Shown: positions 1-64,000 of the stretch, one piece after another
Layout of the letters: every line of letters starts with the position of its first letter
Numbering within the stretch: position 1 is the first letter of the stretch
DNA from: Auanema rhodensis
Lineage: Eukaryota > Animalia > Nematoda
Length of the DNA stretch: 64,000 nt
Direction of reading: 5' to 3'
Assembly: GCA_964057225.1 (NCBI GenBank)
Contig: OZ059895.1
Location: 4,836,001 to 4,900,000, forward strand
Notes under the pieces: generated by a model
Seen by the model: the letters and a program-made list of their open reading frames with translations, nothing else
Told to the model about the DNA's origin: nothing
Database searches by the model: none
Program-made: the position numbers and the translations under genes

Positions 1-3000
1 GTGAATTTTTAAGCTAGCGCAAATCTGATAACACAGATCGACGCAGCTTAAAAATCCGCATCGAATGCACTATACTTCATTGAGAAACGCTTAATACAAA
101 AATTAGTTATGATCGTTTGAAAAATGATGCATTAGTGTATGTTGAGTTTCCATGTACACTCAACATTGCTTCCAAAAACATTTTGACAAAAATTTTTTCG
201 AAAAATTTCAAAATAATTTAGCAAAAAGTAGATGTTTTTCGATTCCTTTTTTGAGGCAAAGATGATGGACAATGTTATTCAACGAAAAAATCAATTCTTC
301 AGGGTGAAAATCGAGGATATAAGTGTGAACTTATATCAGTTGATATCTCGGTGCATTTTCAAGCTAGCGCAAATCTGATAACACAGATCGACGCAGCTTA
401 AAAATCCGCATCGAATGCACTATACTTCATTGAGAAACGCTTAATACAAAAATTAGTTATGATCGTTTGAAAAATGATGCATTAGTGTATGTTGAGTTTC
501 CATGTACACTCAACATTGCTTCGAAAAACATTTTGACAAAAATTTTTTCGAAAAATTTCAAAATAATTTAGCAAAAAGTAGATGTTTTTAGATTACTTTT
601 TCTAAGGCAAAGATGATGGACAATGTTATTCAACGAAAAAATCAATTCTTCAGGGTGAAAATCGAGGATATAAGTGTGAACTTATATCAGTTGATATCTC
701 GGTGAATTTTTAAGCTAGCGCAAATCTGATAACACAGATCGACGCAGCTTAAAAATCCGCATCGAATGCACTATACTTCATTGAGAAACGCTTAATACAA
801 AAATTAGTTATGATCGTTTGAAAAATGATGCATTAGTGTATGTTGAGTTTCCATGTACACTCAACATTGCTTCCAAAAACATTTTGACAAAAATTTTTTC
901 GAAAAATTTCAAAATAATTTAGCAAAAAGTAGATGTTTTTAGATTCCTTTTTTCAAGGCAAAGACGATGGACAATGTTATTCAACGAAAAAATTAATTCT
1001 TCAGGGTGAAAATCGAGGATATAAGTGTGAACTTATATCAGTTGATATCTCGGTGCATTTTCAAGCTAGCGCAAATCTGATAACACAGATCGACGCAGCT
1101 TAAAAATCCGCATCGAATGCACTATACTTCATTGAGAAACGCTTAATAAAAAAATTAGTTATGATCGTTTGAAAAATGATGCATTAGTGTATGTTGAGTT
1201 TCCATGTACACTCAACATTGCTTCCAAAAACATTTTGACAAAAATTTTTTCGAAAAATTTCAAAATAATTTAGCAAAAAGTAGATTTTTTTAGATTCCTT
1301 TTTTCAAGGCAAAGACGATGGACAATGTTATTCAACGAAAAAATTAATTCTTCAGGGTGAAAACCGAGGATATAAGTGTGAACTTATATCAGTTGATATC
1401 TCGGTGCATTTTCAAGCTAGCGCAAATCTGATAACACAGATCGACGCAGCTTAAAAATCCGCATCGAATGCACTATACTTCATTGAGAAACGCTTAATAC
1501 AAAAATTAGTTATGATCGTTTGAAAAATGATGCATTAGTGTATGTTGAGTTTCCATGTACACTCAACATTGCTTCCAAAAACATTTTGACAAAAATTTTT
1601 TCGAAAAATTTCAAAATAATTTAGCAAAAAGTAGATGTTTTTAGATTCCTTTTTTTAAGGCAAAAATGATGGACAATGTTATTCAACGAAAAAATTAATT
1701 CTTCAGGGTGAAAATCGAGGATATAAGTGTGAACATATATCAGTTGATATCTCGGTGCATTTTCAAGCTAGCGCAAATCTGATAACACAGATCGACGCAG
1801 CTTAAAAATCCGCATCGAATGCACTATACTTCATTGAGAAACGCTTAATACAAAAATTAGTTATGATCGTTCGAAAAATGATGCATTAGTGTATGTTGAG
1901 TTTCCATGTACACTCAACATTGCTTCCAAAAACATTTTGACAAAAATTTTTTCGAAAAATTTCAAAATAATTTAGCAAAAAGTAGATGTTTTTAGATTCT
2001 TTTTTTCAAGGCAAAGACGATGGACAATGTTATTCAACGAAAAAATTAATTCTTCAGGGTGAAAATCGAGGATATAAGTGTGAACTTATATCAGTTGATA
2101 TCTCGGTGCATTTTTAAGCTAGCGCAAATCTGATAACACAGATCGACGCAGCTTAAAAATCCGCATCGAATGCACTATACTACATTGAAAAACGCTTAAT
2201 ACAAAAATTAGTTATGATCGTTTGAAAAATGATGCATTAGTGTATGTTGAGTTTCCATGTACACTCAACATTGCTTCCAAAAACATTTTGACAAAACTTT
2301 TTTCGAAAAATTTCAAAATAATTTAGCAAAAAGTAGATGTTTTTAGATTCTTTTTTTCAAGGCAAAGACGATGGACAATGTTATTCAACGAAAAAATTAA
2401 TTCTTCAGGGTGAAAATCGAGGATATAAGTTGAACTTATATCAGTTGATATCTCGGTGCATTTTCAAGCTAGCGCAAATCTGATAACACAGATCGACGCA
2501 GCTTAAAAATCCGCATCGAATGCACTATACTTCATTGAGAAACGCTTAATACAAAAATTAGTTATGATCGTTCGAAAAATGATGCATTAGTGTATGTTGA
2601 GTTTCCATGTACACTCAACATTGCTTCGAAAAACATTTTGACAAAAATTTTTTCGAAAAATTTCAAAATAATTTAGCAAAAAGTAGATGTTTTTAGATTA
2701 CTTTTTCTAAGGCAAAGATGATGGACAATGTTATTCAACGAAAAAATCAATTCTTCAGGGTGAAAATCGAGGATATAAGTGTGAACTTATATCAGTTGAT
2801 ATCTCGGTGAATTTTTAAGCTAGCGCAAATCTGATAACACAGATCGACGCAGCTTAAAAATCCGCATCGAATGCACTATACTTCATTGAGAAACGCTTAA
2901 TACAAAAATTAGTTATGATCGTTTGAAAAATGATGCATTAGTGTATGTTGAGTTTCCATGTACACTCAACATTGCTTCCAAAAACATTTTGACAAAAATT

Positions 3001-6000
3001 TTTTCGAAAAATTTCAAAATAATTTAGCAAAAAGTAGATGTTTTTAGATTCCTTTTTTCAAGGCAAAGACGATGGACAATGTTATTCAACGAAAAAATTA
3101 ATTCTTCAGGGTGAAAATCGAGGATATAAGTGTGAACTTATATCAGTTGATATCTCGGTGCATTTTTAAGCTAGCGCAAATCTGATAACACAGATCGACG
3201 CAGCTTAAAAATCCGCATCGAATGCACTATACTTCATTGAGAATCGCTTAATACAAAAATTAGTTATGATCGTTTGAAAAATGATGCATTAGTGTATGTT
3301 GAGTTTCCATGTACACTCAACATTGCTTCCAACAACATTTTGACAAAAATTTTTTCGAAAAATTTCAAAATAATTTAGCAAAAAGTAGATGTTTTTAGAT
3401 TCCTTTTTTCAAGGCAAAGACGATGGACAATGTTATTCAACGAAAAAATTAATTCTTCAGGGTGAAAATCGAGGATATAAGTGTGAACTTATATCAGTTG
3501 ATATCTCGGTGCATTTTTAAGCTAGCGCAAATCTGATAACACAGATCGACGCAGCTTAAAAATCCGCATCGAATGCACTATACTTCATTGAGAATCGCTT
3601 AATACAAAAATTAGTTATGATCGTTTGAAAAATGATGCATTAGTGTATGTTGAGTTTCCATGTACACTCAACATTGCTTCCAACAACATTTTGACAAAAA
3701 TTTTTTCGAAAAATTTCAAAATAATTTAGCAAAAAGTAGATGTTTTTAGATTCCTTTTTTCAAGGCAAAGACGATGGACAATGTTATTCAACGAAAAAAT
3801 TAATTCTTCAGGGTGAAAATCGAGGATATAAGTGTGAACTTATATCAGTTGATATCTCGGTGCATTTTTAAGCTAGCGCAAATCTGATAACACAGATCGA
3901 CGCAGCTTAAAAATCCGCATCGAATGCACTATACTACATTGAGAAACGCTTAATACAAAAATTAGTTATGATCGTTTGAAAAATGATGCATTAGTGTATG
4001 TTGAGTTTCCATGTACACTCAACATTGCTTCCAAAAACATTTTGACAAAAATTTTTTCGAAAAATTTCAAAATAATTTAGCAAAAAGTAGATGTTTTTCG
4101 ATTCCTTTTTTAAGGCAAAGATGATGGACAATGTTATTCAACGAAAAAATCAATTCTTCAGGGTGAAAATCGAGGATATAAGTGTGAACTTATATCAGTT
4201 GATATCTCGGTGCATTTTCAAGCTAGCGCAAATCTGATAACACAGATCGACGCAGCTTAAAAATCCGCATCGAATGCACTATACTTCATTGAGAAACGCT
4301 TAATACAAAAATTAGTTATGATCGTTTGAAAAATGATGCATTAGTGTATGTTGAGTTTCCATGTACACTCAACATTGCTTCGAAAAACATTTTGACAAAA
4401 ATTTTTTCGAAAAATTTCAAAATAATTTAGCAAAAAGTAGATGTTTTTCGATTCCTTTTTTCAAGGCAAAGACGATGGACAATGTTATTCAACGAAAAAA
4501 TTAATTCTTCAGGGTGAAAATCGAGGATATAAGTGTGAACTTATATCAGTTGATATCTCGGTGCATTTTTAAGCTAGCGCAAATCTGATAACACAGATCG
4601 ACGCAGCTTAAAAATCCGCATCGAATGCACTATACTTCATTGAGAAACGCTTAATACAAAAATTAGTTATGATCGTTTGAAAAATGATGCATTAGTGTAT
4701 GTTGAGTTTCCATGTACACTCAACATTGCTTCGAAAAACATTTTGACAAAAATTTTTTCGAAAAATTTCAAAATAATTTAGCAAAAAGTAGATGTTTTTC
4801 GATTCCTTTTTTAAGGCAAAGATGATGGACAATGTTATTCAACGAAAAAATCAATTCTTCAGGGTGAAAATCGAGGATATAAGTGTGAACTTATATCAGT
4901 TGATATCTCGGTGCATTTTCAAGCTAGCGCAAATCTGATAACACAGATCGACGCAGCTTAAAAATCCGCATCGAATGCACTATACTTCATTGAGAAACGC
5001 TTAATACAAAAATTAGTTATGATCGTTTGAAAAATGATGCATTAGTGTATGTTGAGTTTCCATGTACACTCAACATTGCTTCCAAAAACATTTTGACAAA
5101 AATTTTTTCGAAAAATTTCAAAATAATTTAGCAAAAAGTGGATGTTTTTAGATTCTTTTTTTTAAGGCAAAGATGATGGACAATGTTATTCAACGAAAAA
5201 ATTAATTCTTCAGGGTGAAAATCGAGGATATAAGTGTGAACTTATATCAGTTGATATCTCGGTGCATTTTTAAGCTAGCGCAAATCTGATAACACAGATC
5301 GACGCAGCTTAAAAATCCGCATCGAATGCACTATACTTCATTGAGAAACGCTTAATACAAAAATTAGTTATGATCGTTTGAAAAATGATGCATTAGTGTA
5401 TGTTGAGTTTCCATGTACACTCAACATTGCTTCGAAAAACATTTTGACAAAAATTTTTTCGAAAAATTTCAAAATAATTTAGCAAAAAGTAGATGTTTTT
5501 CGATTCCTTTTTTAAGGCAAAGATGATGGACAATGTTATTCAACGAAAAAATCAATTCTTCAGGGTGAAAATCGAGGATATAAGTGTGAACTTATATCAG
5601 TTGATATCTCGGTGCATTTTCAAGCTAGCGCAAATCTGATAACACAGATCGACGCAGCTTAAAAATCCGCATCGAATGCACTATACTTCATTGAGAAACG
5701 CTTAATACAAAAATTAGTTATGATCGTTTGAAAAATGATGCATTAGTGTATGTTGAGTTTCCATGTACACTCAACATTGCTTCCAAAAACATTTTGACGA
5801 AAATTTTTTCGAAAAATTTCAAAATAATTTAGCAAAAAGTAGATGTTTTTAGATTCCTTTTTTCAAGGCAAAGACGATGGACAATGTTATTCAACGAAAA
5901 AATTAATTCTTCAGGGTGAAAATCGAGGATATACGTGTGAACTTATATCAGTTGATATCTCGGTGCATTTTTAAGCTAGCGCAAATCTGATAACACAGAT

Positions 6001-9000
6001 CGACGCAGCTTAAAAATCCGCATCGAATGCACTATACTTCATTGAGAAACGCTTAATACAAAAATTAGTTATGATCGTTTGAAAAATGATGCATTAGTGT
6101 ATGTTGAGTTTCCATGTACACTCAACATTGCTTCCAAAAACATTTTGACAAAAATTTTTTCGAAAAATTTCAAAATAATTTAGCAAAAAGTAGATGTTTT
6201 TAGATTCCTTTTCTCAAGGCAAAGACGATGGACAATGTTATTCAACGAAAAAATTAATTCTTCAGGGTGAAAATCGAGGATATAAGTGTGAACTTATATC
6301 AGTTGATATCTCGGTGCATTTTCAAGCTAGCGCAAATCTGATAACACAGATCGACGCAGCTTAAAAATCCGCATCGAATGCACTATACTACATTGAAAAA
6401 CGCTTAATACAAAAATTAGTTATGATCGTTCGAAAAATGATGCATTAGTGTATGTTGAGTTTCCATGTACACTCAACATTGCTTCGAAAAACATTTTGAC
6501 AAAAATTTTTTCGAAAAATTTCAAAATAATTTAGCAAAAAGTAGATGTTTTTAGATTACTTTTTCTAAGGCAAAGATGATGGACAATGTTATTCAACGAA
6601 AAAATTAATTCTTCAGGGTGAAAATCGAGGATATAAGTGTGAACTTATATCAGTTGATATCTCGGTGCATTTTCAAGCTAGCGCAAATCTGATAACACAG
6701 ATCGACGCAGCTTAAAAATCCGCATCGAATGCACTATACTTCATTGAGAAACGCTTAATACAAAAATTAGTTATGATCGTTTGAAAAATGATGCATTAGT
6801 GTATGTTGAGTTTCCATGTACACTCAACATTGCTTCCAAAAACATTTTGACAAAAATTTTTTCGAAAAATTTCAAAATAATTTAGCAAAAAGTAGATGTT
6901 TTTCGATTCCTTTTTTTAAGGCAAAGATGATGGACAATGTTATTCAACGAAAAAATCAATTCTTCAGGGTGAAAATCGAGGATATAAGTGTGAACTTATA
7001 TCAGTTGATATCTCGGTGCATTTTCAAGCTAGCGCAAATCTGATAACACAGATCGACGCAGCTTAAAAATCCGCATCGAATGCACTATACTTCATTGAGA
7101 AACGCTTAATACAAAAATTAGTTATGATCGTTTGAAAAATGATGCATTAGTGTATGTTGAGTTTCCATGTACACTCAACATTGCTTCCAAAAACATTTTG
7201 ACAAAAATTTTTTCGAAAAATTTCAAAATAATTTAGCAAAAAGTAGATGTTTTTAGATTCTTTTTTTCAAGGCAAAGACGATGGACAATGTTATTCAACG
7301 AAAAAATCAATTCTTCAGGGTGAAAATCGAGGATATAAGTGTGAACTTATATCAGTTGATATCTCGGTGCATTTTCAAGCTAGCGCAAATCTGATAACAC
7401 AGATCGACGCAGCTTAAAAATCCGCATCGAATGCACTATACTTCATTGAGAAACGCTTAATACAAAAATTAGTTATGATCGTTTGAAAAATGATGCATTA
7501 GTGTATGTTGAGTTTCCATGTACACTCAACATTGCTTCGAAAAACATTTTGACAAAAATTTTTTCGAAAAATTTCAAAATAATTTAGCAAAAAGTAGATG
7601 TTTTTCGATTCCTTTTTTAAGGCAAAGATGATGGACAATGTTATTCAACGAAAAAATTAATTCTTCAGGGTGAAAATCGAGGATATACGTGTGAACTTAT
7701 ATCAGTTGATATCTCGGTGCATTTTTAAGCTAGCGCAAATCTGATAACACAGATCGACGCAGCTTAAAAATCCGCATCGAATGCACTATACTTCATTGAG
7801 AAACGCTTAATACAAAAATTAGTTATGATCGTTTGAAAAATGATGCATTAGTGTATGTTGAGTTTCCATGTACACTCAACATTGCTTCCAAAAACATTTT
7901 GACAAAAATTTTTTCGAAAAATTTCAAAATAATTTAGCAAAAAGTAGATGTTTTTAGATTCTTTTTTTCAAGGCAAAGACGATGGACAATGTTATTCAAC
8001 GAAAAAATCAATTCTTCAGGGTGAAAATCGAGGATATAAGTGTGAACTTATATCAGTTGATATCTCGGTGCATTTTCAAGCTAGCGCAAATCTGATAACA
8101 CAGATCGACGCAGCTTAAAAATCCGCATCGAATGCACTATACTTCATTGAGAAACGCTTAATACAAAAATTAGTTATGATCGTTTGAAAAATGATGCATT
8201 AGTGTATGTTGAGTTTCCATGTACACTCAACATTGCTTCGAAAAACATTTTGACAAAAATTTTTTCGAAAAATTTCAAAATAATTTAGCAAAAAGTAGAT
8301 GTTTTTCGATTCCTTTTTTAAGGCAAAGATGATGGACAATGTTATTCAACGAAAAAATTAATTCTTCAGGGTGAAAATCGAGGATATACGTGTGAACTTA
8401 TATCAGTTGATATCTCGGTGCATTTTTAAGCTAGCGCAAATCTGATAACACAGATCGACGCAGCTTAAAAATCCGCATCGAATGCACTATACTTCATTGA
8501 GAAACGCTTAATACAAAAATTAGTTATGATCGTTTGAAAAATGATGCATTAGTGTATGTTGAGTTTCCATGTACACTCAACATTGCTTCCAAAAACATTT
8601 TGACAAAAATTTTTTCGAAAAATTTCAAAATAATTTAGCAAAAAGTAGATGTTTTTAGATTCCTTTTCTCAAGGCAAAGACGATGGACAATGTTATTCAA
8701 CGAAAAAATTAATTCTTCAGGGTGAAAATCGAGGATATAAGTGTGAACTTATATCAGTTGATATCTCGGTGCATTTTCAAGCTAGCGCAAATCTGATAAC
8801 ACAGATCGACGCAGCTTAAAAATCCGCATCGAATGCACTATACTACATTGAAAAACGCTTAATACAAAAATTAGTTATGATCGTTCGAAAAATGATGCAT
8901 TAGTGTATGTTGAGTTTCCATGTACACTCAACATTGCTTCGAAAAACATTTTGACAAAAATTTTTTCGAAAAATTTCAAAATAATTTAGCAAAAAGTAGA

Positions 9001-12000
9001 TGTTTTTAGATTACTTTTTCTAAGGCAAAGATGATGGACAATGTTATTCAACGAAAAAATCAATTCTTCAGGGTGAAAATCGAGGATATAAGTGTGAACT
9101 TATATCAGTTGATATCTCGGTGCATTTTCAAGCTAGCGCAAATCTGATAACACAGATCGACGCAGCTTAAAAATCCGCATCGAATGCACTATACTTCATT
9201 GAGAAACGCTTAATACAAAAATTAGTTATGATCGTTTGAAAAATGATGCTTTAGTGTATGTTGAGTTTCCATGTACACTCAACATTGCTTCCAAAAACAT
9301 TTTGACAAAAATTTTTTCGAAAAATTTCAAAATAATTTAGCAAAAAGTAGATGTTTTTAGATTCCTTTTTTCAAGGCAAAGACGATGGACAATGTTATTC
9401 AACGAAAAAATTAATTCTTCAGGGTGAAAATCGAGGATATAAGTGTGAACTTATATCAGTTGATATCTCGGTGCATTTTCAAGCTAGCGCAAATCTGATA
9501 ACACAGATCGACGCAGCTTAAAAATCCGCATCGAATGCACTATACTTCATTGAGAAACGCTTAATACAAAAATTAGTTATGATCGTTTGAAAAATGATGC
9601 ATTAGTGTATGTTGAGTTTCCATGTACACTCAACATTGCTTCCAAAAACATTTTGACAAAAATTTTTTCGAAAAATTTCAAAATAATTTAGCAAAAAGTA
9701 GATGTTTTTAGATTCCTTTTTTCAAGGCAAAGACGATGGACAATGTTATTCAACGAAAAAATTAATTCTTCAGGGTGAAAATCGAGGATATAAGTGTGAA
9801 CTTATATCAGTTGATATCTCGGTGCATTTTCAAGCTAGCGCAAATCTGATAACACAGATCGACGCAGCTTAAAAATCCGCATCGAATGCACTATACTTCA
9901 TTGAGAAACGCTTAATACAAAAATTAGTTATGATCGTTTGAAAAATGATGCATTAGTGTATGTTGAGTTTCCATGTACACTCAACATTGCTTCCAAAAAC
10001 ATTTTGACAAAAATTTTTTCGAAAAATTTCAAAATAATTTAGCAAAAAGTAGATGTTTTTAGATTCCTTTTTTTAAGGCAAAAATGATGGACAATGTTAT
10101 TCAACGAAAAAATTAATTCTTCAGGGTGAAAATCGAGGATATAAGTGTGAACATATATCAGTTGATATCTCGGTGCATTTTCAAGCTAGCGCAAATCTGA
10201 TAACACAGATCGACGCAGCTTAAAAATCCGCATCGAATGCACTATACTTCATTGAGAAACGCTTAATACAAAAATTAGTTATGATCGTTTGAAAAATGAT
10301 GCATTAGTGTATGTTGAGTTTCCATGTACACTCAACATTGCTTCCAAAAACATTTTGACAAAAATTTTTTCGAAAAATTTCAAAATAATTTAGCAAAAAG
10401 TAGATGTTTTTAGATTCTTTTTTTCAAGGCAAAGACGATGGACAATGTTATTCAACGAAAAAATTAATTCTTCAGGGTGAAAATCGAGGATATAAGTGTG
10501 AACTTATATCAGTTGATATCTCGGTGCATTTTTAAGCTAGCGCAAATCTGATAACACAGATCGACGCAGCTTAAAAATCCGCATCGAATGCACTATACTA
10601 CATTGAAAAACGCTCAATACAAAAATTAGTTATGATCGTTTGAAAAATGATGCATTAGTGTATGTTGAGTTTCCATGTACACTCAACATTGCTTCCAAAA
10701 ACATTTTGACAAAAATTTTTTCGAAAAATTTCAAAATAATTTAGCAAAAAGTAGATGTTTTTAGATTCTTTTTTTCAAGGCAAAGACGATGGACAATGTT
10801 ATTCAACGAAAAAATTAATTCTTCAGGGTGAAAATCGAGGATATAAGTGTGAACTTATATCAGTTGATATCTCGGTGCATTTTCAAGTTAGCGCAAATCT
10901 GATAACACAGATCGACGCAGCTTAAAAATCCGCATCGAATGCACTATACTTCATTGAGAAACGCTTAATACAAAAATTAGTTATGATCGTTTGAAAAATG
11001 ATGCATTAGTGTATGTTGAGTTTCCATGTACACTCAACATTGCTTCCAAAAACATTTTGACAAAAATTTTTTCGAAAAATTTCAAAATAATTTAGCAAAA
11101 AGTAGATGTTTTTAGATTCCTTTTTTCAAGGCAAAGACGATGGACAATGTTATTCAACGAAAAAATTAATTCTTCAGGGTGAAAATCGAGGATATAAGTG
11201 TGAACTTATATCAGTTGATATCTCGGTGCATTTTCAAGCTAGCGCAAATCTGATAACACAGATCGACGCAGCTTAAAAATCCGCATCGAATGCACTATAC
11301 TTCATTGAGAAACGCTTAATACAAAAATTAGTTATGATCGTTTGAAAAATGATGCATTAGTGTATGTTGAGTTTCCATGTACACTCAACATTGCTTCCAA
11401 AAACATTTTGACAAAAATTTTTTCGAAAAATTTCAAAATAATTTAGCAAAAAGTAGATGTTTTTAGATTCCTTTTTTTAAGGCAAAAATGATGGACAATG
11501 TTATTCAACGAAAAAATTAATTCTTCAGGGTGAAAATCGAGGATATAAGTGTGAACATATATCAGTTGATATCTCGGTGCATTTTCAAGCTAGCGCAAAT
11601 CTGATAACACAGATCGACGCAGCTTAAAAATCCGCATCGAATGCACTATACTTCATTGAGAAACGCTTAATACAAAAATTAGTTATGATCGTTTGAAAAA
11701 TGATGCATTAGTGTATGTTGAGTTTCCATGTACACTCAACATTGCTTCCAAAAACATTTTGACAAAAATTTTTTCGAAAAATTTCAAAATAATTTAGCAA
11801 AAAGTAGATGTTTTTAGATTCTTTTTTTCAAGGCAAAGACGATGGACAATGTTATTCAACGAAAAAATTAATTCTTCAGGGTGAAAATCGAGGATATAAG
11901 TGTGAACTTATATCAGTTGATATCTCGGTGCATTTTTAAGCTAGCGCAAATCTGATAACACAGATCGACGCAGCTTAAAAATCCGCATCGAATGCACTAT

Positions 12001-13456
12001 ACTACATTGAAAAACGCTCAATACAAAAATTAGTTATGATCGTTTGAAAAATGATGCATTAGTGTATGTTGAGTTTCCATGTACACTCAACATTGCTTCC
12101 AAAAACATTTTGACAAAAATTTTTTCGAAAAATTTCAAAATAATTTAGCAAAAAGTAGATGTTTTTAGATTCTTTTTTTCAAGGCAAAGACGATGGACAA
12201 TGTTATTCAACGAAAAAATTAATTCTTCAGGGTGAAAATCGAGGATATAAGTGTGAACTTATATCAGTTGATATCTCGGTGCATTTTCAAGTTAGCGCAA
12301 ATCTGATAACACAGATCGACGCAGCTTAAAAATCCGCATCGAATGCACTATACTTCATTGAGAAACGCTTAATACAAAAATTAGTTATGATCGTTTGAAA
12401 AATGATGCATTAGTGTATGTTGAGTTTCCATGTACACTCAACATTGCTTCCAAAAACATTTTGACAAAAATTTTTTCGAAAAATTTCAAAATAATTTAGC
12501 AAAAAGTAGATGTTTTTAGATTCTTTTTTTTAAGGCAAAGACGATGGACAATGTTATTCAACGAAAAAATTAATTCTTCAGGGTGAAAATCGAGGATATA
12601 AGTGTGAACTTATATCAGTTGATATCTCGGTGCATTTTCAAGCTAGCGCAAATCTGATAACACAGATCGACGCAGCTTAAAAATCCGCATCGAATGCACT
12701 ATACTACATTGAGAAACGCTCAATACAAAAATTAGTTATGATCGTTTGAAAAATGATGCATTAGTGTATGTTGAGTTTCCATGTACACTCAACATTGCTT
12801 CCAAAAACATTTTGACAAAAATTTTTTCGAAAAATTTCAGAATAATTTAGCAAAAAGTAGATGTTTTTAGATTCTTTTTTTCAAGGCAAAGACGATGGAC
12901 AATGTTTTTCAACGAAAAAATTAATTCTTCAGGGTGAAAATCGAGGATATAAGTGTGAACTTATATCAGTTGATATCTCGGTGCATTTTCAAGCTAGCGC
13001 AAATCTGATAACACAGATCGACGCAGCTTAAAAATCCGCATCGAATGCACTATACTTCATTGAGAAACGCTTAATACAAAAATTAGTTATGATCGTTTGA
13101 AAAATGATGCATTAGTGTATGTTGAGTTTCCATGTACACTCAACATTGCTTCCAAAAACATTTTGACAAAAATTTTTTCGAAAAATTTCAAAATAATTTA
13201 GCAAAAAGTAGATGTTTTTAGATTCCTTTTTTTAAGGCAAAAATGATGGACAATGTTATTAAACGAAAAAATTAATTCTTCAGGGTGAAAATCGAGGATA
13301 TAAGTGTGAACTTATATCAGTTGATATCTCGGTGCATTTTTAAGCTAGCGCAAATCTGATAACACAGATCGACGCAGCTTAAAAATCCGCATCGAATGCA
13401 CTATACTACATTGAGAAACGCTTAATACAAAAATTAGTTATGATCGTTTGAAAAAT
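1..13456. repeat. Tandem satellite array, 350-351 bp monomer (~38 copies; window starts inside the array)
   Basis: Anchor AAGCTAGCGC recurs at 11, 361, 712 and onward. Monomers differ by only a few substitutions or 1-bp indels. Hand count of the first monomer gives 110/350 G+C (~31%). Ends at ...GTTTGAAAAAT (13456), where the DIRS element begins. Confidence 0.99.
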
Positions 13457-13651
13457 AGAATTTTTTTACTATAATAAGACGTAAAAAAGAGATTATATTT
13501 ATTCGACTGTTAGCTATATTGTTTACATTGACCTCACATTACAAAAAAAAAAATTTTTTTGAATAGGGTAATAAGACCGTGGGAAAGGCGGGCTTTAAGT
13601 ATTGGCGGGAACCGGGTTCTCAAGTAAATTCTATCAGTAAAACACTTCATA
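13457..13651 (-). repeat. DIRS 3' (right) ITR 13492-13651 plus terminal extension rE 13457-13491
   Basis: 13492-13651 is the reverse complement of 17711-17870 with about 3 differences (CACATT/CACGTT, AGTAAA/AGTCAA, A/T-run boundary). 13457-13491 has no counterpart at the other end. Confidence 0.93.
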
Positions 13652-13837
13652 ATTTCTAAAAAGTTAAAGGGGATACAAAACGATACTGACAGAGAGATCT
13701 TCGGATAAGGATGAGCAGGATCTATCTTCTTGGAACTGGGTTCTTCGAGGGGCGTCGGAATCTAAAGAAAAACGTAATCTAGAGAGCGCGAGGAAGGGAC
13801 TCCGTAGGTGGAGACCAAGGGGTGGAAGGTGGGACTC

Positions 13838-13915
13838 CAGTCGAATAAATATAATCTCTTTTTCACGTCTATTTATAGTAAAAAAATTCTATTATATTTA
13901 TTCGACTGTTAGCTA
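13838..13915. repeat. DIRS internal complementary region (ICR), copy 1
   Basis: 13838-13890 is the reverse complement of the left terminus 13457-13509 (3 mismatches). 13891-13915 is the reverse complement of the right terminus 17846-17870. Together they copy the circle junction. The ICR overlaps the YR stop codon. Confidence 0.93.
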
Positions 13916-14994
13916 GTTAAAGAAAATAAGGAGTCCTGGAAAGAGCGTCTCTTGCAATAGTGTTTGAAGAAGGTGCTTTCCGAGGCCCAGTTAGCTGCGT
14001 CTAAGATAGTTTTGACAGGCAGTCCATTCTTAAAAGCTTTGGACGTAGCGGCAGCACGTACTGAGTGAGCTTTGAATTTTGTGGGGATTCCCGCTTCTTC
14101 TAGGCAAGTTCTAATCCAACCCGCTACCGTAGTTGCGACTACTGGTTCTCCTCTGTTAATGCTAACTAGAAGGTTTCGCGATCGACGAGTATGCATGGTA
14201 GCCGTCAGGTAGGCATTTATGCAATCAATGGGGCAGACAAGAGGGCGTTCTGAATGGCTTTCGAAACAAGCTTCGCGGGGAGGGCCCTTGCCCCTATTCT
14301 TGTTCCTGAATTCGATGAAGAAGGTAACCCCTCGTGTGTCAAAGCGCATATGGTCGAGTGATAGCGCCGATAGTTCCGATGCTCGTTTAGGGGAGCACAT
14401 AGCTAAGAGGGTAGCTAGCTTGCGGGTTAGACAGTCTAAGGACAGCGAATCGTTAGGACCTAGACTTTCTAGGTGAGCCAAGACCGTAGAAGGGTCCCAG
14501 ATATCCATGTATCTAGCGTGTGGAGGCTTGGAACGATATATCCCGCGGAGAAGCTTTTTTAACATCGGATCGTCCCGGAGTGGGGGAGTTACGGAATAGT
14601 GTTCAGCGAGAAGGCAGAGAGCCGCCCTTGCTGTAGCAGCTGAGGAAAAACCGTTGTTCTCTGCTCGATGGGCTAAGAAATTGGCAACATTTTTTGCATT
14701 GGGGATGAACTCGATCTGGGATAGCTTGCAATAATTCTCCCAAGCTTTGTAAGCCGTGTTATATTGTTTTCGGGTACCAGGAGCGAAAGCGTTTACCAAT
14801 AGTAGTTTGGTCTGGTCCGATATTCCTTCTATGTTGGCGGTGAAATCCTCCACGCCGCCAGGAAAAAATTTCTTGTCCCCAGGAGGGGGTGAGAGTTGCC
14901 TTTCTTGTCTTGGAGAAGGCTGGGATGATGGAGGCTCATTGGGGGTTCCTGGACTAGTTGGGACAGAAGGGGAAACCAGATCTGGCTTTTCCAA
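13909..14994 (-). CDS. Tyrosine recombinase (phage-integrase family) of the DIRS element
   Basis: Catalytic set R (SPKRASEL), HxxR (AHSVR), W (ANWAS) and Y (FKHY), preceded by a core-binding-like domain. The listed start is TTG. The frame is open from 15201 and overlaps the pol C-terminus, so the true start is uncertain. Confidence 0.92.
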   Translation of the reverse strand: MEKPDLVSPSVPTSPGTPNEPPSSQPSPRQERQLSPPPGDKKFFPGGVEDFTANIEGISDQTKLLLVNAFAPGTRKQYNTAYKAWENYCKLSQIEFIPNAKNVANFLAHRAENNGFSSAATARAALCLLAEHYSVTPPLRDDPMLKKLLRGIYRSKPPHARYMDIWDPSTVLAHLESLGPNDSLSLDCLTRKLATLLAMCSPKRASELSALSLDHMRFDTRGVTFFIEFRNKNRGKGPPREACFESHSERPLVCPIDCINAYLTATMHTRRSRNLLVSINRGEPVVATTVAGWIRTCLEEAGIPTKFKAHSVRAAATSKAFKNGLPVKTILDAANWASESTFFKHYCKRRSFQDSLFSLTS

Positions 14995-16541
14995 AGTGGA
15001 GCGATCAGGATGGCCTGTCGTCCTGAGTCTGCCAACTTGTTGATGGTCCTCTTGAGGAGGTGGAAGGGCGGGAAGACGAAGAGAAGTCCTTGCGGCAGCA
15101 GTTTCCAGTTGTGAGAGAAGGCGTCTACGCAGAATGCGTTCTCGTCTAGAAGGAAAGAGCAGTAAAGTGGTGCCTTTGCGTTCCAGGAGGATGCAAAAAG
15201 ATCAAATGTAGGGGTACCGAATCTTTGGAAAATACTCGCAGTCGTCTCCGGATGGAGGGACCAATCTTCGTGAAGGCATCTACCCCTGGAGAGTTGGTCT
15301 GCGATGTGATTCAGTCTGCCGGCGATGTGCGTTGCTCTGACTCGGATATTGCGCTCCCTGCAGAAGTGCCAGAGCTTACGGGCTATTTCCGAACCTCGTT
15401 CTGAGGCCGAGCCACCCCGCCTGTTGATGTAAGTTATCGCCGATGTGTTATCGATTAACAGTAACACGTCAATATTGCACCACTCAGTGCCGAAATGGAC
15501 CAGGGCTTTGAAGGCCGCAATAAGTTCCAACCAGTTTATGTGATAAGCATATTTCTCCTCGATTGACCATTTCCCTGAGATAGTGTTGCCTTCCCATGAT
15601 GCTCCATATCCTTCACCGGAGGCGTCCGATGTAATGGACAGGGATGGAGAGAAGGGTACAAGTGAACTCGGGGAGCCTAGTGTGCAAGATTCTTCTGATA
15701 GGAAGGCACGTAAGGTATCCCGAAGGTCTCCTACAATAGAGACCTGAGCGGGAAGCTCGTTGGGGTCGTTTAGGTTGGGAAAACCTATGTCTCGTAAATC
15801 TCTTTGAGTTTGTCTAACCCAAAAGGAAAAATGTGGGTGTACCACAGTGGCGAAGTTGATTCTCCCGAGGAGGGAGGCCAGTTTCCGGAGTGGGGAGGCC
15901 TGGGATCTGAGAAGGACCGACAGGGAGGTGCTTATAGCCTCCCGTTTCTCTGTTGGCAGGCGCCATTCAAGTGAGCGCGTGTCTATTTCTAAACCTAGAA
16001 AATCGAGCGATTGGGTAGGGCTTAAGATGGATTTAAGCATGTTAATAGAGAAACCCGCGTCACGGAATAGATCTATAGCACGAGACGCATGATCGGCCAC
16101 TCTTGTGGCTGACCTGTCTAGAAAAAGCCAGTCGTCAAGGTAGTTGATTAGGCGAATTCCCTGATCCCTGAGGAGCGCTGCAAGCACCCTCATCAGCTTA
16201 TGAAACACGTATGGGGCTGCGTTTAGGCCGAAAGGAAGGACGCAGAACACGTATGATCTGCCCTCTATATCAAAGCCCAGGTAGGGTTGATGTTCTATTG
16301 CCACAGGGATAGAATGATAGGCCGACTGGAAGTCCACCTTGCATAACCAATCATTGCGTTGCAACACCGATGGGAGGTCCCTAACGGATTCCAGCTTGAA
16401 CCGGGGTGTCTCTATGAAGGTGTTAAGCGTCTTCAAGTTGAGGATAAAGCGGCTGGACCCATCGGACTTGGGTACTAGAAAAGTAGAGAACCGGAAGATC
16501 CTTTCCCCAGGTCTAGCCGGTCTGATTGCCCCCGTCTCCAA
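14829..16541 (-). CDS. pol: DIRS Pol: reverse transcriptase - RNase H - adenine-methyltransferase-like domain
   Basis: RT motifs LPFGL and YLDD. RNase H motifs SDAS, LELIA, IDN and ADQLSR. C-terminal DLFAS...DAF...W...FPPF domain. The listed start is TTG. The frame is open from 16820 and includes the DIRS-like N-terminal AGAL...W...GYRLPF segment. Confidence 0.95.
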   Translation of the reverse strand: METGAIRPARPGERIFRFSTFLVPKSDGSSRFILNLKTLNTFIETPRFKLESVRDLPSVLQRNDWLCKVDFQSAYHSIPVAIEHQPYLGFDIEGRSYVFCVLPFGLNAAPYVFHKLMRVLAALLRDQGIRLINYLDDWLFLDRSATRVADHASRAIDLFRDAGFSINMLKSILSPTQSLDFLGLEIDTRSLEWRLPTEKREAISTSLSVLLRSQASPLRKLASLLGRINFATVVHPHFSFWVRQTQRDLRDIGFPNLNDPNELPAQVSIVGDLRDTLRAFLSEESCTLGSPSSLVPFSPSLSITSDASGEGYGASWEGNTISGKWSIEEKYAYHINWLELIAAFKALVHFGTEWCNIDVLLLIDNTSAITYINRRGGSASERGSEIARKLWHFCRERNIRVRATHIAGRLNHIADQLSRGRCLHEDWSLHPETTASIFQRFGTPTFDLFASSWNAKAPLYCSFLLDENAFCVDAFSHNWKLLPQGLLFVFPPFHLLKRTINKLADSGRQAILIAPLWKSQIWFPLLSQLVQEPPMSLHHPSLLQDKKGNSHPLLGTRNFFLAAWRISPPT

Positions 16542-16726
16542 AAGCTCCGCAAGGAGAGGGTTAGCCGGAAGGGATTGCGGTAACGATGTCAGATTTGACA
16601 GAAGGCGCTTAGGTTTACTCCCTGCGAAAGGGAGGCGGTAGCCTTTTACCGTCTGAAGGATATCCTGGTCTTTAGAGAGGGAACCCCAAAAGTCTAGGTG
16701 GGACGAAAGAGCACCTGCTATAGGAG

Positions 16727-17680
16727 TTAGCCTTGTGGATGGGTCGTGTTGATGGTCCCGATCGTTGGTTCGATGACGGTCTTGGACGTTGATGATCTCG
16801 GGAACTTGGTTCTTGAGTTTCTAGAGAGTTCAGAGAAAGCCGAGATTTCTGCCCTTAGCTTCTTTCCGAAGAGTTCCGGGACTGAGTCCTGAGAATAAAG
16901 ATTAATAGACGTTGGTCGCTTATGGCATCCTACCTCCTGAGAGTTGTCGAGAGACATGGTAGAACCGTAGAGCGGGGCCCTTTTGTAGCTAGGCATAGCC
17001 TTGATGGGCTGAGAGTACTTCATTTTAAGAAGTGCGATCTCTCTGAGGTGAGTATAATCCGTCTTGATATTGGCGCTGAGGAATCTTTCTGTCACGTTGA
17101 TGTATGCCTGTTGTTTGGAGGAAAGTGGAGACTTGTTATCGATCTTCGCAAGTTTCCTGATGATCCGTAGGCCGGCGAGCGCATTGAGCGTGTTCTCGTA
17201 AGAGGCCCTGATGTCAGCCTCGCTGATCTTCACTGATGGCTTGACTGAGCTGTCCACGTGGGTGGTGTATTTCTCATCCAGGCATGGTAGACGGGCGAAT
17301 GGAGAATCGAGTATTGGGAGCTCAGATAAGATGTCGGCTCTTTCAGTGTGCGTCATGGAGCAACCGGAGGCAAGACGCTCGAAGTCGGCAAGTTCGGAAC
17401 CGGAGAGGCGGACTACAGGCCTGGTTCTAGGTCCTTGAGATTCTGGTGGCATGGGCACGAAGTCGTCCTCGTCCGAGGAGTCATGTCGAACTTGATCGAG
17501 TTCTTCATGGGAGTTTTCCGAGTGATCGCCTTGGGTTGAGTCCGTAGGTGTGAGACGGCCATCGCGTCGTGAAGATTCCAAAGAGCCGTCTGATGAGATC
17601 GAGACGGATGAGCGGCCTCTTTTCGGGGCAGGCTCATGATCAGGGGCTTGTCCCTTCTTGGTAGTGCGAGCAGGGGCCAT
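16727..17680 (-). CDS. gag: Putative Gag-like ORF1 of the DIRS element (317 aa from first ATG, MAPARTT...)
   Basis: First ORF after the 5' ITR, with a basic/Ser-rich then acidic N-terminus. Assigned by position only. The C-terminus differs from copy 2 because of a 5-bp indel. Confidence 0.72.
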   Translation of the reverse strand: MAPARTTKKGQAPDHEPAPKRGRSSVSISSDGSLESSRRDGRLTPTDSTQGDHSENSHEELDQVRHDSSDEDDFVPMPPESQGPRTRPVVRLSGSELADFERLASGCSMTHTERADILSELPILDSPFARLPCLDEKYTTHVDSSVKPSVKISEADIRASYENTLNALAGLRIIRKLAKIDNKSPLSSKQQAYINVTERFLSANIKTDYTHLREIALLKMKYSQPIKAMPSYKRAPLYGSTMSLDNSQEVGCHKRPTSINLYSQDSVPELFGKKLRAEISAFSELSRNSRTKFPRSSTSKTVIEPTIGTINTTHPQG

Positions 17681-17710
17681 AGCGACCAACCGTGAGGCTC
17701 GAAACAAAAA

Positions 17711-17870
17711 TATGAAGTGTTTTACTGATAGAATTGACTTGAGAACCCGGTTCCCGCCAATACTTAAAGCCCGCCTTTCCCACGGTCTTATTACCCTATT
17801 CAAAAAAAATTTTTTTTTTGTAACGTGAGGTCAATGTAAACAATATAGCTAACAGTCGAATAAATATAAT
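17711..17870 (-). repeat. DIRS 5' (left) ITR
   Basis: Inverted copy of 13492-13651. Ends ...CGAATAAATATAAT, joined directly to satellite GATGCATTAG. Confidence 0.93.
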
Positions 17871-19669
17871 GATGCATTAGTGTATGTTGAGTTTCCATGT
17901 ACACTCAACATTGCTTCCAAAAACATTTTGACAAAAATGTTTTCGAAAAATTTCAAAATAATTTAGCAAAAAGTAGATGTTTTTAGATTCTTTTTTTCAA
18001 GGCAAAGACGATGGACAATGTTATTCAACGAAAAAATTAATTCTTCAGGGTGAAAATCGAGGATATAAGTGTGAACTTATATCAGTTGATATCTCGGTGC
18101 ATTTTTAAGCTAGCGCAAATCTGATAACACAGATCGACGCAGCTTAAAAATCCGCATCGAATGCACTATACTACATTGAGAAACGCTCAATACAAAAATT
18201 AGTTATGATCGTTTGAAAAATGATGCATTAGTGTATGTTGAGTTTCCATGTACACTCAACATTGCTTCCAAAAACATTTTGACAAAAATTTTTTCGAAAA
18301 ATTTCAGAATAATTTAGCAAAAAGTAGATGTTTTTAGATTCTTTTTTTCAAGGCAAAGACGATGGACAATGTTTTTCAACGAAAAAATTAATTCTTCAGG
18401 GTGAAAATCGAGGATATAAGTGTGAACTTATATCAGTTGATATCTCGGTGCATTTTCAAGCTAGCGCAAATCTGATAACACAGATCGACGCAGCTTAAAA
18501 ATCCGCATCGAATGCACTATACTTCATTGAGAAACGCTTAATACAAAAATTAGTTATGATCGTTTGAAAAATGATGCATTAGTGTATGTTGAGTTTCCAT
18601 GTACACTCAACATTGCTTCCAAAAACATTTTGACAAAAATTTTTTCGAAAAATTTCAGAATAATTTAGCAAAAAGTAGATGTTTTTAGATTCTTTTTTTC
18701 AAGGCAAAGACGATGGACAATGTTTTTCAACGAAAAAATTAATTCTTCAGGGTGAAAATCGAGGATATAAGTGTGAACTTATATCAGTTGATATCTCGGT
18801 GCATTTTCAAGCTAGCGCAAATCTGATAACACAGATCGACGCAGCTTAAAAATCCGCATCGAATGCACTATACTTCATTGAGAAACGCTTAATACAAAAA
18901 TTAGTTATGATCGTTTGAAAAATGATGCATTAGTGTATGTTGAGTTTCCATGTACACTCAACATTGCTTCCAAAAACATTTTGACAAAAATGTTTTCGAA
19001 AAATTTCAAAATAATTTAGCAAAAAGTAGATGTTTTTAGATTTCTTTTTTCAAGGCAAAGACGATGGACAATGTTATTCAACGAAAAAATTAATTCTTCA
19101 GGGTGAAAATCGAGGATATAAGTGTGAACTTATATCAGTTGATATCTCGGTGCATTTTTAAGCTAGCGCAAATCTGATAACACAGATCGACGCAGCTTAA
19201 AAATCCGCATCGAATGCACTATACTACATTGAGAAACGCTTAATACAAAACTTGGTTATGATCGTTTGAAAAATGATGCATTAGTGTATGTTGAGTTTCC
19301 ATGTACACTCAACATTGCTTCCAAAAACATTTTGACAAAAATGTTTTCGAAAAATTTCAAAATAATTTAGCAAAAAGTAGATGTTTTTAGATTCTTTTTT
19401 TCAAGGCAAAGACGATGGACAATGTTATTCAACGAAAAAATTAATTCTTCAGGGTGAAAATCGAGGATATAAGTGTGAACTTATATCAGTTGATATCTCG
19501 GTGCATTTTCAAGCTAGCGCAAATCTGATAACACAGATCGACGCAGCTTAAAAATCCGCATCGAATGCACTATACTACATTGAGAAACGCTTAATACAAA
19601 ACTTGGTTATGATCGTTTGAAAAATGATGCATTAGTGTATGTTGAGTTTCCATGTACACTCAACATTGC

Positions 19670-20051
19670 GTTACATATTGTTTCTTCCCGTCTTTTCATG
19701 GTCGGAAGATATATGTACTTCTACCTTGTTCCTTAGGTAGGCAGACCCGAACGCCCCGATTTCCTTATTAAGACAAATACTTGAAGAGAAAAAGATTCAT
19801 TATCAGATAACAAGAAAATACAATATAAGAATTACATTAAGAAAGAATATAAAGAGATCTAATAAAGTATTAAATAGAGTATATATATATAGATGATATA
19901 GAGATGAGACTCACATGGCTATAAGACAACCTATCTGGGTTAGGCCAGAAGCAAGAGTGCCATGTGTGTCCCATGTTGTGGGCGGGGCTTGTTCAGGCTC
20001 CCGCTATTTGAATAGCGCGCACATGTTTACCATGTGCTTGCAGATGTGACA
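19670..20051 (-). mobile_element. Solo LTR (382 bp) of an LTR retrotransposon, with target-site duplication
   Basis: Non-satellite block flanked by ATTGC direct repeats (19665-19669, 20052-20056). Termini GTTACAT...ATGTGACA form an imperfect inverted repeat, with one terminal T missing or changed. A TATA-like (TA)n run near 19880 and a minus-strand AATGAA near 19795 suggest minus orientation (tentative). Confidence 0.8.
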
Positions 20052-21460
20052 ATTGCTTCCAAAAACATTTTGACAAAAATTTTTTCGAAAAATTTAAAAA
20101 TAATTTAGCAAAAAGTAGATGTTTTTAGATTCTTTTTTTCAAGGCAAAGACGATGGACAATGTTATTCAACGAAAAAAATAATTCTTCAGGGTGAAAATC
20201 GAGGTTATAAGTGTGAACTTATATCAGTTGATATCTCGGTGCATTTTCAAGCTAGCGCAAATCTGATAACACAGATCGACGCAGCTTAAAAATCCGCATC
20301 GAATGCACTATACTTCTTTGAGAAACGCTTAATACAAAAATTAGTTATGATCGTTTGAAAAATGATGCATTAGTGTATGTTGAGTTTCCATGTACACTCA
20401 ACATTGCTTCCAAAAACATTTTGACAAAAATTTTTTCGAAAAATTTAAAAATAATTTAGCAAAAAGTAGATGTTTTTAGATTCCTTTTTTCAAGGCAAAG
20501 ACGATGGACAATGTTATTCAACGAAAAAAATAATTCTTCAGGGTGAAAATCGAGGTTATAAGTGTGAACTTATATCAGTTGATATCTCGATGCATTTTCA
20601 AGCTAGCGCAAATCTGATAACACAGATCGACGCAGCTTAAAAATCCGCATCGAATGCACTATACTACATTGAGAAACGCTTAATACAAAAATTAGTTATG
20701 ATCGTTTGAAAAATGATGCATTAGTGTATGTTGAGTTTCCATGTACACTCAACATTGCTTCCAAAAACATTTTGACAAAAATTTTTTCGAAAAATTTCAA
20801 AATAATTTAGCAAAAAGTAGATGTTTTTAGATTTCATTTTTCAAGGCAAAGACAATGGACAATGTTATTCAACGAAAAAATTAATTCTTCAGGGTGAAAA
20901 TCGAGGATATAAGTGTGAACTTATATCAGTTGATATCTCGGTGCATTTTCAAGCTAGCGCAAATCTGATAACACAGATCGACGCAGCTTAAAAATCCGCA
21001 TCGAATGCACTATACTTCTTTGAGAAACGCTTAATACAAAAATTAGTTATGATCGTTTGAAAAATGATGCATTAGTGTATGTTGAGTTTCCATGTACACT
21101 CAACATTGCTTCCAAAAACATTTTGACAAAAATTTTTTCGAAAAATTTCAGAATAATTTAGCAAAAAGTAGATGTTTTTAGATTCCTTTTTTCAAGGCAA
21201 AGACGATGGACAATGCTATTCAACGAAAAAATTAATTCTTCAGGGTGAAAATCGAGGTTATAAGTGTGAACTTATATCAGTTGATATCTCGGTGCATTTT
21301 CAAGCTAGCGCAAATCTGATAACACAGATCGACGCAGCTTAAAAATCCGCATCGAATGCACTATACTACATTGAGAAACGCTTAATACAAAACTTGGTTA
21401 TGATCGTTTGAAAAATGATGCATTAGTGTATGTTGAGTTTCCATGTACACTCAACATTGC

Positions 21461-21842
21461 GTTACATATTGTTTCTTCCCGTCTTTTCATGGTCGGAAGA
21501 TATATGTACTTCTACCTTGTTCCTTAGGTAGGCAGACCCGAACGCCCCGATTTCCTTATTAAGACAAATACTTAAAGAGAAAAAGATTCATTATCAGATA
21601 ACAAGAAAATACAATATAAGAATTACATTAAGAAAGAATATAAAGAGATCTAATAAAGTATTAAATAGAGTATATATATATAGATGATATAGAGATGAGA
21701 CTCACATGGCTATAAGACAACCTATCTGGGTTAGGCCAGAAGCAAGAGTGCCATGTGTGTCCCATGTTGTGGGCGGGGCTTGTTCAGGCTCCCGCTATTT
21801 GAATAGCGCGCACATGTTTACCATGTGCTTGCAGATGTGACA
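21461..21842 (-). mobile_element. Solo LTR, duplicate of 19670-20051
   Basis: Same length, same ATTGC TSD and same monomer position. One visible SNP (CTTGAAG vs CTTAAAG). Offset 1791 = 4x351 + 387. Confidence 0.8.
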
Positions 21843-24800
21843 ATTGCTTCCAAAAACATTTTGACAAAAATTTTTTCGAAAAATTTAAAAATAATTTAGC
21901 AAAAAGTAGATGTTTTTAGATTCTTTTTTTCAAGGCAAAGACGATGGACAATGTTATTCAACGAAAAAAATAATTCTTCAGGGTGAAAATCGAGGTTATA
22001 AGTGTGAACTTATATCAGTTGATATCTCGGTGCATTTTCAAGCTAGCGCAAATCTGATAACACAGATCGACGCAGCTTAAAAATCCGCATCGAATGCACT
22101 ATACTTCTTTGAGAAACGCTTAATACAAAAATTAGTTATGATCGTTTGAAAAATGATGCATTAGTGTATGTTGAGTTTCCATGTACACTCAACATTGCTT
22201 CCAAAAACATTTTGACAAAAATTTTTTCGAAAAATTTAAAAATAATTTAGCAAAAAGTAGATGTTTTTAGATTCCTTTTTTCAAGGCAAAGACGATGGAC
22301 AATGTTATTCAACGAAAAAAATAATTCTTCAGGGTGAAAATCGAGGTTATAAGTGTGAACTTATATCAGTTGATATCTCGATGCATTTTCAAGCTAGCGC
22401 AAATCTGATAACACAGATCGACGCAGCTTAAAAATCCGCATCGAATGCACTATACTACATTGAGAAACGCTTAATACAAAAATTAGTTATGATCGTTTGA
22501 AAAATGATGCATTAGTGTATGTTGAGTTTCCATGTACACTCAACATTGCTTCCAAAAACATTTTGACAAAAATTTTTTCGAAAAATTTCAAAATAATTTA
22601 GCAAAAAGTAGATGTTTTTAGATTCTTTTTTTCAAGGCAAAGACGATGGACAATGTTATTCAACGAAAAAAATAATTCTTCAGGGTGAAAATCGAGGTTA
22701 TAAGTGTGAACTTATATCAGTTGATATCTCGGTGCATTTTCAAGCTAGCGCAAATCTGATAACACAGATCGACGCAGCTTAAAAATCCGCATCGAATGCA
22801 CTATACTTCTTTGAGAAACGCTTAATACAAAAATTAGTTATGATCGTTTGAAAAATGATGCATTAGTGTATGTTGAGTTTCCATGTACACTCAACATTGC
22901 TTCCAAAAACATTTTGACAAAAATTTTTTCGAAAAATTTAGAAATAATTTAGCAAAAAGTAGATGTTTTTAGATTCTTTTTTTCAAGGCAAAGACGATGG
23001 ACAATGTTATTCAACGAAAAAATTAATTCTTCAGGGTGAAAATCGAGGTTATAAGTGTGAACTTATATCAGTTGATATCTCGGTGCATTTTCAAGCTAGC
23101 GCAAATCTGATAACACAGATCGACGCAGCTTAAAAATCCGCATCGAATGCACTATACTTCTTTGAGAAACGCTTAATACAAAAATTAGTTATGATCGTTT
23201 GAAAAATGATGCATTAGTGTATGTTGAGTTTCCATGTACACTCAACATTGCTTCCAAAAACATTTTGACAAAAATTTTTTCGAAAAATTTAGAAATAATT
23301 TAGCAAAAAGTAGATGTTTTTAGATTCTTTTTTTCAAGGCAAAGACGATGGACAATGTTATTCAACGAAAAAATTAATTCTTCAGGGTGAAAATCGAGGT
23401 TATAAGTGTGAACTTATATCAGTTGATATCTCGGTGCATTTTCAAGCTAGCGCAAATCTGATAACACAGATCGATGCAGCTTAAAAATCCGCATCGAATG
23501 CACTATACTTCATTGAGAAACGCTTAATACAAAAATTAGTTATGATCGTTTGAAAAATGATGCATTAGTGTATGTTGAGTTTCCATGTACACTAAACATT
23601 GCTTCCAAAAACATTTTGACAAAAATTTTTTCGAAAAATTTCAAAATAATTTAGCAAAAAGTAGATGTTTTTAGATTCTTTTTTTCAAGGCAAAGACGAT
23701 GGACAATGTTATTCAACGAAAAAATTAATTCTTCAGGGTGAAAATCGAGGATATAAGTGTGAACATATATCAGTTGATATCTCGGTGCATTTTCAAGCTA
23801 GCGCAAATCTGATAACACAGATCGACGCAGCTTAAAAATCCGCATCGAATGCACTATACTACATTGAGAAACGCTTAATACAAAAATTAGTTATGATCGT
23901 TTGAAAAATGATGCATTAGTGTATGTTGAGTTTCCATGTACACTCAACATTGCTTCCAAAAACATTTTGACAAAAATTTTTTCGAAAAATTTCAAAATAA
24001 TTTAGCAAAAAGTAGATGTTTTTAGATTCTTTTTTTCAAGGCAAAGACGATGGACAATGTTATTCAACGAAAAAAATAATTCTTCAGGGTGAAAATCGAG
24101 GTTATAAGTGTGAACTTATATCAGTTGATATCTCGGTGCATTTTCAAGCTAGCGCAAATCTGATAACACAGATCGACGCAGCTTAAAAATCCGCATCGAA
24201 TGCACTATACTTCTTTGAGAAACGCTTAATACAAAAATTAGTTATGATCGTTTGAAAAATGATGCATTAGTGTATGTTGAGTTTCCATGTACACTCAACA
24301 TTGCTTCCAAAAACATTTTGACAAAAATTTTTTCGAAAAATTTAGAAATAATTTAGCAAAAAGTAGATGTTTTTAGATTCTTTTTTTCAAGGCAAAGACG
24401 ATGGACAATGTTATTCAACGAAAAAATTAATTCTTCAGGGTGAAAATCGAGGTTATAAGTGTGAACTTATATCAGTTGATATCTCGGTGCATTTTCAAGC
24501 TAGCGCAAATCTGATAACACAGATCGACGCAGCTTAAAAATCCGCATCGAATGCACTATACTTCTTTGAGAAACGCTTAATACAAAAATTAGTTATGATC
24601 GTTTGAAAAATGATGCATTAGTGTATGTTGAGTTTCCATGTACACTCAACATTGCTTCCAAAAACATTTTGACAAAAATTTTTTCGAAAAATTTAGAAAT
24701 AATTTAGCAAAAAGTAGATGTTTTTAGATTCTTTTTTTCAAGGCAAAGACGATGGACAATGTTATTCAACGAAAAAATTAATTCTTCAGGGTGAAAATCG

Positions 24801-27800
24801 AGGTTATAAGTGTGAACTTATATCAGTTGATATCTCGGTGCATTTTCAAGCTAGCGCAAATCTGATAACACAGATCGATGCAGCTTAAAAATCCGCATCG
24901 AATGCACTATACTTCATTGAGAAACGCTTAATACAAAAATTAGTTATGATCGTTTGAAAAATGATGCATTAGTGTATGTTGAGTTTCCATGTACACTAAA
25001 CATTGCTTCCAAAAACATTTTGACAAAAATTTTTTCGAAAAATTTCAAAATAATTTAGCAAAAAGTAGATGTTTTTAGATTCTTTTTTTCAAGGCAAAGA
25101 CGATGGACAATGTTATTCAACGAAAAAATTAATTCTTCAGGGTGAAAATCGAGGATATAAGTGTGAACATATATCAGTTGATATCTCGGTGCATTTTCAA
25201 GCTAGCGCAAATCTGATAACACAGATCGACGCAGCTTAAAAATCCGCATCGAATGCACTATACTACATTGAGAAACGCTTAATACAAAAATTAGTTATGA
25301 TCGTTTGAAAAATGATGCATTAGTGTATGTTGAGTTTCCATGTACACTCAACATTGCTTCCAAAAACATTTTGACAAAAATTTTTTCGAAAAATTTAGAA
25401 ATAATTTAGCAAAAAGTAGATGTTTTTAGATTCTTTTTTTCAAGGCAAAGACGATGGACAATGTTATTCAACGAAAAAATTAATTCTTCAGGGTGAAAAT
25501 CGAGGTTATAAGTGTGAACTTATATCAGTTGATATCTCGGTGCATTTTCAAGCTAGCGCAAATCTGATAACACAGATCGACGCAGCTTAAAAATCCGCAT
25601 CGAATGCACTATACTTCTTTGAGAAACGCTTAATACAAAAATTAGTTATGATCGTTTGAAAAATGATGCATTAGTGTATGTTGAGTTTCCATGTACACTC
25701 AACATTGCTTCCAAAAACATTTTGACAAAAATTTTTTCGAAAAATTTAGAAATAATTTAGCAAAAAGTAGATGTTTTTAGATTCTTTTTTTCAAGGCAAA
25801 GACGATGGACAATGTTATTCAACGAAAAAATTAATTCTTCAGGGTGAAAATCGAGGTTATAAGTGTGAACTTATATCAGTTGATATCTCGGTGCATTTTC
25901 AAGCTAGCGCAAATCTGATAACACAGATCGATGCAGCTTAAAAATCCGCATCGAATGCACTATACTTCATTGAGAAACGCTTAATACAAAAATTAGTTAT
26001 GATCGTTTGAAAAATGATGCATTAGTGTATGTTGAGTTTCCATGTACACTAAACATTGCTTCCAAAAACATTTTGACAAAAATTTTTTCGAAAAATTTCA
26101 AAATAATTTAGCAAAAAGTAGATGTTTTTAGATTCTTTTTTTCAAGGCAAAGACGATGGACAATGTTATTCAACGAAAAAATTAATTCTTCAGGGTGAAA
26201 ATCGAGGATATAAGTGTGAACATATATCAGTTGATATCTCGGTGCATTTTCAAGCTAGCGCAAATCTGATAACACAGATCGACGCAGCTTAAAAATCCGC
26301 ATCGAATGCACTATACTACATTGAGAAACGCTTAATACAAAAATTAGTTATGATCGTTTGAAAAATGATGCATTAGTGTATGTTGAGTTTCCATGTACAC
26401 TCAACATTGCTTCCAAAAACATTTTGACAAAAATTTTTTCGAAAAATTTCAAAATAATTTAGCAAAAAGTAGATGTTTTTAGATTCCTTTTCTCAAGGCA
26501 AAGACGATGGACAATGTTATTCAACGAAAAAATTAATTCTTCAGGGTGAAAATCGAGGATATAAGTGTGAACTTATATCAGTTGATATCTCGGTGCATTT
26601 TCAAGCTAGCGCAAATCTGATAACACAGATCGACGCAGCTTAAAAATCCGCATCGAATGCACTATACTACATTGAAAAACGCTTAATACAAAAATTAGTT
26701 ATGATCGTTCGAAAAATGATGCATTAGTGTATGTTGAGTTTCCATGTACACTCAACATTGCTTCCAAAAACATTTTGACAAAAATTTTTTCGAAAAATTT
26801 CAAAATAATTTAGCAAAAAGTAGATGTTTTTAGATTCCTTTTCTCAAGGCAAAGACGATGGACAATGTTATTCAACGAAAAAATTAATTCTTCAGGGTGA
26901 AAATCGAGGATATAAGTGTGAACATATATCAGTTGATATCTCGGTGCATTTTCAAGCTAGCGCAAATCTGATAACACAGATCGACGCAGCTTAAAAATCC
27001 GCATCGAATGCACTATACTACATTGAGAAACGCTTAATACAAAAATTAGTTATGATCGTTTGAAAAATGATGCATTAGTGTATGTTGAGTTTCCATGTAC
27101 ACTCAACATTGCTTCCAAAAACATTTTGACAAAAATTTTTTCGAAAAATTTCAAAATAATTTAGCAAAAAGTAGATGTTTTTAGATTCCTTTTCTCAAGG
27201 CAAAGACGATGGACAATGTTATTCAACGAAAAAATTAATTCTTCAGGGTGAAAATCGAGGATATAAGTGTGAACTTATATCAGTTGATATCTCGGTGCAT
27301 TTTCAAGCTAGCGCAAATCTGATAACACAGATCGATGCAGCTTAAAAATCCGCATCGAATGCACTATACTTCATTGAGAAACGCTTAATACAAAAATTAG
27401 TTATGATCGTTTGAAAAATGATGCATTAGTGTATGTTGAGTTTCCATGTACACTAAACATTGCTTCCAAAAACATTTTGACAAAAATTTTTTCGAAAAAT
27501 TTCAAAATAATTTAGCAAAAAGTAGATGTTTTTAGATTCTTTTTTTCAAGGCAAAGACGATGGACAATGTTATTCAACGAAAAAATTAATTCTTCAGGGT
27601 GAAAATCGAGGATATAAGTGTGAACATATATCAGTTGATATCTCGGTGCATTTTCAAGCTAGCGCAAATCTGATAACACAGATCGACGCAGCTTAAAAAT
27701 CCGCATCGAATGCACTATACTACATTGAGAAACGCTTAATACAAAAATTAGTTATGATCGTTTGAAAAATGATGCATTAGTGTATGTTGAGTTTCCATGT

Positions 27801-30800
27801 ACACTCAACATTGCTTCCAAAAACATTTTGACAAAAATTTTTTCGAAAAATTTCAAAATAATTTAGCAAAAAGTAGATGTTTTTAGATTCCTTTTCTCAA
27901 GGCAAAGACGATGGACAATGTTATTCAACGAAAAAATTAATTCTTCAGGGTGAAAATCGAGGATATAAGTGTGAACTTATATCAGTTGATATCTCGGTGC
28001 ATTTTCAAGCTAGCGCAAATCTGATAACACAGATCGACGCAGCTTAAAAATCCGCATCGAATGCACTATACTACATTGAAAAACGCTTAATACAAAAATT
28101 AGTTATGATCGTTCGAAAAATGATGCATTAGTGTATGTTGAGTTTCCATGTACACTCAACATTGCTTCCAAAAACATTTTGACAAAAATTTTTTCGAAAA
28201 ATTTCAAAATAATTTAGCAAAAAGTAGATGTTTTTAGATTCCTTTTCTCAAGGCAAAGACGATGGACAATGTTATTCAACGAAAAAATTAATTCTTCAGG
28301 GTGAAAATCGAGGATATAAGTGTGAACATATATCAGTTGATATCTCGGTGCATTTTCAAGCTAGCGCAAATCTGATAACACAGATCGACGCAGCTTAAAA
28401 ATCCGCATCGAATGCACTATACTACATTGAGAAACGCTTAATACAAAAATTAGTTATGATCGTTTGAAAAATGATGCATTAGTGTATGTTGAGTTTCCAT
28501 GTACACTCAACATTGCTTCCAAAAACATTTTGACAAAAATTTTTTCGAAAAATTTCAAAATAATTTAGCAAAAAGTAGATGTTTTTAGATTCCTTTTCTC
28601 AAGGCAAAGACGATGGACAATGTTATTCAACGAAAAAATTAATTCTTCAGGGTGAAAATCGAGGATATAAGTGTGAACTTATATCAGTTGATATCTCGGT
28701 GCATTTTCAAGCTAGCGCAAATCTGATAACACAGATCGACGCAGCTTAAAAATCCGCATCGAATGCACTATACTACATTGAAAAACGCTTAATACAAAAA
28801 TTAGTTATGATCGTTCGAAAAATGATGCAATAGTGTATGTTGAGTTTCCATGTACACTCAACATTGCTTCCAAAAACATTTTGACAAAAATTTTTTCGAA
28901 AAATTTCAAAATAATTTAGCAAAAAGTAGATGTTTTTAGATTTCTTTTTTCAAGGCAAAGACAATGGACAATGTTATTCAACGAAAAAATTAATTCTTCA
29001 GGGTGAAAATCGAGGATATAAGTGTGAACATATATCAGTTGATATCTCGGTGCATGTTCAAGCTAGCGCAAATCTGATAACACAGATCGACGCAGCTTAA
29101 AAATCCGCATCGAATGCACTATACTTCATTGAGAAACGCTTAATACAAGAATTAGTTATGATCGTTTGAAAAATGATGCATTAGTGTATGTTGAGTTTCC
29201 ATGTACACTCAACATTGCTTCCAAAAACATTTTGACAAAAATGTTTTCGAAAAATTTCAAAATAATTTAGCAAAAAGTAGATGTTTTTAGATTTCTTTTT
29301 TCAAGGCAAAGACGATGGACAATGTTATTCAACGAAAAAATTAATTCTTCAGGGTGAAAATCGAGGATATAAGTGTGAACATATATCAGTTGATATCTCG
29401 GTGCATTTTCAAGCTAGCGCAAATCTGATAACACAGATCGACGCAGCTTAAAAATCCGCATCGAATGCACTATACTACATTGAAAAACGCTTAATACAAA
29501 AATTAGTTATGATCGTTCGAAAAATGATGCATTAGTGTATGTTGAGTTTCCATGTACACTCAACATTGCTTCCAAAAACATTTTGACAAAAATTTTTTCG
29601 AAAAATTTCAAAATAATTTAGCAAAAAGTAGATGTTTTTAGATTTCTTTTTTCAAGGCAAAGACGATGGACAATGTTATTCAACGAAAAAATTAATTCTT
29701 CAGGGTGAAAATCGAGGATATAAGTGTGAACATATATCAGTTGATATCTCGGTGCATTTTCAAGCTAGCGCAAATCTGATAACACAGATCGACGCAGCTT
29801 AAAAATCCGCATCGAATGCACTATACTACATTGAGAAACGCTTAATACAAAAATTAGTTATGATCGTTTGAAAAATGATGCATTAGTGTATGTTGAGTTT
29901 CCATGTACACTCAACATTGCTTCCAAAAACATTTTGACAAAAATTTTTTCGAAAAATTTCAAAATAATTTAGCAAAAAGTAGATGTTTTTAGATTCCTTT
30001 TCTCAAGGCAAAGACGATGGACAATGTTATTCAACGAAAAAATTAATTCTTCAGGGTGAAAATCGAGGATATAAGTGTGAACTTATATCAGTTGATATCT
30101 CGGTGCATTTTCAAGCTAGCGCAAATCTGATAACACAGATCGACGCAGCTTAAAAATCCGCATCGAATGCACTATACTACATTGAAAAACGCTTAATACA
30201 AAAATTAGTTATGATCGTTCGAAAAATGATGCATTAGTGTATGTTGAGTTTCCATGTACACTCAACATTGCTTCCAAAAACATTTTGACAAAAATTTTTT
30301 CGAAAAATTTCAAAATAATTTAGCAAAAAGTAGATGTTTTTAGATTCCTTTTCTCAAGGCAAAGACGATGGACAATGTTATTCAACGAAAAAATTAATTC
30401 TTCAGGGTGAAAATCGAGGATATAAGTGTGAACATATATCAGTTGATATCTCGGTGCATTTTCAAGCTAGCGCAAATCTGATAACACAGATCGACGCAGC
30501 TTAAAAATCCGCATCGAATGCACTATACTACATTGAGAAACGCTTAATACAAAAATTAGTTATGATCGTTTGAAAAATGATGCATTAGTGTATGTTGAGT
30601 TTCCATGTACACTCAACATTGCTTCCAAAAACATTTTGACAAAAATTTTTTCGAAAAATTTCAAAATAATTTAGCAAAAAGTAGATGTTTTTAGATTCCT
30701 TTTCTCAAGGCAAAGACGATGGACAATGTTATTCAACGAAAAAATTAATTCTTCAGGGTGAAAATCGAGGATATAAGTGTGAACTTATATCAGTTGATAT

Positions 30801-33800
30801 CTCGGTGCATTTTCAAGCTAGCGCAAATCTGATAACACAGATCGACGCAGCTTAAAAATCCGCATCGAATGCACTATACTACATTGAAAAACGCTTAATA
30901 CAAAAATTAGTTATGATCGTTCGAAAAATGATGCAATAGTGTATGTTGAGTTTCCATGTACACTCAACATTGCTTCCAAAAACATTTTGACAAAAATTTT
31001 TTCGAAAAATTTCAAAATAATTTAGCAAAAAGTAGATGTTTTTAGATTTCTTTTTTCAAGGCAAAGACAATGGACAATGTTATTCAACGAAAAAATTAAT
31101 TCTTCAGGGTGAAAATCGAGGATATAAGTGTGAACATATATCAGTTGATATCTCGGTGCATGTTCAAGCTAGCGCAAATCTGATAACACAGATCGACGCA
31201 GCTTAAAAATCCGCATCGAATGCACTATACTTCATTGAGAAACGCTTAATACAAGAATTAGTTATGATCGTTTGAAAAATGATGCATTAGTGTATGTTGA
31301 GTTTCCATGTACACTCAACATTGCTTCCAAAAACATTTTGACAAAAATGTTTTCGAAAAATTTCAAAATAATTTAGCAAAAAGTAGATGTTTTTAGATTT
31401 CTTTTTTCAAGGCAAAGACGATGGACAATGTTATTCAACGAAAAAATTAATTCTTCAGGGTGAAAATCGAGGATATAAGTGTGAACATATATCAGTTGAT
31501 ATCTCGGTGCATTTTCAAGCTAGCGCAAATCTGATAACACAGATCGACGCAGCTTAAAAATCCGCATCGAATGCACTATACTACATTGAAAAACGCTTAA
31601 TACAAAAATTAGTTATGATCGTTCGAAAAATGATGCATTAGTGTATGTTGAGTTTCCATGTACACTCAACATTGCTTCCAAAAACATTTTGACAAAAATT
31701 TTTTCGAAAAATTTCAAAATAATTTAGCAAAAAGTAGATGTTTTTAGATTTCTTTTTTCAAGGCAAAGACGATGGACAATGTTATTCAACGAAAAAATTA
31801 ATTCTTCAGGGTGAAAATCGAGGATATAAGTGTGAACATATATCAGTTGATATCTCGGTGCATTTTCAAGCTAGCGCAAATCTGATAACACAGATCGACG
31901 CAGCTTAAAAATCCGCATCGAATGCACTATACTACATTGAAAAACGCTTAATACAAAAATTAGTTATGATCGTTCGAAAAATGATGCATTAGTGTATGTT
32001 GAGTTTCCATGTACACTCAACATTGCTTCCAAAAACATTTTGACAAAAATTTTTTCGAAAAATTTCAAAATAATTTAGCAAAAAGTAGATGTTTTTAGAT
32101 TTCTTTTTTCAAGGCAAAGACGATGGACAATGTTATTCAACGAAAAAATTAATTCTTCAGGGTGAAAATCGAGGTTATAAGTGTGAACATATATCAGTTG
32201 ATATCTCGGTGCATTTTCAAGCTAGCGCAAATCTGATAACACAGATCGACGCAGCTTAAAAATCCGCATCGAATGCACTATACTTCATTGAGAAACGCTT
32301 AATACAAAAATTAGTTATGATCGTTTGAAAAATGATGCATTAGTGTATGTTGAGTTTCCATGTACACTCAACATTGCTTCCAAAAACATTTTGACAAAAA
32401 TGTTTTCGAAAAATTTCAAAATAATTTAGCAAAAAGTAGATGTTTTTAGATTTCTTTTTTCAAGGCAAAGACGATGGACAATGTTATTCAACGAAAAAAT
32501 TAATTCTTCAGGGTGAAAATCGAGGATATAAGTGTGAACATATATCAGTTGATATCTCGGTGCATTTTCAAGCTAGCGCAAATCTGATAACACAGATCGA
32601 CGCAGCTTAAAAATCCGCATCGAATGCACTATACTACATTGAAAAACGCTTAATACAAAAATTAGTTATGATCGTTCGAAAAATGATGCATTAGTGTATG
32701 TTGAGTTTCCATGTACACTCAACATTGCTTCCAAAAACATTTTGACAAAAATTTTTTCGAAAAATTTCAAAATAATTTAGCAAAAAGTAGATGTTTTTAG
32801 ATTCCTTTTCTCAAGGCAAAGACGATGGACAATGTTATTCAACGAAAAAATTAATTCTTCAGGGTGAAAATCGAGGATATAAGTGTGAACTTATATCAGT
32901 TGATATCTCGGTGCATTTTCAAGCTAGCGCAAATCTGATAACACAGATCGACGCAGCTTAAAAATCCGCATCGAATGCACTATACTACATTGAAAAACGC
33001 TTAATACAAAAATTAGTTATGATCGTTCGAAAAATGATGCATTAGTGTATGTTGAGTTTCCATGTACACTCAACATTGCTTCCAAAAACATTTTGACAAA
33101 AATTTTTTCGAAAAATTTCAAAATAATTTAGCAAAAAGTAGATGTTTTTAGATTCCTTTTCTCAAGGCAAAGACGATGGACAATGTTATTCAACGAAAAA
33201 ATTAATTCTTCAGGGTGAAAATCGAGGATATAAGTGTGAACTTATATCAGTTGATATCTCGGTGCATTTTCAAGCTAGCGCAAATCTGATAACACAGATC
33301 GACGCAGCTTAAAAATCCGCATCGAATGCACTATACTACATTGAAAAACGCTTAATACAAAAATTAGTTATGATCGTTCGAAAAATGATGCATTAGTGTA
33401 TGTTGAGTTTCCATGTACACTCAACATTGCTTCCAAAAACATTTTGACAAAAATTTTTTCGAAAAATTTCAAAATAATTTAGCAAAAAGTAGATGTTTTT
33501 AGATTCCTTTTCTCAAGGCAAAGACGATGGACAATGTTATTCAACGAAAAAATTAATTCTTCAGGGTGAAAATCGAGGATATAAGTGTGAACTTATATCA
33601 GTTGATATCTCGGTGCATTTTTAAGCTAGCGCAAATCTGATAACACAGATCGACGCAGCTTAAAAATCCGCATCGAATGCACTATACTACATTGAAAAAC
33701 GCTTAATACAAAAATTAGTTATGATCGTTTGAAAAATGATGCATTAGTGTATGTTGAGTTTCCATGTACACTCAACATTGCTTCCAAAAACATTTTGACA

Positions 33801-36800
33801 AAAATGTTTTCGAAAAATTTCAAAATAATTTAGCAAAAAGTAGATGTTTTTAGATTCCTTTTCTCAAGGCAAAGACGATGGACAATGTTATTCAACGAAA
33901 AAATTAATTCTTCAGGGTGAAAATCGAGGATATAAGTGTGAACTTATATCAGTTGATATCTCGGTGCATTTTCAAGCTAGCGCAAATCTGATAACACAGA
34001 TCGACGCAGCTTAAAAATCCGCATCGAATGCACTATACTTCATTGAGAAACGCTTAATACAAAAATTAGTTATGATCGTTCGAAAAATGATGCATTAGTG
34101 TATGTTGAGTTTCCATGTACACTCAACATTGCTTCCAAAAACATTTTGACAAAAATTTTTTCGAAAAATTTCAAAATAATTTAGCAAAAAGTAGATGTTT
34201 TTAGATTCCTTTTCTCAAGGCAAAGACGATGGACAATGTTATTCAACGAAAAAATTAATTCTTCAGGGTGAAAATCGAGGATATAAGTGTGAACTTATAT
34301 CAGTTGATATCTCGGTGCATTTTTAAGCTAGCGCAAATCTGATAACACAGATCGACGCAGCTTAAAAATCCGCATTTAATGCACTATACTACATTGAAAA
34401 ACGCTTAATACAAAAATTAGTTATGATCGTTTGAAAAATGATGCATTAGTGTATGTTGAGTTTCCATGTACACTCAACATTGCTTCCAAAAACATTTTGA
34501 CAAAAATGTTTTCGAAAAATTTCAAAATAATTTAGCAAAAAGTAGATGTTTTTAGATTTCTTTTTTCAAGGCAAAGACGATGGACAATGTTATTCAACGA
34601 AAAAATTAATTCTTCAGGGTGAAAATCGAGGTTATAAGTGTGAACTTATATCAGTTGATATCTCGGTGCATTTTCAAGCTAGCGCAAATCTGATAACACA
34701 GATCGACGCAGCTTAAAAATCCGCATCGAATGCACTATACTACATTGAAAAACGCTTAATACAAAAATTAGTTATGATCGTTCGAAAAATGATGCATTAG
34801 TGTATGTTGAGTTTCCATGTACACTCAACATTGCTTCCAAAAACATTTTGACAAAAATTTTTTCGAAAAATTTCAAAATAATTTAGCAAAAAGTAGATGT
34901 TTTTAGATTCCTTTTCTCAAGGCAAAGACGATGGACAATGTTATTCAACGAAAAAATTAATTCTTCAGGGTGAAAATCGAGGATATAAGTGTGAACTTAT
35001 ATCAGTTGATATCTCGGTGCATTTTCAAGCTAGCGCAAATCTGATAACACAGATCGACGCAGCTTAAAAATCCGCATCGAATGCACTATACTTCATTGAG
35101 AAACGCTTAATACAAAAATTAGTTATGATCGTTTGAAAAATGATGCATTAGTGTATGTTGAGTTTCCATGTACACTCAACATTGCTTCCAAAAACATTTT
35201 GACAAAAATTTTTTCGAAAAATTTCAAAATAATTTAGCAAAAAGTAGATGTTTTTAGATTTCTTTTTTCAAGGCAAAGACGATGGACAATGTTATTCAAC
35301 GAAAAAATTAATTCTTCAGGGTGAAAATCGAGGTTATAAGTGTGAACTTATATCAGTTGATATCTCGGTGCATTTTCAAGCTAGCGCAAATCTGATAACA
35401 CAGATCGACGCAGCTTAAAAATCCGCATCGAATGCACTATACTACATTGAAAAACGCTTAATACAAAAATTAGTTATGATCGTTCGAAAAATGATGCATT
35501 AGTGTATGTTGAGTTTCCATGTACACTCAACATTGCTTCCAAAAACATTTTGACAAAAATTTTTTCGAAAAATTTCAAAATAATTTAGCAAAAAGTAGAT
35601 GTTTTTAGATTCCTTTTCTCAAGGCAAAGACGATGGACAATGTTATTCAACGAAAAAATTAATTCTTCAGGGTGAAAATCGAGGATATAAGTGTGAACTT
35701 ATATCAGTTGATATCTCGGTGCATTTTTAAGCTAGCGCAAATCTGATAACACAGATCGACGCAGCTTAAAAATCCGCATTTAATGCACTATACTACATTG
35801 AAAAACGCTTAATACAAAAATTAGTTATGATCGTTTGAAAAATGATGCATTAGTGTATGTTGAGTTTCCATGTACACTCAACATTGCTTCCAAAAACATT
35901 TTGACAAAAATGTTTTCGAAAAATTTCAAAATAATTTAGCAAAAAGTAGATGTTTTTAGATTTCTTTTTTCAAGGCAAAGACGATGGACAATGTTATTCA
36001 ACGAAAAAATTAATTCTTCAGGGTGAAAATCGAGGTTATAAGTGTGAACTTATATCAGTTGATATCTCGGTGCATTTTCAAGCTAGCGCAAATCTGATAA
36101 CACAGATCGACGCAGCTTAAAAATCCGCATCGAATGCACTATACTACATTGAAAAACGCTTAATACAAAAATTAGTTATGATCGTTCGAAAAATGATGCA
36201 TTAGTGTATGTTGAGTTTCCATGTACACTCAACATTGCTTCCAAAAACATTTTGACAAAAATGTTTTCGAAAAATTTCAAAATAATTTAGCAAAAAGTAG
36301 ATGTTTTTAGATTCCTTTTTTCAAGGCAAAGACGATGGACAATGTTATTCAACGAAAAAATTAATTCTTCAGGGTGAAAATCGAGGATATAAGTGTGAAC
36401 ATATATCAGTTGATATCTCGGTGCATTTTCAAGGTAGCGCAAATCTGATAACACAGATCGACGCAGCTTAAAAATCCGCATCGAATGCACTATACTTCAT
36501 TGAGAAACGCTTAATACAAAAATTAGTTATGATCGTTTGAAAAATGATGCATTAGTGTATGTTGAGTTTCCATGTACACTCAACATTGCTTCCAAAAACA
36601 TTTTGACAAAAATTTTTTCGAAAAATTTCAAAATAATTTAGCAAAAAGTAGATGTTTTTAGATTTCTTTTCTCAAGGCAAAGACGATGGACAATGTTATT
36701 CAACGAAAAAATTAATTCTTCAGGGTGAAAATCGAGGATATAAGTGTGAACTTATATCAGTTGATATCTCGGTGCATTTTCAAGCTAGCGCAAATCTGAT

Positions 36801-39800
36801 AACACAGATCGACGCAGCTTAAAAATCCGCATCGAATGCACTATACTACATTGAAAAACGCTTAATACAAAAATTAGTTATGATCGTTCGAAAAATGATG
36901 CATTAGTGTATGTTGAGTTTCCATGTACACTCAACATTGCTTCCAAAAACATTTTGACAAAATTTTTTCGAAAAATTTCAAAATAATTTAGCAAAAAGTA
37001 GATGTTTTTAGATTCCTTTTCTCAAGGCAAAGACGATGGACAATGTTATTCAACGAAAAAATTAATTCTTCAGGGTGAAAATCGAGGATATAAGTGTGAA
37101 CTTATATCAGTTGATATCTCGGTGCATTTTCAAGCTAGCGCAAATCTGATAACACAGATCGACGCAGCTTAAAAATCCGCATTTAATGCACTATACTACA
37201 TTGAAAAACGCTTAATACAAAAATTAGTTATGATCGTTCGAAAAATGATGCATTAGTGTATGTTGAGTTTCCATGTACACTCAACATTGCTTCCAAAAAC
37301 ATTTTGACAAAAATTTTTTCGAAAAATTTCAAAATAATTTAGCAAAAAGTAGATGTTTTTAGATTCTTTTTTTCAAGGCAAAGACGATGGACAATGTTAT
37401 TCAACGAAAAAATTAATTCTTCAGGGTGAAAATCGAGGATATAAGTGTGAACTTATATCAGTTGATATCTCGGTGCATTTTTAAGCTAGCGCAAATCTGA
37501 TAACACAGATCGACGCAGCTTAAAAATCCGCATCGAATGCACTATACTACATTGAAAAACGCTTAATACAAAAATTAGTTATGATCGTTTGAAAAATGAT
37601 GCATTAGTGTATGTTGAGTTTCCATGTACACTCAACATTGCTTCCAAAAACATTTTGACAAAAATTTTTTCGAAAAATTTCAAAATAATTTAGCAAAAAG
37701 TAGATGTTTTTAGATTCTTTTTTTCAAGGCAAAGACGATGGACAATGTTATTCAACGAAAAAATTAATTCTTCAGGGTGAAAATCGAGGATATAAGTGTG
37801 AACTTATATCAGTTGATATCTCGGTGCATTTTTAAGCTAGCGCAAATCTGATAACACAGATCGACGCAGCTTAAAAATCCGCATCGAATGCACTATACTT
37901 CATTGAGAAACGCTTAATACAAAAATTAGTTATGATCGTTTGAAAAATGATGCATTAGTGTATGTTGAGTTTCCATGTACACTCAACATTGCTTCCAAAA
38001 ACATTTTGACAAAAATTTTTTCGAAAAATTTCAAAATAATTTAGCAAAAAGTAGATGTTTTTAGATTCTTTTTTTCAAGGCAAAGACGATGGACAATGTT
38101 ATTCAACGAAAAAATTAATTCTTCAGGGTGAAAATCGAGGATATAAGTGTGAACTTATATCAGTTGATATCTCGGTGCATTTTTAAGCTAGCGCAAATCT
38201 GATAACACAGATCGACGCAGCTTAAAAATCCGCATCGAATGCACTATACTACATTGAGAAACGCTCAATACAAAAATTAGTTATGATCGTTTGAAAAATG
38301 ATGCATTAGTGTATGTTGAGTTTCCATGTACACTCAACATTGCTTTCAAAAACATTTTGACAAAAATTTTTTCGAAAAATTTCAAAATAATTTAGCAAAA
38401 AGTAGATGTTTTTAGATTCCTTTTCTCAAGGCAAAGACGATGGACAATGTTATTCAACGAAAAAATTAATTCTTCAGGGTGAAAATCGAGGATATAAGTG
38501 TGAACTTATATCAGTTGATATCTCGGTGCATTTTCAAGCTAGCGCAAATCTGATAACACAGATCGACGCAGCTTAAAAATCCGCATTTAATGCACTATAC
38601 TACATTGAAAAACGCTTAATACAAAAATTAGTTATGATCGTTCGAAAAATGATGCATTAGTGTATGTTGAGTTTCCATGTACACTCAACATTGCTTCCAA
38701 AAACATTTTGACAAAAATTTTTTCGAAAAATTTCAAAATAATTTAGCAAAAAGTAGATGTTTTTAGATTCTTTTTTTCAAGGCAAAGACGATGGACAATG
38801 TTATTCAACGAAAAAATTAATTCTTCAGGGTGAAAATCGAGGATATAAGTGTGAACTTATATCAGTTGATATCTCGGTGCATTTTCAAGCTAGCGCAAAT
38901 CTGATAACACAGATCGACGCAGCTTAAAAATCCGCATCGAATGCACTATACTTCATTGAGAAACGCTTAATACAAAAATTAGTTATGATCGTTTGAAAAA
39001 TGATGCATTAGTGTATGTTGAGTTTCCATGTACACTCAACATTGCTTCCAAAAACATTTTGACAAAAATTTTTTCGAAAAATTTCAAAATAATTTAGCAA
39101 AAAGTAGATGTTTTTAGATTCTTTTTTTCAAGGCAAAGACGATGGACAATGTTATTCAACGAAAAAATTAATTCTTCAGGGTGAAAATCGAGGATATAAG
39201 TGTGAACTTATATCAGTTGATATCTCGGTGCATTTTTAAGCTAGCGCAAATCTGATAACACAGATCGACGCAGCTTAAAAATCCGCATCGAATGCACTAT
39301 ACTACATTGAGAAACGCTCAATACAAAAATTAGTTATGATCGTTTGAAAAATGATGCATTAGTGTATGTTGAGTTTCCATGTACACTCAACATTGCTTTC
39401 AAAAACATTTTGACAAAAATTTTTTCGAAAAATTTCAAAATAATTTAGCAAAAAGTAGATGTTTTTAGATTCCTTTTCTCAAGGCAAAGACGATGGACAA
39501 TGTTATTCAACGAAAAAATTAATTCTTCAGGGTGAAAATCGAGGATATAAGTGTGAACTTATATCAGTTGATATCTCGGTGCATTTTCAAGCTAGCGCAA
39601 ATCTGATAACACAGATCGACGCAGCTTAAAAATCCGCATTTAATGCACTATACTACATTGAAAAACGCTTAATACAAAAATTAGTTATGATCGTTCGAAA
39701 AATGATGCATTAGTGTATGTTGAGTTTCCATGTACACTCAACATTGCTTCCAAAAACATTTTGACAAAAATTTTTTCGAAAAATTTCAAAATAATTTAGC

Positions 39801-42800
39801 AAAAAGTAGATGTTTTTAGATTCTTTTTTTCAAGGCAAAGACGATGGACAATGTTATTCAACGAAAAAATTAATTCTTCAGGGTGAAAATCGAGGATATA
39901 AGTGTGAACATATATCAGTTGATATCTCGGTGCATTTTCAAGCTAGCGCAAATCTGATAACACAGATCGACGCAGCTTAAAAATCCGCATCGAATGCACT
40001 ATACTTCATTGAGAAACGCTTAATACAAAAATTAGTTATGATCGTTTGAAAAATGATGCATTAGTGTATGTTGAGTTTCCATGTACACTCAACATTGCTT
40101 CCAAAAACATTTTGACAAAAATTTTTTCGAAAAATTTCAAAATAATTTAGCAAAAAGTAGATGTTTTTAGATTCTTTTTTTCAAGGCAAAGACGATGGAC
40201 AATGTTATTCAACGAAAAAATTAATTCTTCAGGGTGAAAATCGAGGATATAAGTGTGAACTTATATCAGTTGATATCTCGGTGCATTTTTAAGCTAGCGC
40301 AAATCTGATAACACAGATCGACGCAGCTTACAAATCCGCATCGAATGCACTATACTACATTGAGAAACGCTCAATACAAAAATTAGTTATGATCGTTTGA
40401 AAAATGATGCATTAGTGTATGTTGAGTTTCCATGTACACTCAACATTGCTTTCAAAAACATTTTGACAAAAATTTTTTCGAAAAATTTCAAAATAATTTA
40501 GCAAAAAGTAGATGTTTTTAGATTCCTTTTCTCAAGGCAAAGACGATGGACAATGTTATTCAACGAAAAAATTAATTCTTCAGGGTGAAAATCGAGGATA
40601 TAAGTGTGAACTTATATCAGTTGATATCTCGGTGCATTTTCAAGCTAGCGCAAATCTGATAACACAGATCGACGCAGCTTAAAAATCCGCATTTAATGCA
40701 CTATACTACATTGAAAAACGCTTAATACAAAAATTAGTTATGATCGTTCGAAAAATGATGCATTAGTGTATGTTGAGTTTCCATGTACACTCAACATTGC
40801 TTCCAAAAACATTTTGACAAAAATTTTTTCGAAAAATTTCAAAATAATTTAGCAAAAAGTAGATGTTTTTAGATTCTTTTTTTCAAGGCAAAGACGATGG
40901 ACAATGTTATTCAACGAAAAAATTAATTCTTCAGGGTGAAAATCGAGGATATAAGTGTGAACTTATATCAGTTGATATCTCGGTGCATTTTCAAGCTAGC
41001 GCAAATCTGATAACACAGATCGACGCAGCTTAAAAATCCGCATCGAATGCACTATACTTCATTGAGAAACGCTTAATACAAAAATTAGTTATGATCGTTT
41101 GAAAAATGATGCATTAGTGTATGTTGAGTTTCCATGTACACTCAACATTGCTTCCAAAAACATTTTGACAAAAATTTTTTCGAAAAATTTCAAAATAATT
41201 TAGCAAAAAGTAGATGTTTTTAGATTCTTTTTTTCAAGGCAAAGACGATGGACAATGTTATTCAACGAAAAAATTAATTCTTCAGGGTGAAAATCGAGGA
41301 TATAAGTGTGAACTTATATCAGTTGATATCTCGGTGCATTTTTAAGCTAGCGCAAATCTGATAACACAGATCGACGCAGCTTAAAAATCCGCATCGAATG
41401 CACTATACTACATTGAGAAACGCTCAATACAAAAATTAGTTATGATCGTTTGAAAAATGATGCATTAGTGTATGTTGAGTTTCCATGTACACTCAACATT
41501 GCTTTCAAAAACATTTTGACAAAAATTTTTTCGAAAAATTTCAAAATAATTTAGCAAAAAGTAGATGTTTTTAGATTCCTTTTCTCAAGGCAAAGACGAT
41601 GGACAATGTTATTCAACGAAAAAATTAATTCTTCAGGGTGAAAATCGAGGATATAAGTGTGAACTTATATCAGTTGATATCTCGGTGCATTTTCAAGCTA
41701 GCGCAAATCTGATAACACAGATCGACGCAGCTTAAAAATCCGCATTTAATGCACTATACTACATTGAAAAACGCTTAATACAAAAATTAGTTATGATCGT
41801 TCGAAAAATGATGCATTAGTGTATGTTGAGTTTCCATGTACACTCAACATTGCTTCCAAAAACATTTTGACAAAAATTTTTTCGAAAAATTTCAAAATAA
41901 TTTAGCAAAAAGTAGATGTTTTTAGATTCTTTTTTTCAAGGCAAAGACGATGGACAATGTTATTCAACGAAAAAATTAATTCTTCAGGGTGAAAATCGAG
42001 GATATAAGTGTGAACTTATATCAGTTGATATCTCGGTGCATTTTTAAGCTAGCGCAAATCTGATAACACAGATCGACGCAGCTTAAAAATCCGCATCGAA
42101 TGCACTATACTTCATTGAGAAACGCTTAATACAAAAATTAGTTATGATCGTTTGAAAAATGATGCATTAGTGTATGTTGAGTTTCCATGTACACTCAACA
42201 TTGCTTCCAAAAACATTTTGACAAAAATTTTTTCGAAAAATTTCAAAATAATTTAGCAAAAAGTAGATGTTTTTAGATTCTTTTTTTCAAGGCAAAGACG
42301 ATGGACAATGTTATTCAACGAAAAAATTAATTCTTCAGGGTGAAAATCGAGGATATAAGTGTGAACTTATATCAGTTGATATCTCGGTGCATTTTTAAGC
42401 TAGCGCAAATCTGATAACACAGATCGACGCAGCTTAAAAATCCGCATCGAATGCACTATACTACATTGAGAAACGCTCAATACAAAAATTAGTTATGATC
42501 GTTTGAAAAATGATGCATTAGTGTATGTTGAGTTTCCATGTACACTCAACATTGCTTCCAAAAACATTTTGACAAAAATTTTTTCGAAAAATTTCAGAAT
42601 AATTTAGCAAAAAGTAGATGTTTTTAGATTCTTTTTTTCAAGGCAAAGACGATGGACAATGTTTTTCAACGAAAAAATTAATTCTTCAGGGTGAAAATCG
42701 AGGATATAAGTGTGAACTTATATCAGTTGATATCTCGGTGCATTTTCAAGCTAGCGCAAATCTGATAACACAGATCGACGCAGCTTAAAAATCCGCATTT

Positions 42801-45800
42801 AATGCACTATACTACATTGAAAAACGCTTAATACGAAAATTAGTTATGATCGTTCGAAAAATGATGCATTAGTGTATGTTGAGTTTCCATGTACACTCAA
42901 CATTGCTTCCAAAAACATTTTGACAAAAATTTTTTCGAAAAATTTCAAAATAATTTAGCAAAAAGTAGATGTTTTTAGATTCTTTTTTTCAAGGCAAAGA
43001 CGATGGACAATGTTATTCAACGAAAAAATTAATTCTTCAGGGTGAAAATCGAGGATATAAGTGTGAACTTATATCAGTTGATATCTCGGTGCATTTTTAA
43101 GCTAGCGCAAATCTGATAACACAGATCGACGCAGCTTAAAAATCCGCATCGAATGCACTATACTTCATTGAGTAACGCTTAATACAAAAATTAGTTATGA
43201 TCGTTTGAAAAATGATGCATTAGTGTATGTTGAGTTTCCATGTACACTCAACATTGCTTCCAAAAACATTTTGACAAAAATTTTTTCGAAAAATTTCAAA
43301 ATAATTTAGCAAAAAGTAGATGTTTTTAGATTCTTTTTTTCAAGGCAAAGACGATGGACAATGTTATTCAACGAAAAAATTAATTCTTCAGGGTGAAAAT
43401 CGAGGATATAAGTGTGAACTTATATCAGTTGATATCTCGGTGCATTTTTAAGCTAGCGCAAATCTGATAACACAGATCGACGCAGCTTAAAAATCCGCAT
43501 CGAATGCACTATACTACATTGAGAAACGCTCAATACAAAAATTAGTTATGATCGTTTGAAAAATGATGCATTAGTGTATGTTGAGTTTCCATGTACACTC
43601 AACATTGCTTCCAAAAACATTTTGACAAAAATTTTTTCGAAAAATTTCAGAATAATTTAGCAAAAAGTAGATGTTTTTAGATTCTTTTTTTCAAGGCAAA
43701 GACGATGGACAATGTTTTTCAACGAAAAAATTAATTCTTCAGGGTGAAAATCGAGGATATAAGTGTGAACTTATATCAGTTGATATCTCGGTGCATTTTC
43801 AAGCTAGCGCAAATCTGATAACACAGATCGACGCAGCTTAAAAATCCGCATTTAATGCACTATACTACATTGAAAAACGCTTAATACGAAAATTAGTTAT
43901 GATCGTTCGAAAAATGATGCATTAGTGTATGTTGAGTTTCCATGTACACTCAACATTGCTTCCAAAAACATTTTGACAAAAATTTTTTCGAAAAATTTCA
44001 AAATAATTTAGCAAAAAGTAGATGTTTTTAGATTCTTTTTTTCAAGGCAAAGACGATGGACAATGTTATTCAACGAAAAAATTAATTCTTCAGGGTGAAA
44101 ATCGAGGATATAAGTGTGAACTTATATCAGTTGATATCTCGGTGCATTTTTAAGCTAGCGCAAATCTGATAACACAGATCGACGCAGCTTAAAAATCCGC
44201 ATCGAATGCACTATACTTCATTGAGTAACGCTTAATACAAAAATTAGTTATGATCGTTTGAAAAATGATGCATTAGTGTATGTTGAGTTTCCATGTACAC
44301 TCAACATTGCTTCCAAAAACATTTTGACAAAAATTTTTTCGAAAAATTTCAAAATAATTTAGCAAAAAGTAGATGTTTTTAGATTCTTTTTTTCAAGGCA
44401 AAGACGATGGACAATGTTATTCAACGAAAAAATTAATTCTTCAGGGTGAAAATCGAGGATATAAGTGTGAACTTATATCAGTTGATATCTCGGTGCATTT
44501 TTAAGCTAGCGCAAATCTGATAACACAGATCGACGCAGCTTAAAAATCCGCATCGAATGCACTATACTACATTGAGAAACGCTCAATACAAAAATTAGTT
44601 ATGATCGTTTGAAAAATGATGCATTAGTGTATGTTGAGTTTCCATGTACACTCAACATTGCTTCCAAAAACATTTTGACAAAAATTTTTTCGAAAAATTT
44701 CAAAATAATTTAGCAAAAAGTAGATGTTTTTAGATTCTTTTTTTCAAGGCAAAGACGATGGACAATGTTTTTCAACGAAAAAATTAATTCTTCAGTGTGA
44801 AAATCGAGGATATAAGTGTGAACTTATATCAGTTGATATCTCGGTGCATTTTCAAGCTAGCGCAAATCTGATAACACAGATCGACGCAGCTTAAAAATCC
44901 GCATCGAATGCACTATACCTCATTGAGAAACGCTTAATACAAAAATTAGTTATGATCGTTTGAAAAATGATGCATTAGTGTATGTTGAGTTTCCATGTAC
45001 ACTCAACATTGCTTCCAAAAACATTTTGACAAAAATTTTTTCGAAAAATTTCAAAATAATTTAGCAAAAAGTAGATGTTTTTAGATTCCTTTTCTCAAGG
45101 CAAAGACGATGGACAATGTTATTCAACGAAAAAATTAATTCTTCAGGGTGAAAATCGAGGATATAAGTGTGAACTTATATCAGTTGATATCTCGGTGCAT
45201 TTTCAAGCTAGCGCAAATCTGATAACACAGATCGACGCAGCTTAAAAATCCGCATTTAATGCACTATACTACATTGAAAAACGCTTGATACAAAAATTAG
45301 TTATGATCGTTCGAAAAATGATGCATTAGTGTATGTTGAGTTTCCATGTACACTCAACATTGCTTCCAAAAACATTTTGACAAAAATTTTTTCGAAAAAT
45401 TTCAAAATAATTTAGCAAAAAGTAGATGTTTTTAGATTCTTTTTTTCAAGGCAAAGACGATGGACAATGTTATTCAACGAAAAAATTAATTCTTCAGGGT
45501 GAAAATCGAGGATATAAGTGTGAACTTATATCAGTTGATATCTCGGTGCATTTTTAAGCTAGCGCAAATCTGATAACACAGATCGACGCAGCTTAAAAAT
45601 CCGCATCGAATGCACTATACTACATTGAGAAACGCTCAATACAAAAATTAGTTATGATCGTTTGAAAAATGATGCATTAGTGTATGTTGAGTTTCCATGT
45701 ACACTCAACATTGCTTCCAAAAACATTTTGACAAAAATTTTTTCGAAAAATTTCAGAATAATTTAGCAAAAAGTAGATGTTTTTAGATTCTTTTTTTCAA

Positions 45801-48800
45801 GGCAAAGACGATGGACAATGTTTTTCAACGAAAAAATTAATTCTTCAGGGTGAAAATCGAGGATATAAGTGTGAACTTATATCAGTTGATATCTCGGTGC
45901 ATTTTCAAGCTAGCGCAAATCTGATAACACAGATCGACGCAGCTTAAAAATCCGCATTTAATGCACTATACTACATTGAAAAACGCTTAATACAAAAATT
46001 AGTTATGATCGTTCGAAAAATGATGCATTAGTGTATGTTGAGTTTCCATGTACACTCAACATTGCTTCCAAAAACATTTTGACAAAAATTTTTTCGAAAA
46101 ATTTCAAAATAATTTAGCAAAAAGTAGATGTTTTTAGATTCTTTTTTTCAAGGCAAAGACGATGGACAATGTTATTCAACGAAAAAATTAATTCTTCAGG
46201 GTGAAAATCGAGGATATAAGTGTGAACTTATATCAGTTGATATCTCGGTGCATTTTTAAGCTAGCGCAAATCTGATAACACAGATCGACGCAGCTTAAAA
46301 ATCCGCATCGAATGCACTATACTTCATTGAGAAACGCTTAATACAAAAATTAGTTATGATCGTTTGAAAAATGATGCATTAGTGTATGTTGAGTTTCCAT
46401 GTACACTCAACATTGCTTCCAAAAACATTTTGACAAAAATTTTTTCGAAAAATTTCAAAATAATTTAGCAAAAAGTAGATGTTTTTAGATTCTTTTTTTC
46501 AAGGCAAAGACGATGGACAATGTTATTCAACGAAAAAATTAATTCTTCAGGGTGAAAATCGAGGATATAAGTGTGAACTTATATCAGTTGATATCTCGGT
46601 GCATTTTTAAGCTAGCGCAAATCTGATAACACAGATCGACGCAGCTTAAAAATCCGCATCGAATGCACTATACTACATTGAGAAACGCTCAATACAAAAA
46701 TTAGTTATGATCGTTTGAAAAATGATGCATTAGTGTATGTTGAGTTTCCATGTACACTCAACATTGCTTCCAAAAACATTTTGACAAAAATTTTTTCGAA
46801 AAATTTCAGAATAATTTAGCAAAAAGTAGATGTTTTTAGATTCTTTTTTTCAAGGCAAAGACGATGGACAATGTTTTTCAACGAAAAAATTAATTCTTCA
46901 GGGTGAAAATCGAGGATATAAGTGTGAACTTATATCAGTTGATATCTCGGTGCATTTTCAAGCTAGCGCAAATCTGATAACACAGATCGACGCAGCTTAA
47001 AAATCCGCATTTAATGCACTATACTACATTGAAAAACGCTTAATACAAAAATTAGTTATGATCGTTCGAAAAATGATGCATTAGTGTATGTTGAGTTTCC
47101 ATGTACACTCAACATTGCTTCCAAAAACATTTTGACAAAAATTTTTTCGAAAAATTTCAAAATAATTTAGCAAAAAGTAGATGTTTTTAGATTCTTTTTT
47201 TCAAGGCAAAGACGATGGACAATGTTATTCAACGAAAAAATTAATTCTTCAGGGTGAAAATCGAGGATATAAGTGTGAACTTATATCAGTTGATATCTCG
47301 GTGCATTTTTAAGCTAGCGCAAATCTGATAACACAGATCGACGCAGCTTAAAAATCCGCATCGAATGCACTATACTTCATTGAGAAACGCTTAATACAAA
47401 AATTAGTTATGATCGTTTGAAAAATGATGCATTAGTGTATGTTGAGTTTCCATGTACACTCAACATTGCTTCCAAAAACATTTTGACAAAAATTTTTTCG
47501 AAAAATTTCAAAATAATTTAGCAAAAAGTAGATGTTTTTAGATTCTTTTTTTCAAGGCAAAGACGATGGACAATGTTATTCAACGAAAAAATTAATTCTT
47601 CAGGGTGAAAATCGAGGATATAAGTGTGAACTTATATCAGTTGATATCTCGGTGCATTTTTAAGCTAGCGCAAATCTGATAACACAGATCGACGCAGCTT
47701 AAAAATCCGCATCGAATGCACTATACTACATTGAGAAACGCTCAATACAAAAATTAGTTATGATCGTTTGAAAAATGATGCATTAGTGTATGTTGAGTTT
47801 CCATGTACACTCAACATTGCTTCCAAAAACATTTTGACAAAAATTTTTTCGAAAAATTTCAAAATAATTTAGCAAAAAGTAGATGTTTTTAGATTCTTTT
47901 TTTCAAGGCAAAGACGATGGACAATGTTATTCAACGAAAAAATTAATTCTTCAGGGTGAAAATCGAGGATATAAGTGTGAACTTATATCAGTTGATATCT
48001 CGGTGCATTTTTAAGCTAGCGCAAATCTGATAACACAGATCGACGCAGCTTAAAAATCCGCATCGAATGCACTATACTACATCGAGAAACGCTTGATACA
48101 AAAATTAGTTATGATCGTTTGAAAAATGATGCATTAGTGTATGTTGAGTTTCCATGTACACTCAACATTGCTTCCAAAAACATTTTGACAAAAATTTTTT
48201 CGAAAAATTTCAAAATAATTTAGCAGAAAGTAGATGTTTTTAGATTCTTTTTTTCAAGGCAAAGACGATGGACAATGTTATTCAACGAAAAAATTAATTC
48301 TTCAGGGTGAAAATCGAGGATATAAGTGTGAACTTATATCAGTTGATATCTCGGTGCATTTTTAAGCTAGCGCAAATCTGATAACACAGATCGACGCAGC
48401 TTAAAAATCCGCATCGAATGCACTATACTACATTGAGAAACGCTCAATACAAAAATTAGTTATGATCGTTTGAAAAATGATGCATTAGTGTATGTTGAGT
48501 TTCCATGTACACTCAACATTGCTTCCAAAAACATTTTGACAAAAATTTTTTCGAAAAATTTCAGAATAATTTAGCAAAAAGTAGATGTTTTTAGATTCTT
48601 TTTTTCAAGGCAAAGACGATGGACAATGTTTTTCAACGAAAAAATTAATTCTTCAGTGTGAAAATCGAGGATATAAGTGTGAACTTATATCAGTTGATAT
48701 CTCGGTGCATTTTCAAGCTAGCGCAAATCTGATAACACAGATCGACGCAGCTTAAAAATCCGCATCGAATGCACTATACCTCATTGAGAAACGCTTAATA

Positions 48801-49531
48801 CAAAAATTAGTTATGATCGTTTGAAAAATGATGCATTAGTGTATGTTGAGTTTCCATGTACACTCAACATTGCTTCCAAAAACATTTTGACAAAAATTTT
48901 TTCGAAAAATTTCAAAATAATTTAGCAAAAAGTAGATGTTTTTAGATTCCTTTTTTCAAGGCAAAGACGATGGACAATGTTATTCAACGAAAAAATTAAT
49001 TCTTCAGGGTGAAAATCGAGGTTATAAGTGTGAACTTATATCAGTTGATATCTCGGTGCATTTTCAAGCTAGCGCAAATCTGATAACACAGATCGACGCA
49101 GCTTAAAAATCCGCATCGAATGCACTATACTTCATTGAGAAACGCTTAATACAAAAATTAGTTATGATCGTTTGAAAAATGATGCATTAGTGTATGTTGA
49201 GTTTCCATGTACACTCAACATTGCTTCCAAAAACATTTTGACAAAAATTTTTTCGAAAAATTTCAAAATAATTTAGCAAAAAGTAGATGTTTTTAGATTC
49301 CTTTTTTCAAGGCAAAGACGATGGACAATGTTATTCAACGAAAAAATTAATTCTTCAGGGTGAAAATCGAGGATATAAGTGTGAACTTATATCAGTTGAT
49401 ATCTCGGTGCATTTTTAAGCTAGCGCAAATCTGATAACACAGATCGACGCAGCTTAAAAATCCGCATCGAATGCACTATACTACATTGAGAAACGCTTAA
49501 TACAAAAATTAGTTATGATCGTTTGAAAAAT

Positions 49532-49725
49532 AGAATTTTTTTACTATAATAAGACGTAAAAAAGAGATTATATTTATTCGACTGTTAGCTATATTGTTTA
49601 CATTGACCTCACGTTACAAAAAAAAAATTTTTTTGAATAGGGTAATAAGACCGTGGGAAAGGCGGGCTTTAAGTATTGGCGGGAACCGGGTTCTCAAGTA
49701 AATTCTATCAGTAAAACACTTCATA
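49532..49725 (-). repeat. DIRS copy 2 3' ITR (49567-49725) plus extension (49532-49566)
   Basis: Matches 13457-13651 apart from one SNP and a 1-bp homopolymer difference. Confidence 0.92.
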
Positions 49726-49911
49726 ATTTCTAAAAAGTTAAAGGGGATACAAAACGATACTGACAGAGAGATCTTCGGATAAGGATGAGCAGGATCTATC
49801 TTCTTGGAACTGGGTTCTTCGAGGGGCGTCGGAATCTAAAGAAAAACGTAATCTAGAGAGCGCGAGGAAGGGACTCCGTAGGTGGAGACCAAGGGGTGGA
49901 AGGTGGGACTC

Positions 49912-49989
49912 CAGTCGAATAAATATAATCTCTTTTTTACGTCTTATTATAGTAAAAAAATTCTATTATATTTATTCGACTGTTAGCTA
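49912..49989. repeat. DIRS copy 2 ICR
   Basis: Perfect reverse complement of its own terminus 49532-49584, followed by the complement of the 5' ITR tip. Confidence 0.92.
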
Positions 49990-50832
49990 GTTAAAGAAAA
50001 TAAGGAGTCCTGGAAAGAGCGTCTCTTGCAATAGTGTTTGAAGAAGGTGCTTTCCGAGGCCCAGTTAGCTGCGTCTAAGATAGTTTTGACAGGCAGTCCA
50101 TTCTTAAAAGCTTTGGACGTAGCGGCAGCACGTACTGAGTGAGCTTTGAATTTTGTGGGGATTCCCGCTTCTTCTAGGCAAGTTCTAATCCAACCCGCTA
50201 CCGTAGTTGCGACTACTGGTTCTCCTCTGTTAATGCTAACTAGAAGGTTTCGCGATCGACGAGTATGCATGGTAGCCGTCAGGTAGGCATTTATGCAATC
50301 AATGGGGCAGACAAGAGGGCGTTCTGAATGGCTTTCGAAACAAGCTTCGCGGGGAGGGCCCTTGCCCCTATTCTTGTTCCTGAATTCGATGAAGAAGGTG
50401 ACCCCTCGTGTGTCAAAGCATTGTAGTTACGGAATAGTGTTCAGCGAGAAGGCAGAGAGCCGCCCTTGCTGTAGCAGCTGAGGAAAAACCGTTGTTCTCT
50501 GCTCGATGGGCTAAGAAATTGGCAACAGTTTTTGCATTGGGGATGAACTCGATCTGGGATAGCTTGCAATAATTCTCCCAAGCTTTGTAAGCCGTGTTAT
50601 ATTGTTTTCGGGTACCAGGAGCGAAAGCGTTTACCAATAGTAGTTTGGTCTGGTCCGATATTCCTTCTATGTTGGCGGTGAAATCCTCCACGCCGCCAGG
50701 AAAAAATTTCTTGTCCCCAGGAGGGGGTGAGAGTTGCCTTTCTTGTCTTGGAGAAGGCTGGGATGATGGAGGCTCATTGGGGGTTCCTGGACTAGTTGGG
50801 ACAGAAGGGGAAACCAGATCTGGCTTTTCCAA
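49983..50832 (-). pseudogene. Tyrosine recombinase pseudogene (internal deletion, frameshift)
   Basis: Copy-1 bases 14346-14586 (241 bp, including the catalytic Arg motif) are replaced by ATTGT at 50420-50424. The ORF is split into 50413-50832 and 49983-50270. Confidence 0.93.
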
Positions 50833-52379
50833 AGTGGAGCGATCAGGATGGCCTGTCGTCCTGAGTCTGCCAACTTGTTGATGGTCCTCTTGAGGAGGTG
50901 GAAGGGCGGGAAGACGAAGAGAAGTCCTTGCGGCAGCAGTTTCCAGTTGTGAGAGAAGGCGTCTACGCAGAATGCGTTCTCGTCTAGAAGGAAAGAGCAG
51001 TAAAGTGGTGCCTTTGCGTTCCAGGAGGATGCAAAAAGATCAAATGTAGGGGTACCGAATCTTTGGAAAATACTCGCAGTCGTCTCCGGATGGAGGGACC
51101 AATCTTCGTGAAGGCATCTACCCCTGGAGAGTTGGTCTGCGATGTGATTCAGTCTGCCGGCGATGTGCGTTGCTCTGACTCGGATATTGCGCTCCCTGCA
51201 GAAGTGCCAGAGCTTACGGGCTATTTCCGAACCTCGTTCTGAGGCCGAGCCACCCCGCCTGTTGATGTAAGTTATCGCCGATGTGTTATCGATTAACAGT
51301 AACACGTCAATATTGCACCACTCAGTGCCGAAATGGACCAGGGCTTTGAAGGCCGCAATAAGTTCCAACCAGTTTATGTGATAAGCATATTTCTCCTCGA
51401 TTGACCATTTCCCTGAGATAGTGTTGCCTTCCCATGATGCTCCATATCCTTCACCGGAGGCGTCCGATGTAATGGACAGGGATGGAGAGAAGGGTACAAG
51501 TGAACTCGGGGAGCCTAGTGTGCAAGATTCTTCTGATAGGAAGGCACGTAAGGTATCCCGAAGGTCTCCTACAATAGAGACCTGAGCGGAGAGCTCGTTG
51601 GGGTCGTTTAGGTTGGGAAAACCTATGTCTCGTAAATCTCTTTGAGTTTGTCTAACCCAAAAGGAAAAATGTGGGTGTACCACAGTGGCGAAGTTGATTC
51701 TCCCGAGGAGGGAGGCCAGTTTCCGGAGTGGGGAGGCCTGGGATCTGAGAAGGACCGACAGGGAGGTGCTTATAGCCTCCCGTTTCTCTGTTGGCAGGCG
51801 CCATTCAAGTGAGCGCGTGTCTATTTCTAAACCTAGAAAATCGAGCGATTGGGTAGGGCTTAAGATGGATTTAAGCATGTTAATAGAGAAACCCGCGTCA
51901 CGGAATAGATCTATAGCACGAGACGCATGATCGGCCACTCTTGTGGCTGACCTGTCTAGAAAAAGCCAGTCGTCAAGGTAGTTGATTAGGCGAATTCCCT
52001 GATCCCTGAGGAGCGCTGCAAGCACCCTCATCAGCTTATGAAACACGTATGGGGCTGCGTTTAGGCCGAAAGGAAGGACGCAGAACACGTATGATCTGCC
52101 CTCTATATCAAAGCCCAGGTAGGGTTGATGTTCTATTGCCACAGGGATAGAATGATAGGCCGACTGGAAGTCCACCTTGCATAACCAATCATTGCGTTGC
52201 AACACCGATGGGAGGTCCCTAACGGATTCCAGCTTGAACCGGGGTGTCTCTATGAAGGTGTTAAGCGTCTTCAAGTTGAGGATAAAGCGGCTGGACCCAT
52301 CGGACTTGGGTACTAGAAAAGTAGAGAACCGGAAGATCCTTTCCCCAGGTCTAGCCGGTCTGATTGCCCCCGTCTCCAA
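50667..52379 (-). CDS. pol: DIRS Pol (RT-RNase H-MT), copy 2, intact
   Basis: 570 aa, same as copy 1 except one visible P>S change (NELPA/NELSA). YLDD and RNase H motifs are intact. Confidence 0.93.
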   Translation of the reverse strand: METGAIRPARPGERIFRFSTFLVPKSDGSSRFILNLKTLNTFIETPRFKLESVRDLPSVLQRNDWLCKVDFQSAYHSIPVAIEHQPYLGFDIEGRSYVFCVLPFGLNAAPYVFHKLMRVLAALLRDQGIRLINYLDDWLFLDRSATRVADHASRAIDLFRDAGFSINMLKSILSPTQSLDFLGLEIDTRSLEWRLPTEKREAISTSLSVLLRSQASPLRKLASLLGRINFATVVHPHFSFWVRQTQRDLRDIGFPNLNDPNELSAQVSIVGDLRDTLRAFLSEESCTLGSPSSLVPFSPSLSITSDASGEGYGASWEGNTISGKWSIEEKYAYHINWLELIAAFKALVHFGTEWCNIDVLLLIDNTSAITYINRRGGSASERGSEIARKLWHFCRERNIRVRATHIAGRLNHIADQLSRGRCLHEDWSLHPETTASIFQRFGTPTFDLFASSWNAKAPLYCSFLLDENAFCVDAFSHNWKLLPQGLLFVFPPFHLLKRTINKLADSGRQAILIAPLWKSQIWFPLLSQLVQEPPMSLHHPSLLQDKKGNSHPLLGTRNFFLAAWRISPPT

Positions 52380-52509
52380 AAGCTCCGCAAGGAGAGGGTT
52401 AGCCGGAAGGGATTGCGGTAACGATGTCAGATTTGACAGAAGGCGCTTAGGTTTACTCCCTGCGAAAGGGAGGCGGTAGCCTTTTACCGTCTGAAGGATA
52501 TCCTGGTCT

Positions 52510-52976
52510 TTAGAGAGGGAACCCCAAAAGTCTAGGTGGGACGAAAGAGCACCTGCTATAGGAGTTAGCCTTGTGGATGGGTCGTGTTGATGGTCCAGAT
52601 CGATGGTTCGATGACGGTCTTGGACGTTGATGATCTCGGGAACTTGAATTGGTTCTTGAGTTTCTAGAGAGTTCAGAGAAAGCCGAGATTTCTGCCCTTA
52701 GCTTCTTTCCGAAGAGTTCCGGGACTGAGTCCTGAGAATAAAGATTAATAGACGTTGGTCGCTTATGGCATCCTACCTCCTGAGAGTTGTCGAGAGACAT
52801 GGTAGAACCGTAGAGCGGGGCCCTTTTGTAGCTAGGCATAGCCTTGATGGGCTGAGAGTACTTCATTTTAAGAAGTGCGATCTCTCTGAGGTGAGTATAA
52901 TCCGTCTTGATATTGGCGCTGAGGAATCTTTCTGTCACGTTGATGTATGCCTGTTGTTTGGAGGAAAGTGGAGACT
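52510..52976 (-). pseudogene. gag: 3' fragment of DIRS gag-like ORF, disrupted by LTR element insertion
   Basis: Matches copy 1 gag from SPLSSKQQ onward. An extra 5 bp near 52647 gives a different R/S-rich tail. Confidence 0.75.
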
Positions 52977-53321
52977 TGTCGTTCCGTTATGCTCTCACGT
53001 CGATCCTATAGACCAATAAAGCCTACAAGATGAGTGTGATAGTATTCCAGATGTAGCGGTAGATAAAGAGCATAATGGATAAACATAAGACTCGAGAAAG
53101 AAAGGTTTATTATGTCTACATGATTACAATAAGTTATATAAGTCTACATAAAGATATAAAGTGAAAGAGAGCTAAGAAAGGAAGACCAACCATCCATAGT
53201 CATTCCATAAGGCGAAGCTGAAGTCTGTGTTCCATATGAAGGGCGTGTCGTCCTCTCTCAGCCTCATGTCGTCTGATGCTAACCCGCCTGCTACGTATTG
53301 ATTTCCGAATGGAACGTGCCA
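52977..53321 (-). repeat. Putative 3' LTR (~345 bp)
   Basis: TGTCGTTCC...GGAACGTGCCA imperfect terminal IR. Minus-strand AATAAA at 53106-53111, TATA-like sequence at ~53134-53160, and a short minus-strand purine tract (GAAAAAA) adjoining 53322. The inner boundary is uncertain without the partner LTR. Confidence 0.6.
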
Positions 53322-54013
53322 TTTTTTCGAGTTTATGTCGCGTCCTCGCGAATAGCAAAGTATGTGGCTTGTTTCAATCGTAGCAGAAGGTTTAGTTTTA
53401 AAAAATAAAAATTACAATGTTAACATAAAAATAGTAAAGATAAATTACAATATAATGTTAAACAATATTATCTGAAAAGAATTTAATAAAAATTATTTGA
53501 AAATACATGAATATTAAGGAATAAAACAATCTTTTAGAATACCAGGGCTATATTTTGTCAGCGAGAGTGCGCAAAATAGCTTTTTAGGCACGACGCTGCA
53601 TGTCTAACTTGTTTGAGTATAGAGAAACGAGAGTCATGCTATATTATCGATGGAGCTAGCATGTTTCTTCAGCGTATTCAAAGCGAATTGTAATAATAAA
53701 AAAAAAATTAACTAAATCCCATATAATTTCCGGAATTGAATCATTAACTACTTGATAAGGACTGTTGCTCAGATGAATATGCAATATAATGTCTCTTATC
53801 TTTCATTTCTTCTTTATTTACGGGAAATTATTTGAAATTGATGAAGTTTTATAATCATATATGCTTTGAAACTGAAATGCTTTTTGATTATTAGCTTACA
53901 TCTCGTCTTACTCAAGTTTTTCAATGATATAATAATATGAATAGCTCTGGTTTTTTAAAAGAGAGTTGATACAAGGTTTTACAATAATTTTATCAATCTC
54001 GAAATTATTTCTT

Positions 54014-57000
54014 TCATCGTCTTCTTCTTGGTGGTAGCCAATTTTGGTCCGATGGGTCTTCTGGTTCTGTTTCTTCAGTAGAGTCATAGTTATCGTTACC
54101 ATTTATGACTTTTATGATCTCAATATCGCTGTCGTCGTCCGTGTCATAAGTCGTTGTATTGGATCGCGTGTTTTGAGCGATTGTATGGTCCATTTTGCGT
54201 TCAAAAAGTTTGAGATTGTCTTTGTGTACGTCGTGAATTTTTCCAAATGGATTCTTGAGTTGTACCATGTTTCCTTGAACGTTGATGACTTCAAATGGTC
54301 CATCATATGATTTGCGAAGCTTTTGACCTGGTTTATGCGCTTTAATTGCTAACATAACTTGGTCTCCTTTTCGGATATCTCTTTCTTCTATTCGTTGTCG
54401 TCCATCATGTTTTCTCTTCGCGGTTTCTTGATGTTTTGCAAGATTTTCTTGAATGATGGTTCTTCTTTCTCCTCTGATATATTCGGTATTCTCAATTTCT
54501 TCCAAGATCTCTGGTTGTAATGTCTCGGGGAATAATTCTTTGTCTAATCTCATACGACTTTCTTTTCCGAATAATGCTATGTATGGAGAGATTCCTGTGG
54601 TTGCGTGTGTTATTGTATTTAACGCAAAAGTAATTTTTGGTAAATACATGTCCCAATCAGTTACGTCTTCGTTCAAATAGTGTGTTAATCCTTCTTCTAG
54701 CGTTCTGTGTAGTCTTTCGACTTGTCCATTAGAGTTTTTCTGATGTGGGAGTGTTGGCTCGTGTTTAATGCCAAGTTTTTCACACATTTCTTCAAATTTC
54801 TTTGATACAAAATTAGATCCACGATCGGTTATTAAACGATTTGGTGGTCCAAAAATATATACGAAATTCCTGAGGAATCTATCAATGATGACATCGGTGA
54901 CAATTGTTGGTATAGCGATGGTTGTCGCCCATTTGGAGAATGAATCTTGTATTGTTAGGACATAATTGTTGTTTCTTTTTGAAGTAGGGAATGGTCCCAT
55001 AATATCCATATGTATTCTCTCAAATGGTTTTGATGGTATTTCAAATTGACCCATAGGCTGAACGGTCATAGCGTGAGGATCTTTCTTCCTTTGTGCGCAT
55101 TTAACGCATTGTTTCACAAAAATTGCTATGTCCGTTTGCATATTTGTCCAGCAAAATCTTCGTAGTATGGCTTCTTTAGTTTTGTTAATTCCTTGATGTG
55201 CTCCAATTGCTGGGTCTTCGTGAAATTCTTCGATAACCTTGTTGATAAGTTCGCTTTCCCTTGGTAAAATCAAAGCTGGGTGTGGTCGTTTTCTGCTTGG
55301 TTTTGTGTATAACATGTTGTCAATAACACAATAACGATCATTAGAAAGCATGTTCTTTTTCGCTCTGTATTCTATTTCGGCGATAGTTCTCTTTATCCAA
55401 GGTGTATCCTCTTGAATTGCTCTAATGTCAGGTACATTAACGAAATTAATTTGAGCTTTCGGAATTTCTTTTGTTTTCTTTTTCTTTTCCGGTTTAGGAT
55501 CGTTTGCTTCATCTCCAATGTATCGTGAGAGAGCATCACAGACTTTGTTTAGTCTGCCTTCTCGGTATCTTATCTCGATATCGTATTCCTGTATGACTAA
55601 TTGAAATTTTGCTAGTCTTCCAAAAAGGTCTCTACGAGTCAATAAGCTTGTTAATGGTCGATGGTCTGTGATACAGATTGTATGTGATCCAAGTATATAT
55701 GTTCGAAACTGAGCTAAAGCGTATACGAGTCCTAACGCTTCTATTTCAATAGGAGCATAGTTGCGCTCCGCTTTTACAAGTTTACGGCTTGCAAATGCAA
55801 TTGGATGTAAATTTTTGAGTGGTTCATTGGGATCTTCAGGTTGTAATAACACTGCTCCCACTGCGATATTACTACCGTCACTTTCTATAATGAACATACG
55901 GTCTGATCTTGGTGGTTTTAAGACCGGTGCTTGGATCAATTTTCTTTTTAGTGTATCAACAGCTTGTTGACTTTTGTCATTCCATTGAAATTCCACATCA
56001 AGTTTTGTAAGGTCGTATAAAGGGCTTGCGATGTGTGCAAAATCCTTTATAAATTTCCGAAAGAATCCTACCATTCCCAAAAATGCTCTTACTCCTGTAG
56101 GTGACTTTGGAGCAGGATAGTCTTGAATGGCGGAGACTTTCTGTGGATCTGGTTTGACCCCATCTCTTCCGACAATTAAACCAAGAAATTTTACTTCAGG
56201 TCTTGCAAAAGCGCATTTCTTGAGTTTAATTTTCATGCCTAATTTCTTTACTTCTCTGAGAATCTCAGCTATATCGTCAAGATGTTGTTCTGCAGTGTCT
56301 GATATAACAAGTAAATCATCCAAATAAACAAAGAGTCGGCATTTACATCGGCTTTGAAGGTATCGTACTGCTGTTTGAAAGGTATGTGGCGCTCCACATA
56401 ACCCCATAGGCATCCTTCTATATTGATAAGTACCGGTGTTTGTTGTAAATGCTGTTAATGGTCGATCTGATTTCTTTAATGCTATTTGGAAGAATCCGGA
56501 TACTAAATCAAAGTTAGAAAAATATTGTGATCCGGCTGCCATATCGACAATGTCAGAGATGTTAGGTATGATGTACGTTTGCTTGCGAGTGACGTTATTT
56601 AGAGCACGGAAATCGGTTACGAAACGGAATGTTTCATCTTTCTTTTTGACTAAAACTACAGGACTATTGAAAAGAGATGTGGATGGTTCAATTATATTTT
56701 GCTTCAGCATCTCCTGTACCTGTCTTTCGACTTCTTCTTGTTTGCCTATGGGGATACGCGTTATACGCGGTCTAGGCATGTCCATATCTGTTCTTAGAGG
56801 TATTGAATGCTCTACAGGTCCTTTAAATAGTCCTATTTGTTTATCCTCATTTAAAAATGCATCTCTATTACGTAGAATACAAAGCTGAAGAAGATCTTTT
56901 TGTTCTTTAGTTAGGTCGGCATCTTTTAAATCAAGATCGTTCATAAAGTCCTGAGGAAAATGAGGTAATTTATTTTCCCAATCCGCTTCGGGTGGTATAT

Positions 57001-57730
57001 AGTCTGGATTGTGTTCGGTCGTAAAGATCTCGTATTGTGGCAGTACGCCTATTTTTGCTTTGTCAATAATGTTTCCGGGTGATAGATCTATAGGATGATC
57101 AGTGTTGTTTTTGAATGTCATGGTAATTGAATTGACGTCTCGAAATGCTGTTTCGTAGGTGGTAGATATCGTCTTTTCTTCATCGGGTTGTAGCATGGCG
57201 ACTTCGTTGTGTGATATGGGTTCAGCTAACCTTACTGGTATTCTACAGGTCTGATGAGGAAAGATACATTGTGGATTTAAGTTTATCAAATTAATGACAA
57301 ATGATGTTTTTCTAATATTCCCGTTATTTCCATTGGCTAACGGTACTACGCGGTTTCCGATTTCTAACGTTTGTTTGAATGGTCGAAGTTTCATACCGAT
57401 ATTTTGACGATCGAGTGTTTTCATAAAATCTAATCCAATTAATGCTGGTGATGGACAGTCTTCATCTCTTGATATGAAGAATGTATGATCTATTTCATAT
57501 CCAGCAATTTCTACGGTTAAATCAATTGTTCCAAGAAATCGAAATGCCGATCCGTTTGCTGTCGTTGCAACTGATTTATCCTTTTTTACAAAATCATTCA
57601 AAGTTAAGTAATGTAATGTCGAAAGTCTGATATAACTAATCGATGATCCTGAATCCCAAAGAGTTAGGATTAGTCTATCGTTAACAGTCATCAATAGCAG
57701 TGGTAGAGATTGGTCTTTGCGATTGGAAAC
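54014..57730 (-). other. pol: Pol portion of polyprotein (PR DSG 57647-57655; RT YLDD 56315-56326; IN ~54200-55440)
   Basis: All catalytic motifs are present and in frame. Confidence 0.93.
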
Positions 57731-60700
57731 TGAACAAACTATGGGCATAGCTAGTGGAACTAAAGTGAGAAACGATGGATAGTACTGTTTCATTATGTTC
57801 CTTGGTATTGGCTGATCAGGTTGACTTACTAGCTCTAATGTTTCTTCATATGTGGGAAGATCGTTGGTTTGATCTCGGAGTTCGATATGCATGACTTGCA
57901 TGCCTATTGGTTTGAAGAAATATATTTTCGCAACAAAGGCTAGTACGATCAGTATAACTACAATAATTGTAATTGCTCCAATAGTGATGAGTGTTCGTTC
58001 AATTGTTCCTGCTATTGTCTCGACAAATGAATTCCATGTACTTTTGGTGAATTCATTGGCTTTGGAGATGTAATCACTACTTTTCTTCAATATGCTGAAT
58101 GCTGATGATATTTTTGGATCATGATGAATTGTGTGAAGCACGTGATTTTGACGAATCGATGCTAAACTAGCACCATAAGCAATGGCTGTTGTCATTGAGT
58201 ACACTCGAGATGATAAGTTGGTGTATAAGTGTGCTCCGGTGAATTTTAATGGCGTGATCTTTTCATGATGAAGTCCGTCCCACATGGATATAAGACTGAC
58301 GTCTACAGTACCATTAATTCCTTTCCATTCACCGTCTGTTGACCATACGTCTGTTGGTACGTGATCACAGTTAATTTCTTTACCATGAGGTAATAGGTCT
58401 TTCGATCCTGGTGCGGCAAACAGTAATTGTCCTTCTTGTGTTAATACTGGGGTTTCGAGATAACATGTGCCATTCACAGTGTGATTGTGATATATAGTCT
58501 TTTGTAATACTACCGGGCAAACATGTATATGTAATATCTCGCTGCCTACAAATCTTGCGGCTATATCTTCTCTTCCCAGTATTGTACGCATAGCTATTGT
58601 TGGTTCGATTTGTAAAATTGATCTCCATAATTCAAGATACCTATTTTGGATCTCACATATTGATTCGTATGACTCTTTAAAATGTTTCTGCAGTTCTTCT
58701 TGAATCATAGTTGTAGCATATTGCAAATGATCTTGTGCAATTCTGCTTGTTATGTTTTGGCGAAACTGTTGTTCAGAGTCAACTTTTGTGGCAATGTATT
58801 GAGCATTAGCCTGTACAGACTCTATATCGGTGGCTGTAGGCGTTGATGATGCTCTATGTTTACGAATCAAAGATATTGGTGTATATGTAGTTTCTTCCAT
58901 TATTGGAATTTGTTGATCTTGATGAACAGCGTAGAGAATAGTAGTTGGCGGCGCGCGGGTCGATATTGTTGCGCGCGCGGTTGTCGTTGCGGTTGTATGG
59001 CGCGCCGTTGTTTCGGGCTGGGCCATCGATGAAGGCGCGCGCGCGGTAGTTGCTGCGGCTGCCCGAGGGCTTGTAGATGTTTGCGGCAGTATTGCGGGAT
59101 CTGTTGTGATCAGCGCCTCACGATCGATTATAGGGAGGGCTGCCATCTCGGCCGCGCCGCCTGCCGCGTTGCTTGGCGCACGCGTCGTGGTTTGCAACGA
59201 TTTAAGTTGGATTTTCTCTGTCATTAATCTTTTTAACTGTTCTGATGATATTCTACTAGATGTATTAGGCAAAATATTATCGTTTAGTAGTGGTAAAAAT
59301 ATTTCCAATAATAAGTCCTTAGAGATGTTGTTGGGCTCTATGAGCTTGGGATGTGGTCCAATTGGTATTCCAAAATTATTCTTGATGTCATAGAACAATT
59401 TATCAGTATCAAGTACAAACATTCGTGAAGATGGAAGGTTTATAAATTTTATGTCATCAATATCAGCTGCTGTTTTATTTCTTCTAAGCGTAACGAGAGT
59501 TTTTAGCTCATGTACAAGGTCAATTGTATCTTTTATAAATTTGCTGTTTCTTTCTTCTTGATCAGTTAATAATTGTTTCCTTATTGGTGGCATTTTTACG
59601 AATGCTTTCAATATTTCTTGTCTTGATGGAACTGTTAATTTGTCTTCAATTATAACTGGTGTATTGGCTAAATCAAGAGCAATAGTTTCAGCACGCTCTC
59701 GATAAGTGCCTTCTTTTGTACGAATTAACCGATCAAATTCAATAACGGTCAAACGATCTGATATTTGTTGAAGAAGTTGCCTGGATGTTAAATAAGATAT
59801 TCCAGCTTTAGTAGCTAAAGCTAATTCTCTTTGAGCAACATATTGTAAAATGGCTTCGTCTTTATCACGGAAATCATATTGCTTGAGAAAATGTCTCAAA
59901 GATTTCTCATAAATTTGAATTTTAAAGAAAAATTCAAAATTTTCACGATGGGCTATTATCCATTCTTTCAAGGAATATGTAGGGTCTACCATACGTCTTC
60001 CTTTAATTAGAGGAATAATTTGTGTAATTCCTGGATTACTCATAAGTGGTCTTAAAAATGGATATGGGCAAATTCGAAGCGTGTACGTTTCAAAATCTTC
60101 AACTTCATTTATTCTATCCTGATCGAATGGGAATGAGCATTTTGTAGAAGTTGCGCGTTTAGGTCTTTTGAACGGCAATTTCTTAAATTCTCGTTCAATT
60201 AGGAGTGTGATGTTGTTATCATTAGGATATTTGGGGAATGTTATATAATTTCCTGATGTTGTATGGAATGCTGGTTGTCTAAAGCAGGATGCAATTGGTT
60301 TTGGTGTTATTTTACTCGAAAGGATAAGCGCTGATTGTGTACTTGGAATCAGAATAGTTTCTTTGCTTATTATAGCATCGTAGTAATGCATATCGATATA
60401 ATTACAACGGGAATCCGATGTTTGGGGATCCCATATAATTATTGATGTATTTGATTTGCAATTACCATGATGAGCACTACAACCTTCAGTGTTTAGTATT
60501 AAATTGGATAATATTGTATCATCGGGCATGCGGGTCATGACTCCGCGCTCTAGTACTAAACGCGGCCGCTCCTCGCACTCGTCGCGGCTAAACGCGCGCG
60601 CCGGATCATAGGAGGGCTCTGGGGTTGCTTGTGCTATACTATCGATTCTCTCCAGCTCCATGTTATTCCATTTTCGATCGCGAATCGCCTGCCTGCACTC

Positions 60701-62698
60701 GTGCGCCGCTATAGGCTGCACCCTATCGATTGTTCTGTTTGTGTCGCGGAGGAATAACAAATCGCGTACACACAGCTTGTGTACTTCCTTCGAGCAGCGC
60801 CACGCGTCCCACTCGTGTGCCGTGTGGTTTCGCGTGTATAGATGGATTTGTGTACGTAGCACATGATTTGTTTCTGTTAATTTACATTTCTTTACTACTG
60901 GTGGAACTAATAAGGCTCCTCCAGTTGCTTTTGTGCAAATTTGATATGAAGTTACACATGGCAGGAAAATTGCTACTGTGATTGCCATTACAACCGTTAG
61001 TGATAACGGTGAAAGGGTCACAGAGTTAATTCGTGGTGTGCTTCTATCTCGTCCTCTTGATTGATCTCTTTGATTGTTAAAATGGACTCTTCTTTGTCCG
61101 TTATGTTCATTAGTCCTTCCTCTTCTACTATTGTTTGAAGGATTAAAATTGTTTGAATGCCAGTTGTTATTAAATCGTCCCGAATTTCGGTCATAATTAT
61201 TGTTACGGCGATAATTAGCAAAAGAGCCGTTACGATTTTGGTTGTTATTATATTTTGAAAAGTTTTTATTTTTCTGATAATTTTGATAATTATGATAATT
61301 TTTATTGTTTTGGTTATCACGTGGATAATTATGGTCGAAATTTCGGTTATCTCGTCTCTCGTTTGTGCGCGCGAAAGGAGCTAGTGCTTTGTTTACAGCA
61401 TTGACTAGCATGGACTGCGTGTCTGTTGTCTGGTTCATTATCGATTCTTCCCAGCGAGCGGCCTCAATCGCATCCGTGAAGGATTTTGGCTTCGCTCGAA
61501 TCACAGCTGGTTTCAGAGTATTTTTCAGTCCTCTGAGAAAAGTTGATCTTAATATGTGATCTTTGTGAGGGTCATCCGTGGCAAAAGCGCTTAGTGCAAT
61601 CGTTCTCAGTGATTGAGCGTAAGCGTCAATTGTCAGATCACCTTGGGTTGTATTTTGGAGATTGATCAGCGCTGGATCCTGATTATATTCAGGACAAAGC
61701 TTAGATGTTAAAGCTCTTAACAGGTCATTCCATGAACCGGTGGTTTTTAATTGTTCAGGTACTTGCCTGTACGCTTCTTCCGCTGCTTCGTTTTTAAGAA
61801 GCAAAGGTAGAAGGGCTAATCTCTCCGGGATTACCAGACCTACAGCGTTGGCAAATAGGTTGAATTTAGCCGTGAAATCTCGAAAGTTGCGACTGCCATC
61901 ATAAGTTGGGCAGTAGGGTGATAACAAGGCTTGCGCTATGGTAGTTTTCCCTGCCCCAGGTAAAGAAGGTTCAGTTGCCATATTACTTGTACGGGCAGAT
62001 GGCATTTTTATCACTCTGCCTGTTGTTAATGAGTTCTCAGACACAGGGGTTGTGTGTACTGAGCGGCTGGGTCGGTTTGGTGTTTTTGAACTTCCTGTTG
62101 TTGTATTTGGTAAAATTGGGGTTGAAGTTTGGTTATCAGTAATAGCAAGATGTGTATGTTCGGGTGGTTGTATGGGAGATAAATTAATGTTTGGAACCGA
62201 CGAGTATCTGTTCGTGTGGCTGGTGTTCAAGTTTCGATCTTTTGGTGAACGATTGAAGAGATCAGAAACTATGTTTTTAAAAGTTTGTAAACCGCCTGCA
62301 CTAGTAGTGGCTACTGAAGGTGAAACTGTTGGTTCAGGGATCGACAGAGAGAGAGATGCGTCCGATTTGCTTGAGTTTTTATTTTTATTTTTCTTATTTT
62401 TATTTGAATTAGAGGAGCGTACCTTTTTAGCAGTAACTGGTGTTTGTTCTTCCACTATGATGGATGTTTCTTCTCCTCCTGGTGGTACGTAATCCTCGTC
62501 GCTTAATCGTTCAGTAGGTGAATAAGTGCCTGCACGAGGAGTAAAGAATTTGTCGGTTTTGTGCTCGGCTTTCTGCTCGTCTTCGATTATAGCGATGCTT
62601 TGTGCGCGAGCTCGGCTACGGGTGAGTGGAGCTGAGTCTCGCAGATCAAAATCAGTTCGTGTACTGAGAGGTACAGCTGATCGGAATCGCTTATCCAC
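54014..62698 (-). CDS. Gag-Env-Pol polyprotein (2894 aa): CA-like Gag, Env glycoprotein, aspartic protease, RT, RNase H, integrase
   Basis: Gag CA-like motifs PTYDG..F..F, QGDLTIDAY and FLRGL. Signal-like segment, Cys-rich ectodomain and TM. PR WDSGS and IGLDF; RT MPMGL and YLDD; RH SDGS, EALG, TDH, DALSR; IN HHCC, D-D-E and GPF. The listed start is GTG, the frame is open from 62761, and the first ATG is at 62005. Confidence 0.96.
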   Translation of the reverse strand: MDKRFRSAVPLSTRTDFDLRDSAPLTRSRARAQSIAIIEDEQKAEHKTDKFFTPRAGTYSPTERLSDEDYVPPGGEETSIIVEEQTPVTAKKVRSSNSNKNKKNKNKNSSKSDASLSLSIPEPTVSPSVATTSAGGLQTFKNIVSDLFNRSPKDRNLNTSHTNRYSSVPNINLSPIQPPEHTHLAITDNQTSTPILPNTTTGSSKTPNRPSRSVHTTPVSENSLTTGRVIKMPSARTSNMATEPSLPGAGKTTIAQALLSPYCPTYDGSRNFRDFTAKFNLFANAVGLVIPERLALLPLLLKNEAAEEAYRQVPEQLKTTGSWNDLLRALTSKLCPEYNQDPALINLQNTTQGDLTIDAYAQSLRTIALSAFATDDPHKDHILRSTFLRGLKNTLKPAVIRAKPKSFTDAIEAARWEESIMNQTTDTQSMLVNAVNKALAPFARTNERRDNRNFDHNYPRDNQNNKNYHNYQNYQKNKNFSKYNNNQNRNGSFANYRRNNNYDRNSGRFNNNWHSNNFNPSNNSRRGRTNEHNGQRRVHFNNQRDQSRGRDRSTPRINSVTLSPLSLTVVMAITVAIFLPCVTSYQICTKATGGALLVPPVVKKCKLTETNHVLRTQIHLYTRNHTAHEWDAWRCSKEVHKLCVRDLLFLRDTNRTIDRVQPIAAHECRQAIRDRKWNNMELERIDSIAQATPEPSYDPARAFSRDECEERPRLVLERGVMTRMPDDTILSNLILNTEGCSAHHGNCKSNTSIIIWDPQTSDSRCNYIDMHYYDAIISKETILIPSTQSALILSSKITPKPIASCFRQPAFHTTSGNYITFPKYPNDNNITLLIEREFKKLPFKRPKRATSTKCSFPFDQDRINEVEDFETYTLRICPYPFLRPLMSNPGITQIIPLIKGRRMVDPTYSLKEWIIAHRENFEFFFKIQIYEKSLRHFLKQYDFRDKDEAILQYVAQRELALATKAGISYLTSRQLLQQISDRLTVIEFDRLIRTKEGTYRERAETIALDLANTPVIIEDKLTVPSRQEILKAFVKMPPIRKQLLTDQEERNSKFIKDTIDLVHELKTLVTLRRNKTAADIDDIKFINLPSSRMFVLDTDKLFYDIKNNFGIPIGPHPKLIEPNNISKDLLLEIFLPLLNDNILPNTSSRISSEQLKRLMTEKIQLKSLQTTTRAPSNAAGGAAEMAALPIIDREALITTDPAILPQTSTSPRAAAATTARAPSSMAQPETTARHTTATTTARATISTRAPPTTILYAVHQDQQIPIMEETTYTPISLIRKHRASSTPTATDIESVQANAQYIATKVDSEQQFRQNITSRIAQDHLQYATTMIQEELQKHFKESYESICEIQNRYLELWRSILQIEPTIAMRTILGREDIAARFVGSEILHIHVCPVVLQKTIYHNHTVNGTCYLETPVLTQEGQLLFAAPGSKDLLPHGKEINCDHVPTDVWSTDGEWKGINGTVDVSLISMWDGLHHEKITPLKFTGAHLYTNLSSRVYSMTTAIAYGASLASIRQNHVLHTIHHDPKISSAFSILKKSSDYISKANEFTKSTWNSFVETIAGTIERTLITIGAITIIVVILIVLAFVAKIYFFKPIGMQVMHIELRDQTNDLPTYEETLELVSQPDQPIPRNIMKQYYPSFLTLVPLAMPIVCSVSNRKDQSLPLLLMTVNDRLILTLWDSGSSISYIRLSTLHYLTLNDFVKKDKSVATTANGSAFRFLGTIDLTVEIAGYEIDHTFFISRDEDCPSPALIGLDFMKTLDRQNIGMKLRPFKQTLEIGNRVVPLANGNNGNIRKTSFVINLINLNPQCIFPHQTCRIPVRLAEPISHNEVAMLQPDEEKTISTTYETAFRDVNSITMTFKNNTDHPIDLSPGNIIDKAKIGVLPQYEIFTTEHNPDYIPPEADWENKLPHFPQDFMNDLDLKDADLTKEQKDLLQLCILRNRDAFLNEDKQIGLFKGPVEHSIPLRTDMDMPRPRITRIPIGKQEEVERQVQEMLKQNIIEPSTSLFNSPVVLVKKKDETFRFVTDFRALNNVTRKQTYIIPNISDIVDMAAGSQYFSNFDLVSGFFQIALKKSDRPLTAFTTNTGTYQYRRMPMGLCGAPHTFQTAVRYLQSRCKCRLFVYLDDLLVISDTAEQHLDDIAEILREVKKLGMKIKLKKCAFARPEVKFLGLIVGRDGVKPDPQKVSAIQDYPAPKSPTGVRAFLGMVGFFRKFIKDFAHIASPLYDLTKLDVEFQWNDKSQQAVDTLKRKLIQAPVLKPPRSDRMFIIESDGSNIAVGAVLLQPEDPNEPLKNLHPIAFASRKLVKAERNYAPIEIEALGLVYALAQFRTYILGSHTICITDHRPLTSLLTRRDLFGRLAKFQLVIQEYDIEIRYREGRLNKVCDALSRYIGDEANDPKPEKKKKTKEIPKAQINFVNVPDIRAIQEDTPWIKRTIAEIEYRAKKNMLSNDRYCVIDNMLYTKPSRKRPHPALILPRESELINKVIEEFHEDPAIGAHQGINKTKEAILRRFCWTNMQTDIAIFVKQCVKCAQRKKDPHAMTVQPMGQFEIPSKPFERIHMDIMGPFPTSKRNNNYVLTIQDSFSKWATTIAIPTIVTDVIIDRFLRNFVYIFGPPNRLITDRGSNFVSKKFEEMCEKLGIKHEPTLPHQKNSNGQVERLHRTLEEGLTHYLNEDVTDWDMYLPKITFALNTITHATTGISPYIALFGKESRMRLDKELFPETLQPEILEEIENTEYIRGERRTIIQENLAKHQETAKRKHDGRQRIEERDIRKGDQVMLAIKAHKPGQKLRKSYDGPFEVINVQGNMVQLKNPFGKIHDVHKDNLKLFERKMDHTIAQNTRSNTTTYDTDDDSDIEIIKVINGNDNYDSTEETEPEDPSDQNWLPPRRRR
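57900..61030 (-). other. env: Env portion of polyprotein: class III (gB-like) fusion glycoprotein candidate
   Basis: Internal signal peptide 60947-61030, paired Cys residues, several NxS/T sequons, RPKR at 60155-60166, the segment LQY...C..Q...LW.....P......LGR.DIAARFVG.......C...CY, and a TM at ~57930-57994. Confidence 0.8.
61031..62698 (-). other. gag: Gag portion of polyprotein
   Basis: S/T/P-rich leader, CA-like domain at ~61440-61915, and an N/R-rich basic tail with no CCHC knuckle. Confidence 0.82.
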
Positions 62699-64000
62699 TT
62701 TGGTAGCGCTCTTGGTTTGGAAAAACCTTGAGTGTTTAGTAACGTGGGGGATTTTGAGACGTTAATGAGTGTTATGGATAAGGAGTTTTGGAAAAGGGGT
62801 GAGAAAGCTGTGAGTAACTGGTTTGTATAGTCGGCGTTAAGGAATGAATCTAAGTTGTGGCCTTTAACAGAGATCCGCCTACTACCGTATGAAAATTTGG
62901 ACTTTGTTCGCTCTCCAATTTAATATTCTTAAATGTATATAATTCAACCAGTTTGTATATGTTCAAAAATGTTCAGTGCTCACTTGATTGATGCCTGAGC
63001 AATCTCATTAGTCCTTATTCCCATTTTTTTTTTCTTTTTCTGACAATTCTGATCTTCTTGGACTCACGAGTGATCGAAAATGCCACGAAAATGGACTTTG
63101 GTAAATGTTCAAAGGATTTTAGCGGTTTTCATAATGTACATCCGTAATAGCATTACTCTTTTAAGGAAGCAATTTGGAAAACGAATGAGTACCGTAGTCC
63201 CATCATGATCAGAAATCTAGTTTTAAAATTATGGTTAGGAATAGATGACTAAAGATTACAATAACTATATTTAAAGAATTATGGTGTTTAGGAATGAGTC
63301 TTATGCTTCAAAACAACAATAACGGTATGAGGAAGGTGACATATAGTAAGGGGAGAAAATCCAAACTGATATGCTTAAGCCAACACGACCTGATAGACAA
63401 TCACTAATAATAATTCAGTTCGTAAAATTGTACAGGATTTTTCGGACTATAGCGATCTTAAAATTCACTTTTCATAATATTCCTCCCATTTAGGTAAGGT
63501 TTCCCGTGTAAATTCAATGCGTTATCAAAATATTTTTGGATGTTAATGGCAAAAAGTTGTCTGAACAGAAATGTAACGCAAAATAAAATAGTCCTGATCG
63601 CAAAATATGAAATAATCTCAATTTGGTGCGCAAAATTGTTTCATCCACAAAAATAAAGAAATAACCGTGGCTATTCTTTCCTCGAAGCCAAAATCAATCC
63701 TTAAAAGGAGAAAGTGTGGGCATAAATCTCAATAAAAATTATCCTTGGGTGAATTTGTTCACTAATTCATCCTAGGGTCCTCAAAAATGCTTCGAGTTCG
63801 GGTAACAGAGTATTCGATGTTAACAGCAAGGTTATAAAAATTGTTGGGTTCAGACAGACAGAAAATTGTGAACAAACGGGAAAATATAACTTCAGTTTCA
63901 AAAAATATAAAATATCCATCTCCAAAAGGAGTGGTCCTTGCATCTGTTCCCTTTTAAACGTTGTTGGCCCCACCGTATTGTGTTAAGACATGGAGTAGAT

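Follow-up and report, generated by a model that had tools for sequence, protein, structure and literature searches.

The retroelement located in the analyzed window (64,000 nt of the Auanema rhodensis genome; all features given below lie on its minus strand) is very probably a young multi-copy Ty3/gypsy LTR element belonging to a group already described, the GAG-ENV-POL gB-type elements; it is likely expressed as one membrane-threaded polyprotein that would be cut into Gag, Env and Pol. As the earlier note had claimed, env is placed in-frame between gag and pol in an intact frame: the gag-env-pol frame (54014–62761) comprises 2,915 codons from stop to stop, and the Pfam domain order and the hydropathy agree with this layout. 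The probability of an equally long open frame by chance is ~3e-83 under the base composition of the ORF itself. A Pfam scan of the ORF matched 13 families. Read along the frame, the capsid is followed by a signal-like segment, an ectodomain of the gB type (class III), a transmembrane segment (TM), protease (PR), reverse transcriptase (RT), RNase H (RH) and integrase (IN). The first methionine is codon 253, and an AUG-started product would contain 2,663 or 2,655 aa rather than 2,915.

Pol and relationships of the element

The pol part contains an aspartyl protease (57419–57691; aa 1691–1781, DSG at aa 1703), an RT (56174–56650; aa 2038–2196, YLDD at aa 2146) and an integrase zinc finger with catalytic core (54692–55255; aa 2503–2673), each detected by Pfam and motif, and an RNase H detected by Pfam (55583–55984; aa 2260–2393). 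A GPF motif is located downstream of the integrase core at aa 2821. The PR-RT-RNase H-IN order with these catalytic motifs is that of Ty3/gypsy elements (Metaviridae). An env-bearing BEL/Pao element (Atlas, Anakin) was considered and rejected, since env lies 3' of integrase in such elements and 5' of PR here; no Pao-specific family was among the 13 Pfam families matched.

In a midpoint-rooted tree constructed by a quick method, without a BEL/Pao or retroviral outgroup and without Cer1, the RT-RH sequence groups with Ty3/gypsy elements and pol with Caenorhabditis and Diploscapter elements. The pol sequence falls into a 10-row clade (support 99) and a 22-row clade (support 97), all rows of which have env before pol. 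Homologous env junctions recur in many nematode proteins, and 38 of the 62 env-bearing database proteins carry env before pol in one chain, these proteins being gene predictions of which some may be spliced models. The predicted protein P0002 of Auanema sp. JU1783 has the same order and junctions and also shares the helical insert described below; the Caenorhabditis/Diploscapter polyproteins P0008, P0011, P0012, P0014 and P0018 show the same order and junctions with an RT 58–65% identical (all six are unannotated gene models). The inserts of the Caenorhabditis polyproteins (77–265 aa) are shorter than that of the present element. Env is a constant part of the element's family.

The layout itself is no discovery, because the GAG-ENV-POL architecture is already in print, and the novelty suggested by the earlier note is not upheld. 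GAG-ENV-POL gB-type "errantiviruses" were described in Nematoda, Bryozoa and Platyhelminthes (Chary & Hayashi, eLife 2026, PMC13524379), where Sacco et al. (2022, J Gen Virol) are cited for the earliest report from nematodes. The table of Chary & Hayashi contains 36 nematode entries, given as coordinates and not as sequences, and the present family may be among them. An uninterrupted env between gag and pol, a class III env and a position in a nematode env-before-pol clade place the element in this group. It shares with the group the Ty3/gypsy pol, the gB-type env between gag and pol, multiple copies and an ectodomain between signal and TM (judged here by hydropathy only). In addition, its Gln-type primer-binding site (PBS) has the same 12-mer as Clat_errantivirus_4 and Ctro_errantivirus_1, and its LTR length of 337 nt is inside the range listed. 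In contrast to the described members, it has a long insert with a helical domain, CG..CG ends and intron-less mini-copies, and descriptions of these three features were not found in the literature searched. For this group, literature searches on CG ends and on mini-elements arising by splicing gave nothing relevant; Sacco et al. (2022) and the eLife figure supplements may cover them.

The likeness to C. elegans Cer1 suggested in the earlier note did not extend to env. Cer1 is a nematode Ty3/gypsy element with one long ORF free of stops from gag to pol (PMC10309623), but its gag and pol are not separated by an env, and the ORF at its 3' end forms part of CERV, an export factor (PMC10309623). 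Cer1 Gag has three CCHC fingers (PMC10309623); both the CCHC nucleocapsid and a CERV ORF 3' of pol are absent here.

Gag, Env and possible processing of the polyprotein

The frame is preceded by a long 5' leader (62762–64000), which continues for 109 nt beyond the window to the PBS and the 5' LTR. Ahead of Gag, 252 open codons without methionine (62006–62761) encode an S/T/P-rich sequence with basic patches, the translation of which is uncertain. None of 20,000 shuffles of this region stayed open, and 9 and 20 stops occur in the other two frames. No Pfam match was found for the region, and the GKT-containing stretch ahead of the capsid gave only insignificant AAA matches. Judging from the sequence, the probable start of Gag is M253 or M261: in 8 of 17 homologues the distance from the last methionine to the capsid match is 13–22 aa, and for M261 it is 19. 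Against this start, 16 upstream ATGs and the 252 Met-less open codons precede M253. Gag (61013–62005; aa 253–583) consists of a capsid and an N/R-rich tail (Pfam PF03732, E 2.2e-7), with the Retrotrans_gag/Ty3_capsid match at aa 320–448. Its only cysteines are at 284 and 356, and CCHC fingers are absent.

The Env region begins with an internal signal-peptide-like segment (60947–61009; aa 585–605, hydropathy 2.29 with the peak at aa 586–604), directly preceded by the protease-site-like motif INSV; by eye, a comparable segment lies ahead of env in 17 of the 18 homologues covering the region. The predicted N-lobe (60182–60946; aa 606–860) is beta-rich and similar to gB domains I/II (pLDDT mostly 80–98), and it aligned with herpesvirus gB starting at model residue 1. 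A furin-like RPKR motif follows (60155–60166; aa 866–869), R-x-K-R being conserved in 4/4 homologues covering the site. Next come a lineage-specific alpha-helical insert of ~300 residues (59267–60154; ~aa 870–1165; model pLDDT 73, pTM 0.75), common to six homologues, and an S/T/P/A-rich mucin-like linker predicted to be disordered (58835–59266; ~aa 1166–1309; pLDDT <50). No Pfam family and no BFVD viral-fold match at E<=0.001 were found for the helical insert; its best ESM Atlas score, 0.87 to DUF8422 clusters (34–54% of members), falls below the lead threshold of 0.9, and recognition was low. With 486 aa between the Env lobes against a median of 54 among 91 matches, the insert is among the longest.

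The predicted C-lobe (57992–58834; aa 1310–1590) shows a long central helix, a crown and a C-terminal arm. According to Pfam, aa 1346–1607 match Monjiviricetes_fusion with 48.2 bits (cut-off 27), and aa 1343–1426 match Glycoprotein_B with E 2.5e-8, under the Pfam cut-off. The Pfam matches and the predicted fold of both lobes support a gB-type class III fusogen as the middle segment; the model, which represents a monomer, has a pTM of 0.45 and a high global rmsd. With herpesvirus gB and the G proteins of Monjiviricetes (rhabdo-, nyami- and chu-like), Env shares the predicted N-lobe, central helix and crown fold and the furin-like site in the linker, and it differs from them in the low identity (10–16%), the large insert and the retroelement polyprotein context. 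The transmembrane anchor (57932–57988; aa 1592–1610) has a hydropathy of 3.18, and a hydrophobic peak is present at this position in 21/21 homologues examined. The fusogen homology and membrane topology that the earlier note had set as a test of the middle segment were found, as the gB-type class III match and the hydrophobic flanks. Its description of the ectodomain as Cys-rich holds for two cysteine clusters and not for the whole, which has 12 Cys in 985 aa and is split by the ~480-aa insert.

The assignments of signal, TM and cleavage sites are based on hydropathy and motifs, and the hydropathy fits the cytosol/lumen/cytosol topology that had been proposed. Translation would begin at M253 or M261, and the internal signal at aa 585–605 would route Env into the ER, signal peptidase cleaving before Y606. 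The TM at aa 1592–1610 would halt transfer, so that PR-RT-RH-IN would be back in the cytosol. The element's own protease may cleave at motifs resembling the V/I-N-x-V/I consensus (aa 455, 580, 1677, 1825 and 2440), and this would separate Gag from the signal that follows it and the Env tail from Pol. Furin may cleave at RPKR, ahead of the helical accessory domain and the mucin-like linker. Gag, Env and Pol would be produced 1:1:1 at one membrane and would therefore co-locate for budding. A second hydrophobic segment just before the protease (57725–57775; Pro-rich, weak, hydropathy 1.84) is clear in 9 close homologues (1.4–2.3), and 12 others lack it or show it only marginally. Its conservation is confined to the closest clade, and it could change the topology of Pol. 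An (L/P)PxY late-domain-like motif was rejected as a family trait: it occurs in the Env tail here and in Auanema, and in 0 of the tails of the other 20 homologues.

LTRs, insertion site and shortened copies

The 3' untranslated region (53317–54013) contains no ORF over 48 codons and ends in an A-rich purine tract. It is followed by the 337-nt 3' LTR (52980–53316), delimited by loose contig ends at 52980 and 53316 and by a peak of LTR depth. The LTR carries 6-bp terminal inverted repeats, 5'-CGTTCC...GGAACG-3', and its ends map to CG..CG and not to TG..CA; the 5'-TG...CA-3' ends are usual, not universal (10.1101/137141), and annotation based on TG..CA would miss such LTRs. The U5 end is well supported by the adjoining PBS, several flanks and the DIRS empty site, and the U3 end by one flank in two runs and the inverted repeat. 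The window holds the 3' LTR only; the 5' LTR and PBS were read from contigs of other runs, in which 109 letters separate position 64000 from the LTR end 52980, the PBS letters adjoining the LTR end. Window and contigs together give LTRs at both ends, a PBS and a purine tract. The element interrupts a DIRS (tyrosine-recombinase) retrotransposon (49529–52979) with the break at 52979|52980, and empty-site contigs run on in DIRS sequence. The recent insertion proposed earlier is supported. A second DIRS copy is present in the window and shows 99.4–99.6% identity to the interrupted one. Satellite DNA with nested elements makes up most of the window, a context where assembly errors are more likely.

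A segment of 8,134 nt bounded by GT..AG (54289–62422) is missing from a class of shortened copies. Copies without exactly 62422–54289 exist as DNA, as indicated by a contig joint and loose ends, and the contig breakpoints 54262 and 62452 agree with those calculated for it. The joint takes out capsid, env and pol together. The shortened copies are probably retro-copied spliced RNA; the spliced product of the candidate intron seems to have been amplified as DNA. Full copies seem no more common than short ones, the contig depths being rough ratios only. RNA without the segment would still contain the LTRs, the PBS and also the purine tract; it was likely copied back to DNA by the enzymes of the full-length element, giving non-autonomous mini-copies. 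Run X10, labelled "DNA?", showed no LTR excess and a DIRS depth of 2.7 and was left out of the DNA evidence because of this RNA-like behaviour. Four runs were only guessed as RNA and have no bearing on expression; in two of them, X12 and X15, coverage is missing over most of the interior, and this should not be read as silence.

Ordinary template-switch or DNA deletions, with the GT..AG fit arising by chance, are a somewhat unlikely source of these copies. At -3 and -4 the weak acceptor does not fit the nematode consensus, the two sides of the junction have 3 nt of microhomology, and the directly seen joint is one letter off an exact splice. The family also has other internal deletions with 7–8-nt microhomology, and 1 of 7 other joints checked passed the same loose GT..AG test. 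Against chance, AG|GTR occurs within the first 373 codons nowhere but in the donor AAG|GTACG at 62423|62422, three DNA-like runs have contig breakpoints exactly at the splice positions on both sides, and the microhomology is shorter than at clear template-switch joints. According to PMC11998498, HERV-H and rem-intron-deleted MMTV spliced proviruses are likewise integrated copies with an intron-matching deletion and are called rare; those cases concern vertebrate retroviruses, and, unlike in them, nearly the whole coding region is lost here.

Role of Env and splicing

The words "splic", "polyprotein", "frameshift" and "non-autonomous" are absent from the eLife main text (PMC13524379), as is the topic of expression and processing of the gag-env-pol frame. 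The present element offers a mapped layout of signal, TM and protease sites, a candidate intron, non-TG..CA ends and an extra Env domain. A fusogenic Env would make this family a vehicle for spread in nematodes, either between cells or horizontally.

A reading in which Env does not serve infection is rather unlikely; the element would then move within cells only, and the gB-like protein would persist just for the frame or because it anchors membranes, fuses cells or organelles, blocks receptors or has some similar task. Pol would be lost with any frameshift or stop in env, and the open frame by itself is therefore no proof of Env function; for almost every element of this kind, transmission by means of env has yet to be proven (PMC13524379). 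However, 8 of 9 env differences are synonymous. The signal, TM, cysteines and furin-like site are also kept across divergent homologues, which frame-keeping alone does not explain.

A far-reaching reading, quite improbable as a whole, is that of an infectious single-polyprotein nematode retrovirus with an integrase acting on CG instead of CA ends, a furin-released attachment domain and an 8.1-kb intron making RNA for a mini-element and a regulatory protein. The helical accessory domain of unmatched fold would be released by furin and serve attachment. The short RNA would spread in a satellite-like manner and encode a non-AUG-started regulatory protein of 113 gag-frame and 58 second-frame codons, and this protein would be the analogue of CERV in Cer1.

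Another suggestion of the earlier note, that splicing removes env to give Gag-Pol, is improbable; in this reading Gag-Pol from some transcripts would bypass the membrane, and the single frame would serve mainly Env. Equimolar Pol is unusual among LTR elements, and the donor at 62423|62422 seems to work. Cer1 uses splicing, with a spliced RNA linking 5' exons to a 3' exon (PMC10309623), and RNA of a spliced type is also proposed here. However, neither a motif scan nor the contig joints listed for seven runs contained an env-only skipping joint, the latter being weak evidence because contigs drop rare forms. No TTTYCAG acceptor occurs anywhere in the ORF, and nothing upstream of the protease qualifies as a strong acceptor. 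The only phase-matched weak splice pair around env, from aa 374 to 1602, would cut into the capsid and end in the TM.

That a viral glycoprotein gene was inserted here just once, or that the layout is a misassembly in this error-prone, satellite-rich context of nested elements, is refuted, since contigs of other, independent runs span both env junctions and since further copies as well as relatives, many nematode proteins among them, carry env with homologous junctions.

Env within a single gag-env-pol frame

The ORF at 54014–62761 on the minus strand is one stop-free frame of 2,915 codons, the plus strand of the same interval containing many stops; the probability of so long an open frame, computed under the composition of the ORF, is approximately 3e-83. 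According to the Pfam analysis, the order along the frame is capsid (aa 320–448), fusion glycoprotein, protease, RT, RNase H and integrase. The glycoprotein match is to Monjiviricetes_fusion, a viral fusion glycoprotein family (aa 1346–1607, 48.2 bits vs. a cut-off of 27), and a herpesvirus gB match (E 2.5e-8) stayed under its own cut-off. Hydropathy peaks at aa 586–604 and aa 1592–1610 bracket the middle segment, and the first Met of the ORF is codon 253.

The internal env is a family trait and no accident. At least half of the words of the element were present in 11 of the 15 listed runs, which were drawn from four studies and may include the window's own source. Single contigs of run X1 span gag-signal-env (60783–61696) and env-TM-protease (56958–58670), a contig of run X4 likewise spans the latter, and env contigs have a depth similar to that of pol contigs. 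Among 40 listed differences (112 in all), 32 fall in the ORF, 26 of them synonymous; for env with TM the synonymous share is 8 of 9. The env lobes were matched by 62 of 165 fetched proteins longer than 1200 aa; among these gene predictions, which are partly redundant, env precedes pol in one chain in 38 and follows it in 6, and the remaining 18 lack any match to RT, RNase H or integrase. By env, the element is closest to an Auanema protein whose junctions are the same (46–51% identity). In an RT-RNase H tree built by a quick search (89 of 130 rows used, 10 more dropped as short), the element fell within a 10-row clade (SH-aLRT 99) in which every row is env-before-pol and eight of the nine other members are named Caenorhabditis or Diploscapter; this clade is nested in a 22-row clade (SH-aLRT 97) that includes Ancylostoma and Meloidogyne. 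A rhabditid nematode is therefore the likely host. The earlier note's single frame of >2900 codons with env between gag and pol is borne out by length and Pfam order; other copies and relatives also carry the env segment, as the bridging X1 and X4 contigs and the 38 env-before-pol proteins show.

This architecture is already known, and the element is an additional member. In the relevant sections of Chary & Hayashi (PMC13524379), errantiviruses of Nematoda, Bryozoa and Platyhelminthes have only gB-type env in the order GAG-ENV-POL, the nematode case being credited to Sacco et al. 2022; the element shows the tested features of their operational GAG-ENV-POL gB-type group. The comparable layout proposed for Cer1 in the earlier note is wrong in the key point, since the extra ORF of Cer1 lies 3' of pol and is part of the spliced export factor CERV (PMC10309623). 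The eLife main text (PMC13524379) makes no mention of splicing, polyprotein processing or non-autonomous copies. The probable spliced mini-copies, the probable CG ends and an Env insert (about 300 helical residues between the env lobes) without a Pfam or viral-fold match go beyond routine, yet do not amount to a new kind of system.

Proposed expression route

The data directly show the anatomy of the sequence, its predicted fold and its conservation; the route itself is inferred. Translation would begin at M253 or M261, and M261 is placed like the last Met of 8 among 17 homologues, 13–22 residues ahead of the capsid match. Env would enter the ER by an internal signal, Pol would return to the cytosol through the TM, and signal peptidase, furin and the element's own protease would cut the chain. 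V/I-N-x-V/I-like motifs, which we take to be the cleavage consensus of this protease, occur at domain borders, one directly ahead of the signal; many homologues have comparable motifs after the TM. Gag, Env and Pol would then arise in equal amounts at a single membrane. The scheme leaves without explanation 16 ATGs upstream of the start, a run of 252 codons without Met that stays open more than chance would allow (0 of 20,000 shuffles), and a second hydrophobic segment, Pro-rich and conserved in the nearest clade, ahead of the protease. Splicing out of env to give Gag-Pol, suggested previously, found no counterpart, as neither the contig joints nor a splice-motif search of the ORF revealed env-only skipping.

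Insertion site and LTR ends

The element breaks a DIRS copy (a tyrosine-recombinase retrotransposon, 49529–52979) at the junction 52979|52980. Because this copy is 99.4–99.6% identical to the complete one at 13454–17870, the insertion is young, in agreement with the earlier placement inside a young DIRS copy. A 351-bp satellite surrounds both DIRS copies, giving the nesting order satellite, DIRS, gag-env-pol element. The array (5–49531) makes up the greater part of the window; TRF gives a period of 351 with 139 copies, counted across the inserted DIRS, and 87% matches, and adjacent units are mostly 96–99% alike. In both DIRS copies the gag, RT and tyrosine-recombinase ORFs overlap, and inverted repeats occur at the termini and internally; the second copy lacks about 241 nt of the recombinase gene. 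The two have the same left flank within the satellite unit, pointing to a fixed target site or to duplication of a block.

The LTR (52980–53316, minus strand, 337 nt) was delimited from loose ends and depth. In contigs, 109 extra letters separate window position 64000 from the LTR end at 52980, which places the 5' LTR immediately beyond the window. Adjoining the LTR 3' end are letters that read as a primer site for a tRNA with GTGGAACCTCCA at its end; the 12-mer is identical to the Gln-type entry for two Caenorhabditis elements in the eLife supplement (PMC13524379). CGTTCC at the start of the LTR and GGAACG at its end form a 6-bp inverted repeat whose tips are CG instead of TG/CA. LTR ends other than TG..CA are known but rare, and Drosophila gypsy-group elements have AG-started ends. 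According to the LTR_retriever preprint (10.1101/137141), none of the plant LTR-end types found departs from T as first letter, so that C in this place would be unusual. The U5 end was placed by the adjoining PBS, by the DIRS empty site and by several flanks, and the U3 end by a single flank present in X1 and X6; the CG ends are quite probably genuine. They were not found for the gB-type GAG-ENV-POL group in the literature searched, a point on which Sacco 2022 and the eLife figure supplements may bear. In the DNA-like run X6, LTR contig depth, which is not copy number, is about five times that of the 3' UTR (5,688 vs. ~1,100–1,400), a hint of numerous solo LTRs or of additional families.

Short forms of the element

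A joint missing 8,134 nt is present in runs X12 and X15; after a 4-letter slide with one mismatch it corresponds to a GT..AG intron whose donor is 62423|62422 and whose acceptor is 54289|54288. The joined form also occurs in X10 and in X6, which has a genomic-DNA profile. One X13 contig of 2,111 nt connects the LTR end with the acceptor side; the 1,677 letters that separate them are approximately the length expected for leader plus first exon. If the junction is exact and contigs overlap by 30 letters, contigs should end at 54262 and 62452; such ends were found in X1 and X6 and in X1 and X4, respectively. Depth, in rough figures that give no copy numbers, is higher outside the intron (X1, ~990–1,270 vs. 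214–300 mid-element; X6, 1,122 vs. 586 across the acceptor). The simplest reading, and a reasonably likely one, is a non-autonomous ~3.3-kb mini-element retro-copied from spliced RNA, for which the spliced proviruses of HERV-H and MMTV, termed rare in PMC11998498, are a precedent. Alternatively, the junction may have been made by a template switch, which could yield an identical junction through the 3-nt microhomology; the acceptor is weak, and one of seven other joints passed the same loose GT..AG test. Spliced mini-copies in the gB-type GAG-ENV-POL group were not found in the literature searched (Sacco 2022 and the eLife figure supplements may bear on this).

In the runs guessed to be RNA, the junction-bearing contigs have a variant letter together with a 36-nt deletion; they may therefore derive from integrated mini-elements and are no proof of ongoing splicing. 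The deletion (54168–54203, in frame, near the ORF end) is found in the junction contigs of X12, X13 and X15, which thus represent a variant lineage and not the window copy, and also in X10 and X4. The donor lies after codon 113 and the downstream exon continues in a different frame, open for 58 codons; no AUG leads into this 113 + 58-codon product. The boldest candidate reading, an infectious single-polyprotein nematode retrovirus with a CG-end integrase, a furin-released helical attachment domain and a short RNA, spliced across the 8.1-kb intron, that both spreads as a mini-element and encodes a regulatory protein, is improbable.

Contigs of 2.7–2.8 kb from X10 and X13 on 52980–53838 represent a second, diverged short family; it has the LTR, the purine-tract region and a portion of the 3' UTR in common with the element, differs in internal sequence, and is likely a further non-autonomous passenger. 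Further internal deletions, 54918/60272 and 55280/59352, each in one run, show 7–8-nt microhomology typical of template switching.

What the first reader, a model, noticed from the sequence alone, without database searches (positions are those of the whole stretch)
57930..60946. Env resembles a class III viral fusogen (herpes gB-like)
Seen: LQYATTMIQEEL...SICEIQNRYLELWRSILQIEPTIAMRTILGREDIAARFVGSEILHIHVC...GTCYLETPV (58450-58726). From memory this parallels the gB domain III/IV pattern LQF.Y...WC..Q...W.....NP..........AR..GD.....C...CY..P. An N-terminal Cys pattern (WRCSKEVHKLC, AHECR) fits a fusion-domain region. Inference: a fusogen captured from an unrelated virus, distinct from retroviral class I Env and baculovirus-F-like errantivirus Env.
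Basis: partly seen in the sequence, partly recalled or inferred. Interest (0 to 1): 0.8.

Follow-up and report, generated by a model that had tools for sequence, protein, structure and literature searches.

The report
Gag-env-pol retroelement with gB-like fusogen
A retrovirus-like jumping gene, likely of a nematode, carries between its capsid and enzyme genes a protein predicted to fold like the herpesvirus gB membrane-fusion protein; that layout is already published, but this copy adds about 450 extra amino acids inside the fusion protein.

Summary
The motifs lie in one uninterrupted 2,915-codon frame (54014-62761, minus strand) ordered Gag, hydrophobic signal, Env, transmembrane helix, protease, RT, RNase H, integrase: a Ty3/gypsy element with env BETWEEN gag and pol. 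Env passes the Pfam Monjiviricetes_fusion cut-off. A profile of it hits 54 herpes gB and 4 other viral glycoprotein sequences in the PDB, and its AlphaFold model matches gB domains I/II (Z 11.6, rmsd 4.3 A, 209 residues). This kind of element is published: PMC13524379 lists 36 nematode gB-type GAG-ENV-POL elements. This scan has also met it on other DNA. 'Captured from an unrelated virus' was not tested here; that paper argues for an ancient association. Two features here go beyond what I found in print. First, a ~450-residue insert after the furin-type site: an unassigned helical domain, 48% identical in an Auanema relative, plus a Thr/Ala-rich linker. Spacers over 150 aa occur in 18 of 41 env-before-pol relatives and 0 of 12 env-after-pol ones. 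Second, the LTR ends CG...CG instead of TG...CA. Verdict: new member of a known kind, modest interest.

The parts
54014..62761 (-). Single uninterrupted gag-env-pro-pol frame, 2915 codons; first Met at codon 254 (62002)
62003..62761 (-). 253 open codons without Met upstream of the first ATG; likely coding (spliced or non-AUG start)
   Evidence: 0 of 20000 shuffles kept this frame open
61418..61804 (-). Gag capsid domain (residues 320-448)
   Evidence: Retrotrans_gag 25.3 bits vs cut-off 24.1; Ty3_capsid E 0.0018, below cut-off
61022..61351 (-). Asn/Arg-rich region in the nucleocapsid position; no CCHC knuckle
60950..61021 (-). Internal hydrophobic segment, likely the Env signal peptide (residues 581-604)
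   Evidence: hydropathy peak 2.29; a like segment precedes Env in 25 of 28 env-before-pol proteins, the window's own included
60167..60949 (-). Env N-terminal half: class III fusion domain I and PH-like domain II (residues 605-865)
   Evidence: pLDDT mostly 85-98; model 30-241 aligns to HCMV gB 7yrn, Z 11.6, rmsd 4.3, 209 residues, and to Mokola virus G 6tmr, Z 8.9, rmsd 5.6, 185 residues
60155..60166 (-). Furin-type R-x-K-R site (residues 866-869)
   Evidence: only such site in residues 561-1700; kept in P0001
59192..60154 (-). Insert, folded part: Cys pair (875, 898) and a predicted all-helical domain (residues about 910-1190)
   Evidence: 48% identity to P0001 over 870-1060 and 29% over 1061-1190; folded alone, pLDDT 75, pTM 0.71
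58835..59191 (-). Insert, Thr/Ala/Pro-rich disordered (mucin-like) linker (residues 1191-1309)
   Evidence: T 20%, A 20%, 19% identity to P0001; pLDDT about 26-33
57992..58801 (-).
   Evidence: PF24664 and PF00606; 75-residue helix in the model; trimer prediction
57932..57988 (-). Transmembrane anchor (residues 1592-1610)
   Evidence: hydropathy 3.18
57419..57691 (-). Aspartic protease, D-S-G motif present
   Evidence: Asp_protease_2 27 bits vs cut-off 24.3; translation
56174..56650 (-). Reverse transcriptase, Y-x-D-D motif present
   Evidence: RVT_1 E 4.8e-31
55583..55984 (-). RNase H
   Evidence: PF17919, PF17917
54743..55255 (-). Integrase (H2C2 finger and core), after RT/RNase H: Ty3/gypsy order
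   Evidence: PF17921, PF00665
52980..53316 (-). 3' LTR, 337 bp, ending in 6-bp inverted repeats that start 5'-CG and end CG-3'
   Evidence: window letters; contig depth step and loose ends at 52980 and 53316
62762..64000 (-). 5' untranslated region; the 5' LTR ends about 109 bases beyond the window edge
   Evidence: one contig joins the LTR end to 64000 with 109 letters between (run X12)

Best explanation
This is a Ty3/gypsy LTR retroelement, likely of a nematode, whose one reading frame holds gag, env and pol in that order, and whose Env is predicted to be a class III (gB/G-type) trimeric membrane-fusion protein that would let its particles enter other cells. Shown: gene order, domain matches, hydrophobic segments, LTR, insertion into a DIRS element. 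Inferred mechanism: the polyprotein is threaded through the ER membrane. Gag stays in the cytosol and ends in an internal signal peptide; signal peptidase frees the Env N-terminus in the lumen; the C-terminal helix anchors Env and returns protease-RT-RNase H-integrase to the cytosol, where the element's protease would release them. Furin-type cleavage at residue 869 would leave the ~450-residue insert as the N-terminus of the anchored subunit: a helical head on a flexible, probably O-glycosylated stalk just ahead of the domain III helix. There it most likely works as an accessory attachment or shielding module, while domains I-V carry out the class III refolding.
For: Order and domains. Profile against the PDB: 58 sequences at E<=0.01, of which 54 are herpes gB (best E 8e-17) and 4 are other viral glycoproteins matched through the N-terminal half. 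Model: mean pLDDT 71.5. Foldseek PDB: every row shown is herpes gB, best E 5.5e-11. BFVD: best E 1.5e-13, to a rhabdo-like virus glycoprotein. Domain I/II superposition Z 11.6, rmsd 4.3, 209 residues. Three copies of residues 1319-1590 scored 0.54 against a best control of 0.00 (3 controls); that mark was reached by 20 of 30 solved self-pairs and 1 of 23 single chains; runs share at least 39% of contacts; partner pLDDT only 48-50; the pass may come from likeness to solved gB trimers. A hydrophobic segment precedes Env in 25 of 28, and a gag hit lies upstream in the same chain in 27 of 28 env-before-pol proteins. Closest relative: Auanema sp. JU1783 P0001, 60-62% identical in the core halves, without gaps. 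The insert's first part is 48% identical in P0001 and its profile finds 11 other held proteins, two of which (P0011, P0024) form a 100/99 clade with the window's RT.
Against: No fusion, cleavage or particle has been shown. The whole-ectodomain pTM is 0.42, and global superpositions on gB have rmsd above 20 A, so only the domains, not their arrangement, are reliable. PF00606 is below its cut-off. An R-x-K/R-R site is present in only 41 of 94 spacers. The role given to the insert rests on position and conservation only; long spacers of other relatives fall into 15 unlinked groups at blastp E<=1e-4, and many are mainly S/T/P-rich, which also fits a tolerant loop. The host is inferred from one named relative; no genome is held.
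Confidence: 0.85

Rival explanations
1. Same element and fold, but the insert is only a tolerated expansion of the flexible loop at the cleavage site, with no function of its own.
For: Spacer length runs continuously from 32 to 516 among 41 env-before-pol proteins, and long spacers are mostly unrelated to each other. The last third of the insert is 19% identical to P0001 and disordered.
Against: Residues 870-1060 are 48% identical to P0001 with 3 gap columns, near the protease (51%), and keep both Cys. The region folds alone at pLDDT 75, pTM 0.71.
Confidence: 0.3
2. Env has lost its fusion role (the insert blocks refolding) and now only anchors the polyprotein or the particle to membranes for movement inside the cell.
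For: The insert sits directly before the domain III helix, which must rearrange in class III proteins (established knowledge). Short derivatives that skip env are joined in contigs and the ends have higher depth than the middle, so part of the family spreads without env.
Against: The core halves are 60-62% identical to P0001 with no gaps, better kept than the protease; the core Cys are conserved; the cleavage-type site is kept.
Confidence: 0.1
3. Env is a recent capture from a particular unrelated virus.
For: Best predicted-structure neighbours are glycoproteins of negative-strand RNA viruses; Env passes the Monjiviricetes family cut-off. From recall, Sacco et al. 2022 proposed capture from an RNA virus; I could not read that paper.
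Against: Identity to viral proteins is only 8-16%, whereas 284 cluster representatives match at E<=0.001; among the best 150, 53 of the 94 with both Env halves also hit protease, RT or integrase profiles. PMC13524379 reports co-divergence of env with pol and hosts. An ancient viral source is not excluded.
Confidence: 0.1

Closest known systems
GAG-ENV-POL, HSV/gB-type Ty3/gypsy 'errantiviruses' of Nematoda, Bryozoa and Platyhelminthes (Chary and Hayashi, eLife 2026, PMC13524379)
   Same: Ty3/gypsy pol, gB-type Env with domains I-V between a signal and a transmembrane helix, env between gag and pol. 36 nematode elements are listed, all ENV_HSV.
   Different: No Auanema entry is among the 36. 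The sections I read do not describe an insert between domains II and III or unusual LTR ends. Here: a ~450-residue insert and CG...CG LTR ends. I did not compare this copy's sequence with the listed elements.
Non-canonical nematode endogenous retroviruses (Sacco et al. 2022, J Gen Virol, PMID 35550022)
   Same: Flipped env/pol order in nematodes, as cited in PMC13524379. From recall: one continuous gag-env-pro-pol frame, some with a Upf1-like helicase; P0002 has such a helicase ahead of Env.
   Different: Paper not held, so I cannot say whether it mentions inserts. This copy has no helicase.
Auanema sp. JU1783 unnamed protein P0001
   Same: Same order, 60-62% identical Env core, same spacer length (504), same cleavage-type site.
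   Different: The record ends early in RT; the mucin-like part is only 19% identical.
Herpesvirus gB, rhabdovirus G and Monjiviricetes glycoproteins (class III fusogens)
   Same: Domain I/II fold, long domain III helix, conserved Cys, single C-terminal anchor.
   Different: 8-16% identity; encoded inside a retroelement polyprotein; no gH/gL/gD partners in the element; large insert at the cleavage loop.
Tas (Ascaris) and Atlas (Ancylostoma) belpaoviruses (PMC9094657)
   Same: Nematode LTR elements with non-retroviral fusogens; Tas env is weakly similar to gB; Atlas makes one polyprotein.
   Different: BEL/Pao lineage. Atlas is Gag-Pol-Env with a class II protein.

Membership tests
Class III viral fusogen (gB/G/gp64) | Fusion domain inserted in a PH-like domain (domains I/II) | tested here: met
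   Model 30-241 vs HCMV gB: Z 11.6, rmsd 4.3, 209 residues; Mokola G: Z 8.9, rmsd 5.6, 185 residues
Class III viral fusogen (gB/G/gp64) | Long central helix followed by beta crown (domains III/IV) with conserved Cys | tested here: met
   75-residue helix then strands; PF24664 above cut-off; Cys 1369, 1415, 1433, 1465 are 91-96% conserved
Class III viral fusogen (gB/G/gp64) | Trimer through the central helix | tested here: inconclusive
   Predicted: 0.54 vs best control 0.00; mark reached by 20 of 30 solved self-pairs and 1 of 23 single chains; at least 39% of contacts shared, pLDDT 48-50; may be memory of gB
Class III viral fusogen (gB/G/gp64) | Signal peptide and C-terminal transmembrane anchor | tested here: met
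   Hydropathy peaks at 586-604 and 1592-1610; no dedicated signal predictor was run
Class III viral fusogen (gB/G/gp64) | Hydrophobic fusion loops at the tip of domain I | tested here: inconclusive
   Hairpin tips near residues 668-671 and 718-724 hold hydrophobic and aromatic residues; not mapped residue by residue on gB
Class III viral fusogen (gB/G/gp64) | Drives membrane fusion | not testable with these tools
   needs a fusion assay
Ty3/gypsy LTR retroelement | PR-RT-RNase H-IN order with catalytic motifs | tested here: met
Ty3/gypsy LTR retroelement | Two LTRs and a short target duplication | tested here: inconclusive
   3' LTR at 52980-53316; the 5' LTR is outside the window but joined to it in one contig. 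Flanks at the two LTR ends, seen in separate contigs of another insertion, share the same 4 bases next to the LTR
Ty3/gypsy LTR retroelement | LTR ends TG...CA (usual, not universal) | tested here: not met
   Ends are CG...CG within 6-bp inverted repeats; the boundary is fixed by the empty DIRS copy and by loose ends
Ty3/gypsy LTR retroelement | tRNA primer-binding site | not testable with these tools
   lies beyond the window edge
GAG-ENV-POL gB-type errantivirus (PMC13524379) | gB-type env between gag and pol | tested here: met
GAG-ENV-POL gB-type errantivirus (PMC13524379) | RT placed among the published nematode clades; Cys-bridge type | not tested
   No named reference RTs were held; the tree of 23 RTs has unnamed rows only

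The most novel reading that the evidence does not exclude
In gag-env-pol elements the cleavage loop between domains II and III has become a slot for accessory domains. In this lineage it holds a ~280-residue helical domain of a fold not yet described, on a mucin-like stalk, that serves as a built-in receptor-binding or trigger subunit. It would do in cis what gD/gH/gL do for herpes gB, addressing the open question of how these lone gB-type Envs find and enter cells. The same family would integrate with CG...CG ends.
Probability: 0.25. Interest if true: 0.6.

Novelty: new member of a known kind. Interest (0 to 1): 0.3.

Why it matters
The class III Env in a gypsy element, and its place between gag and pol, are published, so the finding as written is not new. 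It is a clean example of a lone gB-type fusogen made inside a retroelement polyprotein. PMC13524379 states that the entry mechanism of such elements is unknown, because herpes gB needs gD, gH and gL. If the conserved insert is an attachment or trigger module, it gives that question a concrete target. CG...CG ends would also be missed by LTR finders that require TG...CA.

Tried and rejected
Identity of the insert: no Pfam family at E<=5 for residues 870-1060 or 870-1320. The search of proteins of 176-562 aa found 1 hit among 1767 candidates, an Auanema Env fragment. The Atlas, queried with the matching part of P0001, gave only leads under 0.9. The model of the insert gave no chain at Z>=5 among 48,161 (best 4.4, death domains, 62-65 residues) and no BFVD match at E<=0.001. 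None of this shows that the fold is new. Expression: no RNA holder listed. The one run guessed to be RNA has depth in 13 of 30 bins, mostly at the ends; not used as evidence. Copy number: contig depth is not a copy count and no genome is held. The self-comparison of the window found no second LTR; the contigs explain this. The flanks of the other insertion are not seen in the satellite stretches I read. The join 54292-62427 lacks GT..AG ends and occurs in a DNA run, so I reject splicing as its cause. The RT tree (23 rows, 4 of 20 branches well supported) cannot say how often inserts arose. Word-indexed searches of long proteins found 1 hit each. Literature: searches gave no paper on Env inserts in these elements or on CG...CG LTR ends; subscription papers, including Sacco 2022, are not held. 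PMC5408684 (passages) did not bear on the case. The figures of PMC13524379, including its domain alignments, could not be seen and may show inserts. No earlier scan note matched by sequence.

Full report
Observation. The quoted motifs are at residues 654-690 and 1346-1439. Pfam places, in order, a Gag capsid domain (320-448), a Monjiviricetes fusion / gB match (1343-1607), protease (1691-1781), RT, RNase H and integrase. Hydrophobic peaks at 586-604 and 1592-1610 bracket Env. So this is a Ty3/gypsy element with env in frame between gag and pol.

Fold. PF24664 scores 50.2 bits against a cut-off of 27; PF00606 is significant (E 7.5e-9) but under its cut-off. The single sequence hits herpes gB weakly: 45 of 46 listed PDB sequences, best E 0.0014. 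A profile of 55 sequences hits 58 PDB sequences, 54 herpes gB and 4 other viral glycoproteins through the N-terminal half. The AlphaFold model of residues 605-1590 has mean pLDDT 71.5 and pTM 0.42. It shows a confident beta-rich N-half, a helical middle, a disordered stretch, a 75-residue helix, a beta crown and a helical arm. Foldseek returns only herpes gB among the PDB rows shown, and negative-strand virus G, entomopoxvirus proteins and gB in BFVD. Whole-chain rmsd is above 20 A, so the domain arrangement is not reliable, but model residues 30-241 superpose on HCMV gB at Z 11.6, rmsd 4.3 A over 209 residues. Three copies of the C-half scored 0.54 against a best control of 0.00. That mark was reached by 20 of 30 solved self-pairs and 1 of 23 single chains; at least 39% of contacts were shared, pLDDT was 48-50, and likeness to solved gB trimers may explain the pass.

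The element. Contigs from public DNA runs hold the element (11 of 15 listed runs hold half its words or more). They fix the 3' LTR at 52980-53316 by depth steps and loose ends, and one contig puts the end of the 5' LTR 109 bases past the window. The LTR begins and ends with 6-bp inverted repeats reading CG...CG. The left boundary is independently fixed by the empty site in the other DIRS copy. Flanks of another insertion show the same four bases next to both ends, though in separate contigs. The element sits in a DIRS copy inside a 351-bp satellite. The closest named relative is from Auanema sp. JU1783, so the host is likely a nematode.

The insert. After the only furin-type site (866-869) come about 450 residues not seen in typical relatives. 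Of 153 held proteins (the best 150 of 284 hits, P0001, P0002 and the window), 97 had both Env halves; the median spacer was 60 and the window's is 504. After dropping 3 rows with a short N-half match or a negative spacer, 94 remained: spacers over 150 occurred in 18 of 41 env-before-pol, 0 of 12 env-after-pol and 11 of 41 unplaced proteins. The sample is biased towards relatives of this Env. The long spacers form 15 unlinked groups. The window's insert is 48%, 29% and 19% identical to P0001 in its three parts, against 60-62% for the core and 51% for the protease. Residues 910-1188 fold alone as a helical domain (pLDDT 75, pTM 0.71, 9 rows). I could not assign it to a family; the searches are listed under Tried and rejected.

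Mechanism. Inferred from anatomy and from established knowledge of viral polyproteins: the internal signal peptide sends Env into the ER lumen, the anchor returns Pol to the cytosol, and host and element proteases separate the parts. A hydrophobic segment before Env (25 of 28) and gag in the same chain (27 of 28) are general in env-before-pol proteins. Cleavage at 869 would place the helical domain and mucin-like stalk at the N-terminus of the anchored subunit. I think an attachment or shielding role more likely than none, but only position and conservation support it.

Literature. PMC13524379 (read: abstract, outline, section 6 in full, part 1 of the discussion, the file list, passages, and rows of supplements 1, 2 and 4; figures not seen) reports gB-type Env in Ty3/gypsy elements across animals and the GAG-ENV-POL order in nematodes, bryozoans and flatworms, with 36 nematode entries. 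It cites Sacco et al. 2022 for the flipped order; that paper is not held and what I say of its content is recalled. PMC9094657 (passages) notes the gB-like env of Tas. Earlier notes of this scan describe the same kind in flatworms, one with a sugar-rich insert; these are unchecked AI notes and not support.

Verdict. New member of a known kind, with an undescribed insert domain and odd LTR ends as the leads worth keeping. Interest 0.3.

Noticed in passing
window 49650-52979 and about 13800-17850: Two near-identical copies (99.6% over 2555 bases) of a DIRS-type element with RT and tyrosine recombinase frames. The gypsy element is inserted into the second copy at 52979/52980; the first copy shows the empty site.
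   Followed up: partly
window 5-49531: 351-bp satellite, about 139 copies, hosting the DIRS copies.
   Followed up: no
window 52980-53316: LTR with CG...CG ends. Contig depth over it is far above that of the internal region, which suggests many solo LTRs or short derivatives.
   Followed up: partly
window 54292-62427: Contigs in runs X4 and X12 join across this stretch: a likely non-autonomous deletion derivative that keeps only the ends; the ends show roughly 3-4 times the depth of the middle.
   Followed up: no
window 62003-62761: 253 open codons without Met before the first ATG; no relative among the held proteins; start unexplained.
   Followed up: partly
window 52548: Contigs of three runs have 20 more bases here than the window's DIRS copy.
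   Followed up: no
P0002: A relative with a Upf1-like helicase in the same chain ahead of Env and two protease-like stretches.
   Followed up: no
P0020, P0045, P0051; P0027, P0031, P0036, P0037, P0091, P0126, P0015, P0012: Other, unrelated families of conserved inserts in the same Env loop, one with Cys; not folded.
   Followed up: no
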